The notes under the pieces are model-generated. The model searched no databases, was not told the DNA's origin, and worked only from the letters and a program-made list of their open reading frames with translations. From an uncultured virus (IMG/VR IMGVR_UViG_3300031813_001387) (taxonomy: Duplodnaviria > Heunggongvirae > Uroviricota > Caudoviricetes): a DNA stretch of 64,000 bases. Positions 1 through 64,000 of this stretch are shown in pieces. The translations under genes were made by a program, and so were the position numbers. Numbering within the stretch: position 1 is the stretch's first letter; every line of letters starts with the position of its first letter. The stretch lies in the IMG/VR virus record IMGVR_UViG_3300031813_001387, one strand, 5' to 3'.

Positions 1-870
1 CTAGCCGGGGCCGATGATCTGGCTCAGCACGGTCTCCGCCTCGGAAATCCCCTCGTCGCTGATCACCTCCAGCATCCCCTCCACCATGGCGCGCAGCCTT
101 TCTCGCTGGAGGGGGTCGCCTATCCTGTCGAATCTGGCGCTGATCGTCGCCGCCTTGAGTTTGAAGAGGGCGCTTGAGGTGGCCTTGTCGGACATCAACT
201 TCTCTATGTTGCGGTACAGCGATTCGTAGGCCCCAGGCTTATCCGGCAGCAACTCGTCGCTGTCGACCAGCGCCACGGCCAGTTCGACCTCTATGTCCTC
301 TATGACCCCGTCGGCCGCGATGCAGAGGGCCAGCAACTCCGGAACCAGCGCCGCATAGCCGTCCCCGGGGTCGCCGTCGAGCGGCTCGCTCGCCGTCGCG
401 ACCCCCCGGAGGGGGAGCGCGTCCTCCAGCCCGAACCCTCCGCAAGCCTGCCCGGCGTCGGAGAGCTCCCGGTACAAGCTGATCAGCTGGGTGAGCAGGT
501 TGATGAGCAGCTCCCTTTTCACCCGGGACTCCGACATGCCGAATGCGCACCCCGGCAGCAGCTGTATTTCGGAGATGGAGCTGGCGCAGACCTGGTAGCC
601 GCTATGGGAGAGTTCCTCCCAGGAAAGGAAGTTCCTTTCCGTGCCGACCTTCCAGTCGTTCCTGAAGTAGAGCCCCTTCAGGCCGATCACCATGCCGTAG
701 TGGGCGGAGCCGAGGGGCGTCGCGTCAATCAGGGCAAGCGGCGTCTCCTGCTGGTCGACAGGGTAGTGCTGGGCGGCGGACGCAAGCTTGTCGCCGGGGA
801 TATTCCCGTATTTGTAATACCCCTCAGAATTGTAGCTGCTGATAATCGACAGCAATCTGCCCGTGGACAT
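1..870 (-). CDS. Hypothetical protein with C-terminal TerB-like domain
   Basis: ORF 1..1002; ATG at 870 (MSTGRLL) is the more plausible start; C-terminal LLALCIAADGVIEDIEVE resembles the TerB-like motif. Confidence 0.55.
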   Translation of the reverse strand: MSTGRLLSIISSYNSEGYYKYGNIPGDKLASAAQHYPVDQQETPLALIDATPLGSAHYGMVIGLKGLYFRNDWKVGTERNFLSWEELSHSGYQVCASSISEIQLLPGCAFGMSESRVKRELLINLLTQLISLYRELSDAGQACGGFGLEDALPLRGVATASEPLDGDPGDGYAALVPELLALCIAADGVIEDIEVELAVALVDSDELLPDKPGAYESLYRNIEKLMSDKATSSALFKLKAATISARFDRIGDPLQRERLRAMVEGMLEVISDEGISEAETVLSQIIGPG

Positions 871-1187
871 TCCCGCTTCTCCTTGCTCCTGTTGTGCCTG
901 GTGCTTTGGGTCCCAACCAGACCGGCGCACGCCGTGGCACAGCTCAAAACGACTGCCATATAGGGGAAAACAATCGGTACAGGCAGGGAATTCTTTAGCC
1001 ATTTGTTGTTGCAGTCGTTCAAACAGCCGCTTCGCCCTATGAGGTGCCTGGCCCGGAGTTCAGACAGAATTGCCGCTCCCCGGGCCGGCTGCCGCAATGC
1101 CCGTGAGCGGGAGCAGGCTGGCAGTGAGGCGAGCCCCGGGACTCGCGTCGCCTTCCGGGCAAAAAAAAAGGCCCGCCGGATCTCCAT

Positions 1188-1370
1188 TGTGAACTGGGTA
1201 GGACTATGACAGTACCGGGTAGAGCTGGGATAAGGCGGGACATGAAGGGAAGGCTTTGAAGTTCGGGAGGTTAGACCGAAGACATTCTGAGACGTGATTT
1301 GGATCAGATTTGGCAGTAAATCGAACGATTAGCAGGCCACAAAAAAAATATGCAAAAGATTTGGCAGTGG
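1188..1370 (+). repeat. Prophage left end with putative transposase-binding sites
   Basis: TATGACAGTA near the terminus; GTGATTTGG-N7-TTGGCAGT at 1294-1317 matches the reverse complement of the right end; another TTTGGCAGTG near 1360. Confidence 0.75.
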
Positions 1371-1400
1371 AATCCAAGGGTAATCCGCCGACCACATAAA

Positions 1401-1862
1401 TCATTTGAGAGGTATTACGATATCAGATCCGTGCATATCCAATTCCGTGCCCACGATTTCCCGATCAAGTAAAACCGCCATGCACACATCCTTAGTAGAA
1501 GTGATTGTTGATGCATATCTATCCACATAGATATCACAGCTGTGTCCAAATGCATTATACTTTATGGGAATGTCCGACTCTCCATCAGGCACGTAAAATT
1601 TTACCGATATCCCCTTCTCATCTTTTGGACTATAGCTCATACCTTTGAATTCCAACGAATTGCTGTATTTACTAAGTCCAGGACATGTGACGATCATTTT
1701 AGGGATGGCCATGCCAGCCAAGGCCTTCTGACTTTTATCTAATTCAACAGAGATGGGCATTGCTAAAGGCACCCAGGCAGATTCCTTTGGCACGTTAGAA
1801 GAACAGGAACATAGAGAGAATATTGTAGGACATAGGATCAGAAACCATAGTTTAGTTTTCAT
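1401..1862 (-). CDS. Prophage accessory lipoprotein
   Basis: N-terminal MKTKLWFLILCPTIFSLCSC with lipobox-like Cys; AT-rich; directly downstream of the repressor. Confidence 0.65.
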   Translation of the reverse strand: MKTKLWFLILCPTIFSLCSCSSNVPKESAWVPLAMPISVELDKSQKALAGMAIPKMIVTCPGLSKYSNSLEFKGMSYSPKDEKGISVKFYVPDGESDIPIKYNAFGHSCDIYVDRYASTITSTKDVCMAVLLDREIVGTELDMHGSDIVIPLK

Positions 1863-1875
1863 AGTTACCCCTTAT

Positions 1876-2307
1876 TTATTTGTTTAGATCTTCTCCAAGC
1901 TTCATCCCAAGCCCTTCCATACCTTTTTTAACTTCCTTGCGACCCTTTAATACCTGCAGCACGAATTTTTTAGCCTCAGGCAGATCGTGCTGAAGGATGC
2001 TCAGTATCTCCTCCAGCTCGGCATCGTAGTTCGTCGTCCACACTATCCCAGGCTCTTTCGCGGTGCTCTCCGGGTGCTTCTCTCCGCTTACTACTCCATG
2101 GAGCTTTATTATGCCCTTGCCTGTCACGAACCAGGCCGGGTTGATATCTGGATAAGCCTCCAGGATGAGTGCGATCTCCTGGGCATCTGGGAACTGCTCC
2201 CCTCGCTCCCACCTGGCGATCGTGTTCTTATGCACGCCGAGCTGGAGCGCAAAGTCGTCCCGGCTCTTTTCGCCCCGCACCATTTTAAGTCTATCACCAA
2301 AAGTCAT
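1876..2307 (-). CDS. Phage repressor, XRE/CI-type HTH
   Basis: GDRLKMVR...SRDDFALQLGVHKNTIARWERGEQFP HTH and INPAWFVTGKG; divergent from ner-like gene. Confidence 0.85.
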   Translation of the reverse strand: MTFGDRLKMVRGEKSRDDFALQLGVHKNTIARWERGEQFPDAQEIALILEAYPDINPAWFVTGKGIIKLHGVVSGEKHPESTAKEPGIVWTTNYDAELEEILSILQHDLPEAKKFVLQVLKGRKEVKKGMEGLGMKLGEDLNK

Positions 2308-2330
2308 ATCACACCAAATTTAGTCATGTC

Positions 2331-2481
2331 CCTGGTTGTCACTTCGTCCAGGGCGAACTGACAACCAGGACAAGATAAGAACCCAACCGGTTGTCAGTTC
2401 ATTAAGTAGCTGAAAAATAGCGTAAATTATGGCTATAGGACAAAAAACGGTTGTCAGTTGCACAGAAATGAGGTGACAACC
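2331..2481. promoter_or_regulatory. Operator/enhancer region between repressor and ner
   Basis: Five GGTTGTCA/TGACAACC copies at 2334, 2359, 2389, 2449 and 2474. Confidence 0.65.
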
Positions 2482-2529
2482 TATTTTTGGTGTTGACAGA
2501 CACCAAAAATAGGTCTAGAAACTGTATTC

Positions 2530-2751
2530 ATGGATACACGAAGAGTACCAAAAAAACCCGAGGATCGTCGGGCCTGGATCAGGTGGATGCTGGATATGAA
2601 CGGTACGTCTTTCGCTGCCATCGGCCGCGAGATAGGTGTTACCCGTGGCGCTGTCAGACATTGCCAGTGGAGGCATTACCCTCGCATGGAACAGGCGGTC
2701 GCCAAGAAGATCGGCTTCCGGCCTGAACAGATTTGGCCGGAAAGATATTAG
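2530..2751 (+). CDS. ner: Ner-like DNA-binding regulator
   Basis: 73-aa HTH ending in the Ner-family motif EQAVAKKIG..PEQIWPERY; first gene of the early operon. Confidence 0.8.
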   Translation: MDTRRVPKKPEDRRAWIRWMLDMNGTSFAAIGREIGVTRGAVRHCQWRHYPRMEQAVAKKIGFRPEQIWPERY

Positions 2752-2804
2752 CCCAATTTTAATGGGGAATATAGCAAATCGATTGTCATGGGGCAATAAC
2801 TAAG

Positions 2805-3269
2805 ATGCGGAAGAAATTAGTCAGCGACGATGGACAGCTAACCATTTTTGATATCTTGAGCCGGGAGCGGGATGAAGTCATCTCTACCCTGCCCGGGCGA
2901 CTCAATGTTTCCATCGCGTTTAACGCCGCTTTAAAGTCCGCCCTGCGCAGTGCCCCCAAGTCCCGGGAAGCCGTCGCAGATGAAATGACCGATCTGTTAG
3001 GTGTCGAGATCGCCGTTGGCCAGATCAATAACTGGGTCGCCGACAGCCACCCGCACCGCATGCCCGCCGAGTTCCTCTCCGCCTTCTGCACCGCGACTAA
3101 TTGCAATGAGCCGCTGGAGATCCTCAACACATCCGCCGGCGTCTTCACGGTCCGAGGCCCCGACGCCCTGCGTGCCGAGATGCAGAAGGATGTGGAGATC
3201 AGGAAGGGCATAGATAAGCGCATCCGGCAAAAAGAGGCTCTGATCAAGGTCCTGGAGGGTAAGCCATGA
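2805..3269 (+). CDS. Mu-like phage early hypothetical protein, probable DNA-binding
   Basis: 154-aa ORF between ner and transposase; overlaps the transposase start. Confidence 0.7.
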   Translation: MRKKLVSDDGQLTIFDILSRERDEVISTLPGRLNVSIAFNAALKSALRSAPKSREAVADEMTDLLGVEIAVGQINNWVADSHPHRMPAEFLSAFCTATNCNEPLEILNTSAGVFTVRGPDALRAEMQKDVEIRKGIDKRIRQKEALIKVLEGKP

Positions 3270-5455
3270 AGACAGCGACCATCACGGAAATCGCGACAGC
3301 CCTGGGCATCAGCCGCCAAGCAGTAAGCAGCCGGGCGAAGAAAAACGACTGGCAGGCAACCGGAGAAATCGTGCGCGGAGGCGGTGACAAGTACAGCGTG
3401 TCCGAGATCCCGCTCACCACGACGGAGCGCAAGAAGATCAAGAAGTACCTCAGCACCCTGCAGATCACCCAGACCGACGCCGTCGCCGTTATCCCGGAGA
3501 TCTCCCCTGCCCCGGCCCGGACCACCGCCCTTACCATGTTTTCCGCCGTCGAGCTCCCCGTGCCCTCCGCCCTCAGGGATAGCCAGCGCGCCTGCATGGA
3601 TGCCCGCCTCGGTCTGATGCGCTTCATCGAGAACTCCCTGGGTAACGCGACGCAGACTATCGAGTACCTGGTGAAAGGCTCGCATGCCGGCACCCTGCAG
3701 CCAGAGCTGCAGGCCCTGGTTCCGGTCGCCAACGCCCGCGCCGACAAACTCGGTAAGCGCGCGCTCTCCGAACGGTCCCTATGGAGATGGTGGAAAGAGC
3801 ACAAAGCATCCGACGGCAACTGCGTCGCCCTGGCGCCGGCCAGCCAGCTGCCGCGTATCGAGGCCCCCTGGGTGGAATCGTTCATGAAGTGCTGGAAGAA
3901 GCCGCAGAAGCCGAAGCTGACCGAGGTGCTTGAGGACCTGCAGGATAAGATCCCGGCGGGGATCGCCATGCCGAGCTACGACCAGGCACGCCGTTACCTG
4001 CTCACCCTGGGCGCCCTGGAGCTCAACAAGGGACGTATGACGGGGAACGCCCTGGCCACCCTCAAGCCCTACCGGCGCCGCCTCACCGACCACATGCTCC
4101 CGGGAGACTGCTACACCGCCGACGGCCACGCCTACGACGCCGAGGTGGCCCACCCCTACCACGGCCAGCCCTTCCGCCCGGAGATTACGCCCGTCCTGGA
4201 CGTCGCGACCCGCATGGTGGTCGGCTGGTCCTGCGACCTCGCCGAGAGCGGACTCGCGGTCCTGGACGCCCTGCGCGGCGCCTGTGAGACCTTCGGCCCC
4301 TGCGTCATCTTCTACACCGACAACGGCAAGGGCTTCAAGAACCAGATGATGACCGGCCCGGGCATCGGCATCCTGAGCCGGTGCGGCATCACCCCTGAGT
4401 ACTCCCGGCCACGCAACCCGCAGGCCCACGGCATCAGTGAACGCGCCCACCAGACCATCCTGATCAAGTCAGCCCGCGAGCTCTGCACCTACATCGGCAA
4501 GGATATGGACTCGGACGCCAAGCAGCTGGTGTTCAAGAAGACTCGTGCCGAGCTGAAGGCGGGCGAGAGTTCCGGCATCCTCATCGAGTGGTACGACTTC
4601 ATCGAGCACGTAAACCAGGCGATCGTCGATTACAACAACCGGCCGCACAAGGGTCTCCCCTCCTATCGCGACCCGGCAACCCGCAAGCGCTGCTACCTCT
4701 CTCCGGCCCAGGCCTGGCAGCTGGGCATCCAGCGCATGCAGAAGGATCTGCCGCAGGTGGAGTGGCTGCAGCCGGCCAACGAGCTTCCCGACCTCTACCA
4801 CCCGGCCGTTGAGCGCACCGTGGACCGCGGCTGGGTCCGACTGGGCATGAACCGGAACGGGCAGCCTAAGATGTACTACGGCTCCGACCTGGTCAACTGG
4901 CACGGTGAGCGGGTCACCGTCGCCTTCAGCCCGTCAGATCCCGCCCAGGTATGGGTCCGCGATCTGGCCCACGGTCGGCTCATCGCGGTGGCCAAGCTGA
5001 ACGGAAACTCCGACCCTTACTTCGCCCAGTCCTATATCGACGAGAAGCGCGAAGTCCGTGCCGATGCCCGTCTCAAGCGGGTGCAGCACAAGATCGAGGA
5101 GATCGAGCTGGAGCGGCGCGGCAGCCAGCCCATCACCATCAGCTCCGAGGCCGCGGCAGCCCGGGAGAACCTGGTGATCGAACTGACCAGCGCGCCCGTA
5201 CCGGAGCCGGCTGCAGCTGCTCCAGCCCGATCACTGCCTGCAGCGGCACCCAGCCAGGTACGGCCCGTATTCAGCCTGCCGGCCACCCAGCGCGGTAAGT
5301 ATCAGTATTGGGGTTTGATCGACGCGCGGATCAGCGCGGGAGAGGAGATCACCGAGGACGAAAAACGCTTCCATAGCGGCTACCAGACCACGACAGCCTG
5401 GAAGACGGAACGGATGCTCGATGTCGAACTGGAACCGGTACAGGCCGCTAAGTAG
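3266..5455 (+). CDS. Mu-type DDE transposase (MuA-like)
   Basis: N-terminal HTH; catalytic motifs YTADGH, YTDNG and GISERAH; YNNRPH; 729 aa, intact. Confidence 0.93.
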   Translation: MKTATITEIATALGISRQAVSSRAKKNDWQATGEIVRGGGDKYSVSEIPLTTTERKKIKKYLSTLQITQTDAVAVIPEISPAPARTTALTMFSAVELPVPSALRDSQRACMDARLGLMRFIENSLGNATQTIEYLVKGSHAGTLQPELQALVPVANARADKLGKRALSERSLWRWWKEHKASDGNCVALAPASQLPRIEAPWVESFMKCWKKPQKPKLTEVLEDLQDKIPAGIAMPSYDQARRYLLTLGALELNKGRMTGNALATLKPYRRRLTDHMLPGDCYTADGHAYDAEVAHPYHGQPFRPEITPVLDVATRMVVGWSCDLAESGLAVLDALRGACETFGPCVIFYTDNGKGFKNQMMTGPGIGILSRCGITPEYSRPRNPQAHGISERAHQTILIKSARELCTYIGKDMDSDAKQLVFKKTRAELKAGESSGILIEWYDFIEHVNQAIVDYNNRPHKGLPSYRDPATRKRCYLSPAQAWQLGIQRMQKDLPQVEWLQPANELPDLYHPAVERTVDRGWVRLGMNRNGQPKMYYGSDLVNWHGERVTVAFSPSDPAQVWVRDLAHGRLIAVAKLNGNSDPYFAQSYIDEKREVRADARLKRVQHKIEEIELERRGSQPITISSEAAAARENLVIELTSAPVPEPAAAAPARSLPAAAPSQVRPVFSLPATQRGKYQYWGLIDARISAGEEITEDEKRFHSGYQTTTAWKTERMLDVELEPVQAAK

Positions 5456-5467
5456 AGGGGGATTACA

Positions 5468-5815
5468 GTGCAAAATATCATTCTTACAAAAGACGAAATC
5501 GAGATGCACCGGCCATATCTGAGAGACGGCATTGCGGCAGGTATCTGGAATAACTCCGATGGCCATATCTCCGATGCGCCTAAGCTGTCGGCCCTCATCG
5601 AGATCGACGTTAACGACTATGTACGCCCTGTTGGTGAGGATTGGGACGTTGATGCCTGGGAGGCACGTCAGGGCTACATCTACGCTCCGGCAACCCGGGA
5701 GAACTGGAAGGTCTGCTACCGGATCGCCAGAGGATTCATGAAAGGGCCGGTCACTATAACCGATAGGGACGGGATGAAGCTGGAGCTGCCGTCAATCACC
5801 ACGATCAACTGTTAA
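5468..5815 (+). CDS. Hypothetical protein between transposase and ATPase
   Basis: GTG start after GAGGGG RBS; 115 aa; no recognised motif. Confidence 0.6.
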   Translation: MQNIILTKDEIEMHRPYLRDGIAAGIWNNSDGHISDAPKLSALIEIDVNDYVRPVGEDWDVDAWEARQGYIYAPATRENWKVCYRIARGFMKGPVTITDRDGMKLELPSITTINC

Positions 5816-5890
5816 AACGAAAAAAACCGGGGCAGCAACCCCGGTCTCTCCGCCCTTACGGGCATGAACAACTATGAACTGGAGGTAAGT

Positions 5891-6685
5891 ATGCAACAAC
5901 CTGCACTGGCTGTCAATGAACTTGCACCACTTGTGAATGTGGGTCTCATGTACGCCGCAACCAAGCGCACCATGGACCGTTCCCGTCATCTCCCCGGCAT
6001 GGTCGTCTTCTACGGCCCGGCCGGCTGGGGGAAGACCTGCGCAGCCAGCTTCGTAGCCAACAGCCTCGATGCCTACCACATCCAGATCCTCTCCTTCTGG
6101 AACCGCCGCGAGTTCTTCGTCCAGCTCTGCATCGAGCTCGGCATCAACCCCAAGAAGGACCCTATTACCGGGAAGCCGATCAAGCCCTCCATCGCCAGCA
6201 TGGGCGCCCAAATCTGCGAGGCCCTCGGCATGTCCCAGAAGCCGCTCATCATCGACGAAGCCGACATCGCGGTCGCCCGCGGCTACATCGACGACATCCG
6301 CGCCATCTTCGAGGGTTCTAAGACCACCGTCATCATGATAGGCGAGGAGACCCTCCCGGACGCCCTGCTTCGTTGGGAACGCATCCACAGCCGTGTCCTG
6401 GAGTGGGTTCCGGCCCAGCCGCCCGACGTCCAGGACGCCATGACCCTCTCCAAGAAATTCGCCCGGGGCGGCATCACCATAGCCGACGACATGGTCGCCA
6501 TGCTGCACCTGAAAAGCGGCGCCTCGATCCGCCGCATCTGTGTCAACCTAGAGCGTATCCAGGACTTCGCCCAGGAGAACGGTATCAGCGTCGTGGACAG
6601 CTCCACCTGGGGCGATCGGCCGCTCTACACCGGTGCCCCGCCGCCCCGCGGCACCGGCCCGCAGCCCCCGAAAGGGCGGAGGTAG
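5891..6685 (+). CDS. Transposition AAA+ ATPase (MuB-like)
   Basis: Walker A GPAGWGKT, Walker B LIIDEAD, RIHSR; GGAGG RBS at 5881 supports ATG 5891. Confidence 0.9.
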   Translation: MQQPALAVNELAPLVNVGLMYAATKRTMDRSRHLPGMVVFYGPAGWGKTCAASFVANSLDAYHIQILSFWNRREFFVQLCIELGINPKKDPITGKPIKPSIASMGAQICEALGMSQKPLIIDEADIAVARGYIDDIRAIFEGSKTTVIMIGEETLPDALLRWERIHSRVLEWVPAQPPDVQDAMTLSKKFARGGITIADDMVAMLHLKSGASIRRICVNLERIQDFAQENGISVVDSSTWGDRPLYTGAPPPRGTGPQPPKGRR

Positions 6686-6687
6686 CA

Positions 6688-7278
6688 ATGTCCCAGAAAC
6701 CCGTCGATAAACGCAGCCCGCTCAGCACTAGGGCCGCCCTTTGGAAGATCATGCGCGAGCTCGGCACCTTCAACGGACCGGAGCTCGCCAAACATACCAC
6801 CTACCACCTGAGCACGGTGAAGAGCTACCTGCAGGGGCTCACGGCAGCCGGATACCTGAGCATCGATCCGGCCGTTAAGACCTCGGTCACCTACATCCTG
6901 GATACGACTCTCGCCCCGGCCGATCCGCCGCGCGTCCGCAAGGACGGCAGTCAGGTCACCCAGGGTCAGGGGCGCAAGAACCTCTGGCGCACCGCTAAGA
7001 TCATGGGGGAGTTCAGCGTGGTGGAGCTGGCCGTGTTCGCCAGCACTGACACCGTGAAGGTCAGCGAGATCGAAGCCGCCGACTATGTCTATCACCTTGT
7101 TAAGGCGGGCTATCTCACCCTTGTGCAAGCTTCCAAAACGACCGGAGGGCGCGCCCGGTACCGGACCGTACCCTCCCGCTACAGCGGCCCGCTCGCCCCC
7201 CAGGTCCAGCGCGTAAAGCAGGTCTACGACCCGAACACCGGCGCCGTGGTCTGGAGCGGAGGCGCCGATGGAAAGTAA
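6688..7278 (+). CDS. Mu-like early protein with tandem winged-HTH-like repeats
   Basis: Start MSQKPVDK after GGAGG; two related segments YLQGLTAAGYL and YVYHLVKAGYL. Confidence 0.7.
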   Translation: MSQKPVDKRSPLSTRAALWKIMRELGTFNGPELAKHTTYHLSTVKSYLQGLTAAGYLSIDPAVKTSVTYILDTTLAPADPPRVRKDGSQVTQGQGRKNLWRTAKIMGEFSVVELAVFASTDTVKVSEIEAADYVYHLVKAGYLTLVQASKTTGGRARYRTVPSRYSGPLAPQVQRVKQVYDPNTGAVVWSGGADGK

Positions 7279-7594
7279 GGCGCGCGAGATCCTGGCCCAG
7301 GCCATCCTGGAGCGCAACGACGAGCGCGGCATCGGCGGCAGCTCCAAGGTCGCGGCAGAGCTCGGCTGCACACCATCCCTGGTAAGCCAGCTGGCCTCCG
7401 GGACCTATCCGAGCCCGCGCAAGTGGACGCCGATCATCATGGAGAAATACAGCAACGAGACGGTCGATTGCCCGGTTGTCGGTGCGATCAGCCTGGAGCG
7501 CTGCCGCATCGAGCGCGAGCGGCCCTACAGCATGGGTAACCCCACCAGGGGGGAGCTCTCACGGACCTGCCCCAAGTGCGGGGTGAAGCTATGA
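7268..7594 (+). CDS. Phage HTH protein with C-terminal Cys cluster
   Basis: VAAELGCTPSLVSQL HTH; CPVVG...C...CPKC. Confidence 0.7.
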   Translation: MESKAREILAQAILERNDERGIGGSSKVAAELGCTPSLVSQLASGTYPSPRKWTPIIMEKYSNETVDCPVVGAISLERCRIERERPYSMGNPTRGELSRTCPKCGVKL

Positions 7595-7707
7595 TCAGCG
7601 CCTGGTGGCTGATACCGGCCTTTATAATCGGCCTTTTCGGAGGCATTTACGTTGCCGCTTGCTGTCAGGAATTCAAGCGGACTGGACACTCTAACCCACA
7701 CTTTTAA
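7591..7707 (+). CDS. Small membrane peptide, 38 aa (not in ORF track)
   Basis: ATGA overlap with previous stop; MISAWWLIPAFIIGLFGGIYVAACCQEFKRTGHSNPHF. Confidence 0.5.
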   Translation: MISAWWLIPAFIIGLFGGIYVAACCQEFKRTGHSNPHF

Positions 7708-7721
7708 AGGGGGATTCACCG

Positions 7722-8003
7722 ATGTTGAAGCGTGTCATAAAGTTATTGGAGCAGATTCGTCCCGGTCAGCCCAAGCAAGCAACCGATCCCGTGGTCGAGT
7801 CGGCCTTGCGGGGTGTGCGCGAGCTGGCCAAACAGGATTCCCCCCTTAACGGCAATCCCCTGGCGCGGCCCGGGGCGGACGGCACCGTGTTCGCTATGAA
7901 CAACATGGAGCTGGACCGGATACTGGAGCGCAAGCAGGGAAGCAGGTTCCTGGTGACCGATAACGCGAAGGTCATCAACCTTGGCGCCTGGGGGCAGTGC
8001 TGA
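7722..8003 (+). CDS. Phage hypothetical protein
   Basis: 93-aa ORF with AAGGGGG RBS in the early operon. Confidence 0.6.
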   Translation: MLKRVIKLLEQIRPGQPKQATDPVVESALRGVRELAKQDSPLNGNPLARPGADGTVFAMNNMELDRILERKQGSRFLVTDNAKVINLGAWGQC

Positions 8004-8040
8004 TGAACGAGGCGGGAGAGTTCCCGGGCGGCGGCCCGGA

Positions 8041-9078
8041 ATGGGCCTGCGACTGGTACGGTACACCAAGGAGGCGATTGTCCGCTACCTGCAGATCCTC
8101 GGACCTGCCTATCCGACCGTCTGCATGGACACCTTCTTCACCAATCGGCCGCAGCAGCCCACCCCGCTGATCGGTAGCGATATCGTCAAGCAGTTCATCA
8201 AGACGATCGCACTTTCCCGGCGCGGCGCTCCGGCCATCTCCATCGGGGGCAACACCGGCCAGACCCAGTTTTACGAGCCGCTCCCCATTAAGCCGAAAAT
8301 CGGCGTCAACGGCGTGGACCTCAACAACCTGCGCATGTTCATGCAGCAGGCCAACAGCAAATCGCTTCTGGAGACCTGGGCGCAGACCAAAACGGACATC
8401 CTGCGCAAGACCGTCCGCGCGACAACCGAGGCGATTTGCGCCCGGGCGCTCACCGGCAAGATCGTTTACCCCGTGGCGCTCGAAGGTGGCGGTTACGACA
8501 CCTTTTCCATCGACTACGGCGCCCCCCAGGCCCTCGATGCCGGGAGCTTCAAGCTCCTGGACGACCCCACGATAAAGATCTCGGACATCCAGAAAATGCT
8601 CGTGAAGATCCGAAAAGTCTTCCAGCGTTCCGGCATCAGCGGCGAGATCGTCTACTGGGCCGGCGAGGACGTCTACAACGCCCTTTTCGACCTGGTCTCC
8701 AGGGTTCTGACCTCCTCCAAGCTCATCATGGAGGCAGGCGTAAAGCTGGAAACCAACGAAGAGTTCGTGATGATCGGACAAACCAAGATCTGGCTGAGGT
8801 GCGAGGAGTACATAGACCCGCAGACCGGCGCCTTCACCTCGATCATCCCCGCCAACACCCTTAAGGCCGTCGCCAAGGACGCGGGGCACCAGATGCCCTA
8901 TGCGGCCCTGGACGATCTCGACAGCAACCTGGAGCCGATGCCGCTCTTCATCAAGCCGATCCGGCTTCTCGATGGCAGCGGCTACGATCTGCAGGCTGAG
9001 TCCAAGCCGCTGCCGGTCGTGAACTCCCTGGGGATCTGCGACGTCGTTCTCCTGGGCGCCGCTCCGCCGGCCGACTAA
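8041..9078 (+). pseudogene. Major capsid protein (capsid E-like), probably missing its native start at a deletion junction
   Basis: MDTFFTNRPQ...RRGAP and ESKPLPV motifs; lies before gp36-like gene; no clear RBS; directly follows early genes. Confidence 0.65.
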
Positions 9079-9143
9079 CACCGCGTCCATTAACATTTGA
9101 CCAAAAAGCCGGGGGCGTCATCGCCTCCGGCCTGGAGAAAACA

Positions 9144-9563
9144 ATGAAAAACTTGATTTTCGTTACCGCCCTCTTGCTTGTCGCAGTTTGCTCGCCGGCG
9201 TTGGCCACCAATGTCAAGGCAACTCATGCCGGCGACATGGACTATTTTCAGGGCCTCCCCGTCCAGAACCTGAAAGCCCTCAACGCCACACCGTCCAAGA
9301 GCGCCTGTACCACGACCACGGCCACCAAGGGGACCATCGCCACCTTCGCGGTCGACGACTACCGAGCGGCCCAGTTCGCCACCGTCAACCCGGCCACCGG
9401 CGCGGGCCTGGCTGTCAAGCGCTGCCTGAACACCAATACGGCCTGCATGCCGACTCCCCTGGGTACCGGCGAGGTGGGACTCAAGAAGGGGGTCACCTCC
9501 CTGGTATTCCAGCGCTACTCTGGAACCTCGGCAACCTACCAGACCTGCATCGATCTGCAGTAA
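9144..9563 (+). CDS. Secreted-type hypothetical protein
   Basis: GGAG RBS; MKNLIFVTALLLVAVCSPALA signal-peptide-like N-terminus. Confidence 0.7.
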   Translation: MKNLIFVTALLLVAVCSPALATNVKATHAGDMDYFQGLPVQNLKALNATPSKSACTTTTATKGTIATFAVDDYRAAQFATVNPATGAGLAVKRCLNTNTACMPTPLGTGEVGLKKGVTSLVFQRYSGTSATYQTCIDLQ

Positions 9564-9582
9564 GCGGCAACCCGGGGGAATC

Positions 9583-10002
9583 ATGGCCTACGCAACCCAG
9601 AGCGACATGGAAAAGCGCTTCAGCGTCGAAGAGATGCTGCAGCTTACCGACAGGGAAAACACCGGAGTTTTCAATAACGACGTCTTCGCCCAGGCTCAAC
9701 TGGACGGTGACGCCGAGATCGATGCCTACCTGCGCCCTCTGTACCAGCTCCCCCTTGAGGTGATCCCGACCAACCTGGTGCGTCTAGCGTGCGATGTCTA
9801 CCGCTTCTACCTCTACGGCTCCTTGGTGCCGGAATTCGTGGAGAAGCGCTATACCCAGGCCGTGAGCACCCTGAAACTGGTCATGACCGGAAAGATGGAC
9901 CTGAACCCGGATCACAACCAGTCCCCCGCGCCCGAACCGCTCATCCATGTCTCCAAGGGTGGTCCCAGCATCTTTACCGAAGACAGGCTGAGGAACTACT
10001 AG
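9583..10002 (+). CDS. Mu gp36-like head-tail connector (DUF1320)
   Basis: MAYATQSD, EIDAYL..LYQLPL, LACDVYRFYLY, RYTQAV motifs. Confidence 0.85.
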   Translation: MAYATQSDMEKRFSVEEMLQLTDRENTGVFNNDVFAQAQLDGDAEIDAYLRPLYQLPLEVIPTNLVRLACDVYRFYLYGSLVPEFVEKRYTQAVSTLKLVMTGKMDLNPDHNQSPAPEPLIHVSKGGPSIFTEDRLRNY

Positions 10003-10566
10003 ATGCTCCTCATCGATGTGGAAGATTACCTGATCGCCGAGATCAAGAAGCTGTTCGGCAGACGTCTCAAGGCGGTCGACTCGCTGCCTGGCGACTGGGA
10101 CTCCGACATGCTGAAGAGGCTCATCATCAGCGCGCCGGCGGTCTACCTGGCATTCACCGGCGGCCCGCGCATCAAGGAGCAGGATACCATCGTCGGGATC
10201 AACGGCCGCTGGTCCTTTTTCGTCATCACGGCTCATGCCAGCGGAGCCGCCGCGCGCCGGCGCGGGGACTCGGTCCAGATCGGCGCCTACGAGATCATCA
10301 GTCTCCTGGCGCCGCACTTCGACCGCCTAACCGTCCCGGACGTGGGCACCCTGGAGCTGGAGCGGGTGGAGAATCTGTACAGCGGAACTATCGACACCAA
10401 GGGCGTATCGCTGTACGCCTGCCTCTTCACCCTCCCGACCTACTTTGACGACATCCCCGACCTGAGCGTCCTGGACAACTTCGAGGAATTCCACGGCGAC
10501 TGGGACCTGGAGCCCTCCGACGGCGTCCTCGAGGCGCAGACCGACATCAATCTACCGCAGGACTAA
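10003..10566 (+). CDS. Mu gp37-like tail terminator (DUF1834)
   Basis: VDSLPGDWD, PAVYLAF, RRGD..IGAYEI; position before sheath. Confidence 0.8.
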   Translation: MLLIDVEDYLIAEIKKLFGRRLKAVDSLPGDWDSDMLKRLIISAPAVYLAFTGGPRIKEQDTIVGINGRWSFFVITAHASGAAARRRGDSVQIGAYEIISLLAPHFDRLTVPDVGTLELERVENLYSGTIDTKGVSLYACLFTLPTYFDDIPDLSVLDNFEEFHGDWDLEPSDGVLEAQTDINLPQD

Positions 10567-10576
10567 AGGAGCAATC

Positions 10577-10795
10577 ATGCCCGCATCATTTTTCATCAAG
10601 CCGTCCCGGGAGGGGCTCATCGTGCGCGACCCGGCCACCCGGCTGCCGCTCGCCGCCGAGGGGGAGGAGAAACCCAAATCGGCCTTCTGGCTGCGCCGCG
10701 AATCCGACCAGGACGTCGTGCAGTGCGACCCTCCCGGAGTCCCGGCCGCACCGGCCGCGCCGGCCAAGAAAGCAACCGGAGGTGACCAGCAATGA
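10577..10795 (+). CDS. Mu gp38-like protein (DUF2635)
   Basis: IKP..GLIVRDP...LAAEGEEKP...FWLRR...DV. Confidence 0.8.
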   Translation: MPASFFIKPSREGLIVRDPATRLPLAAEGEEKPKSAFWLRRESDQDVVQCDPPGVPAAPAAPAKKATGGDQQ

Positions 10796-12261
10796 CCGTC
10801 GCATTCAACAACATCCCCAACCAGCGGGTCCCTTTCGTGGCCATCGAGGTCGACCCCTCCCGCGCCAGCCAGGGTACCAGTCAGACACGCTATCGCGTCC
10901 TGGTGCTCGGCCAGGCCCTGGGCGGTGCCGCCGCCGTCAACACCCTGGTCCCCATCAACGTCGGAGACGAGGCGCAGGTAGCCTGGGGCAAGGGCTCCAT
11001 GATCACTGAGATGTTCCGGGCGCTGAAGAACGCGGACACCACACTGGAGACCTGGGGCTTCGCCCTGGCCGACAACGTGGCGGGTGCTGCCGCCTTAGGG
11101 GCGCTCCTCTTCACTGGCTCGGCCACTACCGCCGGCACCCTGAACCTCTATATCGCCGCCAAGCTGAACCAGACGGGGATCACCAGCGCCATGACCCCCG
11201 CCCAGCTGGCCACTGCAGTGGCCGCCGCCATCAACGCCGACGGCACCATGCCTGTCACTGCAGCGGTCGACGGGGCGAACCCCGCCAAGGTGAACCTCAC
11301 CTGCAGGTGGAAGGGGCTCACCGGCAACGACATCGATCTCCGGATCAACTACCAGATCGGCGACGCGCTGCCGGCAGGGATCAGCGTCACGATCACCGCC
11401 ATGAGCGGGGGCACCGCCAATCCCGACATTACCCCCGTCATCGCGGCCATGGCGAGCGAACAGTGGAACGCCATCATCCTGCCCTATGCCGACGCCGGCT
11501 CCATGGCGATCCTGGAAGCGGAGCTCGCCTCCCGCTGGCTGCCGACCCGCCAGATCGACGGCCTCGGCTTCACCGCATATCGCGGCACCAACTCGGCCAC
11601 CGGCACCTACGGCGCCACCCGCAACAGCTTCCTGATGGAATGCATCGGCACCAACGTCGTGCCCGACCCGCCCTACATCTGGGCGGCCGTCAACGGCATC
11701 GTCTCCGCGGCGGCGCTCGCCATCGACCCGGCGCGCCAGCTGAAGACCCTGCCGCTTCCCGGGCTGCTGCCTCCGGCCATGGGCGTGGCCTGGGACGGCC
11801 AGGAGCGCAACGTGCTCCTCTACGACGGGATCTCCACCTACACGGTCGACTCCGGAGGCACGGTCCGCATCGACCGGGCCATCACCATGAACCAGACCAA
11901 CGCGAGCGGGATTGCCAGCGAGGTCTACCTGGACATCACGACGCCCGCTCTGGTGAGCTACCTGCGCTTCTCCCTCATCGACCGGATCTCCGGCAAGTAC
12001 CCGCGCCATAAGCTGGCCGACAACGGCACCAGGTTCGGCGAGGGGCAGGCGATCGTCACGCCCAACATCCTTGCCGCGGAGCAGCTCTGCCTGGCGCGGG
12101 AGTGGGAGGAGGCGGGCCTGGTGGAGGACGTGGACCAGTTCAAGGCCGACCTGGTCGTCGAGCGCGACGCCAACAACCGCAACCGGGTGAACGCCCTCAT
12201 CCCGCCCAACCTGATCAACAACTTCATCCAGTTCGCCGGCCTCTTGCAGTTCAGGCTTTAG
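10792..12261 (+). CDS. Contractile tail sheath protein (Mu gpL-like)
   Basis: FNNIP..RVPFVAIE, DPARQLKTL, RNVLLYDGIST, YPRHKLADNG motifs. Confidence 0.93.
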   Translation: MTVAFNNIPNQRVPFVAIEVDPSRASQGTSQTRYRVLVLGQALGGAAAVNTLVPINVGDEAQVAWGKGSMITEMFRALKNADTTLETWGFALADNVAGAAALGALLFTGSATTAGTLNLYIAAKLNQTGITSAMTPAQLATAVAAAINADGTMPVTAAVDGANPAKVNLTCRWKGLTGNDIDLRINYQIGDALPAGISVTITAMSGGTANPDITPVIAAMASEQWNAIILPYADAGSMAILEAELASRWLPTRQIDGLGFTAYRGTNSATGTYGATRNSFLMECIGTNVVPDPPYIWAAVNGIVSAAALAIDPARQLKTLPLPGLLPPAMGVAWDGQERNVLLYDGISTYTVDSGGTVRIDRAITMNQTNASGIASEVYLDITTPALVSYLRFSLIDRISGKYPRHKLADNGTRFGEGQAIVTPNILAAEQLCLAREWEEAGLVEDVDQFKADLVVERDANNRNRVNALIPPNLINNFIQFAGLLQFRL

Positions 12262-12281
12262 CGACTGACAATCATTCTCCG

Positions 12282-12374
12282 TTGACACAGCAACAAATTT
12301 AGGCTACACCATGAAAGACTATTAAAGCCCCTTTCCTTCATAGGATCGGGGCTTTAATTTTTGAAGCGCTTCAA
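12282..12374 (+). promoter_or_regulatory. Promoter-like site, terminator and palindrome between sheath and tube
   Basis: TTGACA-N17-TACACC (12282-12310); hairpin ATTAAAGCCCC/GGGGCTTTAAT followed by T-run (12321-12358); palindrome TTGAAGCGCTTCAA (12361-12374). Confidence 0.5.
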
Positions 12375-12470
12375 GTATGAAACCCCGCTAGGTCCACGTA
12401 GTATCCCCCCTGTAGTTAAAAAAAACTCCCCATCGCATTTCCCTGCAACATAACCGTAGGAGACTAATCA

Positions 12471-12833
12471 ATGGCATCAAACCAGGTACTGGGGCGGGCA
12501 ACCGTCAAATTCAATGGCAGGGTCATGCTGACCGATAAGGGCGCCAAGATCAACGTCGGCGGAGTGAACCGTAAGGAAGTGGTCGGCGACCAGGTTCACG
12601 GCTATGCCGAGGAGGCGGTGGCGCCCTTCATCGACTCCGTGATCAGCATCACCAAGGACACCAGCCTGGAGGACATCCAGGCGGTCACCAACGGCACCGT
12701 GACCTTCGAGGCGGACACCGGGCAGGTGTGGGTGCTCAAAAACGCCTGGTCCTCAACTCCCCCGGAGATCACCGCAGGGGAAGGCGGCAAGGTCCCCGTC
12801 AAATGGATCGGCATGTCCTGCGAGAGGATGTAG
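12471..12833 (+). CDS. Tail tube protein (Mu gpM-like)
   Basis: 120 aa after sheath; GGVNRKEVVG..VHGYAEE, TVTFEADTG..WVLKNAW. Confidence 0.88.
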   Translation: MASNQVLGRATVKFNGRVMLTDKGAKINVGGVNRKEVVGDQVHGYAEEAVAPFIDSVISITKDTSLEDIQAVTNGTVTFEADTGQVWVLKNAWSSTPPEITAGEGGKVPVKWIGMSCERM

Positions 12834-12836
12834 TTC

Positions 12837-13184
12837 ATGGCGACCATTAAAGTCACGTTAAAGAAGGGGTTAAAGATCGGCGAGGAAGTCCACCACGAGG
12901 CGGAGATCCGGGAGGCGAGTGCCGGCGATCTGATCGACGCTACGGAGGAGAGCGAGCGCGCCGTCTTCATCGAGGGCGAGGGTTACAAGCTCCTGGTGAG
13001 CGATACCATGCTGGGGCTGCACGCACTGCGCCGGCAGATCGTACGGATCGGTGACCACCCCGGCCCGCTCACCCTTGGGGAGCTGAAGAAGCTTTCCGCC
13101 GGTGATCTGAATCTCCTGCAGGAGCGGGCAATCATGCTGGAGAACGGCTCCCTGGAGGCGATAGTGGAGCGGGGGCGAGATTAA
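12837..13184 (+). CDS. Tail assembly chaperone (Mu gp41-like)
   Basis: VTLKKGL, REASAGDLIDA, LKKLSAGDL; ends in CGG GGG CGA slippery site. Confidence 0.85.
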   Translation: MATIKVTLKKGLKIGEEVHHEAEIREASAGDLIDATEESERAVFIEGEGYKLLVSDTMLGLHALRRQIVRIGDHPGPLTLGELKKLSAGDLNLLQERAIMLENGSLEAIVERGRD

Positions 13185-13317
13185 CCGACTGAGGAGCTCG
13201 CTGCACTCGCTCATCTTTCGCCTCGCCACCTGGACACACTGGAGCGCGGCGGATATCGGCGCCATGCCACTCAGCCGGATGATCAGGTATCAGGCAAACA
13301 TTCCGAAACAGGACTAG
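13170..13317 (+). CDS. Frameshift extension of the tail chaperone (gp41.5/GT-like), -2 frame
   Basis: Alternative frame after CGGGGGCGA reads EINRLRSSLHSLIFRLATWTHWSAADIGAMPLSRMIRY... to TAG at 13315-13317. Confidence 0.75.
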
Positions 13318-13320
13318 TAA

Positions 13321-15039
13321 ATGGGCCAGCTTAAAACCTCCATGATCATCGACCTTGCAGGAAACCTGCAGGGGCAGGCTCAGAAGTACTTGAGCTCGAT
13401 GCAGCGCTTTGGCACCGGGTCCTCGCGTTCCATGCTGGCCTTCCATAAGACCGTGGAGCTGACCGGGCGCGGGCTGGACCGGCTCGGCAACCGCTATGCC
13501 GCCCTCATCACCGGGGGCGCCCTCACCCTGCAGATCAGGGAAGTCGGGGACCTCTCCGCCCGCTTCACCCAGCTGGCCATCAACGCCGGTGCCACCCTCC
13601 CCGAAATAGACAAGATCAAGGAGAAGATCTTCGAGGTCTCCCAGCTCCCCAAGATCCGGCTCAACCCCGAGGAGCTCACCAGCGCCTTCGAGGAGATCGT
13701 CTCCAAGTCCGGGGATCTGAAGTTCGCCCAGGAGAACATCGAGAACATCGCGGCGGCCATCAAGGCCACCGGCGGCTCCGGAAACGACATCGGTCAGATG
13801 ATGCTCCAGTTCCGGCTGCAGGGGATCAAGAGCCAGGAAGAAGTACTAAAGCTGATCGACCTGATCTCCGTCCTGGGCAAGCGCGGGTCCTTCATCCTCA
13901 AAGACATGGCGGGGCAGATGCCGCGCATGGTGGGCGCCATCGGCGGCGTCGGGCGCACCGGCCCGGCCGCCATGAAGGACCTGGTCGTACTGGCGCAGTA
14001 TCTCAGACCCAACATGGAGAGTCCGGAGGCGACCAGTACCGTCATTGAGAACTTCATCCGTGAGATAGCCGACCCGGTGAAAGGCAAGATCCTCAAGCGT
14101 AACGGCATCAAGGTCTGGGCAGATAAGGACCACACCAAGATGCGCCCCCTGGTCGACCTTTACAAAGAGATCTACCAGGCTTCAGGCGGCAAACGGGAAA
14201 ACCTGAGCCAGGTGTTCGAACGCGAGTCGATTCGCGCTTTCGGCCCTGCAGGGATGGAAAAGCAGCTCTACGGGAAGATGAAGACGCTCGATGAATACCT
14301 CAAAGTCGAGGCCGATGGCAGCCAGATCATCAAGGATGCCACCCTCAATGCCAAGGAATTCAACTCGGTCATGGGCGATACCAGGACAAGCTTCAAGCGC
14401 CTCGCCGATGAGCATCTGATCAGGCCGGTACGCGCTACCGCGAACTACCTGGACAAATTCGGCCCTGGAACCACCAAGAACGTCATGACCGATGTCGGCA
14501 TCGGAGTCGGCGTGGTGGGTGCCGCGGTAGTCGCCCGGAAGGCCTTCACCGTTTACCGCGATCTTTTCGGCACTGGCGCACGCGGGGGACTTGGCGGCGC
14601 GCTGGGAGGGCTGGGCGGTAAGGTGGGACCCATTCCAGTCTATGTAGTCAACAAGCACCTCTCCATGCTGCCCGGCCAAGGGTGGGGCTTCCCGGGTAAA
14701 GAGGGCGGTATGCCGATCCCGGGGGGCTCCCCCAGTAAGCTCGGCAAATTGGCGAAGCTCGGCAGGGTAGCCGGCAGAGCGTTTGCCGTAGGCGGGGCCG
14801 CTGAAGTAGGCTATTCGATCGGCACCTATGTCAACGAGAACCTGGTCGACGGCACCTCGTTCGGCAACGCGATCGGCTACGCCATCAACAAGGCGTTTGC
14901 CGCCCTGGGTAACAAGGAATCCAAGCTCGCCATCGAGATCAACAGCAAGGATGGCTCGACGGCCAAGGTCACCAGGATGGAGAGCAAGGGCATGGACCTC
15001 GAGATCGATTCGGGCCTCATGAGTGTGCATACCCCATGA
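13321..15039 (+). CDS. Tail tape measure protein
   Basis: 572 aa, Ala/Gly-rich and helical; LKTSMIIDLAGNL N-terminus; PIPVYVVN motif; position. Confidence 0.88.
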   Translation: MGQLKTSMIIDLAGNLQGQAQKYLSSMQRFGTGSSRSMLAFHKTVELTGRGLDRLGNRYAALITGGALTLQIREVGDLSARFTQLAINAGATLPEIDKIKEKIFEVSQLPKIRLNPEELTSAFEEIVSKSGDLKFAQENIENIAAAIKATGGSGNDIGQMMLQFRLQGIKSQEEVLKLIDLISVLGKRGSFILKDMAGQMPRMVGAIGGVGRTGPAAMKDLVVLAQYLRPNMESPEATSTVIENFIREIADPVKGKILKRNGIKVWADKDHTKMRPLVDLYKEIYQASGGKRENLSQVFERESIRAFGPAGMEKQLYGKMKTLDEYLKVEADGSQIIKDATLNAKEFNSVMGDTRTSFKRLADEHLIRPVRATANYLDKFGPGTTKNVMTDVGIGVGVVGAAVVARKAFTVYRDLFGTGARGGLGGALGGLGGKVGPIPVYVVNKHLSMLPGQGWGFPGKEGGMPIPGGSPSKLGKLAKLGRVAGRAFAVGGAAEVGYSIGTYVNENLVDGTSFGNAIGYAINKAFAALGNKESKLAIEINSKDGSTAKVTRMESKGMDLEIDSGLMSVHTP

Positions 15040-16232
15040 CCTGGCGCGAGCGACTACGACAAGGGAGCTACAGGAATGTCCCGTTTTTCTGGCAGTCGTC
15101 TGATACGGATATCGGTCGCAGGAATGTTCGGCATGACTACCCTCTGCGCGATGATGCGTACTTCGAAGACGTGGGCAAATGTCCGCGTGAGTTCACCCTC
15201 GAGATGTACGTCATCGGCCCCGATTACATGGCCGCTCGCGATCGCCTCATCGTCGCATTCGAGACTGCCGGCTCCGCCCCCCTGGTGCATCCCCTCTACG
15301 GCGCGCTCAAGGTCGACGTCACCGGTAAGGTCAAGGTCCGCGAGACGACCAGTGAGGGCGGCATGGCCCGCTTCACGGCGTCCTTTGCGCTATCAGGTAC
15401 CAACAAACAGCCGGGGGCCTCCGCGGACACGGCGGGCGCAGTCTCCGACAAGGCCGATGCAGCCACGGCCGCCAGCCAGGCCGCCTATGTCCGGACATTC
15501 AGCGTGGGCAAAAATCCGACCTTCGTACGTGCCTCGGCCCTCTCCAACCTGCAGAAACTGACCGACACGTTGCGCGGCGTGGCAAAGCTGATCCCGACCG
15601 ACCTGCCGAGCGCCCAGTTCTTCCACGACTTGGCAAGCTTCGAGTCTGCCTGTTCCACCCTGGTTAATGCGCCGGGCGTGCTGGCTAATAACATCATCCT
15701 GGCTATCTACGGCGCCGTGAATCTCTGCACCAACCCGGGACCGCGCTTCGGGATCTGGCAGGGGATGTTCGATTTCGGTTCCGACTGGCCCTCCACCCCG
15801 GGGAGTACTCCGAGCCGCAACCAGGTGACCGCCAACCAGGTCGCGACCATTGCGGCCGTGCGCCAGGCCGCGACGATCGGCGCCGCCGCTACTAGTTCAG
15901 AGATGGACTTCGCCTCGCTACAGGACGCGCTCGCCATACGGGACATCGTGACCGGGCAGCTCGAGATCCAGATGGATACCTGCAGCGACGACACGCTCTA
16001 TACGGCGCTCGCGGATCTACGCGCCGCCGTAGTTCGAGACATAGCGGTTCGGGGTGCCGACCTGGCACTGATCGTGCCCTACACGCCCCTTGTGACAGTG
16101 CCCGCCCTGGTGCTGGCGCACCGGCTTTATGGCGACGCTACCCGGGCGGACGACATCATCACCCGCAACCAGGTCCGCAACCCCGAGTTCATCCCGGGCG
16201 GGCGCCCCCTGGAGGTGCTGACCAATGCCTGA
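15036..16232 (+). CDS. DNA circularisation/tail protein (Mu gpN-like)
   Basis: WRERLRQGSYRNVPF, LVHPLYG, PALVLAHRLYGDATRADDI..RNQVRNP. Confidence 0.88.
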   Translation: MTWRERLRQGSYRNVPFFWQSSDTDIGRRNVRHDYPLRDDAYFEDVGKCPREFTLEMYVIGPDYMAARDRLIVAFETAGSAPLVHPLYGALKVDVTGKVKVRETTSEGGMARFTASFALSGTNKQPGASADTAGAVSDKADAATAASQAAYVRTFSVGKNPTFVRASALSNLQKLTDTLRGVAKLIPTDLPSAQFFHDLASFESACSTLVNAPGVLANNIILAIYGAVNLCTNPGPRFGIWQGMFDFGSDWPSTPGSTPSRNQVTANQVATIAAVRQAATIGAAATSSEMDFASLQDALAIRDIVTGQLEIQMDTCSDDTLYTALADLRAAVVRDIAVRGADLALIVPYTPLVTVPALVLAHRLYGDATRADDIITRNQVRNPEFIPGGRPLEVLTNA

Positions 16233-17346
16233 TGTCACCCTGCAGGTAAACGGCGTCAATTATGGCGGCTGGCAGTCCGTGGGCATCACCCTTGGCATGG
16301 AGCAGATCGCGGGGAACTTCGAGCTGACGACCACCGAGCGCTGGCCGGCCCAGCCCGAAGCATGGCGCATAAACCCCGGCGACGCCTGCAAGCTCCTGGT
16401 GGGTTCCACCCAGGTGATCAGCGGCTACGTGGATGACTTCGCGCCAAGCTATGACAAGGAGTCCCATACCATCAAGATCACCGGTCGCGATAAGACCGGC
16501 GACCTGGTGGACTGCGCGGCCGTGCACAAGTCCGGAGAATGGCATAACGCGAGCCTTACCAGGATCGCTACCGACCTCTGCGTACCCTTCGGGATCAAGG
16601 TCGTGGCGGTGATCAATGTCGGCAAGCCTTTCAGCAGCTTCGCTATCTGGCATGGAGAGACCGCCTTCGAGTGTCTGGACCGCGCCGCCCGTATGCGCGG
16701 AGTGCTCCTGGTATCGGATGGCAAGGGTAATCTTCTACTTACCCGCACCGGTACCAACCGGATAGCCACCGCCCTGGTGAAGGGAGTGAACATCGAGAGC
16801 GCCAGCGGGCAGTTCAGCTGGAAAGACCGTTTCAGCCAATACGTCGTCAAGGGCCAGACGGCAATGGGTAAAGGGACCTGGGAGCACCCCGTGGCGGGAG
16901 AAGCGGCGGCTGATGAGGAGCCTAAACACTTCTTTCAGACCAAGGCCTCAGTTCCCGACAAGTCAATTACCCGGTACCGTCCGCACGTCACCATCGCCTA
17001 CCAGGGCGACGGCAGCACCTATATGGACCGCGCCACCTGGGAGCGCAACATCAGGGTCGGCAAGGGGAACCGGGTCAGCTACACCGTGACCGGCTGGGAA
17101 CATGCCGCCGGGCTTTGGCTGCCCAACAACTTGGTCCAGGTCCAGGACGATTACATGGGCTACACCGGGGATCTTCTCATCTCCCAGGTGCGCTTGACGC
17201 TCAGCGAGCAAAGCGGCAGCCAGGCACAGATGGACCTTTGCCTGCCGGAAGCCTTCGAGCTGATCAACCTCCCGGACAAGCACCGGCGCCATGATAAGAA
17301 GGAGGCCGCCAGATGGAACACATCATCCGCGCCTTCAACAAACTGA
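16225..17346 (+). CDS. Baseplate hub protein (Mu gp44/gpP-like)
   Basis: YGGWQSV, GRDKTGDLVDC, GETAFECLDR, RFSQYVVKGQ. Confidence 0.88.
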   Translation: MPDVTLQVNGVNYGGWQSVGITLGMEQIAGNFELTTTERWPAQPEAWRINPGDACKLLVGSTQVISGYVDDFAPSYDKESHTIKITGRDKTGDLVDCAAVHKSGEWHNASLTRIATDLCVPFGIKVVAVINVGKPFSSFAIWHGETAFECLDRAARMRGVLLVSDGKGNLLLTRTGTNRIATALVKGVNIESASGQFSWKDRFSQYVVKGQTAMGKGTWEHPVAGEAAADEEPKHFFQTKASVPDKSITRYRPHVTIAYQGDGSTYMDRATWERNIRVGKGNRVSYTVTGWEHAAGLWLPNNLVQVQDDYMGYTGDLLISQVRLTLSEQSGSQAQMDLCLPEAFELINLPDKHRRHDKKEAARWNTSSAPSTN

Positions 17347-17819
17347 TCGCTCCCTATGCCCGCGCCCTGCGCCTGATGGTAGGTCGCGCCGTGGTCAGCC
17401 TGATCGACGACTCCGCGCCGATCCAGCGCGTCCAGGTTACCATCCTGGCCGATGAGACCCACGGCTCCGTTGAGCGCATCCAGAACTACGGTCTCACTTC
17501 CCGTCCTTTCCAGGGAGCTCAGGCGGTCACGCTGTCGGTCTCCGGCAACCGCGATCATCTGGTCATCGTCGCCCTGGACGATGGGCGCTACCGGCCTCGC
17601 GACCTGGCCGAGGGGGAGTCGGCGCTCTACAACCATGTCGGGACCCGAATCATCTGCCGGGCCGACAACACCGCCGAGGTGCAGGCCGTCAAGCTGTTCA
17701 CTGAGAATGAAGTCGAGGCGGCCATCGTTACTGTTACCAATGGCGCTAATGGCATCCTTATCGATGCCACCGGGAAATCTTTTACAGTAGTAAACGGCAG
17801 CATAGTCAGCATTGATTGA
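17313..17819 (+). CDS. Baseplate spike protein (Mu gp45-like)
   Basis: VERIQNYGLTSRP, GNRDH, DDGRYRP..LAEGESALY. Confidence 0.88.
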   Translation: MEHIIRAFNKLIAPYARALRLMVGRAVVSLIDDSAPIQRVQVTILADETHGSVERIQNYGLTSRPFQGAQAVTLSVSGNRDHLVIVALDDGRYRPRDLAEGESALYNHVGTRIICRADNTAEVQAVKLFTENEVEAAIVTVTNGANGILIDATGKSFTVVNGSIVSID

Positions 17820-18046
17820 GGATCAACAGAATGGACTGCATCATTTTTCTTTCCGGGTTGAGCATGGGCTTGGCTTTCAGCTTGATTGTAGTTGCAGCAG
17901 TTCGGAGATATCAAAAAGCGCCAGAACCAGCGGCGCGTAAAGCGTTAAGACTGATCTCAGTAGAATTAAGAGGATACCAGCTAAGCGGGTTAGGTCAGAG
18001 GATTCAAGCTCTTACCGAACAAGGGCTCAAAGACTCAGAGGTGTAG
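17816..18046 (+). CDS. Small single-TM hypothetical protein
   Basis: Hydrophobic N-terminal stretch; fills the gap between gp45 and the next gene; start uncertain. Confidence 0.45.
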   Translation: MRINRMDCIIFLSGLSMGLAFSLIVVAAVRRYQKAPEPAARKALRLISVELRGYQLSGLGQRIQALTEQGLKDSEV

Positions 18047-18047
18047 C

Positions 18048-18374
18048 ATGGCAGATAAAGATTTTTTCGATGCGATCGAGCGGAAGATAGACGCTATTCA
18101 TACACCGGATATGCTGGTGACGTTCAAGGCCCAGGTGCTAGATCAGCTCGGTAATATGAAGAAGTTCGCCCAGGATCAGATGACGAGCCTGGAGCCGCTG
18201 ATGGACCCGCCCGCGACCCTGCCTCAGATGGTCCTCTGGGCCAAGGCCGTCATCGATACCTACGTTAAGCCCTTTCAGACGCTTCTTGCCAAGATCGACC
18301 TTTACACCGAGCGCATTGCCCGTATCGAGACCAAGCTGGCAGCCAAGGCTTCCGAGCTCTCCGGAGGGAAGTAA
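18048..18374 (+). CDS. Hypothetical helical protein
   Basis: GAGGTG RBS; 108 aa; phage-like codon usage. Confidence 0.65.
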   Translation: MADKDFFDAIERKIDAIHTPDMLVTFKAQVLDQLGNMKKFAQDQMTSLEPLMDPPATLPQMVLWAKAVIDTYVKPFQTLLAKIDLYTERIARIETKLAAKASELSGGK

Positions 18375-18375
18375 C

Positions 18376-18822
18376 GTGGCAGACATCCGGACCTTTTGGC
18401 TGGACGGTACCGGACAATGGCAGATGGCCGGTCCGGGACTCGCCGAAGATAACGGTTTTGAGACCGCGGTTCTCATCTCCCTCTTCACCGATCGGCGCGC
18501 CGATCCCGACGACGTACTGCCCGATAACGGCTCAGATCGGCGCGGCTGGTGGGCCGATGCCTTCCCCGCGGTCGACGGAGATCTGATCGGCTCACGGCTT
18601 TGGCTGCTCTCCCGGGAAAAGCAGCTCCCGGAGGCCCTCAGCAGGGCCAAGGAATACGCCGAGGAAGCGCTCGCCTGGATGATCGAGGATGGCGTAGCCG
18701 ACAGCATTACGGCAACCGCGGTAAAGGCGCGGGAAGGGATGATCGGCTTGACTGTGCAGATTAACCGGCCCACCGGAGATCCGGCGCGCTTTCGTTTCGA
18801 ACTGTTTTGGATGGGGGTTTAA
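18376..18822 (+). CDS. Baseplate protein (Mu gp46-like)
   Basis: GTG start at 18376; TAVLISLFTDRRA, RRGWWAD, GSRLWLLSREK. Confidence 0.9.
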   Translation: MADIRTFWLDGTGQWQMAGPGLAEDNGFETAVLISLFTDRRADPDDVLPDNGSDRRGWWADAFPAVDGDLIGSRLWLLSREKQLPEALSRAKEYAEEALAWMIEDGVADSITATAVKAREGMIGLTVQINRPTGDPARFRFELFWMGV

Positions 18823-19884
18823 ATGCCGTTTAACAGGCCATTATTGAGCGACCTGGTTGCCCGGGTGAGTACCGATATCGATAGCCGTATGGGTGGCACC
18901 GATTCCACCCTGCGCCGCTCCAATACCGCAGTGCTCGCCCGCGCCTCTGCCGGCCTGGCGCATGGCCAGTACGGTTACCTGGACTGGACCGCCCGGCAGA
19001 TCTTCTTTACCTCCTGCGATGACGACCAGTTGGTGATTGGCGGGGCCGAGTATGGCCTCACCAAGAACCCGGCAACTTTCGCCCTGGGCGCGATCGCCGT
19101 GCCGGGCAATAACGGAGCAGTCATCCCAGAAGGGACCGTCTGGCAGCGTGCCGATGGTGCGGAGTACTCCGTCACATCCGATGCGACGATCATTGGCGGC
19201 AGCGCGAGAGTCAGCATCATCGCCCTGGTTGCCGGGAGCCTTGGTAACTGTGCGATCGGCGCGCAGCTCAACCTGCTTAATACCCTGGACGGCGTAGCTG
19301 GCACCGGGATAGTAGCGGAGTCTGGCATCCTTTACGGAACCGATATCGAGGGCACCGAACCCTTCCGCGCCAGGGTACTGGCCTACAAGCGACGCAAGCC
19401 TGCAGGCGGTAATAAATACGATTACGTCACCTGGGCTCAGGAGATTACCGGAGTCGCGCGAGGCTGGACCATTCCCTGTGGGAATGGTCCAGGCACCGTC
19501 GACCTGGTCATCGTTTCCGACCCGGCCATCACCGGCTCCGAAATGCCCAGCGACGACCTGCTAGCCGCCGTGCGGTCTAAAATCGTAGACATCTGCCCAA
19601 ACGATGTGAAGTTTCTCAGGGTGCTCCCCTGGGTACCCGCTCCGCTCGATGTCACCGTGCGTCTCACCCCGAACACTGCAGCAGTGCAGACCTCCGTCGT
19701 CGCTGAACTGACTGATCTAACCGTCCGGGAAGGCGAGAACGGCGGCTCGATCCCGTTTAGTCATATCAACGAAGCGGTCTCCCTGGCTACCGGCGTGGTC
19801 GACCAGGCGCTCACCGTTCCCGCTGCTGATTTTACCTACACTGCCTACCAGCGCGTGGTGATGGGGGCCATGACATGGCTCTGA
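18823..19884 (+). CDS. Baseplate J-like wedge protein (Mu gp47-like)
   Basis: MPFNRP, YGYLDW.ARQIF, GGNKYDYVTWA, GPGTV. Confidence 0.9.
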   Translation: MPFNRPLLSDLVARVSTDIDSRMGGTDSTLRRSNTAVLARASAGLAHGQYGYLDWTARQIFFTSCDDDQLVIGGAEYGLTKNPATFALGAIAVPGNNGAVIPEGTVWQRADGAEYSVTSDATIIGGSARVSIIALVAGSLGNCAIGAQLNLLNTLDGVAGTGIVAESGILYGTDIEGTEPFRARVLAYKRRKPAGGNKYDYVTWAQEITGVARGWTIPCGNGPGTVDLVIVSDPAITGSEMPSDDLLAAVRSKIVDICPNDVKFLRVLPWVPAPLDVTVRLTPNTAAVQTSVVAELTDLTVREGENGGSIPFSHINEAVSLATGVVDQALTVPAADFTYTAYQRVVMGAMTWL

Positions 19885-20471
19885 CCGGCGACGCCTATCT
19901 GGCCCAGCTGCAGGCGCTGCTCCCCTCCGGTCTCGCCTGGCCCCGAGACGCTGGAGTAATGACCAATCTCCTGACCGGCCTCGCCCAGGAGCCGGCCCGG
20001 ATCGCAGGCCGCGTCGATGATCTGTTGCGCGAGTTGAACCCGCTTACCAGCGTGGAGCTACTGACTGATTGGGAAGCCGAGTATCAGATCATGCCTTCTG
20101 ACGGGGCATCGATCGAAGAGCGCCAGCACGTGGTCTGGTTCCGGCACACTGCGTCCGGAGACATCAAGAAGCCCTACTTGGTGGCCTTGGCAGCGAGCCT
20201 TGGCTACACCATCTACATCCAGGACTACACCACGTGTATGGCGGACTGGCTCTGCGCGGATGATGAGTTGATTCTCGAGGAGCAATGGACTGACTTCTCG
20301 GCAGGCGTCGGGCAGGCTGGAGATACTCTCTCCCAGGAGGACCCCGTTCTCAACTGGATCTGGGAGGTGGTAGTAGTTTCCTCACCCGGTACTCCGCCGA
20401 CTCCCGGCCTGGAGGCAGTACTGAACGATTTGAAACCGGCTCACATTCAGCTCAATTTCACCTATCTTTAA
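19875..20471 (+). CDS. Baseplate protein (Mu gp48/DUF2313-like)
   Basis: LQALLPSGLAWP, ELLTDWE, LKPAH. Confidence 0.88.
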   Translation: MALTGDAYLAQLQALLPSGLAWPRDAGVMTNLLTGLAQEPARIAGRVDDLLRELNPLTSVELLTDWEAEYQIMPSDGASIEERQHVVWFRHTASGDIKKPYLVALAASLGYTIYIQDYTTCMADWLCADDELILEEQWTDFSAGVGQAGDTLSQEDPVLNWIWEVVVVSSPGTPPTPGLEAVLNDLKPAHIQLNFTYL

Positions 20472-20484
20472 CGGAGGTTGGCCC

Positions 20485-21453
20485 ATGATTAAACGGCTCA
20501 TTTTACTATTCATCTTCCTGCAGCTCCTTGCCGGAGTGGCGCTTGCCGATAAGACCACGTTCACCGACGGTAACCCGGTCACCCGTGCTCCCGGGACTCG
20601 CGTCACAGCTGCTTTCCTGAACGGGCTCAATAACCATCGGCATGACGGCAAGAATGCCGACGGCTCTGGGGTTCTGGACTATGCGGTTGACACCGGCTCG
20701 GCCAATGCGATCGTGATCGCCTTGCCGCCACCTGCGCTGACCGCCCATGTAGAGGGGATGCCGATCTGGGTCAAGGTAGGCCATGACAATACCGGGCCTA
20801 CCACCATAGCAGTGGACGGCTTGGCGGCTGTCTCACTTTACAAAAACGTGGGCCAGGAGCTAATTGCCGGAGATATCAGGGTCGGGCAGGTGATAGGTGT
20901 CAGTTGGGCAGGCAGCGCCTACCAACTGATAAACTACCAGAACCAACCGCCCCCACCGGTAACCGACGCCAGCACGCTTAATGGGCGTACGGCAATTCAA
21001 TTGGTCCCTCCGGGCGCAGTGATGGCATTCGCCATGGCGAGCGCCCCCGATGGCTGGCTGATCTGCGACGGCCGCGCTGTGTTGCGTTCAGCGTTCCTCA
21101 ACCTTTTTGCAGCAATCGGTACGACCTGGGGGGCTGGTGACTCTGTCTCGACATTTAATCTACCGGATTTCCGAGGTGAGTTTTTACGAGGCGGTGACCT
21201 TGGTCGTGGCATTGACCCTGGGCGTGCAATAGGAAGTTGGCAGGCTGATCAGTTTAAGTCTCATACACACTCGGACGGGGTCTACCAGTACCTACTTAAA
21301 CCTCCCTATGCGAGTTCTCTCACAGGCACAGATAACACGGGATCGGGCTCTGAGCAGGCTGTCGGCGTTGGAGACGGAGGCCCGATGCTTTCGGTCGGCG
21401 GGACCGAGACCCGGCCGCGCAACATGGCCGTGTTGTTCTGCATCAAATATTAG
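20485..21453 (+). CDS. Tail fibre protein with tail-collar domain and signal-peptide-like N-terminus
   Basis: PDGWLICDG...LFAAIGTTWGAGD..TFNLPDFRGEFLRG and ETRPRNMAVLFCIKY; begins MIKRLILLFIFLQLLAGVALA. Confidence 0.85.
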   Translation: MIKRLILLFIFLQLLAGVALADKTTFTDGNPVTRAPGTRVTAAFLNGLNNHRHDGKNADGSGVLDYAVDTGSANAIVIALPPPALTAHVEGMPIWVKVGHDNTGPTTIAVDGLAAVSLYKNVGQELIAGDIRVGQVIGVSWAGSAYQLINYQNQPPPPVTDASTLNGRTAIQLVPPGAVMAFAMASAPDGWLICDGRAVLRSAFLNLFAAIGTTWGAGDSVSTFNLPDFRGEFLRGGDLGRGIDPGRAIGSWQADQFKSHTHSDGVYQYLLKPPYASSLTGTDNTGSGSEQAVGVGDGGPMLSVGGTETRPRNMAVLFCIKY

Positions 21454-21462
21454 GGGGACAGG

Positions 21463-21846
21463 ATGCAGAGGCCAGAAACATCTGACGGTTTATTCCATCC
21501 TGGAAATCCCTTAACTGGGCAGAAGGGAACCAAGGTCTCAGTGGCCTTCCTCAACTCCCTCCTGACAGACGTGTCGACCGTAGCCGTATCTACAACGCTC
21601 GCAAGTTATCCGTCAATTAGTCTGGGCGATACCACTGCGGGGGCTCTTGTCTGGGTGCTTCCGACTGCGGTAGGCCAGATGGGATCCCATATTTACTGCG
21701 AGAACATCGGAGCCACCGGCAACCTTCTGACAGTAAATGGCGGGGCTGGTCAAACGGTCGAGGGGCAGTCGGGGCTTGATCTCTCCAATGGCATGGGACG
21801 GACATTTTACAGCGACGGCACCAACTGGCGAATTTTGAAAGGATAA
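21463..21846 (+). CDS. Short tail-fibre-related protein
   Basis: N-terminal DGLFHPGNPLTGQKGTKVSVAFLN anchor motif; C-terminal YSDGTNW. Confidence 0.65.
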   Translation: MQRPETSDGLFHPGNPLTGQKGTKVSVAFLNSLLTDVSTVAVSTTLASYPSISLGDTTAGALVWVLPTAVGQMGSHIYCENIGATGNLLTVNGGAGQTVEGQSGLDLSNGMGRTFYSDGTNWRILKG

Positions 21847-21857
21847 AGGGGGTACAT

Positions 21858-24314
21858 ATGAAGATATTATTATTTTGGTCGTTGCTGTCGTTGGTTCTCT
21901 TGGGGCATTCAGCTGTTGCTGCGCCGGTACCTCCAACATTGGTCAGCACTTTGAAAAGTGATGACATTATCTCTAAGGGGCCTTGGCTGGATTTCCGTGC
22001 CTCGATAAACGGGCAACCTGGCGCAGTAGTTGGTGGAGCTGATTGCGGTGCCCAATTCATTCGAGCGGTAAATTATCTGTCTGCTAAGGGGGGCGGTGAT
22101 TTGATAATGCCCGCAGGGGCGTGGTACTTTGATAACTCCGTTGGGGGGTTTACCGTACCACCGAATGTTAATATTCATGGGGCGAGTTATGGACCCGGCG
22201 GTACTGAACTGCATTTTACCAGTTCGACGCATGATGACCTGATCATGGGTAATGATGGATACGGTAACCATTGGGGCGGAATACACAATGTGAAAATCAT
22301 CGGGGGAGCTCGCGGAGTCGTCGCTACAGCGGTAGGACACTTCGCCCTGGAAAGAGTTTTCATCAACGGTACCTATGTTGTCGGCCTCTACCTTAATCAG
22401 GTTCTCCTCTGCAACATCGATGTGGTGAGCAGCTACAATCTGGGCGACGGCGCACTTATCGAGTTCACCGGGCAATCGGCCTCGGACCACAATAAATTCC
22501 TTCACCTGGAGACCAACTTCAACGGGGGTGCAGGTACCACCAAAAGGCATGGCCAGGGGAACACCTTTCTCTCTTTCAAGTCTGTCGGGAACGCCAAATG
22601 GAACCTCAGACTTGAGGGGGATACTTCAAATACAGTACCGCTCATAACAAGCAGCCGCCAGGATAACGATGTAATGGTGGCGCCCTACATCGAGGGGAAC
22701 TACGTCAATTATACCCTCGATACCTGGCCGGATTCTGTTGAGATCGTTGGGACAAATAACACCAAACTGGAGAACGGCACCTATATCGCCTACGTTACGA
22801 AGTCGTCCGGGGTGTTTAACATCAAACAGGCGTCCAACGTGGACATTACCGGGACCTTCTACGATTTCAACTTCAGCGGCAAAAATGCTAACGTAGTGGT
22901 TATCGATAACCTTTCGCTCAATCCGAAGATCGACATTTCGGCCGGAGTGATTTCAGCGAAACCTAAATCTGTTTTTGGCGCTCGCTTTGATACCACGCAG
23001 CAGCTCAACCCTTCCGTTTCTCTTCTTTCCAACTCTGCCTTTCAGACCAACGGCGCGGGAGGGGCGGACGTTTTTGCTGCCTGGACCGAATCAGGGAACG
23101 GCGCGGGGCAGATTACGGCTGATACGACCGATACGGTGCTCTTCGGTACCACGCAATCGGCTAAGGTGGCGCAACCGTCCACGGCCGCTGCGATTGAAAT
23201 GGGGCAGCTCACCACCTCTTTAACGGCGGGTGCCACTTACTACGTCAACCTTACCTATAAATGTGACACAGGGCTCGCTCATTCCAACAGTCCGATACAG
23301 TTAGGGCTCCAAAACGCAGGCGACAGTTATAAAAGCCTAAATTTCCTCACTGGCAACTACGACAACACAGGGCTTACTCGCCTATGGCTCCCCATTTCTT
23401 CGGTGCCTTACTCCATTTCAATACCGTTTGTGGCGCCCCCCGCCGGCGGTTCTGTGTGGATGCGTGTGATCTTCGATATTAATGGCTCAGATACCAACAA
23501 CGCCATATACCACGTCTATGAAGCATCGGTGAGCACCTCTCCCAATTCCCCCTTTACCCCCACGGGGATTATGCCTGTTGCTTCCGGGGGGACCGGTAGC
23601 AGCAACGGTTCTATAGCAGGCACTGGTGCACTCACCTTTGCCGCTGGAGGAAGTAACCAGAATATCAACCTCACTCCGAGCGGGACCGGGAGGACCGTTT
23701 TAAATGGTACGGGTGGCGTCAATGGCAGCTCCCCCACCAGCCAGTGGGTAATCCGTCCGCAGACGGGCTCAGTCAATTCAGCGACGGAGATGCACTCGAC
23801 ACAGACGGATAATACAGCGTCGATCAGCAACATTTGGCAGTTTGACAACACCGCAGCTAACGGTGCGGCGGCCGCGTGGTCAATCGAAAACGGGGCCACT
23901 ATTGAGGGGCAGTTCCGGCACGACACCGGCCAGTACACCCGATTCGGGACTAGGACCGCTTTGCCTGCTTGCATCTTCACAAATGGTCTCAATAACCGGC
24001 TTTGCGCGGGTTCAACGGGGATAATTACCGCATTCGGACCGGTGGCAACCACCATGGGCGCCAACGTCGCCTCGGCCAATTCGGTAACGCCCACGGGACA
24101 GACCTTTCACTTGACGGGCACAACCACCGTGAATTCCATAGCGAACATTTTTTGGGGGGCGTCAGGTGATGGAGCCAATGGCTGCATCAACATAATTGCC
24201 GACGGAGCCGTACCCTTTGGAATATCAGGGAATATTTCGAGAGCATTAACTCTCACCACTGGGCAGTTATACCATCTTTGTTATGACGCGAATCTCACCA
24301 AATGGTTTTATTGA
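21858..24314 (+). CDS. Tailspike-like beta-helix/carbohydrate-binding protein with signal-peptide-like N-terminus
   Basis: KGPWLDFRA, GGGDLIMPAGAWY pectin-lyase-like start; Asn/Gly/Thr-rich; begins MKILLFWSLLSLVLLGHSAVA. Confidence 0.65.
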   Translation: MKILLFWSLLSLVLLGHSAVAAPVPPTLVSTLKSDDIISKGPWLDFRASINGQPGAVVGGADCGAQFIRAVNYLSAKGGGDLIMPAGAWYFDNSVGGFTVPPNVNIHGASYGPGGTELHFTSSTHDDLIMGNDGYGNHWGGIHNVKIIGGARGVVATAVGHFALERVFINGTYVVGLYLNQVLLCNIDVVSSYNLGDGALIEFTGQSASDHNKFLHLETNFNGGAGTTKRHGQGNTFLSFKSVGNAKWNLRLEGDTSNTVPLITSSRQDNDVMVAPYIEGNYVNYTLDTWPDSVEIVGTNNTKLENGTYIAYVTKSSGVFNIKQASNVDITGTFYDFNFSGKNANVVVIDNLSLNPKIDISAGVISAKPKSVFGARFDTTQQLNPSVSLLSNSAFQTNGAGGADVFAAWTESGNGAGQITADTTDTVLFGTTQSAKVAQPSTAAAIEMGQLTTSLTAGATYYVNLTYKCDTGLAHSNSPIQLGLQNAGDSYKSLNFLTGNYDNTGLTRLWLPISSVPYSISIPFVAPPAGGSVWMRVIFDINGSDTNNAIYHVYEASVSTSPNSPFTPTGIMPVASGGTGSSNGSIAGTGALTFAAGGSNQNINLTPSGTGRTVLNGTGGVNGSSPTSQWVIRPQTGSVNSATEMHSTQTDNTASISNIWQFDNTAANGAAAAWSIENGATIEGQFRHDTGQYTRFGTRTALPACIFTNGLNNRLCAGSTGIITAFGPVATTMGANVASANSVTPTGQTFHLTGTTTVNSIANIFWGASGDGANGCINIIADGAVPFGISGNISRALTLTTGQLYHLCYDANLTKWFY

Positions 24315-24727
24315 GTTAGTTTCACAAATATTGAAAACACCAAAACTATGGTAGATAGGCTTCAAATGTTACAAGATCTGGGAGATAGTCATAAAGATAT
24401 TTTCTTAGGTGCTTGCTCAGAGTCGGGAAAGTCCACCGAATACCGTTCTGAGAGGCAGCATCGATAAGCCCGGAATGAAGCTGCCGGAAAAGGCCAACAA
24501 TAACGATAATTATTATCGACTTGCTAGTTAATTTAAGGTGATTTTTATAGGGAATGGGCTTTTGCGGCATAAATAAAAAAAGAGAAGCGACCGGGCCATG
24601 TTGGAGCATGGCCCAGCCATCCAACCCACAAACGAGCTGTGAGCCAGACCGAGGCTTCCCACTCTGATCAGAGCGTGAGGAGATTAGCATAGTCCGGTGC
24701 CAAAAGAAATAAGAGAGGCTCATAAAA

Positions 24728-25489
24728 ATGTTTAAACCTGTAATTCCTTGGATAGGTGGCAAGAGAAGACTTGCAAAAGAGATCATTCCGATGTTTCCGG
24801 AGCATATCTGTTATTGCGAACCTTTCTGCGGCGGCGCGGCATTGTTCTTTATGAAGGACCCCTCCAAGGTCGAGGTACTGAACGATTTCAGCGGTGAGCT
24901 GGTAGCCCTTTATCGTGTTATCCAGCATCACCTGGAGGAGTTCATTCGGCAGTATAAGTGGGCCTTGGTCTCGCGCCAGATGTTCGAATGGCTGGGCGAA
25001 ACCCCGCCGCAAACCCTCACCGATATCCAGCGCGCAGCGCGCTTCTTTTACCTGCAGAAGATGTCCTTTGGAGGGAAGGTCTCCCGGCGCAGTTTTGGCA
25101 CAGCCACTACCTCTCCCCCCAGGCTGAACCTTACTCGGGTTGAAGAGGATCTAAGCCAGGCTCATATGAGGTTGGCCCGGTGCTATATTGAAAATCTGGA
25201 CTGGAAGGAGTGCATCAGGAAGTACGACCGACCGGGGACTTTTTTCTTCCTAGATCCGCCGTACTGGAAGGTCGAGGGTTATGGAGCTCCCTTCGGTATC
25301 GATCAGTATCACGCTATGGCCGAGCTCATGCGGACCATGCAAGGTAAGGCTATCCTGACTATCAACGACCATCCAGAGATGAAAGAAATCTTCAAAGGGT
25401 TCGTAAGCAAAGAGGTGGCCATCAGCTACACAGTCGGTGGTGGTGGCCAGAGCAACCAGAGCCGCGAGATGATCATAAAGACCTGGTAA
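24728..25489 (+). CDS. DNA N6-adenine methyltransferase (D12/Dam-like) at the mom position
   Basis: PWIGGKRRL, YCEPFCGGAA, NDFSGELV, FFLDPPY. Confidence 0.92.
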   Translation: MFKPVIPWIGGKRRLAKEIIPMFPEHICYCEPFCGGAALFFMKDPSKVEVLNDFSGELVALYRVIQHHLEEFIRQYKWALVSRQMFEWLGETPPQTLTDIQRAARFFYLQKMSFGGKVSRRSFGTATTSPPRLNLTRVEEDLSQAHMRLARCYIENLDWKECIRKYDRPGTFFFLDPPYWKVEGYGAPFGIDQYHAMAELMRTMQGKAILTINDHPEMKEIFKGFVSKEVAISYTVGGGGQSNQSREMIIKTW

Positions 25490-25730
25490 GGGCAAAAAGA
25501 TGCAAGCTCCCAAAAAGGGGGCATAAGAGGGAGAAAATAATAGCGGTGGGGTGTTGGCATAGACCCGAAAAGAGCCTTCCAGCGTCGGCCTGGAGCATGT
25601 GAGCGAGAAGCCCATAAAAAGGTAGGCTAAAAAGGTTAGCAATAACGACAATCATTTTCAATACATAGGGCAATTTAGGGCGGATTAAACGGGTATTAAA
25701 CCCTGTGCGGTCCGCCTTTTTTTTGAAGCG

Positions 25731-25781
25731 GCTCACTGCCAAAAAAAACCCAAATCACTGCCAAAAAAATTTCGCGCAACA
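25731..25781 (-). repeat. Prophage right end with tandem transposase-binding sites
   Basis: TCACTGCCAAAAAAA at 25733 and 25755 (22-bp period), then terminal CA. Confidence 0.8.
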
Positions 25782-26054
25782 TCCATCCGGGGGCCTTTCT
25801 CTGGTTTTTCCGCTTTGCTGCCGCCTACCTCGGGCGCCGCAGCCGCCGGCGCCTTTCACACCGGTCGCCTAGGCGCACTCGGAATGTTTTTAACGGAGAT
25901 GCATAGATACCAAAAAACCTTTAAAACAAAGGCGCTTGGGAAGGAAAACCAGAATAAGGCGTATAATTAGCAATTCTCTGCCAATTGTATAGTTGATAAA
26001 AAATGTTTATCAATTGGCTACTTATGCTTATGGCGCCATCATGATGATTATGCC

Positions 26055-26966
26055 TCAGACCTCCTTGCCCAGGTGCTCACGCCTGATTTCCTCAAGCTTC
26101 ACCATGATGTCATGGGAAACCGCGTCGATCTCCAGCATCAACTGGTTGGCTTTGGCCTGATTGCCCGAATTAACCGCATTCACGGCATCCTTCGAAAGTG
26201 AGTGGATCCGCTCATGGGGGGCGTTTATCGATCGGAACGAAGCCAGATCCCCGCAGATATGTCCGCCCTCGTTATCGTACCATTTCCCAAACCGGCAGGT
26301 GTGGTGATTGGCCAGTCCGCTTGCATCGAGTTGCGCATCACCGATTACAGAGGCCCGTATCTTGTTGACGAAGAGTCGGTGATCATTTGCGGCTACGGTC
26401 AGCATGAGGACCTCACTCTCCTTGGTTTTGAACCTTCTGACGGTGTCCTGGAGGCTTCCTGAAAGCTTGTTGAGATTGTCCGCCTCTACGGACGTCTGGT
26501 GGGCGGTCTGCGCCGCCTTGACGAAGGCGTCGGTTATTTGGTGGATATTGGTACTGATCTCGCTGGTGGTTGCGGTCTGCTCCTCTGCGGCGGTAGCTAT
26601 CTGGTGGATCTGCTGAGTCACCTCCCCAATCTGCTGCAAAATCCCCTGTAGTGCCTCGCCGGAACGGGCTGCTTCTCCGGCCCCCCTGTCAACCTCAGCG
26701 ACACCCTCACCCATTACCCTGACTGCGGTTTGGGTCTCTTTCTGGATGGCCTTGATCATTGCACCGATTTCCTTGGTGGCATGGGTCGTCCGCTCTGCCA
26801 GGGCTCTGACCTCGTCAGCAACTACGGCAAACCCTCTCCCCTGTTCGCCGGCCCGGGCTGCCTCAATGGCAGCATTGAGTGCTAATAAATTGGTCTGATC
26901 AGCAATGTCCTCGATTGTTCCCACAATCTCACCTATTTGGTCGGACTTAGCACCGAGGCTCTCAAT
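26055..26966 (-). pseudogene. 5'-truncated methyl-accepting chemotaxis protein with C-terminal CZB domain
   Basis: [37 protein letters not shown] motifs [17 protein letters not shown]; similarity begins abruptly mid signalling domain. Confidence 0.85.
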
Positions 26967-29302
26967 ACCTGAAGCCACCAGCAAACATCCAACGCATAGA
27001 TGTCCGAAAAGAGCGGGATAAGGCACTCTCAATCTTGTCACCATATAATTTCCCACAAGGCTGCTGGCCGGCCAAACATCCTTTGGTCTGGAGCCAGCAG
27101 GTGGCGATCAATGCACTGTGGAAAGACCTTGCGCAAGACAGTGGGATTTTTGCGATCAATGGCCCCCCAGGCACAGGGAAAACAACTCTGCTCCGTGATG
27201 TCGTTGCTGCCATATCGGTTGAACGTGCCAAGATATTGGCAAGACTTGGGAAGGATGCATTTGTTGCTAAAAGGACAATCAAGATTGCCGATTACCCTCA
27301 TAATTATCACAGTTTATCGAAAGAGCTTTCAGGGTTCACCATTGTTGTGGCATCAAGCAATAATGGTGCAGTAGAGAACCTTTCTCTCGAATTACCAAAG
27401 GAAACTGCGATCGATCAGAAGTGGGTAGGCAAAACTGATATTTTTACCGATTTGGCTGGACTGCTACTGGATCCGAAAGATCGCCCCGCTTGGGCAATGA
27501 TAGCAGGTCGGCTCGGCAACAAGTCTAACCGCAGTGATTTCGTTAATACCTTTTGGTGGACCGGCTGGGACGGGAAAGGGGATATCCTCGGATTAAGGGC
27601 GAGATTAATTGCTTTGAGAGAAGGGGCCAAACCTCCGACGATCCCGTGGGAAGATGCCGTGTCGAAGTTTAATATGGCATTACAGGCGGAGCACCTGTTG
27701 CGCGACAAAGTAGGCAAAATCAGCAAATATGTAGAAACTTTAGCTGAACTTGCGGATAGCATAAAACAGAATTGTAAGTTACAGGTTACTCGGCGTCCCC
27801 AATTAGTAAGTACAGAAGCAAAGGTAGAAACCATGGCAAAATGCTTGTATGAAAAGTCTGAGTGTATATCAGCCTTGAATTCCCAGTTAGACCGTCTTCA
27901 GGGCACCCGACCGGGCATTCTAGACTGGATATCTACCTTCGGTGGATCACATCGTGAATGGCAATCAAACTTCCACCGTATTATGGAGCAATTACAACCG
28001 CTCGAAGATGCTGAATGCGAGCTAAAGAGAGAATACTCGGATTGGAATCGTCAAAAAGATTACATCAAAAACGAACTCATCATGCTTAGCCGCCAGGAAA
28101 AGGAAATGCAGGCTAACCACACCAAAATCGAACAAGCGCTATTGCGCGATCGTGAATGGCTAGGACCGTACTGGCCAGATCTAACAGCCCATGTCACTGA
28201 ACAAGAGAAATCCAGCCCTTGGGCATATCCGGAATGGCGAGAAGCAAGAATCAAGGTGTTCCTCTCCGCTCTAGAACTTCACAAGAGCTTCATAGAGAAC
28301 CACTCACAGCAGATAATGGGCAACTTGGGACTTGCCATGAGTATGCTCAGCAATGGCATCTCTGATCGTGACGCCTGCCAAACTGCCTTTGACAGCCTTA
28401 CCCTCGTATGCCCGGTAATCTCTACTACATTTGCCTCTGTATCCAGCCTTTTTGGAGCGATTGGAGGTGAGGGCCTTGGCTGGCTTTTGATCGATGAAGC
28501 CGGGCAGGCGACACCACAGGCTGCCGCTGCTACTATCTGGCGATCACGGCGTACTGTCGTTGTCGGAGACCCTTTGCAGCTAGAGCCGGTTGTTACCATC
28601 CCCGGTACTGTTGAAGCGTCGCTTGCCGGATGGAAAGGGAACGTCGATAAACGATTGTACCCGTCTGTTACATCCGTCCAGTTGCTGGCAGATCAGTCGA
28701 CAGCAATCGGCACTGTAGTCGAAATGGACGCGGACGCTCAATGGGTAGGTGCCCCCCTGCGTGTTCATCGTCGGTGTGATGATCCGATGTTCACAATCTC
28801 CAACGCCATTGCCTATGGTGGATTGATGGTGCACCAAAAAGAGCCTTCTGATGTTCCCTGGCCCCCGAGTAGGTGGATACATGTCCCAAAGTGCCCTGGA
28901 GGCGGTAACCATTGGTTACCTGCCGAAGGAGAAGCCCTCAAAACGCTTCTCCGAGACCTCACCATGACGTATCGAGTGTCAGTGAACGATATTTTTCTTA
29001 TTTCTCCTTTTCGAGATGTGGTCAAGGAACTCAGGGTTATTGGTAGGGAGTTTAAGTTAAATTCTCTGAAAGTCGGTACAGTGCACACCACACAAGGTAA
29101 AGAAGCTGAAGTAGTTATAATGGTTCTCGGCGGCAGTAATTCCGGTGTTCGTGATTGGGCCGCAGGAAAACCCAATCTCTTGAATGTCGCCATAAGCCGT
29201 GCGAAAACAAGGTTTTACGTTATCGGTGAGCGGCCAGACTGGAGCGCAAGGAAATATTTTGATGTTTTGGCAAGGGATATGACTCTGGAGTTATATAAAT
29301 AG
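26963..29302 (+). pseudogene. 5'-truncated SF1 helicase (DNA2/NAM7/Upf1-like)
   Basis: NGPPGTGKTT, SSNNGAVEN, LLIDEAGQA, VGDPLQLEP, GTVHTTQGKE, NVAISRAK; frame stays open upstream of TTG 27035 only to the junction and has no RBS. Confidence 0.8.
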
Positions 29303-29460
29303 GTGGTCTATACAGATATATGGACAAAGAGGGACAGCTACAGTTTGTTAGCCCAAATGATAAGGACCTGACTTTTACATTCAATTATCTCGAAATTTCA
29401 GTGCAGTGATGAACCAATACCAAGCCAGATAAAGAAACCATTTATGGTCGGGGGGTATTT

Positions 29461-29835
29461 ATGCAAATCAAACAAGGAATGTGGCTAAAACATCTAAAAT
29501 TTGGTACAGTGGACTCATTCGATCCGGAGGGAAACAAAATAACACTGTTTTTCCGCAATGTAAAAACCAAAGAAACAAATACGTATACATTCACAATCGA
29601 AGAACTTGCCGAGATTAATAATATGGACCTCCGGTACGATCCAGAAGATGTCTCGATCAGTTATTTGGTTAATTTCTTCATAAGTCTTTCGATTTTTGTC
29701 GCGATTACATCTTTTTTCTGCCTTTGGAAGATCGCTTTAGTAGGGTGCCTATTATTCTATATAACCTACTTCTTTAAAGCGAGACAAAGAAGCCGGTGGC
29801 TTGAACGATACCCGAATTATCATAAAGTTATTTAA
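29461..29835 (+). CDS. Small membrane protein with two C-terminal TM helices
   Basis: GGGGGG RBS; hydrophobic C-terminal half. Confidence 0.65.
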   Translation: MQIKQGMWLKHLKFGTVDSFDPEGNKITLFFRNVKTKETNTYTFTIEELAEINNMDLRYDPEDVSISYLVNFFISLSIFVAITSFFCLWKIALVGCLLFYITYFFKARQRSRWLERYPNYHKVI

Positions 29836-29843
29836 TCCCTCAG

Positions 29844-29942
29844 GGTAAATTCCCCGCCCCTTGGGGCGATTGATGTATTGCATCGCAGCAGCGATGCTGT
29901 ACTGAAGAAGATACCCCGTTGCTTGCAGCGGGGAAATTCATT
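29844..29942. mobile_element. Non-autonomous palindromic element, IS200/IS605-end-like MITE/REP
   Basis: Three GC-rich hairpins (29855-29868, 29880-29897, 29914-29933) ending in ...GGGGAAATTCA within AT-rich DNA. Confidence 0.55.
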
Positions 29943-29992
29943 ACTAACCAACTATCTGTGGCTGAGTTTGTGCTGCAAACGATGTTGCACTG

Positions 29993-30461
29993 CTTTCATA
30001 ACATATAAATCTTAAAGACCTATTCACCCTCCCACGCAAACAGACTGCGATTACACGAGGTCATTTCTCGATAGCCGCTAAAATTAGTGGCTTATTCATC
30101 AAAAGGCATTTCTTAACTGCTGTACACCGAAGGATTTTCAATAGTCTATATGAGCCGAAGACGTATCTATCTGGTGTATACTAACCGTATTCGGCAAGCA
30201 TAACTATTCCAATAGCATCTAAACATCAAAGACTTATCCACCTTTTAACTACCCTTATCTGAGAGGGGTATGACAAATTCCAATAGCCTCTAAAACCTGG
30301 AAGGCTTATTTATCGAGTTCTGGATTTTGACTGGACTGATTCCTTCATTTCAATAGTCTCTATGCCTCAAAGACTTATCCAGTTTTCCCCTGTCGAAACG
30401 CACAAGAAGTACGCCTTTTCAATAGTCATCAAGGCATTCAAATCCAAAAGACTCATCCACC
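29993..30461 (-). CRISPR. Degenerate orphan CRISPR-like array, 7 repeats and 6 spacers
   Basis: Repeats of 36-38 bp (one of 46) start at 29993, 30065, 30135, 30206, 30277, 30347 and 30416; unique 32-36 bp spacers; minus-strand consensus about GGTGGATA-AGTCT-N11-AGACT-ATTGAAAT. Confidence 0.72.
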
Positions 30462-30495
30462 AACTTATAAAGGATCAATCGCATCGGAATAAAAA

Positions 30496-31119
30496 CTACA
30501 AATCCTCTACTGTCGATTGTGGAGGATTTGCGATCTCTCCCCTCTTGGCTTCGCATACGACCTGACCTATTTCAGCGAGGTGGCGAAAAAAAGTGCGTCT
30601 GCCGATCTCGAAGGTTTTGCAAAGGTCAGCCGCAGTGTAGCCGCCATCTTCATACAGTATCCTTGCCTTTTCCAGTTTCTCTGTGCTTGTTTTAGGCCGT
30701 CCCCCGGTCTTCCCCCTGGCTCTTGCTGCAGACCTACCAGCGGCAGCGCGTTCGGACTTTAGCTCTCTTTCCATCTGGTTAATTACGCCCATCATGCCTA
30801 TGAAGGCTCGCCCCGTTGCAGACGTCGTATCGATGTTTTCACGAAGGGAAACGAGATGAATCTCTTTCTTCTTGAACTCATCAACGAGGGTCAAGAGGTG
30901 CGAAAGCGATCGAGTCATCCGGGACAACTCGGCCACAACCACTGAATCACCAGGTCTGATGAATTCAAGTAGGCGGTCCCACTCCGGACGTGATTCACTT
31001 ACACCGCTAGTTTTGTCCGCATACACTTTTTGGCACCCTGCGGCCTTCAGCATATCCAGTTGACCATCGAGATTCTGGTCTTTTGAGCTTACCCTGGCAT
31101 AGCCGATTCGTTGAGACAT
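30496..31119 (-). CDS. Serine recombinase (resolvase/invertase) with C-terminal HTH
   Basis: RIGYARVSSKDQN, RPEWDRLL..IRPGD, GGRP, HTH; start MSQR at 31119. Confidence 0.92.
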   Translation of the reverse strand: MSQRIGYARVSSKDQNLDGQLDMLKAAGCQKVYADKTSGVSESRPEWDRLLEFIRPGDSVVVAELSRMTRSLSHLLTLVDEFKKKEIHLVSLRENIDTTSATGRAFIGMMGVINQMERELKSERAAAGRSAARARGKTGGRPKTSTEKLEKARILYEDGGYTAADLCKTFEIGRRTFFRHLAEIGQVVCEAKRGEIANPPQSTVEDL

Positions 31120-31251
31120 ACAAGCACTCTCCGTTATAACTTCTAAACTGCTACTTAATCTAGCGACAAGTAACCGGCTAGAAGTATTGAGAGACACACC
31201 AACCAAATCCATGTATCAGATCGGCGCATCATCTAGGCCTCAACAATGAGG

Positions 31252-31878
31252 TTAGTACCCAGGTTTCCAGTTAGCGTTGATCTCTTTCAATTCCTGTCGC
31301 ACATCAGGCGTGGCCATTGCAGCGTAAGTATCGTCATAGAGCTGTGTCTTGCCGCTTTTGAGGTGGTCCCTCCAGTGTAACATCGCCGCCAAATAGATAT
31401 CCTGGAGATAGTTTTCGTCCTTTGCAGCCTTTGACCCAACGTAACCGCCCTTGGCGGGAAACGCTTCAAACTTGACAACGATGGTTGGATCAAAGGACGA
31501 TGGCCTTTTCTGGCGAAGTTCGAATTCTCCATGCACGTTGAGTATAAGCCTGTTCATTGTTTTATTACTGCCCGCCGCGATGACCTCTCTTAGCCGGTCA
31601 AATAACGGCTCATCTGGATAGTCCTTGCGAAAAACGCGAGAAGCGTGATGCAGTACCGGCTGCGGCGGTGACCACATCTCTGGATCGATATCGTAAGTGG
31701 TCCCTCCCAATGGAATGGTAGTCCTCCGCATGGGAGCTATCTCGCCTGGATTCTCCGTGGTGAAGTCGGTGTCCTGTAAGGAACATGTTCCCCTGCTGAG
31801 GGAACGCCATGAACCATCCTTCTGCAGACGCCAATCCCCCGCCAACAAATCTGTCAATTCAGACGTAAACAAAAACAT
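31252..31878 (-). CDS. Hypothetical protein
   Basis: AAGGAG RBS before ATG 31878; 208 aa. Confidence 0.65.
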   Translation of the reverse strand: MFLFTSELTDLLAGDWRLQKDGSWRSLSRGTCSLQDTDFTTENPGEIAPMRRTTIPLGGTTYDIDPEMWSPPQPVLHHASRVFRKDYPDEPLFDRLREVIAAGSNKTMNRLILNVHGEFELRQKRPSSFDPTIVVKFEAFPAKGGYVGSKAAKDENYLQDIYLAAMLHWRDHLKSGKTQLYDDTYAAMATPDVRQELKEINANWKPGY

Positions 31879-31940
31879 ATTTTCTCCTTGTTAAAAAAAC
31901 ACAGTGGTGACTGACTCTCCCGTTAATTGCCCAGACAATA

Positions 31941-32073
31941 GTGCCACAACCTGACCTGGTTGTCAATATCTGGCACCTTGATTCTGGCTGAGGTTTTGGC
32001 ACGAGTTTGATCTTGGATTCGAGGAGAATTCGGTGGGATTAGGTTCAGTGCCAAAAGTAGACATTTGGCACTG
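31941..32073. other. res-like recombination site
   Basis: GTGCCA/TGGCAC half-sites at 31941, 31971 and 31997, and palindrome CAGTGCCAAA-N8-TTTGGCACTG at 32046-32073, upstream of the resolvase unit. Confidence 0.6.
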
Positions 32074-32227
32074 TGACAAAATGAGTAATAAAAGCCTTTG
32101 GAAAAAAGAATTAAAGTTTCTCATTTAATTGCCGATAAGCCTAAACGTACTGATGATAAGTTGATACCAAAGAAGGTCGTCTTATGTTATGCAAGCAATG
32201 GAATCTATACAAATTTAAGGGGGCAAT

Positions 32228-33067
32228 ATGAATAGGATAATATATGGTGCATTAATGTTGGTTATAGCTGGTTTGCAGGGGTGCTGCAACCAATACTCCA
32301 CGTTTTACCATGACAATCTTGTTGGCGTGCCTGGCGGCAGAACAGCCTATGTAGAATTCTACACAGGTGAACCTAAGGCAATTAACGGTACAACTCCAGA
32401 AATAGACAATAAGAACATGTTTGAAAATGGCAATATGCTATTAGGTTATTCTTCATTCGATGGCCCGAAAGGCCCTGTTGAAGATGCCGTAAGAGTTGCA
32501 AAAGATAAAGGAGCTGAATTTCTTATATATTATGCAAATTATATTAACTCGGTATCTGGCAGTTATACCTATTCAATGCAAAATCCTAATCAAACTATAA
32601 TATCTAATAGCTCTGGAAATATAAACAGTAACGGGGCAGTGTATGGCAATGGTGGTTCTTTAAATTACTACGGAAACACAAGGTACAATGGCACAACGTC
32701 TACTGTTATACCAGGTGGGTACACATCATACAATATCCCATATACAATAAATCGATATAACTATCTCGCAACGTATTGGGCTAAAATTCCTGTTATACAT
32801 TTTGGAGTTGCCTCTAAAGATTTACCAGACGATGTTAAGCATGAGTTGCAACGGAACAAAGGTGCAATAGTTACAATGGTAGTTAAAAACTCTCCAGCCT
32901 TTAATGCCAATATTCTTACTGGAGACATTTTATTGAAATTTAATGGCAAAGATATCGTTGACACAGCAGACCTTTCTAGTAATATAAAAAATTATTATGG
33001 CAAAAATGTTAGAATTGAATATCTTAGAGGTAGTGAAACTAGGGAAATTGACATATTGCTTAATTAG
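32228..33067 (+). CDS. Lipoprotein with C-terminal PDZ domain
   Basis: Lipobox LQGC; GAIVTMVVKNSPAFNANILTGDILLKFNG. Confidence 0.8.
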   Translation: MNRIIYGALMLVIAGLQGCCNQYSTFYHDNLVGVPGGRTAYVEFYTGEPKAINGTTPEIDNKNMFENGNMLLGYSSFDGPKGPVEDAVRVAKDKGAEFLIYYANYINSVSGSYTYSMQNPNQTIISNSSGNINSNGAVYGNGGSLNYYGNTRYNGTTSTVIPGGYTSYNIPYTINRYNYLATYWAKIPVIHFGVASKDLPDDVKHELQRNKGAIVTMVVKNSPAFNANILTGDILLKFNGKDIVDTADLSSNIKNYYGKNVRIEYLRGSETREIDILLN

Positions 33068-33132
33068 ATGGCTGGCTTTGAGTATCGACTACCTCATTGA
33101 TGCTGCAGCCGAATATATTGCATGTCCACATG

Positions 33133-34047
33133 TCAATCTTGGTATGAAGTCATTTTTCCGTTTTCAAAATAGACGTATTGCCCATTACTACGGTACACCC
33201 ACTGCTCGTGCGTGCCCCATTTAACAGTTGTTTTGTGAATGGCTTGTGGTTCACCCCATGCCATTGTCACTTGTTCTTTAGACATGCCGAGTACTATTTT
33301 GCGCTCCTTGATAGCTTTGATAGTTTTAAGGTTCCATTTCTTCTTATATACGGCATCCATATTGCTGCTTGTTAAGCTTCGTGCTAATTTAACGGCATAT
33401 TGTGTTGGCTCGATTTCGACTCCATTGCATAGTAGCTTGATCCCTATTATTTCTGCATTATCGTCATATGATGTACTGATGCCTTTAAAAACAGCCTGTG
33501 TGAAAGCTGGCAAATACGAGCCGTCATTTAAAACAATCGGTATTTGAACCCAGACCTTAGTACCAGGGATAATTTTATTAACCATGAACATATCTAAGTA
33601 CTTTTTAAACTTTTCAGTTAGTTGCGCTGCTTTGGCATCTTTGCATTTCTGCTCGGATTCCAACGGATTATAGGTGAATACATATTGGTCCTTGTCCGGA
33701 ATTTCGCAATTTGATGTATTTATGTTTGGCTTTTGGTAGGATAAGCGAAATGAATCTAGATATGATATTGAAGCATCAGGCAACCCAACTTCGGCTGTAG
33801 GTACGTATATCTGCATTCTTGAGTCATGCTCAATGCATCTAGTGACTTTAAAATTCAATGCATCGCCATTCGGAAATATCTTGACTCTAGCTTCACCATC
33901 CATTCTATCAACTAGATTTCTAGAATAGCCTGTTACCCAGAAAAACTTCCCTATGTATGGCGTGCAATCGTCAATAGCTTGCGCAGTATTTGAAGCTAGT
34001 AACAAAAAAATGGTGCACGCAAATTTTAACCTATCCAAACACCTCAT
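33133..34047 (-). CDS. Secreted protein with C-terminal BamE/BLIP-like domain
   Basis: GGAGG RBS before ATG 34047; signal peptide ending AQA; GMSKEQVTMAWGEP...EQWVY...YVYFENGK. Confidence 0.7.
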   Translation of the reverse strand: MRCLDRLKFACTIFLLLASNTAQAIDDCTPYIGKFFWVTGYSRNLVDRMDGEARVKIFPNGDALNFKVTRCIEHDSRMQIYVPTAEVGLPDASISYLDSFRLSYQKPNINTSNCEIPDKDQYVFTYNPLESEQKCKDAKAAQLTEKFKKYLDMFMVNKIIPGTKVWVQIPIVLNDGSYLPAFTQAVFKGISTSYDDNAEIIGIKLLCNGVEIEPTQYAVKLARSLTSSNMDAVYKKKWNLKTIKAIKERKIVLGMSKEQVTMAWGEPQAIHKTTVKWGTHEQWVYRSNGQYVYFENGKMTSYQD

Positions 34048-34112
34048 TTTATACCTCCATACTTTGCCTTGTACGGCCTGCTGGCAAGGATACGCTTGAT
34101 ACAGCTCGTGCA

Positions 34113-34556
34113 TTAGGACAATAATCCCGCCCTTTTCAGTTTGTCCTGATAACTTTTAATCTTCAATCTGTTTCTAGATTTAATGATGTCTGCCTGCAGA
34201 GTCCTGATATTGATCTTGAAAGAGATGCCGAGGCCTATGGCGAGAAAGAATGCCGGGATGAGCAGTGCCGCCTTGTCCGGGCCGAAAATCTTGTTTTCCC
34301 CGAAGAAACAGCATATTGCCAGAACTGGAACCGTCCCTATGACCGCGCCGTAGATGCTAGCGATCATCCCGCGGTAGGTGAGCAATTCTATCTTCCTGTA
34401 ATTGCCCATTATATCCCATTCGCTCTTGTGCCTGTCTATGCAATAGGTCTTGCAGTTCCAACACTCAAGAACTGGATCGCCGATATCGCAGCCTATTTGA
34501 GTACGTTCTAACAGAGTTGAACACTTTGGGCATCTCTTGCTGATGATGGTTGGCAT
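34113..34556 (-). CDS. Zinc-ribbon membrane protein
   Basis: CPKC and CWNC pairs followed by two TM helices. Confidence 0.65.
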   Translation of the reverse strand: MPTIISKRCPKCSTLLERTQIGCDIGDPVLECWNCKTYCIDRHKSEWDIMGNYRKIELLTYRGMIASIYGAVIGTVPVLAICCFFGENKIFGPDKAALLIPAFFLAIGLGISFKINIRTLQADIIKSRNRLKIKSYQDKLKRAGLLS

Positions 34557-34579
34557 CGCTATTCCCCTGAAATCTTACC

Positions 34580-34999
34580 TCAGCCTGCAAACTTCTCCCA
34601 TGGTTTGATTGCGCTTGCAGCTGCATCTATCTGCTTCGCATCATTCGACACGAGCGCATCGGCAAACCTAATGTGAGCCTCCATATAAGCGTTGAAATCC
34701 TTTTCTGAGGCGCCATTAGAACGGGCTCTGCTCCACCATGAATAAGCGACAACCAGCTTGCCTAGTTCTGGGTCAAAGCTACCCTTCAACCGGTCAATGC
34801 CGCCATCGTTATGGGCCACGGCCCAACCAAAATCTTTTGAGAAATCTCTGACCCGGCGTGGCATCCCCCCACGGGCCAAGTCAGCGTGAATCTTTCGATG
34901 CATCTCCTGATCATCTGGTTCAGACGGTACGAAAAGAAGTTCGCAAATTCTGCATACAGCGGTGCCATTATCTTTCATAGACAACATGTCGTTTTTCAT
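34580..34999 (-). CDS. Hypothetical protein with N-terminal C2H2-like zinc finger
   Basis: CRIC-x12-H-x3-H-like pattern (CRICELLFVPSEPDDQEMHRKIH); GGAGGAG RBS. Confidence 0.65.
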   Translation of the reverse strand: MKNDMLSMKDNGTAVCRICELLFVPSEPDDQEMHRKIHADLARGGMPRRVRDFSKDFGWAVAHNDGGIDRLKGSFDPELGKLVVAYSWWSRARSNGASEKDFNAYMEAHIRFADALVSNDAKQIDAAASAIKPWEKFAG

Positions 35000-35064
35000 C
35001 GTTTTTTCTCCTCCCTATTCATGGATCGTCTCGTGACGGACACTAACATTCTGCTAGTAAGTAG

Positions 35065-35433
35065 TTATGTGTGGTTGGCAAGTGCTTCACTGAGCTCTTC
35101 GGGGCTCGGCGGGTAAATGTTGTACCAGTCAGTCGTATAAACGCGTTCACGCGCAGTGTCGTACTCAGTGGGGTCAATGGGGATATCAGCACCTGGTGCC
35201 CCGCGCTTTTTCCCAACCACAATTGAGGTAAGGGGTGGAAGGTCTTCGTCGATACAATAGAAGGCAATATGCCCGAGAATCCTGTCGAGAACTCCCTGCG
35301 CCTTTTTACGGTACATCAATAGCGACAAACCTTCATAAGTCAGCGTTTGACGGTTCATAGCGGCATTGGCAAGAATGAGCCATGCCTGCACAGCACGATC
35401 CGGATGCTTTGACGACGGATTGAACTCTCGCAT
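35065..35433 (-). CDS. Hypothetical protein, possible winged-helix
   Basis: AAGGAG RBS; TLTYEGLS, LPPLTSIVV..G.PG. Confidence 0.7.
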   Translation of the reverse strand: MREFNPSSKHPDRAVQAWLILANAAMNRQTLTYEGLSLLMYRKKAQGVLDRILGHIAFYCIDEDLPPLTSIVVGKKRGAPGADIPIDPTEYDTARERVYTTDWYNIYPPSPEELSEALANHT

Positions 35434-35794
35434 GTTTTCTCCTTATTTGAGGGTGACAGAGATTTCCTACAACATCGCATAAATAGTGGACCTCATGGAC
35501 CAACATTCTCAATACCACATTAATCACAGCATATAAAGGTTTATCGTGAATCACATGCGGGCAAGGGTTGGGCGAGAGGACCTCGAGGGCCTGGCCGGAA
35601 CGTCGGGCCTTGGCACTGAAGGTGCGAGCCATGCTGTATCTGCTTAAGCGGTCTTAGAATCTTTAAAATGTACATTACATAAAAATTATGTAATAATGCC
35701 GTCCCTGGACTACATGACTTCCAAATGGTGCATTCATGGGTCGGGCTTCGGAATGAAGAGGCCCTTGGAATAATGTTAAAAATAGGAGGGGGCT

Positions 35795-36823
35795 GTGATT
35801 CGGAAGACATTGTTTTTGATTTTTTGCGTTTGTTTGGTAAATTACCATTCAGTAAGTTACGCAGAATCTGAAAATGACGTAGATGCTGCATTTAGTAAGA
35901 TATTATCTGTTTTCAGCCTATCAGATAAATCAGCAGATACAGTCAACAATAAAAACTGGCAAAAGATATTCATAAGTCGAGTAAGCGAGTTGCTTCTTGC
36001 AAAGCAATTCAATAAAGCCGAAGAGGAAACAAATGCATATAAATACGATGTCAACGACGATAACGAATATCAACAATTGTGTGAATTTAGGCAATCATTG
36101 ATATCGTTCATCCATTTCTACGAAACAGTCAATGCCAGGTATGACTATTTTGTGGAATTATCATCACATAATAATAGTGACGCTGCGATCCAATACTACA
36201 ACAGCTCCTGGTTATGGGTTCAGCAAACGTTATCCAGTACATACCAGAATAACCTACCAATAGATAGGGGTGTGGTTGACGATATTAATCTAAAGCTGAG
36301 GTCGGTTTCAGATAAAATCAAAGAATGCGTGGCTAATAAAAATGAGAGACGTCAAGAAGAAGCAAACAGGGTAGCACTTGTTGAGCAGGAAAAACAAAAT
36401 GCCAAGGAAAAGCAAATACATGAAGACATGGAAAAGCAGCAATCCGAGGATAATAACAGGAGAGATATAGAGAAAAAGGACTTTGAACTAAAAACATGCC
36501 ACGCATCTAATATGTTTGCTCTATATTCCGCACAGGAGAATATTATAGAAGCATATTTACAGCTTAGGAATTGTAGAGTAAACCAAAACTACGCTCGCGA
36601 AGTAGAAAGAGAATCTGGAGTTAAGGACCTAGCTGAGGCGTATGAAAATGGCCAATTAATAGTTGAATACAAGTCCGCCATTAGAGACAATTGGGCTGTT
36701 TACAAGAAATTAAAGGGTGGTGCTAAAAGTCCTGAAAAAGTTAAACATCTACTTAAGAACCCCTGTGAGCAATTAGAGACACAAGCCAATGCTCTAGATA
36801 GGAGGTCAGCTTATTCTAAGTGA
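35795..36823 (+). CDS. Secreted coiled-coil hypothetical protein
   Basis: AGGAGG RBS with GTG start; signal peptide ending SYA; AT-rich. Confidence 0.7.
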   Translation: MIRKTLFLIFCVCLVNYHSVSYAESENDVDAAFSKILSVFSLSDKSADTVNNKNWQKIFISRVSELLLAKQFNKAEEETNAYKYDVNDDNEYQQLCEFRQSLISFIHFYETVNARYDYFVELSSHNNSDAAIQYYNSSWLWVQQTLSSTYQNNLPIDRGVVDDINLKLRSVSDKIKECVANKNERRQEEANRVALVEQEKQNAKEKQIHEDMEKQQSEDNNRRDIEKKDFELKTCHASNMFALYSAQENIIEAYLQLRNCRVNQNYAREVERESGVKDLAEAYENGQLIVEYKSAIRDNWAVYKKLKGGAKSPEKVKHLLKNPCEQLETQANALDRRSAYSK

Positions 36824-36902
36824 ATGAACTGATTTTATTTATCATCCTTGTGTGACTAATTGTTAAGCGGTTTTTAAGCCCAATAAAATAGATAGAGGCC
36901 AT

Positions 36903-37550
36903 ATGGGAAAACTAACTTTGCTGGCATTTGGGACGGTTATGCTAGCCTTGGTCCCTAACGCTTATGCAGTAAATATAACCTCTGGAATTGATATCAATAG
37001 TATCGTTCAGCAGATTGTTCCTGGGAATGACGCAGCCCCGATTGCACTAAAAGGGATAGACGGACAATGGGAAAAGCCAATCCTGATACACAGCAACAAA
37101 GCTAGGTCGTATTATATCACTGACGGTTCTATTGTTAATAACGTAGTTTACAATAAGGACTATTATAAGACAGGCAGCTTTTCGGTAATTCTTTATACCA
37201 GCTATAAGAGCAAATCTGCGAGAGATGAAGTAATAACCTTCATAAAAGCTAATGGCAGTGTACAATATCCTGAGACATTTAGATATATGGCTGAATGGGT
37301 GTCATTTGACGTCATCAACAAAACTGCCAAAATAACTAAACAATTCATTATTGATGATTATGGTAAGACAATGACCTTTGGCACAGATGACGGTAGAGAA
37401 CAAAATGTAAAATTAGACAACAAACATCTACTTTTCAAAGAATTAGCGCATAAGATTTCCGATATCTATAAAAAGTCAGAAAAAGACCCTCGAATCAAGG
37501 ACGCACAAAAATACCAACAAGAAGGTACAATCGAGGACACAGTACGGTAG
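36903..37550 (+). CDS. Secreted hypothetical protein
   Basis: GAGG RBS; signal peptide ending AYA. Confidence 0.7.
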   Translation: MGKLTLLAFGTVMLALVPNAYAVNITSGIDINSIVQQIVPGNDAAPIALKGIDGQWEKPILIHSNKARSYYITDGSIVNNVVYNKDYYKTGSFSVILYTSYKSKSARDEVITFIKANGSVQYPETFRYMAEWVSFDVINKTAKITKQFIIDDYGKTMTFGTDDGREQNVKLDNKHLLFKELAHKISDIYKKSEKDPRIKDAQKYQQEGTIEDTVR

Positions 37551-37719
37551 CGCCAATCCTGAAGCTCATGCAAAAGGTCCTGCAGTTCCTATACCCACAC
37601 CAAACGTGTTACCGTCCGCCGCTAGGCTGCTTCATAATGGAAGATAAATGGTGCATTAAGGTCATTCCAAGAGGATAACGTTACAAATCTGCTACATTGT
37701 GATCTGCCTTTCGACCAAT

Positions 37720-37974
37720 TTATATGCGACCAACCTTCTTCAAAGTGCGTTGTGCAATCATGCCAAAATCCTCAGCTTTGGGGTAATCGAACGTCATGTA
37801 AATATTGAAAATATCCAGAAGGGCTTGCCCCATAATTTCATTTTGTTCTTCGACGGTCAGGCTTGCTTCTTCTGACTTCTCGATTACTGGGACTCGTTGC
37901 ATCTCATCTTCGATATCATCGGCAATCTTCATCTTCTCTTTCAAAATACCAGGCTTGGGTTTATCAGGGACCAT
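37720..37974 (-). CDS. Small hypothetical protein
   Basis: 84-aa ORF with protein-like composition, downstream of the recombinase operon. Confidence 0.5.
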   Translation of the reverse strand: MVPDKPKPGILKEKMKIADDIEDEMQRVPVIEKSEEASLTVEEQNEIMGQALLDIFNIYMTFDYPKAEDFGMIAQRTLKKVGRI

Positions 37975-38046
37975 GACATACCTTCTATATTCGGACTGCC
38001 GATCTAGAAATTCGCTAGAGAACGCAGCGATAGCGAACTAAATCCG

Positions 38047-38580
38047 CTATTTGCCTGGATTTCGGCCCTTGCCCTTCTGTGGATGAAGCGTGATTACCTT
38101 TCTCGGTTTCTGTTCGACGGTTTCTGGTTCACCTATCTCCTCAATTTTGTGCAGGCAAAGTATACACCTGTCAGCATCAAACATTTCTTCTTCCACTATC
38201 GGGCGGACAAGCGGCTCGAGGTCTCCCGCATTGTAATATACCTTTTGATAAATCTCAGCGTGGTGATTGCGGAGGACCTCAAGCTCCTTCTTCATGTTTT
38301 CGGCTTCCAATTCCAGGCGCTCTACCTTCTCCCTCAATGTCTGGAGCGCTCCTTCACCTTTTTCCACCCGCCTTTGGCCCGCAAGTTCCTTTAATGCCTT
38401 GTCAACCACATCATTATGTTTGGTAAGGGTAGCACGAGTGGTACAGATTTTTGCTGCCAATTGTGTGGCATTGTAAACATATTTCTTTTTGGCGATTTTG
38501 GCCTCCGCAGCCAATTCTTTTATCCCCGCCTCTATTTTGTCGCGGAGATCGTCTCCTCTAACCTGTTTATCTTTGCTCAT
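38047..38580 (-). CDS. Small HTH/coiled-coil accessory protein (GinD/TnpC-like)
   Basis: NATQLAAKICTTRATL HTH plus coiled coil; last gene of the recombinase operon. Confidence 0.65.
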   Translation of the reverse strand: MSKDKQVRGDDLRDKIEAGIKELAAEAKIAKKKYVYNATQLAAKICTTRATLTKHNDVVDKALKELAGQRRVEKGEGALQTLREKVERLELEAENMKKELEVLRNHHAEIYQKVYYNAGDLEPLVRPIVEEEMFDADRCILCLHKIEEIGEPETVEQKPRKVITLHPQKGKGRNPGK

Positions 38581-38595
38581 CCCGTACCCCCTTAC

Positions 38596-40752
38596 TCAAC
38601 AATTTTCTAAAAGTATCGCAAGGTTCTCGCCGATTCCATTGTAGTGGTCATATTGGGGTGACTCCTCTGGAAGGTTTCTCAAGGTCACCTCGACCTCCCG
38701 TGCGATACGCTTGAGTTCCTCGATCTCGACAGGATCACTTTTATCTACGCAGAAATGCTCACAAGGCCCCTTCTTGTCGCCATCCTTAGTAAAGCAACCC
38801 AGATGGTGGGGGCAGGGATCGAGCCCCCAGTTGAGCGTGCAGGCACCGTGTGGCATGATGTTGATCATTAGAGTGTATGCCATCAGGAATTGCTCCGCCT
38901 CTTCACGCGATTGGGATGCCAGACGTACGTAGGCGTCGGTTATGTGGCCGAAGACACTACCATCACGAACAGCCTGACGCAGATTTTCTAGTCGTTGTTT
39001 CTTACTGGTCTGGTCATAGGTATGGTTTGAACCCTTCTTGCGGCCAAATACAACGCCAACTGTGTCTTCGTCCATCATTCCTTCGGCATAAATGGTGTCG
39101 AGCCAGTGACGGACATCGTGCGAGGTGTACTTTGCGATTTCTCCGGTTTTGGGATCTACAATCCCGAGCCGGTTAAAGCAGCTATCCTCATGGTTCCCTG
39201 AGCCTTGTGACCGTGTCTCACCCCTAAGCCATCGACTAAATCCATTGTCCGTAATAAGCCGGTAGTCCTCATCCTTTGTAGAGTGCCATGTCGAAAAACC
39301 GTACCTTGGAATAACGAAAAGGGCGTCCTCTGGTTCAAGGCGGGACTTCCCTTCTTTATCCATAATGACAGCCCGGATCTTCCTCTCAAATTTAGCTTCG
39401 AAATCCTTGTCTAAAACAGGGCAGGGGTACACCTGGCCAGCAAGTTGCAGTCGTTGAGCCTCGTCGAGTATGTGACGATATGATGCTGGTTTCGGAGTTT
39501 GCAACATAATCCCACAGTGTAATCGGAACCTTTGGAGCGAGATAACCCTGGTGTCCGTGTCCCAAGAGGTTCGCACTCCTTTTCCTCCGGTTTCAATTGG
39601 GCCCGGCAGTAAACCTTCATGTGCATTCGTCTGTGCTATCAACAAGCCAGCGATCGTTTTTCTTGTAACACCTAATTCTCTTGCCGCGGCTGATTTGGAA
39701 CCGGCCGACTTTACAAGTTCGATGACATCAACGAAACGTTGCTGCTTTTCGAGCCACGCTCCCTCTGTGTTGATCATTTTGTGTAGAGGGTCAGCAGCCC
39801 AGTTATGGGCGAACCTACCGACAAAATAATCTGTCGCCGCCTGATTGTTTAATATGGCTGACCAATTTGGTGGCAGAGACCTCCTGATTTCAGCTACTGC
39901 AGCCCGCCCAGGTTCGGTAATCAAGATGATGTGATCTAAGGCCGTTACAACTGAAGGCTCCATATCGCTTGCAATGAATCGGGTACCGAGTTTGCCGTCC
40001 TTTTCAGGGAAAAAACGCAAACTGGTATTCCCATTATTCTGAAGAAGGCAGTCCTTAGGCATAGTTGCAAGCTCATTAATTCTAAAGCCTGTTGCAATCA
40101 GAATAACGAACGCCGACAGGAAAAAGCGGTCTTTATCTGAATTGTCAGTGTTATTGTTAGCGGCAACCATGTCGCGGATCACTTCTGTACTCATAAGTTT
40201 TTCTTGCCGGCCTTCTTCCGATGCCTTTCGGCCATGCATGTACACGGAAGGAAGCCCAGCCTCGTAGCTAATGGAAATTCCAAGCTGCCAATTTAGCCAG
40301 GCGCCGAATTCTTCGAGCATATCTGCGAATCTCTTCGGTGCTGTCCTCTCACACGATTTCTTGATTAAAATCTCGGCGTTGTAAAAATCAACATTGCGTA
40401 GCTTGCTAATATCTTTACCAAGAATTACCTTGTCGAGAAATTTGCAAGTATCGAGATACATATGGGCTGCACGGCCACCGACTGTTTTGGTTAGACGCTT
40501 GTGAAGGGTGAACACTTTAAGGCACTTGCGTAAGTCGCTGTTTTTTATATCATAATAATATATAGGGAATGTCTCTGAGTTGCCAGGACGTGTTAGCCAT
40601 GATATCAGTTCCCAGGTGTCGGATTCAAAATCGACTCCAATCGGTAGGACGCTCCCAAGTTTTGGCAATAATTCGCTCAAAGTTGGACTGAGTGTATATC
40701 CGGAGAGAAGTTCTTTTAACTTGAAGGAAACGTTACTTCCGGCGGACGTCAT
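38596..40752 (-). CDS. Large tyrosine recombinase (GinC-like)
   Basis: ATGFRINEL, SHDVRHWLDT, FGRK..SNHTYD; overlaps upstream gene by ATGA. Confidence 0.8.
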   Translation of the reverse strand: MTSAGSNVSFKLKELLSGYTLSPTLSELLPKLGSVLPIGVDFESDTWELISWLTRPGNSETFPIYYYDIKNSDLRKCLKVFTLHKRLTKTVGGRAAHMYLDTCKFLDKVILGKDISKLRNVDFYNAEILIKKSCERTAPKRFADMLEEFGAWLNWQLGISISYEAGLPSVYMHGRKASEEGRQEKLMSTEVIRDMVAANNNTDNSDKDRFFLSAFVILIATGFRINELATMPKDCLLQNNGNTSLRFFPEKDGKLGTRFIASDMEPSVVTALDHIILITEPGRAAVAEIRRSLPPNWSAILNNQAATDYFVGRFAHNWAADPLHKMINTEGAWLEKQQRFVDVIELVKSAGSKSAAARELGVTRKTIAGLLIAQTNAHEGLLPGPIETGGKGVRTSWDTDTRVISLQRFRLHCGIMLQTPKPASYRHILDEAQRLQLAGQVYPCPVLDKDFEAKFERKIRAVIMDKEGKSRLEPEDALFVIPRYGFSTWHSTKDEDYRLITDNGFSRWLRGETRSQGSGNHEDSCFNRLGIVDPKTGEIAKYTSHDVRHWLDTIYAEGMMDEDTVGVVFGRKKGSNHTYDQTSKKQRLENLRQAVRDGSVFGHITDAYVRLASQSREEAEQFLMAYTLMINIMPHGACTLNWGLDPCPHHLGCFTKDGDKKGPCEHFCVDKSDPVEIEELKRIAREVEVTLRNLPEESPQYDHYNGIGENLAILLENC

Positions 40753-42317
40753 GCTAACTCACCTTGAATTTGTGTGAGAATCTCTTTGGTTGACTCAATG
40801 GCCCTGTCAAAAACTGCTAGGGACTTGCGTTCAGGGATAGAAAGGGACATTGTGATGCTAGGGTCACCTGTCGGATTACACCGGGACTTTTGCGTTTCAA
40901 AATACCTAAGTGCCTTTTTGTGCGGTTCAGGATTATTCCAGGCGCGGAAACTGCTGCAATCGGCATAGCAGGAAAGGAAAGGATGTTTTTTACAGCCGCC
41001 ATCCGTGATCGGGTCTCGGCCGCAAGACCCGACGATTAACGGCGTAGTGCAGTATCCAGGCACGACAATTGGTGCCCCTGTGACCTCAGGTACGACTTTG
41101 CCCTGAAAGAAGCTTTTGTTGAGCTCGAAAAAGATATTCCCCATCAACCGGCCTGCCTTCTCGATTGCTGGGACGATATCCGACCCGATCGCATCTATAT
41201 AAGCTTGGCAGGATAACGGAGAATCGTGTTCCAGAATTTCCTGAATAATATCCCTTGAAACACCCGCAAATGCTAACCGGGTAGCTCCGGTATGACGGAT
41301 TCTCGTAGGTGTTACATGGAGAACCTTGCCAGTCCGGGGACTGATCGCCTGGCGCTTGTAAATGAACCCCATAAGGGCCTGTTTGCCATCCGCAGAACTC
41401 AGAACGCCACGCTCAAGTAGTGATGGCGCATTCCAAACAATCAATCGGTTGTATTTATTTTGAAGGTATGCAACTTCAGTCCTTTTGCTAAAGGACACGA
41501 TTTCTTTGGCTAGATCATCACTTATGTGACACCAACGTTTCGGCATACCCGTTTGATATTTTATAGGACGAACCTCGACAAACCACTCATCATGACCACT
41601 ATCCGGCACACACTTGAGTCCATCACATGATATTTCTAGGATCTGCGAAGAACGCTTCAGTGTTTCCAGAAGGAGCCAACCATACAGTCTGGTTGCATCT
41701 CTTTTAGTCAATTCATTATCACTTGCAGGCATTCGTAATATTTCTCTTAGAACCTCCTCCTCAGAGCTTGTTAAAGCACCCGCGACTGGATCCCATTCCA
41801 GCACCTCTCTGAGAAGTAGCACTTCGCTCCGGGACTTCCATGAGCGCATTTCATGAGCTATGTCGGGGCGTGCACCGCCGATTCTACGAGTAGCCAATTC
41901 CTTATAAAGTGATCTGAATAAAGATCGATACGAAGGTATAAGTTTCTGAAATATTTCAAGCATTTCAGTGGTTGACAAATCACTAAAGTCGTTACAAGAT
42001 TTAATTATCGTGGTTTGGAACTGCTCAAGCATACAGCTTACTACACTCATGTATCCCGGGCTCACCCTTTTTATTTTTTCTTTGACAACGTCATGTATGG
42101 GCTTGAGCATCCCAATCGGAATGTTTAAGCTATCCCAATCAATAGATTCAGTATTGCCAGCATACACCACACTCCATTGTGGAGTAGATATATCAACCCA
42201 AATTGGGATAGCTGGATTGAACTCATTTCTAATATAAATTCTACCAGATGAATTGGTCCAGATATCATCAACAGGGTCATAGCGTTTTTCTTCAGTTATA
42301 AACCCAGTGATGCCCAT
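40749..42317 (-). CDS. Tyrosine recombinase (GinB-like)
   Basis: TLKRSSQI, TPTRIRHTGAT, ILEHDS..SCQAY. Confidence 0.8.
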   Translation of the reverse strand: MGITGFITEEKRYDPVDDIWTNSSGRIYIRNEFNPAIPIWVDISTPQWSVVYAGNTESIDWDSLNIPIGMLKPIHDVVKEKIKRVSPGYMSVVSCMLEQFQTTIIKSCNDFSDLSTTEMLEIFQKLIPSYRSLFRSLYKELATRRIGGARPDIAHEMRSWKSRSEVLLLREVLEWDPVAGALTSSEEEVLREILRMPASDNELTKRDATRLYGWLLLETLKRSSQILEISCDGLKCVPDSGHDEWFVEVRPIKYQTGMPKRWCHISDDLAKEIVSFSKRTEVAYLQNKYNRLIVWNAPSLLERGVLSSADGKQALMGFIYKRQAISPRTGKVLHVTPTRIRHTGATRLAFAGVSRDIIQEILEHDSPLSCQAYIDAIGSDIVPAIEKAGRLMGNIFFELNKSFFQGKVVPEVTGAPIVVPGYCTTPLIVGSCGRDPITDGGCKKHPFLSCYADCSSFRAWNNPEPHKKALRYFETQKSRCNPTGDPSITMSLSIPERKSLAVFDRAIESTKEILTQIQGELA

Positions 42318-43546
42318 TTATTGCCTCCAGATTGCCATAGTTTCAATGCTTGCTGAGCGCGTGATTGTCGAGATCTATTGGTATATATTTGTAAGCTCTT
42401 TTCATCAGCCCATCCGCCCCAGTAGACTAGATCCATCAGTTTGGCTTTCTTTTCTTCCTTGTTCTGAATATCTATGACTGCTTCGTAGGCTCTATTGAAA
42501 AATGCGTGCCGCGAAAGATGCCAGTGAAATGGAATGCCTGTGTTTTTCGAAATCTGTTGAGCAATTGCCTGGGACCCTGATATGGAAAGAGCATTTCCAG
42601 GAGTGCGGTGGTGATTGACGATGAGAAACTCGTGACCCACAAAAAATTGCTTGCTTCTTTTTTCACCTCGATTGACCAATTTGAACCTATGCTCGTTGGT
42701 ATATTCACCGATTAGGTTAGGGATTGGCGAAACGAACAAGAAGCCTAGATCGCGAGATAGCGTCTTTGGCCGGGGAGCTTTCGCACCACGCGGATCGCGA
42801 TACTTGGGGCCTCTTTCCTCGATACGTACTATCTTGATGTAGTCTTGATCCTTGTGTGGACAATCGCAGAGCCTTAATGCGAGGATCTCACCATCGCGTA
42901 ACCCAAACTCAATTGATAGGCGCCAGAAAAGAAAATCACGTGTGGCAAGCTCAGGGGACACATCTTTTCTGTTTTCAGGCCTAAGATATTGGTCGATGGT
43001 ATAAATTTGCTCCTCAGTCAGGTCTGGTGCACATTTAAATTTGCGATCTTTTTTCTTAACATCCGAAAAAAGTTTCTTCTGCAAACTGATAATGCTCTCC
43101 CTTTCAACAACCGAAATGGATGGAGATAATCCGATCCCATGATGCCTTGCAAAGTAATCCATCATACAAGACGCATGCATCAGGATTCCATTATAACCTG
43201 ATATCGCAAAAGGTATTATTTCCTTTCCGTTGGATTTGCCGCGGGACTCGAGCCAATGGGCAAATCTCCTGACATCCACGGCACTCAAGAACTCCCCCCT
43301 CAAAATCAGTTCCTCGAGGTCTATATTTTCAATAATTGCCCAAGTGAAGACATATAAAAGCTGTCCTAGCCTGGTTTTCACGCTATTATGGGAATCCGTC
43401 CGATGGGTCAGGTATTGCTCGTATACGGATAGAACCTTTGACGGCTCCAGGGTGTCTCTCCTCTGGACAATAAATCGGGGCTTGCCATCCGACATAAAGG
43501 AAGAAACCCGGTAGGCGAGGGGGGAGGAATCCAAATCGGCTGCCAC
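42296..43546 (-). CDS. Tyrosine recombinase (GinA-like)
   Basis: FGLRDGEILAL, PKTLSR, HWHLSRHAF, WGGWADEKSLQIY. Confidence 0.85.
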   Translation of the reverse strand: MAADLDSSPLAYRVSSFMSDGKPRFIVQRRDTLEPSKVLSVYEQYLTHRTDSHNSVKTRLGQLLYVFTWAIIENIDLEELILRGEFLSAVDVRRFAHWLESRGKSNGKEIIPFAISGYNGILMHASCMMDYFARHHGIGLSPSISVVERESIISLQKKLFSDVKKKDRKFKCAPDLTEEQIYTIDQYLRPENRKDVSPELATRDFLFWRLSIEFGLRDGEILALRLCDCPHKDQDYIKIVRIEERGPKYRDPRGAKAPRPKTLSRDLGFLFVSPIPNLIGEYTNEHRFKLVNRGEKRSKQFFVGHEFLIVNHHRTPGNALSISGSQAIAQQISKNTGIPFHWHLSRHAFFNRAYEAVIDIQNKEEKKAKLMDLVYWGGWADEKSLQIYTNRSRQSRAQQALKLWQSGGNKWASLGL

Positions 43547-44107
43547 TTTGCACTCCTGTGCGTAGGTGTAAAGATATGAATTGCTAATTTTGGGAGGTGA
43601 TATGCTGTTAGTATGGATAAATCTGGAGGCGGGGCTGACATTACAATGTCTGCAGGCAAAAAGCTATAAAAAAATTCCAAATACAAAGAAAAACGATGCT
43701 TGATGTAATGGAAAAAGGTTGCCAAGTCCGAGACACTGGCGGTTTCCTGATATGTTGATAAGGTAGTGAAAAAATATCAGAGTCAATAAGTGGTAGCATT
43801 AATTACATTAAATACATTTCTAGCGGCAGTGCTCATGTTACAATTCAGTCATAACAAAAATGTTGATAAAAAATCAGTTTTCAAAAAAACACAGGTGAAA
43901 CATTTCCGGGCCGCATAGGGCCTTACCGATGACCCGTAATTGTCGATGATGCAGCCGTAGCGCATTACTATGGCATAGTTATCGAGTCGTAGTAATTCTG
44001 TTAAATTCCCCAGTGAAGTCACTTTGGATAAAGCTCACCCCTATCTTGGCCAAAAAAAGCTGTAATGTATTTGTTATTAGTACCTTGCAAGACTTTGCTC
44101 CATAAAA

Positions 44108-44141
44108 AAAGCTAGAAAAAACTACCACTTTTTCTAGCTTT
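44108..44141. terminator. Hairpin, probable terminator
   Basis: AAAGCTAGAAAAA-N8-TTTTTCTAGCTTT next to an A-run. Confidence 0.5.
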
Positions 44142-44208
44142 CCTTGAAATGAAACCTACAAGAATTTCCCACCAATAATTACGGCCGTACTCAGGTCTAC
44201 AGCACAAT

Positions 44209-44302
44209 CATCCGTGTTATGCCAACAGCTCTCACTGGGTCATTGGCCCCGTCAAGGCCCACTAGAACCGGATCTAAAGCGAAAATATCCGTGCAATGCC
44301 AA
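44209..44302 (+). repeat. 94-bp diverged direct repeat, copy A
   Basis: Ungapped match to 50786-50879, about 73/94 identical by manual count. Confidence 0.8.
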
Positions 44303-44313
44303 GCGATGCCCTC

Positions 44314-45024
44314 CTACTGGACACCTATAACAAGCATCCTTTCGTCTGGCGTCCCAGTTGCCTTGCTGAGTTTGCAGTCCCTTGAGAGACCGATCTCGCT
44401 TTTAAGTCCACCGTCTGCCAGGGTTGACTTTATTCGTTCAAGGTACCCTTCATCGAGCGCGGCCCCGTACGTCAGGACGACTACGTGATCACCCAATCCG
44501 CGCACCGCAAAGCATGCCCTGTCGCCACAGTTTGCGCCGTTTCGTGTGACAAAACCAGCTCGTTTGATTTTTGTCATGATTATGTCCGGTTGCGGGAGCA
44601 CCGGAATTCGATGATCCGGTCCGGTGAGGCGCGTCCATCCAGAAGCCAACGTAAAATTGCCTTCCTCAACAAAGCCAACGCGGTAAATTGCACGTTTTAT
44701 GGGTGCATCAATATTATATCCAATGATTACGGCATCCAGATTCTGCATCCCCACGGCAGCCTTACATGGTCGCACTCTGACCCCGCAAAAGTCCTGAAAG
44801 TATTGATCTTTGAAGAGGTCCAGCAGATAGGCAGCGTAGCTTTCTTCGTCAAGATCCGGACGATCTTGACAGAAATCCTTGATATCGAAAAGGGTCTCCT
44901 CGTGGTCCATGCCGGCATTGAATGTCATTATGCGTTCGAAACGTCTCGTCTGCGAAGCATCGTTATCCTGGTAAAGGAAAGTCTCGAGGACTGATTTGAC
45001 TTGCTTATCATTCGATTTCTTCAA
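44314..45024 (-). CDS. Hypothetical protein
   Basis: AGGAGG RBS with TTG start; 236 aa. Confidence 0.7.
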   Translation of the reverse strand: MKKSNDKQVKSVLETFLYQDNDASQTRRFERIMTFNAGMDHEETLFDIKDFCQDRPDLDEESYAAYLLDLFKDQYFQDFCGVRVRPCKAAVGMQNLDAVIIGYNIDAPIKRAIYRVGFVEEGNFTLASGWTRLTGPDHRIPVLPQPDIIMTKIKRAGFVTRNGANCGDRACFAVRGLGDHVVVLTYGAALDEGYLERIKSTLADGGLKSEIGLSRDCKLSKATGTPDERMLVIGVQ

Positions 45025-45139
45025 GTTACGCCTCCTGAGTGACCTGGTACTTGCTATGACCTTCGTTTTTACCTTGTTAGTCGCCTGGTGCCAAACCGCG
45101 GGCCTCCCCTATGGGACTAAAGGAAATCGTCCCCCACTT

Positions 45140-46594
45140 TTACGCAGGAGGCTCACCAATCACCAGCAAATCACCCAACGATTCTAGCGGAGAGATGGTG
45201 CAGATAACTCCCTTGCCGGTACGTGCCAGCCTTGCATTGACCAACTCCGTCATCCGGTCTGCCAACTCTAAATCACCAAGCGGAAGAGAACGATCAGTGT
45301 CTTTAGGTAGGGTTGCCACGACATGCAGCAGGAATTCACTTTTTCTGTCTTCCGAGTCTGGTTTATGGAAACACTGTGCAGGGCTTATGGGAGTCCGACT
45401 ACGCACGTAAGAATCATTGATGGTGAATCTGAAATGTGTGTCCAGGAAAGCAGGGTAGACCGGATGGTGGATGGATTTAGGCTCGATGTCTGAGAGGTCG
45501 GGAAGGATAGAAACCCGGCCGCCGCAGGTCTGCTGCACTAATTTCTCCAGGTGGTCGTGTGCAGGGAGGCGCCTTAGGGTATCCACACAGTGTCCCGGGT
45601 AATGCACAAGGACCTTAGCGGTGGCAAATTGCACGAGGCTGTCGTTCATAACGATGAGACGGTCGAAAGCGTTCTTCACACCCAGCGAAATCTGGTATAG
45701 CAGCGATTCGTCCCTGATGCCGAACCGAAGGCTGGAGAAGAAATTGCTGCAATAACCACGGGGGTTCGGCTTCATCTTGAGATGGTTGGCGACCACCAGG
45801 GCTCCAAGGTTGGTCAGAAGTTCGGTTTTTTCTCCTAATTCGGCATCTCTTACCCGTTTCAGTTGTTGCACGATGCCCCATACCAAATCCGCGTCAGAAG
45901 CCATGGTTAGATGACGGTTGGGATCGAGTAGCAATTCGGTCAGAGGATCCAGTTGTGGTGCCTCTTTGGTCGCTGTGTTGAGTGGAGCGCCACGCAGGCG
46001 CTTGTCCCACATTTTACGTCCATTTTCGGGGTTCCGACCTCGATTACGGATTATTTGATCGGCAATGAGGAAGGCAACACGGAAAGACGGCATGGGGCTA
46101 TCATCAGATTTTCTACGCCAGAGATCAGTGGTGATAATCCCCAGAGGTGGTTTTGTTGCAGAGATCTCCTCGCAGGAGGCCATCTCATCCCCAGCCATTC
46201 GCAAGGATGTCTCAATGGAGGAAAGAAATTTCTCCCACTCGGCGCCGGCGCGTGCACCCGAGGCAAAGCCGTCACCGGGAGAATAGACCGCTGCTCCGCC
46301 GGCCATGAGTTTTGCCTGTAACCCGGGACAAAGTTTTTCAGTGGTGGCAGGGATGATGATATCAACTGAGGGCGTACCTATGTCCTGCAACACCCCAAAA
46401 ACCACATTTTCAATGTCGGTGGGGGAGGGTAGTGTGGCAAATGCGCGGCTGTGCATTCTGTTCAATGTCTCGTCTAGGACAAGGATTCGCCAGATCGGTT
46501 TTGAAGGCTTGCTCTGTTGGTATTTGATTTCACCAGATTTTAGTTGATGTAAATGGGCAGATGGGCTGACCATCACTTTAATTGGTTGTGGCAT
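45140..46594 (-). CDS. Hypothetical protein
   Basis: AAGGAG RBS; 484 aa; no confident domain. Confidence 0.75.
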   Translation of the reverse strand: MPQPIKVMVSPSAHLHQLKSGEIKYQQSKPSKPIWRILVLDETLNRMHSRAFATLPSPTDIENVVFGVLQDIGTPSVDIIIPATTEKLCPGLQAKLMAGGAAVYSPGDGFASGARAGAEWEKFLSSIETSLRMAGDEMASCEEISATKPPLGIITTDLWRRKSDDSPMPSFRVAFLIADQIIRNRGRNPENGRKMWDKRLRGAPLNTATKEAPQLDPLTELLLDPNRHLTMASDADLVWGIVQQLKRVRDAELGEKTELLTNLGALVVANHLKMKPNPRGYCSNFFSSLRFGIRDESLLYQISLGVKNAFDRLIVMNDSLVQFATAKVLVHYPGHCVDTLRRLPAHDHLEKLVQQTCGGRVSILPDLSDIEPKSIHHPVYPAFLDTHFRFTINDSYVRSRTPISPAQCFHKPDSEDRKSEFLLHVVATLPKDTDRSLPLGDLELADRMTELVNARLARTGKGVICTISPLESLGDLLVIGEPPA

Positions 46595-46888
46595 GATTTC
46601 TCCTTACTGAGCTTGATTTGCCCGAGATCTTGCACAAATTTTGTCGACCACATCATCAGGGATGCGTTTCCGTTTGTCTCCTCATGATCCAGGAAAAGTA
46701 GCAGTTCCGGTACCCAGACTCCTCCAAATTTTCACGAAACGATTTGCCATTTCGCGCCTGTTTTGCCGTTGAACAAAGCAAACGTTGCTTTGATGCTCTA
46801 AACGCTCTAAAATAAAGATCGTTGCTTCCATTTTGCCAGGTCTGGTAATACCGGAAGAAAGAGTTCTCAAGCCGCCAGTAAGCTAGAC

Positions 46889-48097
46889 TTACTTTGCATT
46901 TTTATTCATTTTGGTGGCTGATTTTGGGCTGCCACCGCTCACATAAATGTGGCCTGCAGGGACACTCTTACCTGGTTTGATCAGCATCGGTTCAATCCAG
47001 ATAAGCTTATGTTTTGACCGAAGCTCCCCGTGTGCCTGATTGCGCCAATGCCCGCGGCGCCAGTGGGTGGACACGCCTCCCTCATGCACCGAACTCTTCG
47101 CCTTTTTTTGGACATTATCGCCGCAAACATAGACTTTGCGGAACCCAAGGGCCGCAAGTTTACTCTGACCCCGACGAGACTCACTCAGCTTCCGAGTGTT
47201 TTCTGCCTGTACAACCAGTTTCTCTGGGGCTTCTTTCGGGTAGCGATGGACAACGTCCTTTTTGTCATAGGAGAGGTAACACAGTGCATTAACGATGATG
47301 TTAAGTGCCTTTTCCTCCTGATCCCGCCACAGTACGTCGATCGGTTCGGGTTTGAAATTGGTTATGGCATCATTATATGGCGTGATTTCCGGGATATCAC
47401 TCGGGGGATGATCCTTCCACATGAAGTCCTTCATAGATTTTTCATGTTCGTAGTATTCTTTTTCGGTCTGCCTGGAACTATAGCTTGAAAATCGATTTAC
47501 AAACATCTGACCTATAGCGAGTGGGGAATCCTCAAAAAGACAACTGAACCGGTATTTATCAAGACTCAGACGCTTCAGGATCGGTTCCCTCATGAGATCC
47601 TGTAGTTGAGGGACGCCTGTTGTCAACGCATAGAAAAACCCGAAGACTTCATCTGGCCCAACTCGAACATATGCCCCATCTACTACGGCACTACCATCTG
47701 GAGTAGTGATCCCTGCTTCCGCTCCCCAATGCAGGTATACGGTGTCGAAGGGAAGTTTTATCGCATCTATTGGTACTTCACTAGCGCTAGAATTACTGAA
47801 CATTTCTACTAAAACCGGGCGAAAATGGAAAATGTTGCTCCCATCGGCCTCAAAATTTGCTACCTCATCATAAATCTCATCCTGGTCATCGAGAATGTCT
47901 CCTATCCCATAAAAGCTCATTCCGGGGACACCATAGTATGCTTTCTCCATCTCCAAAGCGGCTTCTTTCTCCGTTATTTTATCCGCAAGCAAATCCTCTT
48001 TGATCCTGCCGTAATCTGCGTACAAATCTGAAACGTCAGGTTCCGAACGAATGTGATGCCATCTCAGCGGGTGATAAATGAGGGCTTTTGAGCTCAC
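46889..48097 (-). CDS. Hypothetical protein with basic C-terminal HWRRGHWR motif
   Basis: GGAGG RBS with GTG start; THWRRGHWRNQAHG...KLIWIEPMLI. Confidence 0.75.
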   Translation of the reverse strand: MSSKALIYHPLRWHHIRSEPDVSDLYADYGRIKEDLLADKITEKEAALEMEKAYYGVPGMSFYGIGDILDDQDEIYDEVANFEADGSNIFHFRPVLVEMFSNSSASEVPIDAIKLPFDTVYLHWGAEAGITTPDGSAVVDGAYVRVGPDEVFGFFYALTTGVPQLQDLMREPILKRLSLDKYRFSCLFEDSPLAIGQMFVNRFSSYSSRQTEKEYYEHEKSMKDFMWKDHPPSDIPEITPYNDAITNFKPEPIDVLWRDQEEKALNIIVNALCYLSYDKKDVVHRYPKEAPEKLVVQAENTRKLSESRRGQSKLAALGFRKVYVCGDNVQKKAKSSVHEGGVSTHWRRGHWRNQAHGELRSKHKLIWIEPMLIKPGKSVPAGHIYVSGGSPKSATKMNKNAK

Positions 48098-48142
48098 TTT
48101 TGTTATTCCTCCAATACATTTTTTTACATTCTTAGTATTTAG

Positions 48143-48868
48143 TTAAAGCCTTTCTTGGTTTACGGTGTCATCCTCATCGCTCTCCGAAAAATATAGCAAT
48201 CTGCCTTCACTAAATGGGCTGTAATGATCCCTTAAAATTTCAAATTCACGGTCATGTTCTAAGATTAACGTACCAATCTCCACCCAGATGTTCCCAACAT
48301 TCTCATCTTTGTCCCTCATCCAAAACCGTAAATGGCTTGTGCCGTAAGGGATGATCTGATACTGAGCTGTGCCAAACGACACCCGTGCGTCCTGAACCTG
48401 GATAGGGACGTACATCACATCCTTCGAAAGTTTTTTCCCCAGACGGAAAAACCCCCGGAACTCCCGTGCAGCAGTGGGGCACTGCGCGAAAAGGTCATCG
48501 TAGTGTCTCTGCCAGAATTTGTCATTCTTTGCATCGCTGGCGCGTCTTCCCGGAACGGGGCACTGAGCGAGGTCCTTGTAGAAGGTGCCCTCAAGCCGCT
48601 TAAAGCTCATGTCAAAAGGGAAAAAGAGCTGACTTTCCTCTACCCACCTAGTGCCAAGCCCTTCCGTCGCCACAGAGTGGGGCACGACACGGAAGTGGAT
48701 CTTGCCGAAAGATATCCTGGCCTCTTTAATATCGACCGGAAAGCAGACTTGGTTACCGACAGCATTGTCTTTCTTTACCCACAGATACGCCTTGGAACCC
48801 ACAATCTCCTGTGCCCATTCGCGCCTTTCTGCTCTGGCCTGCTCGGTTCTCTTTATTGTATGCCCCAT
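48143..48868 (-). CDS. Hypothetical protein with internally duplicated beta domain
   Basis: PVDIKEARISFGKIHFRVVP versus PIQVQDARVSFGTAQYQIIP. Confidence 0.75.
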   Translation of the reverse strand: MGHTIKRTEQARAERREWAQEIVGSKAYLWVKKDNAVGNQVCFPVDIKEARISFGKIHFRVVPHSVATEGLGTRWVEESQLFFPFDMSFKRLEGTFYKDLAQCPVPGRRASDAKNDKFWQRHYDDLFAQCPTAAREFRGFFRLGKKLSKDVMYVPIQVQDARVSFGTAQYQIIPYGTSHLRFWMRDKDENVGNIWVEIGTLILEHDREFEILRDHYSPFSEGRLLYFSESDEDDTVNQERL

Positions 48869-49015
48869 CTGCTTACTCCCTATCCTTTCCAGTCATGGAG
48901 ACCACTATACGGAAACCGCCAGGTATAGTTAGCCTACTTGTATCGAATACAAAACGACTCATTGCCGAAAAAATATCGTAATATAAGTATGTTACCAGAC
49001 TGGCACGTTACCTTG

Positions 49016-50281
49016 TTAGGCTTTGACCACTTTATGCAGCCGGTTGTGCTCCTGAGTAATGTGTTTGATCTTCCCCAGTGGTACACCATGGTCTTTGCAG
49101 AGATGCGGGAACTGGGTGATAGCCTCCTGCACCTGGTCAATAATCTCTTCGGCATCCTTGTTGCCGATGGAGGCTTTGGCCGCGAGTGCCAAGATGACCT
49201 TGATGGAAGGGTCTTTTCCCATGCCTAAGTATGCAGTTGAGTGTTCCCCGCCGGGACCAAAACAAAAAGTCAGGTCATATGCCGGCGAGAGTTGCCATTT
49301 CCATGCACCATCAAGCAGATAACCGTGGTTTTTCGCGTGATCGTCGCGGTTTGCTGCGAAGAGGTTGAAAATAGCACGACGATACTGTTGATCGACCGAC
49401 GCGGCGCTCCTTGTCAGTCCCCATGCGACCTTGAGTAGCATCTCGTAGTCGAGGGACGGTTGACGATGATCGGCGTGCAAAAGGCCGCTTGCCGTCGCCA
49501 TGTGTAGTCGCTGGTTATGTACTGGGCGATCAAATCTCCTCACAGCCAGATGATGCATGTTGTTGTCCGGGATCAACCTGAATTCCGGTGTGTTGATACC
49601 GGCCAGGTTTGCCATCTGCAAATAGATGCTTTCGACAAACCCCTCGTAAGGGCCTAATTCTGAAGTTTTGCCGAATTCAGAACTAGAAAATTTGACCAGC
49701 CAATGGCTGTACCCTGTGGGGAGATTGCTGGTCCCTGAGACGAATTTATGGCCACAATCGGATATTCCAATCAGAGCCTTAGGTCTTGCGCCGCCCGGGC
49801 TTCCACCTATTTTTGCCAACAGTCGACCAGCATCTTCGATATTGCCGGCAAAAAGATCGTATGCCTCCCTGGCTAAATCTCCGACCTGAATGGCTTCGAC
49901 GGTATTGTCGCTTTTCATCGAAGGGTGATAGGTGAGGGCGCCCATTGCGTGGTCCCCTAAGTACGCCAGCCTGTCCAGAGGAGAAATGGTGTACCTATCG
50001 ACTCCTTGCCGCGTGAAGAATCGGTCCATGATCAGCAATCCCCACCCATCCGGCAATGAGTCGGCAAACAGACCTGGTAGGCCGTGTATCAGTAGTGCCT
50101 GATTGAATTGGAAATCACCCTGCCTGGTCGGGAGTTTGAACGGTGCGAGTTCAATGCCTTTCGCTTTCCATGCCGATTCATACTCGAACATCACTTTGTG
50201 TTCGAACGAGGCAAGCGTTCCAACCGATATCTTTTCTGTACCGGTGTCAAAAAACACCTGCAGTTCTCTGAATTGCTTCAT
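49016..50281 (-). CDS. hipA: HipA-family kinase toxin
   Basis: FADSLPDGWG, SPGGARPKA, WLVKF, NRDDHAKN, LSPAYDL. Confidence 0.92.
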   Translation of the reverse strand: MKQFRELQVFFDTGTEKISVGTLASFEHKVMFEYESAWKAKGIELAPFKLPTRQGDFQFNQALLIHGLPGLFADSLPDGWGLLIMDRFFTRQGVDRYTISPLDRLAYLGDHAMGALTYHPSMKSDNTVEAIQVGDLAREAYDLFAGNIEDAGRLLAKIGGSPGGARPKALIGISDCGHKFVSGTSNLPTGYSHWLVKFSSSEFGKTSELGPYEGFVESIYLQMANLAGINTPEFRLIPDNNMHHLAVRRFDRPVHNQRLHMATASGLLHADHRQPSLDYEMLLKVAWGLTRSAASVDQQYRRAIFNLFAANRDDHAKNHGYLLDGAWKWQLSPAYDLTFCFGPGGEHSTAYLGMGKDPSIKVILALAAKASIGNKDAEEIIDQVQEAITQFPHLCKDHGVPLGKIKHITQEHNRLHKVVKA

Positions 50282-50583
50282 ACCGTTTTCCTTCGAGCCT
50301 TGTGCCTTTCATTCCCGGCAAGACGCCGAGCCTCGGCAATAGACGTAGGCTGTGGAGGAGAGAGCGTCTCGATGAATTTATCCAAACACCCCAAAGCACC
50401 AAAAATACGGCAGATATTTTCCGTGGATGTTACTCCGGTTTTTTCAAGCCGGATCAAAGTAGACCGACTGACCCCGGAATTAACAGCTAGTTCTTCTATG
50501 CTGATGTTAAGTGCCAGCCGGGTTTTGCGAACGTATAATGCCAGTGCATTCAAGCCGTCGCTTGGTGTGCTAAGAGAAAACAT
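50278..50583 (-). CDS. hipB: HipB-like XRE antitoxin
   Basis: ISIEELAVNSGVSRSTLIRLE HTH; ATGA overlap with hipA. Confidence 0.85.
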   Translation of the reverse strand: MFSLSTPSDGLNALALYVRKTRLALNISIEELAVNSGVSRSTLIRLEKTGVTSTENICRIFGALGCLDKFIETLSPPQPTSIAEARRLAGNERHKARRKTV

Positions 50584-50785
50584 ACGGCCCCTTTAGTTTC
50601 AAAAATGAAACTATAATCCATCTAAGTTGATCTATAGTGTCATATGTGGAACTAAAATGCAAATTATCTTTTGAGATAAAGGCTCCCCTGGTGCGGAAAC
50701 AGACCGATGGCTGTCTTACCTTCAACGACCCAAATCGACAGGGTACTATCAGTCAGCCTGTACCCAGTCGAATCTCCAGCGAAAG

Positions 50786-50879
50786 CATCCGCGATATGCC
50801 AACAGGTTTTACTGGGCCATTGGATTCGTCAGGCCTCACTGGACCACGATCTTTAGCAAAAATATCCGTACAAAGCCAA
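50786..50879 (+). repeat. 94-bp diverged direct repeat, copy B
   Basis: Ungapped match to 44209-44302. Confidence 0.8.
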
Positions 50880-50956
50880 TAGTGGCGACCGTTCATTTAT
50901 ACGAATGAAAACTCGAATTACGGACAGACCTAGCATCGGGAGTAGCACGTTGGGCT

Positions 50957-51002
50957 ATGTTCGGCAGATCACCCGGTAATGTTCGGCAGATCACCCGGTA
51001 AT
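50957..51002 (+). repeat. Perfect 22-bp tandem duplication, iteron-like
   Basis: ATGTTCGGCAGATCACCCGGTA twice, plus AT. Confidence 0.8.
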
Positions 51003-51342
51003 AAATCCTGTAGATCCTTTATAGGCACGGGTTTGTCGGTCCAAGAAGTTGCTTGGAAATTGTCTCAAATGGGCCTTACCGACTAGCCGAGATGGTAGGA
51101 TCGATGGAAGCTGGAGAAATGATTCGAAGACTGGGGTGAGCGTCTTTCGAATAGTTGGGTCATCCAAGGTCCACTTGAGCTGTTTTTTGTAGGTGTATAG
51201 ATAGAAATGGCCTAAACTGACGTAACCTGCTGTTATTTAATATTAAAACCGAGTTTTGTGCTAACTATACAACTTCCTGGTGTTGATTAGCTGTAAAAAA
51301 CCAACCCAAAACCCCAAAAAACCGAATCTTTGTTTTTGACGT

Positions 51343-51378
51343 AAAAAGGCCCGCAAAACTGAATTTGCGGGCCTTTTT
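51343..51378. terminator. Bidirectional rho-independent terminator downstream of nrdJ
   Basis: AAAAAGGCCCGCAAA-loop-TTTGCGGGCCTTTTT. Confidence 0.85.
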
Positions 51379-51454
51379 GCTGTTTCTTTGCTGTTTTTCT
51401 TCTGTTTTTACCCTGCATATATGCAGGTTTTACCATCTATGCAACTCCTAGGTC

Positions 51455-53692
51455 TCAATTACATTCCGAGTAGCCGCAGACCCGGCAGACGGCGCAGCCA
51501 CCCTCGTGCTCCACGACGCCGCCGCACTCCGGGCAGGCCCCCTTGCCGAACTGGGGCGCCTCTATCAGGTCGGTGTGGCCGGTCAGGGTGAGGTGGGCCT
51601 GGATCGCCTTGCCGACGGCGTCCGAGCAGGAGAGCACCTTGTTGTCGCCAAAGCCGGTGGGCGAGTGGCAGGAGATGCCCAGCAGCTGCTTCACGACGCT
51701 CCTCCCCTGGATGCCGCTCCTCCAGGCCAGGGAGACCATGCGGCCGATCGCCTCGCACTGCGAGGCCGCGCAGCCGCCCGCCTTGCCCATGGTGGTGAAC
51801 ACCTCGAAGAGCCCCGTGTTGTCCTCGTTGATGGTGATGTAGAGCGGGCCGCAGCCGGTCTGCATCTGGTAGGTCCACCCCTTGAGCGCCTTGGGACGCT
51901 CGCGCTTGGCGGTGCGCTTCTCCTCGACGTGGGCCGGGACGACCGCCACCGGCGCCTCCTCCTTCTTGCCGACCGACAGCACCTGCTCGTCGCGCGAGCC
52001 GTCGCGGTAGATGGTGACCCCTTTGCAGTTGCTCTGGTAGGCGAGCCGGTACACCTTCTCCACGTCCTCCATGGTGGCGTCGTTGGGGAAGTTGACCGTC
52101 TTGGAGACCGCGTTGTCCGTGTGCTTCTGGAAGGCGGCCTGCATGGAGATGTGCACCTCGGGGGTGATGTCGTGTGCCGTCACGAAGATCTCGCGGATCG
52201 CTTCCGGGATCTCGGTGATGTCGTGGATGGTGCCGTGCTCGGCGATCCGCTGCATGAGCGCCTCGGAGTAGAACCCTTCCGCCTTGGCGATTCTTTCGAA
52301 GAGCGGGTTCACTTCCACCAGGATGTTCTTGTCCATGACCTGGCGCACGTAGGAGACCGCGAAGAGCGGCTCCACCCCTGAGGAGGAGTTGGCGATGATG
52401 GAGATGGTCCCGGTCGGGGCGATGGTGGTGACCGTCGCGTTGCGGATCGGCGCCGCGCCCGGACGGTCGTAGGTGGAGCCCTTGTAGTTGGGGAACGCCC
52501 CGCGGGTGACCGCCAGCGCGCGGGAGGCGGCGTGCCCCTCGTCGTTGATGAACTTCATGGTCTGCTCGCCCAGCTTGATCGCCTCGGGGGAGTCATAGGC
52601 GATGCCGAGCATGATCAGCATGTCCGCCCAGCCCATGACGCCCAGGCCGATCTTGCGGTTGGAGCGGGTCATCTCGTCGATCTGGGGCAGCGGGTAGTTG
52701 TTCACCTCGATGACGTTGTCCAGGAAGTGGACCGCCAGGTGGATGACTTCCTTCAACCGGTCCCAGTTCACCCGGCCGTGGGTCACCATCTTGCCCAAGT
52801 TGATGGAGCCCAGGTTGCAGGACTCGTAGGGGAGCAGCGGCTGCTCGCCGCAGGGGTTGGTCGACTCGATCTCGCCTATGTGCGGGGTCGGGTTGTCCTT
52901 GTTGAGGCGGTCCAGGAAGATGATCCCCGGCTCGCCGTTCTCCCAGGCCTGCTTCACGATGCGGTTGAACACCTTGCGGGCGTTCTGGGTACCCATCTGC
53001 TTCTTGTCGCGCGGGTTGAAGAGGGCGTAGTCCTGGTCCGCGTCCACCGCCTTCATGAACGCCTCGGTGATGCCGACCGAGATGTTGAAGTTGTTCAGCT
53101 GGCGCTGGTCCGCCTTGCACATGATGAAGTTCATGATGTCCGGGTGGTCCACGCGCAGGATCGCCATGTTGGCGCCGCGGCGGGTGCCGCCCTGCTTGAT
53201 GGTCTCGGTAGCGATGTCGAAGACCCTCATGAAGGAGAGCGGGCCGGAAGAGATGCCGGTCGTCGACATGACCACGTCGTTGGCGGGACGCAGGCGCGAG
53301 AAGGAGAAGCCGGTGCCGCCGCCGGACTTGTGGATCAGCGCGGTGTACTTCACCGCCTCGAAGATCTCCTCCATGGAGTCGCCCACCGGCAGCACGAAGC
53401 AGGCGGAGAGCTGGCCCAGCTCGCGCCCGGCGTTCATCAGGGTCGGCGAGTTGGGGAGGAACTCGAAGTTGGTCATGATGTGGTAGAACTGGTCGGAGAG
53501 CGCCCCCAGGTCGGCCTTGGCGTCGAAGGTGGCGTCAGCCGCGGCGATGGAGGCCGCCACGCGCCGGAACATGTCGGCCGGGGTCTCCAGGGTCTTGCCG
53601 CTGGTGTCCCGCTTCAGGTAGCGCTTCTCGAGCACCGTCAACGCGTTTTTGGAGAGTCCCGGGATGGCGCCTTTGTCGACTGGTTTCTTCAT
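51455..53692 (-). CDS. nrdJ: Vitamin B12-dependent (class II) ribonucleotide reductase
   Basis: PNSPTLMN, QLSACFV, TNPCGEQ, CNLGSINL, TIAPTGTIS, C-terminal CPEC/CRVC; no R2 subunit gene adjacent. Confidence 0.93.
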   Translation of the reverse strand: MKKPVDKGAIPGLSKNALTVLEKRYLKRDTSGKTLETPADMFRRVAASIAAADATFDAKADLGALSDQFYHIMTNFEFLPNSPTLMNAGRELGQLSACFVLPVGDSMEEIFEAVKYTALIHKSGGGTGFSFSRLRPANDVVMSTTGISSGPLSFMRVFDIATETIKQGGTRRGANMAILRVDHPDIMNFIMCKADQRQLNNFNISVGITEAFMKAVDADQDYALFNPRDKKQMGTQNARKVFNRIVKQAWENGEPGIIFLDRLNKDNPTPHIGEIESTNPCGEQPLLPYESCNLGSINLGKMVTHGRVNWDRLKEVIHLAVHFLDNVIEVNNYPLPQIDEMTRSNRKIGLGVMGWADMLIMLGIAYDSPEAIKLGEQTMKFINDEGHAASRALAVTRGAFPNYKGSTYDRPGAAPIRNATVTTIAPTGTISIIANSSSGVEPLFAVSYVRQVMDKNILVEVNPLFERIAKAEGFYSEALMQRIAEHGTIHDITEIPEAIREIFVTAHDITPEVHISMQAAFQKHTDNAVSKTVNFPNDATMEDVEKVYRLAYQSNCKGVTIYRDGSRDEQVLSVGKKEEAPVAVVPAHVEEKRTAKRERPKALKGWTYQMQTGCGPLYITINEDNTGLFEVFTTMGKAGGCAASQCEAIGRMVSLAWRSGIQGRSVVKQLLGISCHSPTGFGDNKVLSCSDAVGKAIQAHLTLTGHTDLIEAPQFGKGACPECGGVVEHEGGCAVCRVCGYSECN

Positions 53693-53744
53693 AACGTTTC
53701 GTTCTCCTTAGATAAAATAACATGGCAGCATGTCGTGGTTCTCG

Positions 53745-53791
53745 ATACCACATTTAGTGGACGCCGAGGAATAAACCACAACATCTATGGC
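53745..53791. promoter_or_regulatory. Tandem NrdR boxes
   Basis: ATACCACATTTAGTGG (53745) and CCACAACATCTATGGC (53776), 31 bp apart, upstream of nrdJ. Confidence 0.7.
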
Positions 53792-53928
53792 AAGTCAAGA
53801 AATTATAGATTAAAATTCCGGGGCCGCCGAAAAAGCTTGGCGCGCCGCTGGGGGCGAGCCTTCGCGATAGACAAGGGAGCCCTCCCTGTGCTATTGATAT
53901 CGGGAGATTTTCCGGTGCCGGGAGAGCG

Positions 53929-54996
53929 ATGACGGAGCGTGCTGACAGCAAGAGGGAGGCGCTTGAGTCCCAGGTGAGGGGGCTCAAGGACCTGATCGAG
54001 GTAGCCAAGGCGGTGGTCTCCACCCTGGACCTCGACACGGTGCTGCAGGCGATCCTGACCTCCGCCATGGGGATTGCCGAGACCCCGGCCGGCTCCGTCG
54101 CCCTGTTCGACGACGCCAAGCGGGAGCTGGCGCTGCACGCCCACGCGGGTCTCTCCGCGGCCTTCGTCAGGACCGAGCGCTGGAGGGTGCAGCCGGGTGG
54201 GCTCACCGACCAGGTGCTGGGGGGGGGCGAGATCTTCATCATAGAGGAGACCCGGAGCGCCACCTTCTTCAACAACCCGATCGCGCTGAACGAGGGGATC
54301 CGCTCGCTGGTCTGCGTGCCGCTGGTGTTCCAGAGCCGGATCCTCGGGATCCTCTACCTGGACGACTTCGCGCCGCGCCAGTTCGACCGCGAGAAGCTGA
54401 ACCTACTGGCCATACTCGCCTCCTTCGCCGCCATGGCGATCCACAACGCGACGCTGCACAAGCGGACCAAGCTGATGGCGATCACCGACGCGTTGACCGG
54501 GCTGCACAACCACCGCTACTTCAAGACCTACTTCAGGCGGGAGATGGGGCGCGCCCAGCGCTATCACAAGCCCTTTTCCATCATCATGATGGACGTCGAC
54601 GACTTCAAGTCCTTCAACGACAGTTTCGGGCACGCGGTCGGCGACCGCATCCTGCAGGTCCTGGGGGAGGTCATCATGGAGACGGTGCGCGGGGTCGACG
54701 TCGCCTTTCGCTACGGCGGCGAGGAGTTCATCGTGCTGCTCCCCGAAACGAGGCTGGACAAGGCGATCCTGGCGGCCGAGCGGCTGCGCGAGGCGGTCCA
54801 GACCGGCACGACGGGGAGGCTGACCGGTCCGGCCGGAGCCGGGGTCACCGTCAGCATCGGCGTGGCGAGCTACCCGGAGAACGCCGACAAGACGGACGAG
54901 CTCTTCAACATCGTCGATTCCCTGCTCTACCGGGCCAAGCGCTGCGGCAAGAACAAGGTCTATCATCAGGAAAGCCTGCTGATCCCCACCTCATGA
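53929..54996 (+). CDS. GAF-domain diguanylate cyclase
   Basis: GAF domain; TDALTGLHN, DVDDFK, RYGGEEF. Confidence 0.92.
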   Translation: MTERADSKREALESQVRGLKDLIEVAKAVVSTLDLDTVLQAILTSAMGIAETPAGSVALFDDAKRELALHAHAGLSAAFVRTERWRVQPGGLTDQVLGGGEIFIIEETRSATFFNNPIALNEGIRSLVCVPLVFQSRILGILYLDDFAPRQFDREKLNLLAILASFAAMAIHNATLHKRTKLMAITDALTGLHNHRYFKTYFRREMGRAQRYHKPFSIIMMDVDDFKSFNDSFGHAVGDRILQVLGEVIMETVRGVDVAFRYGGEEFIVLLPETRLDKAILAAERLREAVQTGTTGRLTGPAGAGVTVSIGVASYPENADKTDELFNIVDSLLYRAKRCGKNKVYHQESLLIPTS

Positions 54997-56132
54997 TCCG
55001 ATATCCCCGACCTGCCATAGCCGGGCTTTTGCTGGCACTCCTGCTGCTGGGCGTGTCCGCCCCGGGCCGGGCGGCCGGCGCCGCGCCCGTCTCCGCCGCG
55101 AGTCCCGTCCCCGGGCCGCCCCGGGCCGAGGCGGCCGGCGGCCCCGCGCTGGTCTACGGCGACCAGGTGCTGGGGGAGGACACCGTCTGGCGCGGCGAGG
55201 TGCTGGTGGAGGGGGTGCTGGCGGTCGCCCCGCAGGCGACCCTGAGCGTCGAGCCGGGGACCGTTGTGCGCTTTCGGCGCAAGGGGGCCCAGGCGCCGCT
55301 CCTCGTGGTGCAGGGTCGCCTGGTCGCCGCTGGGACCAGGGAGACCCCCGTCCTGTTCACCTCCAACTATGCCGCCCCCGCGCCGGGCGACTGGCAGGGG
55401 ATCCTGCTCTTGGGGAGCGAGAAGAAGAACCAGCTGGAGAACTGCCGCGTCGAGGGGGCCGAGACCGGGATCGAGGCGCTCTACTCCAGCGTCAGCCTCA
55501 AGGGGGTCTGGGTGCAGCTCAGCGGGACCGGGATGAGGTTTCAGGACGCCCTGGTGACCGGCGACGGCGGGGGGGCCTCCGATTGCGACACCGCCCTGCG
55601 CCTGTACGAGAGCGAGGCGACCCTGCGCAACCTGAGCCTGACCGGGAACCGCCAGGGGGTGGTGGCCCAGGGGAGTTCCGTCGTCCTTTTGGAGGGGAAC
55701 CTGACCGGCAACAAGGAGGGCGCCTTCAGCGCCGAGAACTGCCGGGTGAAGGTCCAGGGGGGGGCGCAGATGGGGAACGGCAGCGGCCTGACCCTGATGG
55801 GAAGCGAGGGGAGCGTCACCGGAGTGAAGCTGGTGCAGAACAGGGAGTACGGCATTTCCCTGGCGGCCTCGCGGGTGAAGGTGAGCGGCAACCAGATTTC
55901 CGGCAATGGCAACAACGGGATGGTCGTCTCCGATGGCGCCGCCGTCGCCTGGGACAACGCCATCTTCGAGAATGCCGGGTACGATCTCTACCAAACCGGC
56001 GTGGAGGAGTTCCGGGCGCCTGCCAACTGGTGGGGAGGCGGGTTGCCGAAGATCTACGACAACGGCGGGCGAGGTCGCGTCCTGTATGCCCCGGTCCTCC
56101 CGGTCCGCCCGCAGCTGCCCCAGGCGCGTTAA
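54993..56132 (+). CDS. Secreted right-handed parallel beta-helix protein
   Basis: Signal peptide; LSVEPGTVVRF, PVLFTS..PGDWQGI, Asn/Gly repeats, NWWG. Confidence 0.8.
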   Translation: MIRYPRPAIAGLLLALLLLGVSAPGRAAGAAPVSAASPVPGPPRAEAAGGPALVYGDQVLGEDTVWRGEVLVEGVLAVAPQATLSVEPGTVVRFRRKGAQAPLLVVQGRLVAAGTRETPVLFTSNYAAPAPGDWQGILLLGSEKKNQLENCRVEGAETGIEALYSSVSLKGVWVQLSGTGMRFQDALVTGDGGGASDCDTALRLYESEATLRNLSLTGNRQGVVAQGSSVVLLEGNLTGNKEGAFSAENCRVKVQGGAQMGNGSGLTLMGSEGSVTGVKLVQNREYGISLAASRVKVSGNQISGNGNNGMVVSDGAAVAWDNAIFENAGYDLYQTGVEEFRAPANWWGGGLPKIYDNGGRGRVLYAPVLPVRPQLPQAR

Positions 56133-56207
56133 GCGCGTTTACCGCGGCGCGGCTAAGGGAAGTTTAGCCTCCCCGGGAGATCATGATAGGCTGGGAGAGA
56201 CGTTAAG

Positions 56208-56241
56208 CCTCCCCCCTTTGCAAAGGGGGGGCAGGGGGGGC
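56208..56241. repeat. REP-like palindrome
   Basis: CCCCCCTTTG/CAAAGGGGGG followed by CAGGGGGGG. Confidence 0.55.
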
Positions 56242-56482
56242 TTCTGGCGGCCAAGGTGTTCCCCAAAGTGTCCTCTCCTTCAGAGGAGGGTCAGGGAGTG
56301 GGGAATGGTGTGAGCCCCTTAAGTCCATGATGTCCTTTAGGTCCTTTAGGTCCTCAAAGCCGTCGTAGCATCAGGCGCAGACACCAGCAAAAACCCAGAA
56401 CCGAAAAACCAACACCCAACACCAAAGAAAGGCGATGGTCCCGCCCGGGGCACGCCGGTAAACCAAAAAGGATGGAGCAGTC

Positions 56483-57202
56483 ATGATACGCAGAGAAGGC
56501 CGCGCGGCCGACGCCTTACGGGAAGTCAAAATCACCAGGAATTACCTGAAGCATGCCGAAGGGTCGGTGCTGGTCGAGTTCGGGGACACCAAAGTCATTT
56601 GCAACGCGACCGTAGAGGGGCGCGTCCCCTCCTTCCTGAAGGGGAAGGGGACCGGCTGGGTGACCGCCGAGTACTGCATGCTGCCGCGCGCCACGCACAC
56701 CAGGAACCAGCGCGAGTCCTCCAAGGGGAAGCTCACCGGGCGCACCCACGAGATCCAGCGCCTGATCGGCCGTTCGCTGCGCGCCGTCGTCGATCTGCAG
56801 CTCTTGGGCGAGCGTTCCGTCCTCATCGACTGCGACGTGATCCAGGCAGACGGCGGCACCCGCACCGCCTCCATCACCGGAGCCTACGTGGCGCTGGCCG
56901 ACGCCTTCCAGACCCTGGTGGACAGCGGCGAGATAGCCCAGAGCCCGCTGCGCGAGGCCGTCGCTGCGATCAGCGTCGGGATCGTGGACGGCGTCCCCTT
57001 TCTCGACCTCGACTACCCGGAAGACTCCGGCGCCGAAGTCGACATGAACTTCGTCATGACCTCCTCCATGCGCTTTGTCGAGGTGCAGGGGACCGCCGAG
57101 GCCGAGCCCTTCACCCTGGAGCAGATGGACGCCATGCGCGGCCACGCCATGCTGGGGCTCACCCGGCTCTTCGAGATCCAGAGGGAGGCGCTGCGGGGAT
57201 GA
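56483..57202 (+). CDS. rph: Ribonuclease PH
   Basis: [43 protein letters not shown]. Confidence 0.97.
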
Positions 57203-57786
57203 AGGAGCTGCTGGTTGCCTCAGGAAACAAGGGGAAGCTGCGCGAGTTCGGCGAGTTGTTGAAAGGGGTCGTCGGCAGCATCCTGTCGCCCGCCGATTTC
57301 CCCGGCCTGCCCGAGGTGGAGGAGGACGGCGCCAGCTTCGAGGAGAACGCCATCAAGAAGGCCCTCAGCGCGGCCCGCTTCACCGGTCGGCCCGTGCTGG
57401 CCGACGATTCCGGCCTCTGCGTGGATTTCCTCGGGGGGCGGCCCGGCGTGTATTCCGCGCGCTTTGCCGGCGAGGGGGCGAGCGATGCCGACAACAACGC
57501 GCTGCTGCTGCGCGAGCTTGAGGGGGTCCCCGCAGGCGAGCGTGGCGGCGCCTTCCACTGCGTCATAGCGCTTTGCCAGCCCGACGGCAGCTGTCAGACC
57601 TTCGACGGCTCCCTTCCGGGAGTCATCCTGGAGGCGCCGCGCGGTGAGGGCGGGTTCGGTTACGACCCACTTTTCCTGGTGCCCGAGTACGGCCAGACCT
57701 TTTCCGAGTTGCCGCTGGAGATCAAGAACACCATCAGCCACCGGGGCCGTGCCATGCAGCAGCTGAAGGCGGCCCTGTCCGCCTAA
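57199..57786 (+). CDS. rdgB: Non-canonical purine NTP pyrophosphatase (RdgB/HAM1)
   Basis: Start [13 protein letters not shown] at 57199; [21 protein letters not shown]. Confidence 0.95.
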
Positions 57787-57789
57787 GAT

Positions 57790-58232
57790 TTCGCCCGCCC
57801 CTCGCCCTCCGGGAGAGGGTGGCCGGAGGCCGGGAGAGGGAAGTCTTTGACTTTAAGCAGTTGAGTTCTCTGGTTGGCCTCAGGCCGATTCCGTAGGGGC
57901 GAATCATCATTCGCCCGCCCCTCGCCCTCCGGGAGAGGGTGGCCGTAGGCCGGGAGAGGGAAGCCTTTGACGTTCGGCAGTTGGGTACCCCGGTTGGCCT
58001 CAGGCCGATTCCGTAGGGGCGAATCATCATTCGCCCGCCCCTCGCCCTCCGGGAGAGGGTGGCCGTAGGCCGGGAGAGGGAAGCCTTTGACTTTAAAAAG
58101 CAGTTGAGTTCCCCGGTTGGCCCCAGGCCGATTCCGTAGGGGCGAATCATCATTCGCCCGCCCCTCGCCCTCCGGGAGAGGGTGGCCGGAGGCCGGGAGA
58201 GGGAATCCTTTGACGTTCGGCAGTTGGGTTCC
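57790..58232. repeat. BIME-like tandem array of composite REP units (about 3.7 copies)
   Basis: Units start at 57791, 57911, 58031 and 58154; CCCTCGCCCTCCGGGAGAGGG hairpin plus GTAG-GGGCGAAT-CATC-ATTCGCCC. Confidence 0.85.
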
Positions 58233-58344
58233 CTGGGAGCGGCAATGGAACCTGGACGAATCCGCTCAAGATTAAAACAGTCAAAAAGTCGTGTAAAAAG
58301 CTTGCGCGAGGTAGGTAGCTATGATATAAGGTTGTTTCTTGAAT

Positions 58345-58422
58345 CGGGGTGTAGCGCAGCCTGGCTAGCGCACCTGCCTTGGGAGCAGGGGGCCGGAGGT
58401 TCGAATCCTCTCACCCCGACCA
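58345..58422 (+). tRNA. tRNA-Pro(TGG)
   Basis: Acceptor CGGGGTG/CACCCCG, anticodon arm CCTGC-CTTGGGA-GCAGG, GTTCGAATC, CCA end. Confidence 0.95.
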
Positions 58423-58439
58423 CTCAAGTGCTTGACTCT

Positions 58440-58516
58440 GCGCCTGTAGCTCAGCTGGATAGAGCAACGGCCTTCTAAGCCGTAGGTCAGAGGTTCGAAC
58501 CCTCTCAGGCGTACCA
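58440..58516 (+). tRNA. tRNA-Arg(TCT)
   Basis: Anticodon arm ACGGC-CTTCTAA-GCCGT, GTTCGAAC, CCA end. Confidence 0.95.
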
Positions 58517-58532
58517 AACTACAATCAAATAT

Positions 58533-58609
58533 GGTGGATATGGTGAAGTGGTAAACACAAACGACTGTGACTCGTTCATACGTGGGTTCGACCCCCACTA
58601 TCCACCCCA
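58533..58609 (+). tRNA. tRNA-His(GTG)
   Basis: G-1 start, anticodon arm AACGA-CTGTGAC-TCGTT, GTTCGAC, CCA end. Confidence 0.93.
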
Positions 58610-58697
58610 ATTTTTGAGCAACTACTTAGAATTCAAGTAGTAAATAGAGGCTTACTTCCGAATCAGCCCCATTTTGGGCTACAAGGAGTAAGCCTTT

Positions 58698-60509
58698 ATG
58701 CGTTTCGCCTACCTAGTCCAGCGAGGCAGTAAGTTCTATTTTCAGTGCAGAATCCCCGCCGATGTGAAACGCTACTTCCCCTGTGCCCAAATCAAAAAAT
58801 CACTGAAAACCACGAACCCTAAGCAGGCTTCGACGCTGGTAAGAGGGTTGACTGCGAAGACGGAGAAACTTTTCTTTATGGCACGTTCCGGCCTGCTGAC
58901 ACCGAAGCTGATAGAAAGCCTTGTTCAGGAGTACATGGCTACCATGCTTGACCAGGATAAGCGAGATCGCTACGGCGTTACTGAAAATGCCCTGGATGAG
59001 GCCGCGCTGCGCATGAATAATGATTTCCGTGAGCGCTACCAGATGGACAACCGGAAGGATTATGAGATGCTGGACGAAGAGACTGGCGAGGTGGAGGAGG
59101 TGTCAGGCGCTCGAAATCTTGCTTCCTACTACCGGGCGCTTGCTATTCGCTACATGGAGCAGGGGCGTAAGCAGGATCATTCAGAGATTGCGCCGGTAGC
59201 CTCTGCGTTGCTCGCAATCGAGAAGGTGCAGGCGGTTCCAAGTTCGCCAGAATTTCGGATGTTTTGTGATGCCCTGTTAGCCAAGGAGGTTGAGGTCAAC
59301 CAGGTGTTAGCGGAACGGGCGGAACGGGGCCTGAGCAATCCTTATGATAAGAGCGTCACATCGGCACCACAGCGCCGTAAAAAGCTGAGTGCGCTGATTG
59401 ATAAATACTTTGAGGTCCACACCGGGCACTGGGAGCAGGGAAGCAAGAGGAAGATGGAGGAGCAATTTGGTAAAATCCTGGAACTTACCGCCAATCCGTA
59501 CACTGATGAGATAAACCAAGATATGCTTGTTGAATTGTTCAAGGCGTTGGCGCAGTATCCCAAATACCGAAATCACCCCCATTTGAAAGGGCTTACTTTG
59601 GATGAGTGCAGGATGCACCCAAACTATGAGCCTTTAAACTCCACAACCATAAAACAGACTTGGTTTGCGCTAGGTGGCCTTCTGACATACGGAAGTGAAA
59701 ACGGAGAGTACGGCATAGCTCGCAACTATTGCAGTGACAAAGTGTTCACTGTAAAGAAGAAGGTGCTGGCAAAAGTAAGCAACGACACGTTGAAGCGGTT
59801 ACCCTACAACCATAATGACATCCAGTCGCTAATCAATGAGCTGGGTAAGCTGAGGAAAGCGTTTAACCCGCACATGGTGTGGATACCGCTGATTGCGCTG
59901 TATAGCGGGATGAGGGAAAGCGAAATTTGCCAGCTTTACTGTGATGATATCGTTGTGGTTGACGGTATAGCGTGTTTCCGGTTGCGTGACTACGAACCGA
60001 GAAAGCAAAGTATAAAAAATGAACAAAGCCGCCGAACGATTCCAATTCACCCTACGTTATTGAAGTTAGGTTTCATGGATTTCATTCAGTCAAGACGCAA
60101 ACTGAAGTATGAAAGGCCGTGGGAAGACATGAAGTCAAGTAAGATTTTCTATTATGCCAATAGAGACAGCTACTCTCATTATTTTGAGAAGTGGTACAAT
60201 GGCACGTTTAGAAAGCGCGTGATCCTGGATGAGGGAGAACGGGAGAAAAAACCGTTTCATTCATTGCGGCATACCTTCATAAACTGGTTTTTTCAGAATG
60301 TGCGTTCGCAGGTTAGGGATAACGCCGCTGTAAAGGGGCTGGTTGGACATCTGGAGTCAGACGAACAGAAGACGATAACCGCAGTGCTCAAGGGGATCTC
60401 TTGGGAGGTATACAGCCAGGAACTAAAGCCGGTGCCTATGCTGGAGACGCTGAGGCTACTAGATTACGATGTAGATCTCTCCCCGCTGGGATTGCCGTTT
60501 AAGTGGTAA
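58698..60509 (+). CDS. Tyrosine integrase with N-terminal DUF6538-like domain
   Basis: YLVQRGSKFYFQCRIP...KKSLKT; LYSGMRESEICQL, KNEQSRRTIPIH, FHSLRHTF, LVGH...Y. Confidence 0.9.
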   Translation: MRFAYLVQRGSKFYFQCRIPADVKRYFPCAQIKKSLKTTNPKQASTLVRGLTAKTEKLFFMARSGLLTPKLIESLVQEYMATMLDQDKRDRYGVTENALDEAALRMNNDFRERYQMDNRKDYEMLDEETGEVEEVSGARNLASYYRALAIRYMEQGRKQDHSEIAPVASALLAIEKVQAVPSSPEFRMFCDALLAKEVEVNQVLAERAERGLSNPYDKSVTSAPQRRKKLSALIDKYFEVHTGHWEQGSKRKMEEQFGKILELTANPYTDEINQDMLVELFKALAQYPKYRNHPHLKGLTLDECRMHPNYEPLNSTTIKQTWFALGGLLTYGSENGEYGIARNYCSDKVFTVKKKVLAKVSNDTLKRLPYNHNDIQSLINELGKLRKAFNPHMVWIPLIALYSGMRESEICQLYCDDIVVVDGIACFRLRDYEPRKQSIKNEQSRRTIPIHPTLLKLGFMDFIQSRRKLKYERPWEDMKSSKIFYYANRDSYSHYFEKWYNGTFRKRVILDEGEREKKPFHSLRHTFINWFFQNVRSQVRDNAAVKGLVGHLESDEQKTITAVLKGISWEVYSQELKPVPMLETLRLLDYDVDLSPLGLPFKW

Positions 60510-60687
60510 CGATATATCTTTTAGTCGTAAGTGGCTGATCTTAAATAAGATTGTTTGGACCCCTAGGGGCGTGGACGCCTCCGTTTCCGCGATGGGAGAG
60601 GCTGAAATATTTGACTCCCGGCCCCCACTAAGTTGCTGTTTTATAAGTATTATTTCTTGCCAGTGCCGGCGTGGGCCTGGAGGATTT

Positions 60688-60831
60688 ATGAGATTGGTTG
60701 TTTTCGGGGCCTTGATCCTGGCTCATAGCTGTGCTGCGGTCTGGTTCTACCGGCGTCGCCGGGATCTACTGGCTACGGTCAACATGTCCTGCGCTACGCT
60801 CGCGGTGTACGTGCTGTGGTTTAGGGTCTGA
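60688..60831 (+). CDS. Small two-TM peptide, 47 aa
   Basis: GGAGG RBS before ATG 60688; followed directly by a terminator. Confidence 0.5.
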   Translation: MRLVVFGALILAHSCAAVWFYRRRRDLLATVNMSCATLAVYVLWFRV

Positions 60832-60876
60832 ACGAACAAGGGCCGCTCCCAGATCCAGGAGCGGCCCTTGTTCGTC
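60832..60876. terminator. Long hairpin between convergent genes
   Basis: ACGAACAAGGGCCGCTCC-loop-GGAGCGGCCCTTGTTCGT. Confidence 0.75.
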
Positions 60877-61523
60877 TAAAGGCAGTTCATGTACACGTTG
60901 TGGATCTCTTCCGGCTGGATACAGATATAACGAAGTGTGACCGCCTGGGAGGAGTGCCCCAAGATCTCGGTTAGCTTGGGGAGTTCTTCCCCGAAGGTAA
61001 CCCGCTGATGGTATGCCCACGTTTTCCTAAGGCTGTGGCTTCCAAAGTTGTCCTTCGGCTGTGACTTCCGGCAAGTACTGCACCAATCCTTAACCAGCCG
61101 GTTGAGCTGCTGGATAGTCAGTTGTCCGGCGCTAGGCTCCATGGTGGTGGTGCCCTTGGCAGTTGTCTTGGTGACGGCCTTCCTCGTAGCCTGCTTCCGA
61201 CTCTGGAACAAGAGGTCTTCGTCCTGGGGGTTGGTCATGGAACCTATGAGGCTCTGGGCTGCGGTCACGGCTGAAGCGTTGAAGGAGAGGTTGCGCACCT
61301 TTCCGGTCTTGCCTTCCTTGACTGCCACGGTATCACCTTCTTTTAGGTGCCGTACATGCCCTACCTTCAGGGCCAGGAGGTCGGAACCGCGAAGCGCAAC
61401 ATTGATGCCGATGGTGAACAAGGCGAGGTCGCGGGTGTTACCCTCCAGGCTCTTCTTGATTCGGTTAATATCGGCGATGCTCTTGATCGGTGCGGTGGTT
61501 GTATCGGTCCCTTGTATGCTCAT
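60876..61523 (-). CDS. Small tyrosine recombinase (catalytic domain only, resolvase-like)
   Basis: GGGAGGG RBS before ATG 61523; NVALRGSDLLAL, EGKTGK, SHSLRKTW, ILGHSS...TLRY. Confidence 0.9.
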   Translation of the reverse strand: MSIQGTDTTTAPIKSIADINRIKKSLEGNTRDLALFTIGINVALRGSDLLALKVGHVRHLKEGDTVAVKEGKTGKVRNLSFNASAVTAAQSLIGSMTNPQDEDLLFQSRKQATRKAVTKTTAKGTTTMEPSAGQLTIQQLNRLVKDWCSTCRKSQPKDNFGSHSLRKTWAYHQRVTFGEELPKLTEILGHSSQAVTLRYICIQPEEIHNVYMNCL

Positions 61524-61537
61524 TGTACCCTCCCTTG

Positions 61538-61684
61538 AATGTTCATTTATGGTTATTTCTATCATAAGTGAACATTTATTGCAAGTGCCATTCTCACCTG
61601 AAGAAGGAAAAACGGGCTAAGTGGCGTCGTAGCAAAGAGAAAACTCGTTTTACCCAATGTTCACTTATTCACAAAGTGAACATT
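61538..61684. other. Putative recombination/binding site for the adjacent tyrosine recombinase
   Basis: AATGTTCACTT-N7-AAGTGAACATT (61656-61684) and AATGTTCATTTATG-N11-CATAAGTGAACATT (61538-61576). Confidence 0.7.
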
Positions 61685-61800
61685 CAACAGTGTAAATGTG
61701 ACCAGTTAGGCTTACCGTTAAAATACTTTCTTGTCCCCGGTTAATGTGGTATGAAGAAGGCACTAGAGCGGTATCAATCACTGACTCTCAGGGGGGCAGC

Positions 61801-62169
61801 ATGGCCGGTGAGCTGGTAAGCAGAATCCTCAGATCGAAGACGAATCTAACAGATCAGGAAATTGAAGCGATGAAAGACCCGGAGGGGTGGCGTCTGATCT
61901 ACAGCCTTAATCCGGTGAAGGTACAGCGGCCCAAGAAGGAAACTATCTGCTTCACCGGGTTTTCACCCCAGACCAAAGAGAGCCTACACGGCACTGCCGC
62001 CGAAAGAGGCCTGCATGTGGTCGAATCCGTCACCACAACACTTACATATTTGTGCTACGGTAATAACGCCGGTCCTGTCAAGATGAAGAAAGCGAAGGAA
62101 ATAAACTCAATCCTGATGACAGAAGATGAATTTATGGAATTCATCCACACCGGAGTCATTCCAGGTTAG
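61801..62169 (+). CDS. BRCT-domain protein
   Basis: TICFTGF, VVESVTTTLTYLCYGNNAGPVKMKKA, MTEDEF. Confidence 0.8.
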   Translation: MAGELVSRILRSKTNLTDQEIEAMKDPEGWRLIYSLNPVKVQRPKKETICFTGFSPQTKESLHGTAAERGLHVVESVTTTLTYLCYGNNAGPVKMKKAKEINSILMTEDEFMEFIHTGVIPG

Positions 62170-62196
62170 GAATCAGCCGCTTTTCAGGAGGAAAAC

Positions 62197-62841
62197 TTGG
62201 AAAAAATATCTGCAAAGAGAATGACAGATCTGATTGCCACTTTTGTTGACGGATATGCTGACGGCTGGTTTATGGCGGTAAAAGAGTGCTTCAAAGAACA
62301 GCTTGACATAAGATACACTGAAAAGGTGATAACTGTAGAAGCAGCAGACGGAACAAAGAAAAAAAGAATCATCTCTGAGTGGACCCAAGGCGTTTGCTAC
62401 TGCTTTGCAAGGGAACACATGCTTTACGATACTCCTAAGGCCTATCTTCCTTGGGCGGAGGCGCTGCAGCACATGAACCTTGCTTGCAAGATCACATCCT
62501 CCTCCCCTAACGAACTCATACGAAACGAGGACGAAGAGCTGAAGAACGAGGTAACGGGGAACGAGGAATGGAAGGGCAAGAAAACGAAGAGCAAGAAGCC
62601 GAAGGGCTACACACTTCAACCGGGCCACGTCTTCTTCAAGCTGTTCAAGCCTAACTCTGAGTGCTCGGCACTGGTAGAAGTGGGAGACTTCCACCTTACG
62701 CAAAATCAGTTCGTTGAATTCCTGATGACTGGAAAGTATGAGTTTCAGGACGAAATTCTACCCCGGCAGGCTTCGCAGGATGCCCTAGAATCGCCGATCT
62801 CAGGCCAGGACATAGCAGGACAAGGTGCTTTCTCCTTCTAA
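62197..62841 (+). CDS. Hypothetical protein
   Basis: AGGAGG RBS with TTG start; 214 aa. Confidence 0.7.
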   Translation: MEKISAKRMTDLIATFVDGYADGWFMAVKECFKEQLDIRYTEKVITVEAADGTKKKRIISEWTQGVCYCFAREHMLYDTPKAYLPWAEALQHMNLACKITSSSPNELIRNEDEELKNEVTGNEEWKGKKTKSKKPKGYTLQPGHVFFKLFKPNSECSALVEVGDFHLTQNQFVEFLMTGKYEFQDEILPRQASQDALESPISGQDIAGQGAFSF

Positions 62842-63231
62842 GCATTTTCTGTGCCCAAGCAACGAGTATTTAGAGTTATTAATTGACTGAATTGACGTGC
62901 TGTGGTAAAACGCAGAAGTTCCGGTTCGGAACGACTATGCTATAAGGTATATCAGTAATCCCTCTCCCTCCCAATCCCCAACAGATCACCTGCAGGCGAG
63001 CGAAGCGAACCCCGCAAAAGTACTCAAGAAATATTTTCCACCTACAACAGTAAAAAATTAAAGAACTGGCCGATTTCCTTGGAGGTGACCGCCAGTTCTC
63101 TTTTCATAGCAAGATCCAGGGGAACACTGCACCTTACCATTTATATGCTGCTTGCGGTGAACACTCCCGCACAGCCGTTGTCGTTTCTTCGCTTCAGCTT
63201 CCAGCATGGGAACCACAGCCTTATGTGATTG

Positions 63232-63567
63232 CTACTTTTCCGCGAGGCCCGTTACGATGTCCACAACGCTGCTGCGTAGGGTTGGCGAAACACGTCTGAA
63301 TGCCTTTAGGAGCTTTGACTCTTCTTCGGAAAGAGTGCTGACAGCATACGATGATGCGTCAAAGAAAGATGATACCGGAATATTAAGGGTGACAGCAATC
63401 TGCTGCAACCTCATAAGATTGATCTTCGTTGCAGCTCGCTCATATTTCTGCACCTGCTGAAATGTCACTCCTAGCTCTTCCGCCAATCCCTCCTGCGTCA
63501 AGCCAGCCAACAAGCGGAGTTCCTTTATCTTCTTGCCAATGGCTATGTTGTCCATAGGTATCTGCAT
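63232..63567 (-). CDS. XRE-family HTH regulator
   Basis: IGKKIKELR...TQEGLAEELGVTFQQVQKYE; start at 63555 or 63567. Confidence 0.85.
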   Translation of the reverse strand: MQIPMDNIAIGKKIKELRLLAGLTQEGLAEELGVTFQQVQKYERAATKINLMRLQQIAVTLNIPVSSFFDASSYAVSTLSEEESKLLKAFRRVSPTLRSSVVDIVTGLAEK

Positions 63568-63721
63568 ATCCGCGTGCCTTTTTTGCCTGCGAGCATACAG
63601 CCGTAGGATTTTGTGTGCCACGCACAGATGCTGCTTGATTTACTTGGAATTACACCTCAGGGGTTGTATAAGAGAGGTTTCCGTTTAGATCGGACAATGC
63701 CATGGAATTTAGGGAGAGGGA

Positions 63722-64000
63722 ATGAAGAGACTGGTTGCTTGTGTCGGTGTGATGACGATGCTTGGTTGTGGTGGTGGTAATGGCGGCACAGGGGCTACGG
63801 CAATAGATTCCTACGCTGGGACATGGGGCTATAGCGACTCGCACACCAATATACGTATGAGCTTGAGTACAGCAAACAATAACTTCGGATACGATGGGAG
63901 CATACACGTTGACACTACTGACGGCACCGGTATGTCAGACGCCTTTGGCCGGTACTCATCGACTACAGTAATATCTCCTGGTGGTCGTAATGGATACCCT
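63722..64000 (+). CDS. Lipoprotein, partial (runs off the window)
   Basis: GGAG RBS; MKRLVACVGVMTMLGCGGG lipobox; frame open to the window end. Confidence 0.6.
   Translation, partial: MKRLVACVGVMTMLGCGGGNGGTGATAIDSYAGTWGYSDSHTNIRMSLSTANNNFGYDGSIHVDTTDGTGMSDAFGRYSSTTVISPGGRNGYP

What the first reader, a model, noticed from the sequence alone, without database searches (positions are those of the whole stretch)
29993..30533. Orphan, highly degenerate CRISPR-like array with covarying hairpins and an 8-nt 3' handle
Seen: seven repeats recur every 69-72 bp with unique 32-36 bp spacers, and no two repeats are identical. On the minus strand each reads G(G/A)TG(G/A)ATA, then a stem-loop, then ATTG(A/G)AA(T/A). 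The stem covaries: AGTC/GACT in repeats 6 and 7 (GTCT/AGAC in 3) versus AGCC/GGCT in repeats 2 and 5. Repeats 4-6 extend through G-U pairs only on the minus strand (repeat 2 has one mismatch there). The most decayed repeat is at 29993, the trailer end in that orientation. One spacer-length (34 bp) past repeat 7, a 12-bp hairpin (30499-30530) overlapping the resolvase 3' end may be an eighth unit. No cas gene is recognisable in the 64 kb. Established: a hairpin followed by an 8-nt AUUGAAAN handle is the Cas6-type processing geometry of class 1 repeats, and actively acquiring arrays keep near-identical repeats. Inference: structure is conserved while sequence drifts, which fits an island-borne guide or decoy RNA array that borrows host Cas proteins in trans (inter-MGE targeting, gene regulation or RNA anti-CRISPR), or an undescribed non-Cas guide system. 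Standard CRISPR finders could miss it.
Basis: partly seen in the sequence, partly recalled or inferred. Interest (0 to 1): 0.9.

Follow-up and report, generated by a model that had tools for sequence, protein, structure and literature searches.

The report
Decayed orphan CRISPR-like repeat array
Seven badly eroded CRISPR-like repeats with six unique spacers sit, without any cas genes, in mobile DNA of a lake-dwelling Geobacter relative, and they look more like a dead remnant than a new guide-RNA system.

Summary
The array is real. Seven units of 36-46 nt recur every 69-72 bp, separated by unique 32-34 nt spacers. On the minus strand, 5 of the 7 end in CTATTGRAA. The evidence offered for function did not hold up. 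Only one base pair covaries, in 2 of 49 cells, and shuffles match that easily. The retained pairing, G-U pairs included, fits neutral transition-biased decay of a palindromic ancestor (P 0.06-0.14). The proposed eighth unit is the conserved C-terminal coding sequence of the DNA invertase, and it doubles as a strong terminator-like hairpin followed by a T-run. That leaves the array 37 nt downstream of a terminator with no leader. Two handles carry indels. I found no cas gene in the window and no cas1 or cas6 in the three nearest relatives. No spacer matched anything. No related repeat turned up in 87 family genomes, 151 class genomes, IMG/VR, or the metagenome hits, and Rfam has no matching CRISPR-DR family. 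Invertase homologues carry no such array. The array showed no differences in contigs from runs dated 2012-2020. Canonical type I-C arrays in Geobacteraceae share the 37-nt geometry and the ATTGAAA ending but nothing else. Best reading: a decayed, leaderless orphan CRISPR array of foreign origin in the cargo region beside a Mu-like prophage. A functional trans-acting array is not excluded.

The parts
30416..30461 (-). Repeat R7, 46 nt, on the leader-proximal side in minus orientation. It carries a 9-nt insertion in the loop region.
   Evidence: model R1 scores it 36.0 bits; 8 of 37 differences from consensus
30347..30383 (-). Repeat R6. It has the best hairpin of the seven (-6.9 kcal/mol) and ends in CTATTGAAAT.
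   Evidence: 45.3 bits; 5 differences
30277..30314 (-). Repeat R5. Its stem is AGCC/GGCT and its handle is ATTGGAAT.
   Evidence: 43.6 bits; 7 differences
30206..30242 (-). Repeat R4, the unit closest to the consensus.
   Evidence: 47.6 bits; 3 differences
30135..30171 (-). Repeat R3.
   Evidence: 40.2 bits; 12 differences
30063..30100 (-). Repeat R2. Its stem is AGCC/GGCT and its 3' handle is broken by a 2-nt insertion.
   Evidence: 40.8 bits; 11 differences
29992..30028 (-). Repeat R1, at the trailer end. Its handle is shortened by a deletion.
   Evidence: 37.1 bits; 11 differences
30029..30415 (-). Block holding the six unique spacers: 30029-30062, 30101-30134, 30172-30205, 30243-30276, 30315-30346 and 30383-30415.
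   Evidence: lengths 34, 34, 34, 34, 32, 33; no mutual homology, no match in the window longer than 16 nt; only chance hits in phages and plasmids
30496..31119 (-). DNA invertase (serine recombinase) gene, 207 aa, directly upstream of the array on the same strand.
   Evidence: Pfam Resolvase 2e-42 plus HTH_7; phrog_125 DNA invertase 6e-61; start and C-terminus fixed by alignment with relatives of 68-80% identity
30499..30530 (-). Hairpin proposed as an eighth unit. It is in fact the invertase's last codons and a terminator-like stem, followed by the stop codon TAG and TTTTT.
   Evidence: -15.7 kcal/mol, z -3.71. The terminator scan did not flag it.
29829..29944 (.). MITE-like dispersed repeat bounding the trailer side. 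Its two inverted end modules are 29829-29871 and 29910-29944.
   Evidence: 44-nt match at 93% identity beside an IS630 transposase on a Trichlorobacter lovleyi plasmid; both modules recur in other metagenome contigs with different flanks

Best explanation
This is a relic: a leaderless, cas-less CRISPR array that no longer works. It was probably acquired with AT-richer foreign DNA and now sits in the cargo region between the tail-fibre genes of a Mu-like prophage and a DNA invertase gene, in a Geobacteraceae bacterium from lake water. The ancestor would have been an ordinary class 1 array: a 37-nt repeat with a short palindrome, ending in ATTGAAA(N), and spacers of about 34 nt. Rearrangements then removed the leader and any cas genes. 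The invertase gene with its terminator now abuts the leader side, and a MITE abuts the trailer side. Since then repeats and spacers have picked up substitutions (66% of them transitions) and a few indels. The residual hairpin, the G-U pairs and the single compensatory-looking pair are what is left of the ancestral palindrome. Shown here: the anatomy, the lack of cas genes, leader and relatives, and decay statistics compatible with neutrality. Inferred: the CRISPR ancestry, the foreign origin and the loss of function.
For: Geometry matches a CRISPR array: period 69-72, repeats mostly 36-38 nt, unique spacers of 32-34 nt. In 17 of 87 Geobacteraceae genomes, canonical arrays show the same 37-nt repeat, a 70-73 bp period and the ATTGAAA ending. 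The one locus I examined is attached to a type I-C cas operon.

Decay signs:
- Mean pairwise identity is 0.64.
- Differences from consensus are 3-8 in R4-R7 and 11-12 in R1-R3, so the trailer side is the more eroded.
- Column heterogeneity is not significant, P 0.07-0.10.
- Indels break the handles of R1 and R2, and R7 carries a 9-nt insertion.
- The paired fraction of 0.837 lies within neutral simulations at the observed transition share, P 0.06-0.14.
- Covariation does not exceed shuffles.
- Whole-array fold z-scores are -0.35 and -0.81.

No leader: only 37 nt separate R7 from the invertase stop codon, which lies in a -15.7 kcal/mol hairpin followed by a T-run. Promoter-like sites are at chance level, 5 found against 5.3 expected.

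No Cas families in the window. cas1 and cas6 are absent, and no cas3 scores above cut-off, in the 3 nearest relatives.

Spacers match nothing.

The array showed no differences on the pieces covered in contigs of three partial-holder runs dated 2012, 2016 and 2019.

Repeats have 28-37% GC and the island about 47%, against about 61% in the flanks.
Against: - A 64%-identical array implies a long time since the repeats were uniform, and neutral DNA is usually deleted from bacterial genomes before it decays that far.
- With uniform substitutions, the retained pairing exceeds neutral simulation (P 0.008-0.015). The loop diverges most: 0.35 differences per cell against 0.16-0.22 elsewhere.
- Five of the 7 handles are intact.
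- No canonical ancestor repeat was found anywhere I searched, so CRISPR ancestry itself rests on resemblance.
- The host genome is not held, so a cognate cas system elsewhere cannot be excluded.
- No expression data could be obtained.
Confidence: 0.5

Rival explanations
1. A working, MGE-borne, CRISPR-derived RNA array. It would be transcribed from the minus strand, cut at the hairpins, and loaded in trans onto a host class 1 effector that accepts an ATTGAAA(N) handle. The products would act as regulators or decoys (like crRNA-like or anti-CRISPR RNAs) or as guides against rival elements.
For: Five of the 7 units keep the hairpin followed by CTATTGRAA. Pairing is 83.7%, against 24-55% for slid registers, and exceeds a uniform-substitution neutral model. 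The ATTGAAA ending is shared with the type I-C arrays of the family. Prophage-borne arrays of 2-3 degenerate repeat-like units that silence host CRISPR-Cas are described in bioRxiv 10.1101/2024.10.29.618823 (passages read). Repeat-mimic RNAs are described in PMC11656645 (passages read) and PMC10651486 (abstract only). A TATAAG hexamer sits at 30464-30469 on the minus strand, just upstream of R7 (read directly from the sequence).
Against: - No cas genes in the window, and none of cas1 or cas6 in the 3 nearest relatives.
- A terminator lies directly upstream and no promoter-like site exceeds chance.
- The handles of R1 and R2 are broken.
- Apart from the last 7 nt, the repeats do not resemble the family's repeats.
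- No spacer targets were found.
- Covariation is not significant.
- No conservation in any other element.
Confidence: 0.2
2. Not CRISPR-derived. Instead, a tandem array of weak palindromes with another role, such as binding sites for a DNA-binding protein of the element (the neighbouring invertase or a partition or regulatory protein) or tandem small-RNA genes. In that case the 'spacers' are unconstrained linkers that drifted beyond recognition.
For: No known repeat family matches: Rfam gave no CRISPR-DR hit at E up to 10, and no canonical relative was found. The repeats were never seen in a uniform state. Each unit is an imperfect palindrome, as protein-binding sites often are. It lies next to a site-specific recombinase.
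Against: - The 37 + 34 nt geometry and the ATTGAAA(N) end are specifically CRISPR-like and match the family's real arrays.
- A 70-bp period is not a whole number of helical turns.
- The units do not look like invertase crossover sites: a loose scan for a central dyad motif (recalled from memory) gave 4 hits against 2.2 expected, none in the array.
- 11 loci with invertase homologues have no such array.
- No promoter sits in front of each unit.
Confidence: 0.2
3. A chance arrangement or an assembly artefact.
For: Tandem Repeats Finder reports nothing, and the repeats are very degenerate.
Against: The motif clustering was never reached in 100 shuffles. The seven units score 36-48 bits against a next-best 11.9 bits in 64 kb (the model was built from these units, so this is partly circular). 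The same sequence occurs with no differences in contigs of several independent runs.
Confidence: 0.03

Closest known systems
Canonical 37-nt-repeat CRISPR arrays of Geobacteraceae, for example GTAGCGCCTGCCCTTCGGGGCGGGCGAGGATTGAAAC in G017, which sits beside a type I-C operon (cas3c, cas5c, cas8c, cas7c, cas4c, cas1c)
   Same: 37-nt repeat, period of about 70-73 bp, spacers of about 34-35 nt, a palindromic core, and the last residues ATTGAAA(N).
   Different: Those repeats are uniform within an array, GC-rich, and have three extra nucleotides (AGG) between the stem and ATTGAAAC. They have adjacent cas genes. Here the repeats are 64% alike, 28-37% GC, show no stem similarity and have no cas genes. 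Only one of the 17 genomes' loci was checked for cas genes.
Orphan or relic CRISPR arrays without cas genes, such as the orphan CRISPR2 of Enterococcus faecalis (PMC5491264, abstract only)
   Same: An array without cas genes that persists in the genome.
   Different: The described orphan arrays I could cite keep recognisable, near-uniform repeats belonging to a cas-linked family found in related strains. Here every repeat differs and no cas-linked family was found.
Viral CRISPR mini-arrays and single repeat units / RNA anti-CRISPRs (PMC11656645, passages read; PMC10651486, abstract only)
   Same: CRISPR-derived repeats carried by a virus or prophage without cas genes, proposed or shown to use host Cas proteins.
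   Different: Per PMC11656645, mini-arrays have 1-2 spacers, repeats identical to the host's, and spacers that target related viruses. Here there are 6 spacers, degenerate repeats, no targets and an unknown host system.
Prophage-borne arrays of degenerate repeat-like and spacer-like units that silence host CRISPR-Cas ('Cracr' arrays; bioRxiv 10.1101/2024.10.29.618823, passages read)
   Same: Degenerate repeat-like units on a prophage, multiplexed, followed by terminators.
   Different: Those have 2-3 spacer-like units with about 10-nt matches to cas or regulator promoters of an identifiable host system. Here there are 6 units and neither a host system nor a target could be tested.
CasMu CRISPR-associated Mu transposons (PMC10910872, passages read)
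   Same: A Mu-type element (MuA 3266-5455, MuB-like 5864-6685) with a CRISPR-like array in the same mobile region.
   Different: CasMu elements carry Cas12 or type I-A effector genes and casmuC. No Cas family was found here.

Membership tests
CRISPR array (canonical) | Direct repeats of about 23-50 nt that are near-identical within the array | tested here: not met
   Mean pairwise identity 0.64 and no two units identical
CRISPR array (canonical) | Regular interspacing by unique spacers of similar length | tested here: met
   Spacers of 32-34 nt, period 69-72, no mutual homology
CRISPR array (canonical) | Leader with a promoter on one side | tested here: not met
   37 nt between R7 and the invertase stop/terminator hairpin; promoter-like sites at chance level
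CRISPR array (canonical) | cas genes adjacent or elsewhere in the genome | tested here: inconclusive
   None among 59 ORFs of the window. The host genome is not held. cas1 and cas6 found in 0 of the 3 nearest relatives.
CRISPR array (canonical) | Repeat belongs to a known repeat family | tested here: not met
   No Rfam CRISPR-DR hit at E up to 10. Model R1 finds nothing in 87 family genomes, 151 class genomes, or 187 array-bearing or pattern-hit loci, except the window's own copy.
CRISPR array (canonical) | Spacers derived from mobile elements (protospacer matches) | tested here: not met
   Only chance hits (E about 6) in 50,697 phage and 72,556 plasmid records; none in the window
Cas6-type class 1 repeat | Stable hairpin directly followed by an 8-nt handle, ATTGAAA(N) | tested here: inconclusive
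   5 of 7 units have stem plus CTATTGRAA. The hairpins are weak (-2.5 to -8.0 kcal/mol). The handles of R1 and R2 are broken by indels. No cleavage was tested.
Viral mini-array / RNA anti-CRISPR repeat mimic | Repeat identical or closely similar to the host's own CRISPR repeat | not testable with these tools
   The host genome is not held. Against the family's type I-C repeats, only the last 7 nt agree.
crRNA-like regulatory ('Cracr') array | Spacer-like part with a partial match plus PAM at a cas or regulator promoter | not testable with these tools
   No host cas locus is available
CasMu CRISPR-associated Mu transposon | Interference-defective Cas effector genes inside the Mu element | tested here: not met
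   MuA and MuB-like genes are present, but no Cas family appears in Pfam, PADLOC or NCBIfam scans
Serine-invertase crossover sites | About 26-bp sites made of two inverted half-sites around a 2-bp core, in inverted pairs flanking a segment (definition recalled from memory) | tested here: not met
   All units are direct, with half-palindromes 11-20 nt apart. The loose core-motif scan gave 4 hits against 2.2 expected, none in the array. No inverted pair flanks the region above chance.

The most novel reading that the evidence does not exclude
The array is alive. It would be a six-guide array of deliberately divergent CRISPR-like repeats carried by a Mu-like prophage or island, transcribed and processed by a host class 1 system that shares the ATTGAAA(N) handle. 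Its role would be to reprogram or jam host immunity or to target rival elements. Repeat divergence might itself be selected, for example to avoid recombination or to escape recognition by the adaptation machinery. A variant of this reading is that it is the surviving guide array of a CasMu-type RNA-guided Mu transposon that lost its effector genes.
Probability: 0.15. Interest if true: 0.7.

Novelty: new member of a known kind. Interest (0 to 1): 0.3.

Why it matters
If it is a relic, it is a useful extreme example. CRISPR geometry can outlive repeat identity: here identity is 64%, and a repeat finder such as TRF sees nothing. It also shows how residual palindromes and transition-generated G-U pairs can mimic covariation. 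If it were functional, it would extend the recently described prophage-borne arrays of degenerate repeat-like RNAs from 2-3 units to 6, and into Geobacteraceae. That would bear on how mobile elements exploit host Cas proteins. Nothing found here makes that the likelier case.

Tried and rejected
- **Whole genome.** Not held, so I could not compare with the host's own arrays or cas genes.
- **RNA evidence.** No RNA holder is listed among 24 runs, so there is no information on expression.
- **Homologous loci.** The invertase and ORF 31252-31878 have only self-hits in IMG/VR (searches gave one 60% relative). The invertase has no close relative in the genome collection. 11 loci with homologues at 42-66% identity have no array.
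- **Repeat relatives.**
  - A single-repeat pattern with up to 3 mismatches in 87 family genomes gave chance-level singles, similar to the reversed control. One hit lies inside a coding gene.
  - Model R1 gave one isolated AT-rich promoter-like hit in each of two searches.
  - Two-repeat and three-handle patterns in IMG/VR and JGI metagenomes found many real arrays ending in CTATTGRAA. None scored with R1 at E up to 0.1.
  - A stricter single-repeat pattern gave 6 isolated hits.
- **Hidden Cas proteins.** ORF 31252-31878 has no family and a poor Atlas model (pLDDT 0.33). ORF 33133-34113 resembles hypothetical lipoproteins. Loose Pfam scans found no Cas signal. The helicase 27035-29302 is MkoC-like (9e-65) and has only a P-loop-level hit to a type IV RecD model (1.3e-5).
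- **Invertase-site idea.** Rejected.
- **Mu ends.** I could not locate them from inverted repeats.
- **Subtype recall corrected.** I first recalled the family's 37-nt repeats as type I-G. The check showed type I-C at the locus examined.
- **Contig cover.** X17's contigs do not cover about 30197-30319. This is a gap in cover, not a finding.
Full report
**What is there**

Between 29992 and 30461 the window holds seven units of 36-38 nt (one of 46 nt). Their starts are 70, 72, 71, 71, 70 and 69 bp apart. They are separated by spacers of 34, 34, 34, 34, 32 and 33 nt.

On the minus strand the aligned consensus is GnTGGATAAGTCTTTnAGnTTTAGAGGCTATTGAAAT, with mean column identity 62% and 9 invariant columns. 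This is not chance. CTATTGRAA occurs 6 times in the 64 kb, 5 of them in the array at regular spacing, against 0.84 expected, and no shuffle out of 100 reaches 6. GRTRRATRRGYC occurs 5 times, all in the array, against 0.54 expected and 0 of 100 shuffles.

Tandem Repeats Finder sees nothing. A covariance model built from the seven units scores them at 36-48 bits, and the next best in the window scores 11.9 bits (this is circular for the seven units themselves). The spacers share only 6-7 nt words with each other, and their longest match elsewhere in the window is 16 nt with one mismatch.

**The claims made for structure**

I tested a 7-pair hairpin, alignment columns 9-15 paired with 24-26 and 36-39. 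83.7% of the 49 cells pair, against 24-55% when the 3' partners are slid by 1-3 columns. The palindrome is therefore real.

Only one pair (11/37) changes on both sides: U-A in three units, C-G in R2 and R5, U-G in R4 and R1. That amounts to 1 pair and 2 cells. 260 of 500 shuffles reach the pair count and 103 of 500 reach the covariation score.

I then asked whether the retained pairing needs selection. I mutated a palindromic ancestor at random, giving each unit its observed number of differences:
- With uniform substitutions the simulated pairing is 0.69-0.70, and the observed 0.837 is reached with P 0.008-0.015.
- 37 of the 56 observed differences are transitions. At transition shares of 0.6-0.7 the neutral expectation rises to 0.74-0.77 and P becomes 0.06-0.14.

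The complementary outcome, A-C on this strand, is also present in 3 cells.

Rate heterogeneity among columns is weak, P 0.07-0.10. The loop is the most diverged part, at 0.35 differences per cell against 0.16-0.22 elsewhere. The individual hairpins are weak, -2.5 to -8.0 kcal/mol. The whole array folds no better than shuffles on either strand, z -0.35 and -0.81. The handles of R1 and R2 are broken by indels, and R7 carries a 9-nt insertion. Differences from consensus run 8, 5, 7, 3, 12, 11, 11 from R7 to R1, so the three trailer-side units are the most eroded.

**The 'eighth unit'**

The hairpin at 30499-30530 lies inside the neighbouring gene. That gene is a DNA invertase: Pfam Resolvase 2e-42 with HTH_7 and phrog_125 at 6e-61. 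Alignment with 13 relatives of 68-80% identity puts its start at 31119. It also shows that its last residues, ANPPQSTVEDL, belong to a conserved C-terminus. The hairpin is made of those codons. It folds at -15.7 kcal/mol, z -3.71, and is followed by the stop codon and five T. This looks like the gene's terminator, although the consensus scan did not list it.

So the minus-strand array starts 37 nt after a terminator and has no leader. Promoter-like sites in 29300-32300 are at chance level, 5 found against 5.3 expected.

**Surroundings**

The host is a Geobacteraceae bacterium. The flanking ribonucleotide reductase is 91%, 88% and 86% identical to those of an uncultured Geobacter, Citrifermentans bremense and Geomonas edaphica. 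Synteny with these relatives ends at the reductase stop codon. The DNA occurs in lake and freshwater metagenomes.

The left part of the window is a Mu-like element: MuA 3266-5455, a MuB-like ATPase, Gp36 to Gp48 tail genes, and tail fibres up to 24314. From about 24.3 kb to 51.4 kb, GC falls from about 61% to about 47%. This region holds a Dam methylase, a chemoreceptor, an MkoC-like helicase, the array, the invertase, a trio of tyrosine recombinases and a HipA kinase.

A MITE-like element at 29829-29944 abuts the trailer side. It matches DNA beside an IS630 transposase in Trichlorobacter lovleyi and recurs with other flanks in metagenome contigs.

No Cas family was found among 59 ORFs with Pfam or 25 ORFs with PADLOC and NCBIfam. 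The one weak exception is a P-loop-level hit of the helicase to a type IV RecD model, whose best match by far is MkoC. An IMG/VR record is 100% identical over the locus and is the same sequence, not independent support.

**Relatives of the repeat**

The host genome is not held.
- **Family genomes.** In 87 species genomes of the family, a single-repeat pattern with up to 3 mismatches gave only chance-level singles. The model gave one isolated AT-rich hit.
- **Class genomes.** In 151 genomes of the class, the model gave one isolated promoter-like hit.
- **Canonical arrays in the family.** 17 of the 87 family genomes carry canonical arrays with a 37-nt repeat ending in ATTGAAAC and a 70-73 bp period. 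In the one locus I examined, these sit beside a type I-C operon. They share geometry and the last seven residues with the array here. Otherwise they differ: they are GC-rich, uniform, and have three more nucleotides between stem and handle.
- **Nearest relatives.** The three nearest relatives have no cas1, no cas6, and no cas3 above cut-off.
- **Collection scans.** Scans of IMG/VR and JGI metagenomes for periodic CTATTGRAA found many genuine arrays; the metagenome scan was cut at 119 loci. None of the 187 loci tested scores with the model at E up to 0.1, apart from the window's own copy.
- **Rfam.** No family matches the repeats even at E up to 10.
- **Invertase homologues.** 11 loci with invertase homologues carry no such array.
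- **Spacers.** No spacer match in 50,697 phage or 72,556 plasmid records beyond E of about 6.
- **Other runs.** Contigs of three partial-holder runs dated 2012, 2016 and 2019 cover parts of the array with no differences, so no spacer turnover is seen. No RNA run holds the locus.

**Interpretation**

The geometry and the handle-like end make CRISPR ancestry the most economical reading. That ancestry is inferred, not shown, because no ancestor repeat was found.

Everything bearing on function points to a relic:
- no leader;
- a terminator directly upstream;
- no cas genes nearby or in the nearest relatives;
- broken handles;
- decay statistics compatible with neutrality;
- no targets;
- no conservation elsewhere.

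One observation fits this reading poorly. An array would have to survive a long time to reach 64% identity. Together with the nominally high pairing under a uniform-substitution model, this keeps a functional reading alive at roughly one in five.

Known precedents for a functional reading differ in important ways. Viral mini-arrays have repeats identical to the host's and 1-2 spacers (PMC11656645, passages read). Repeat-mimic RNA anti-CRISPRs are described in PMC10651486 (abstract only). Prophage arrays of 2-3 degenerate repeat-like units silence host CRISPR-Cas (bioRxiv 10.1101/2024.10.29.618823, passages read). CasMu transposons couple Mu transposases to Cas effectors (PMC10910872, passages read), but no effector gene is present here. 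I could not see the supplements of the bioRxiv preprint; they list its arrays and might hold a similar repeat. A non-CRISPR palindrome array is the other rival, at about one in five.

**Verdict**

This is a real but ordinary kind of object, an orphan degenerate CRISPR-like array in unusually eroded form. The evidence offered for selection on structure does not survive testing.

Noticed in passing
window 1400-24314: Mu-like transposable prophage: HTH repressor-like gene 1876-2307, MuA 3266-5455, MuB-like AAA 5864-6685, then Gp36 to Gp48 tail and baseplate genes and tail fibres. Only about 2.9 kb without Pfam hits lies between the MuB-like gene and Gp36. No portal, protease or major head genes were recognised, so it may be a head-less (defective or tailocin-like) Mu derivative.
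   Followed up: partly
window 57735-58236: Four tandem copies of a unit of about 120-139 nt (63-95% identity to the reference copy), immediately upstream of three tRNA genes at 58345-58606. Two integrase genes follow at 58698-60509 and 60876-61565, which suggests a second island at the tRNA cluster.
   Followed up: no
window 29829-29944: MITE-like element with inverted end modules. One module is 93% identical over 44 nt to DNA beside an IS630 transposase on a Trichlorobacter lovleyi plasmid. Both modules occur in other metagenome contigs with different flanks.
   Followed up: partly
window 38596-43546: Three consecutive minus-strand genes of 718, 522 and 416 aa. The two smaller hit the phage-integrase family (E 5.5e-07 and 1.8e-05); the 718-aa protein has only a weak hit (E 0.0026). 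This is a tyrosine-recombinase trio of the kind seen on some integrative elements.
   Followed up: no
window 24728-29302: Defence-like cargo between the tail fibres and the array: a Dam-type type II methyltransferase (PADLOC 1e-105) and an SF1 helicase most similar to Mokosh MkoC (9e-65), with a soluble chemoreceptor (MCPsignal plus CZB) between them.
   Followed up: no
window 30496-30531: The codons for the invertase C-terminus (ANPP...VEDL) form an 11-of-12 bp hairpin ending at the stop codon. The peptide motif is conserved in relatives (ANPPQ..EDF), so the coding sequence may double as the terminator.
   Followed up: partly
window 50957-51000: Perfect tandem duplication of a 22-nt unit in the intergenic region between the HipA-bearing island and the ribonucleotide reductase gene, near where synteny with relatives ends.
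   Followed up: no
L226/L450 (G017:C1 about 2418826-2430600): A Geobacteraceae genome carries a long array (at least 28 pattern matches) of a 37-nt repeat beside a complete type I-C operon. A PDC-S13 candidate-defence protein is inserted between cas4 and cas1, and one spacer is duplicated in tandem.
   Followed up: no
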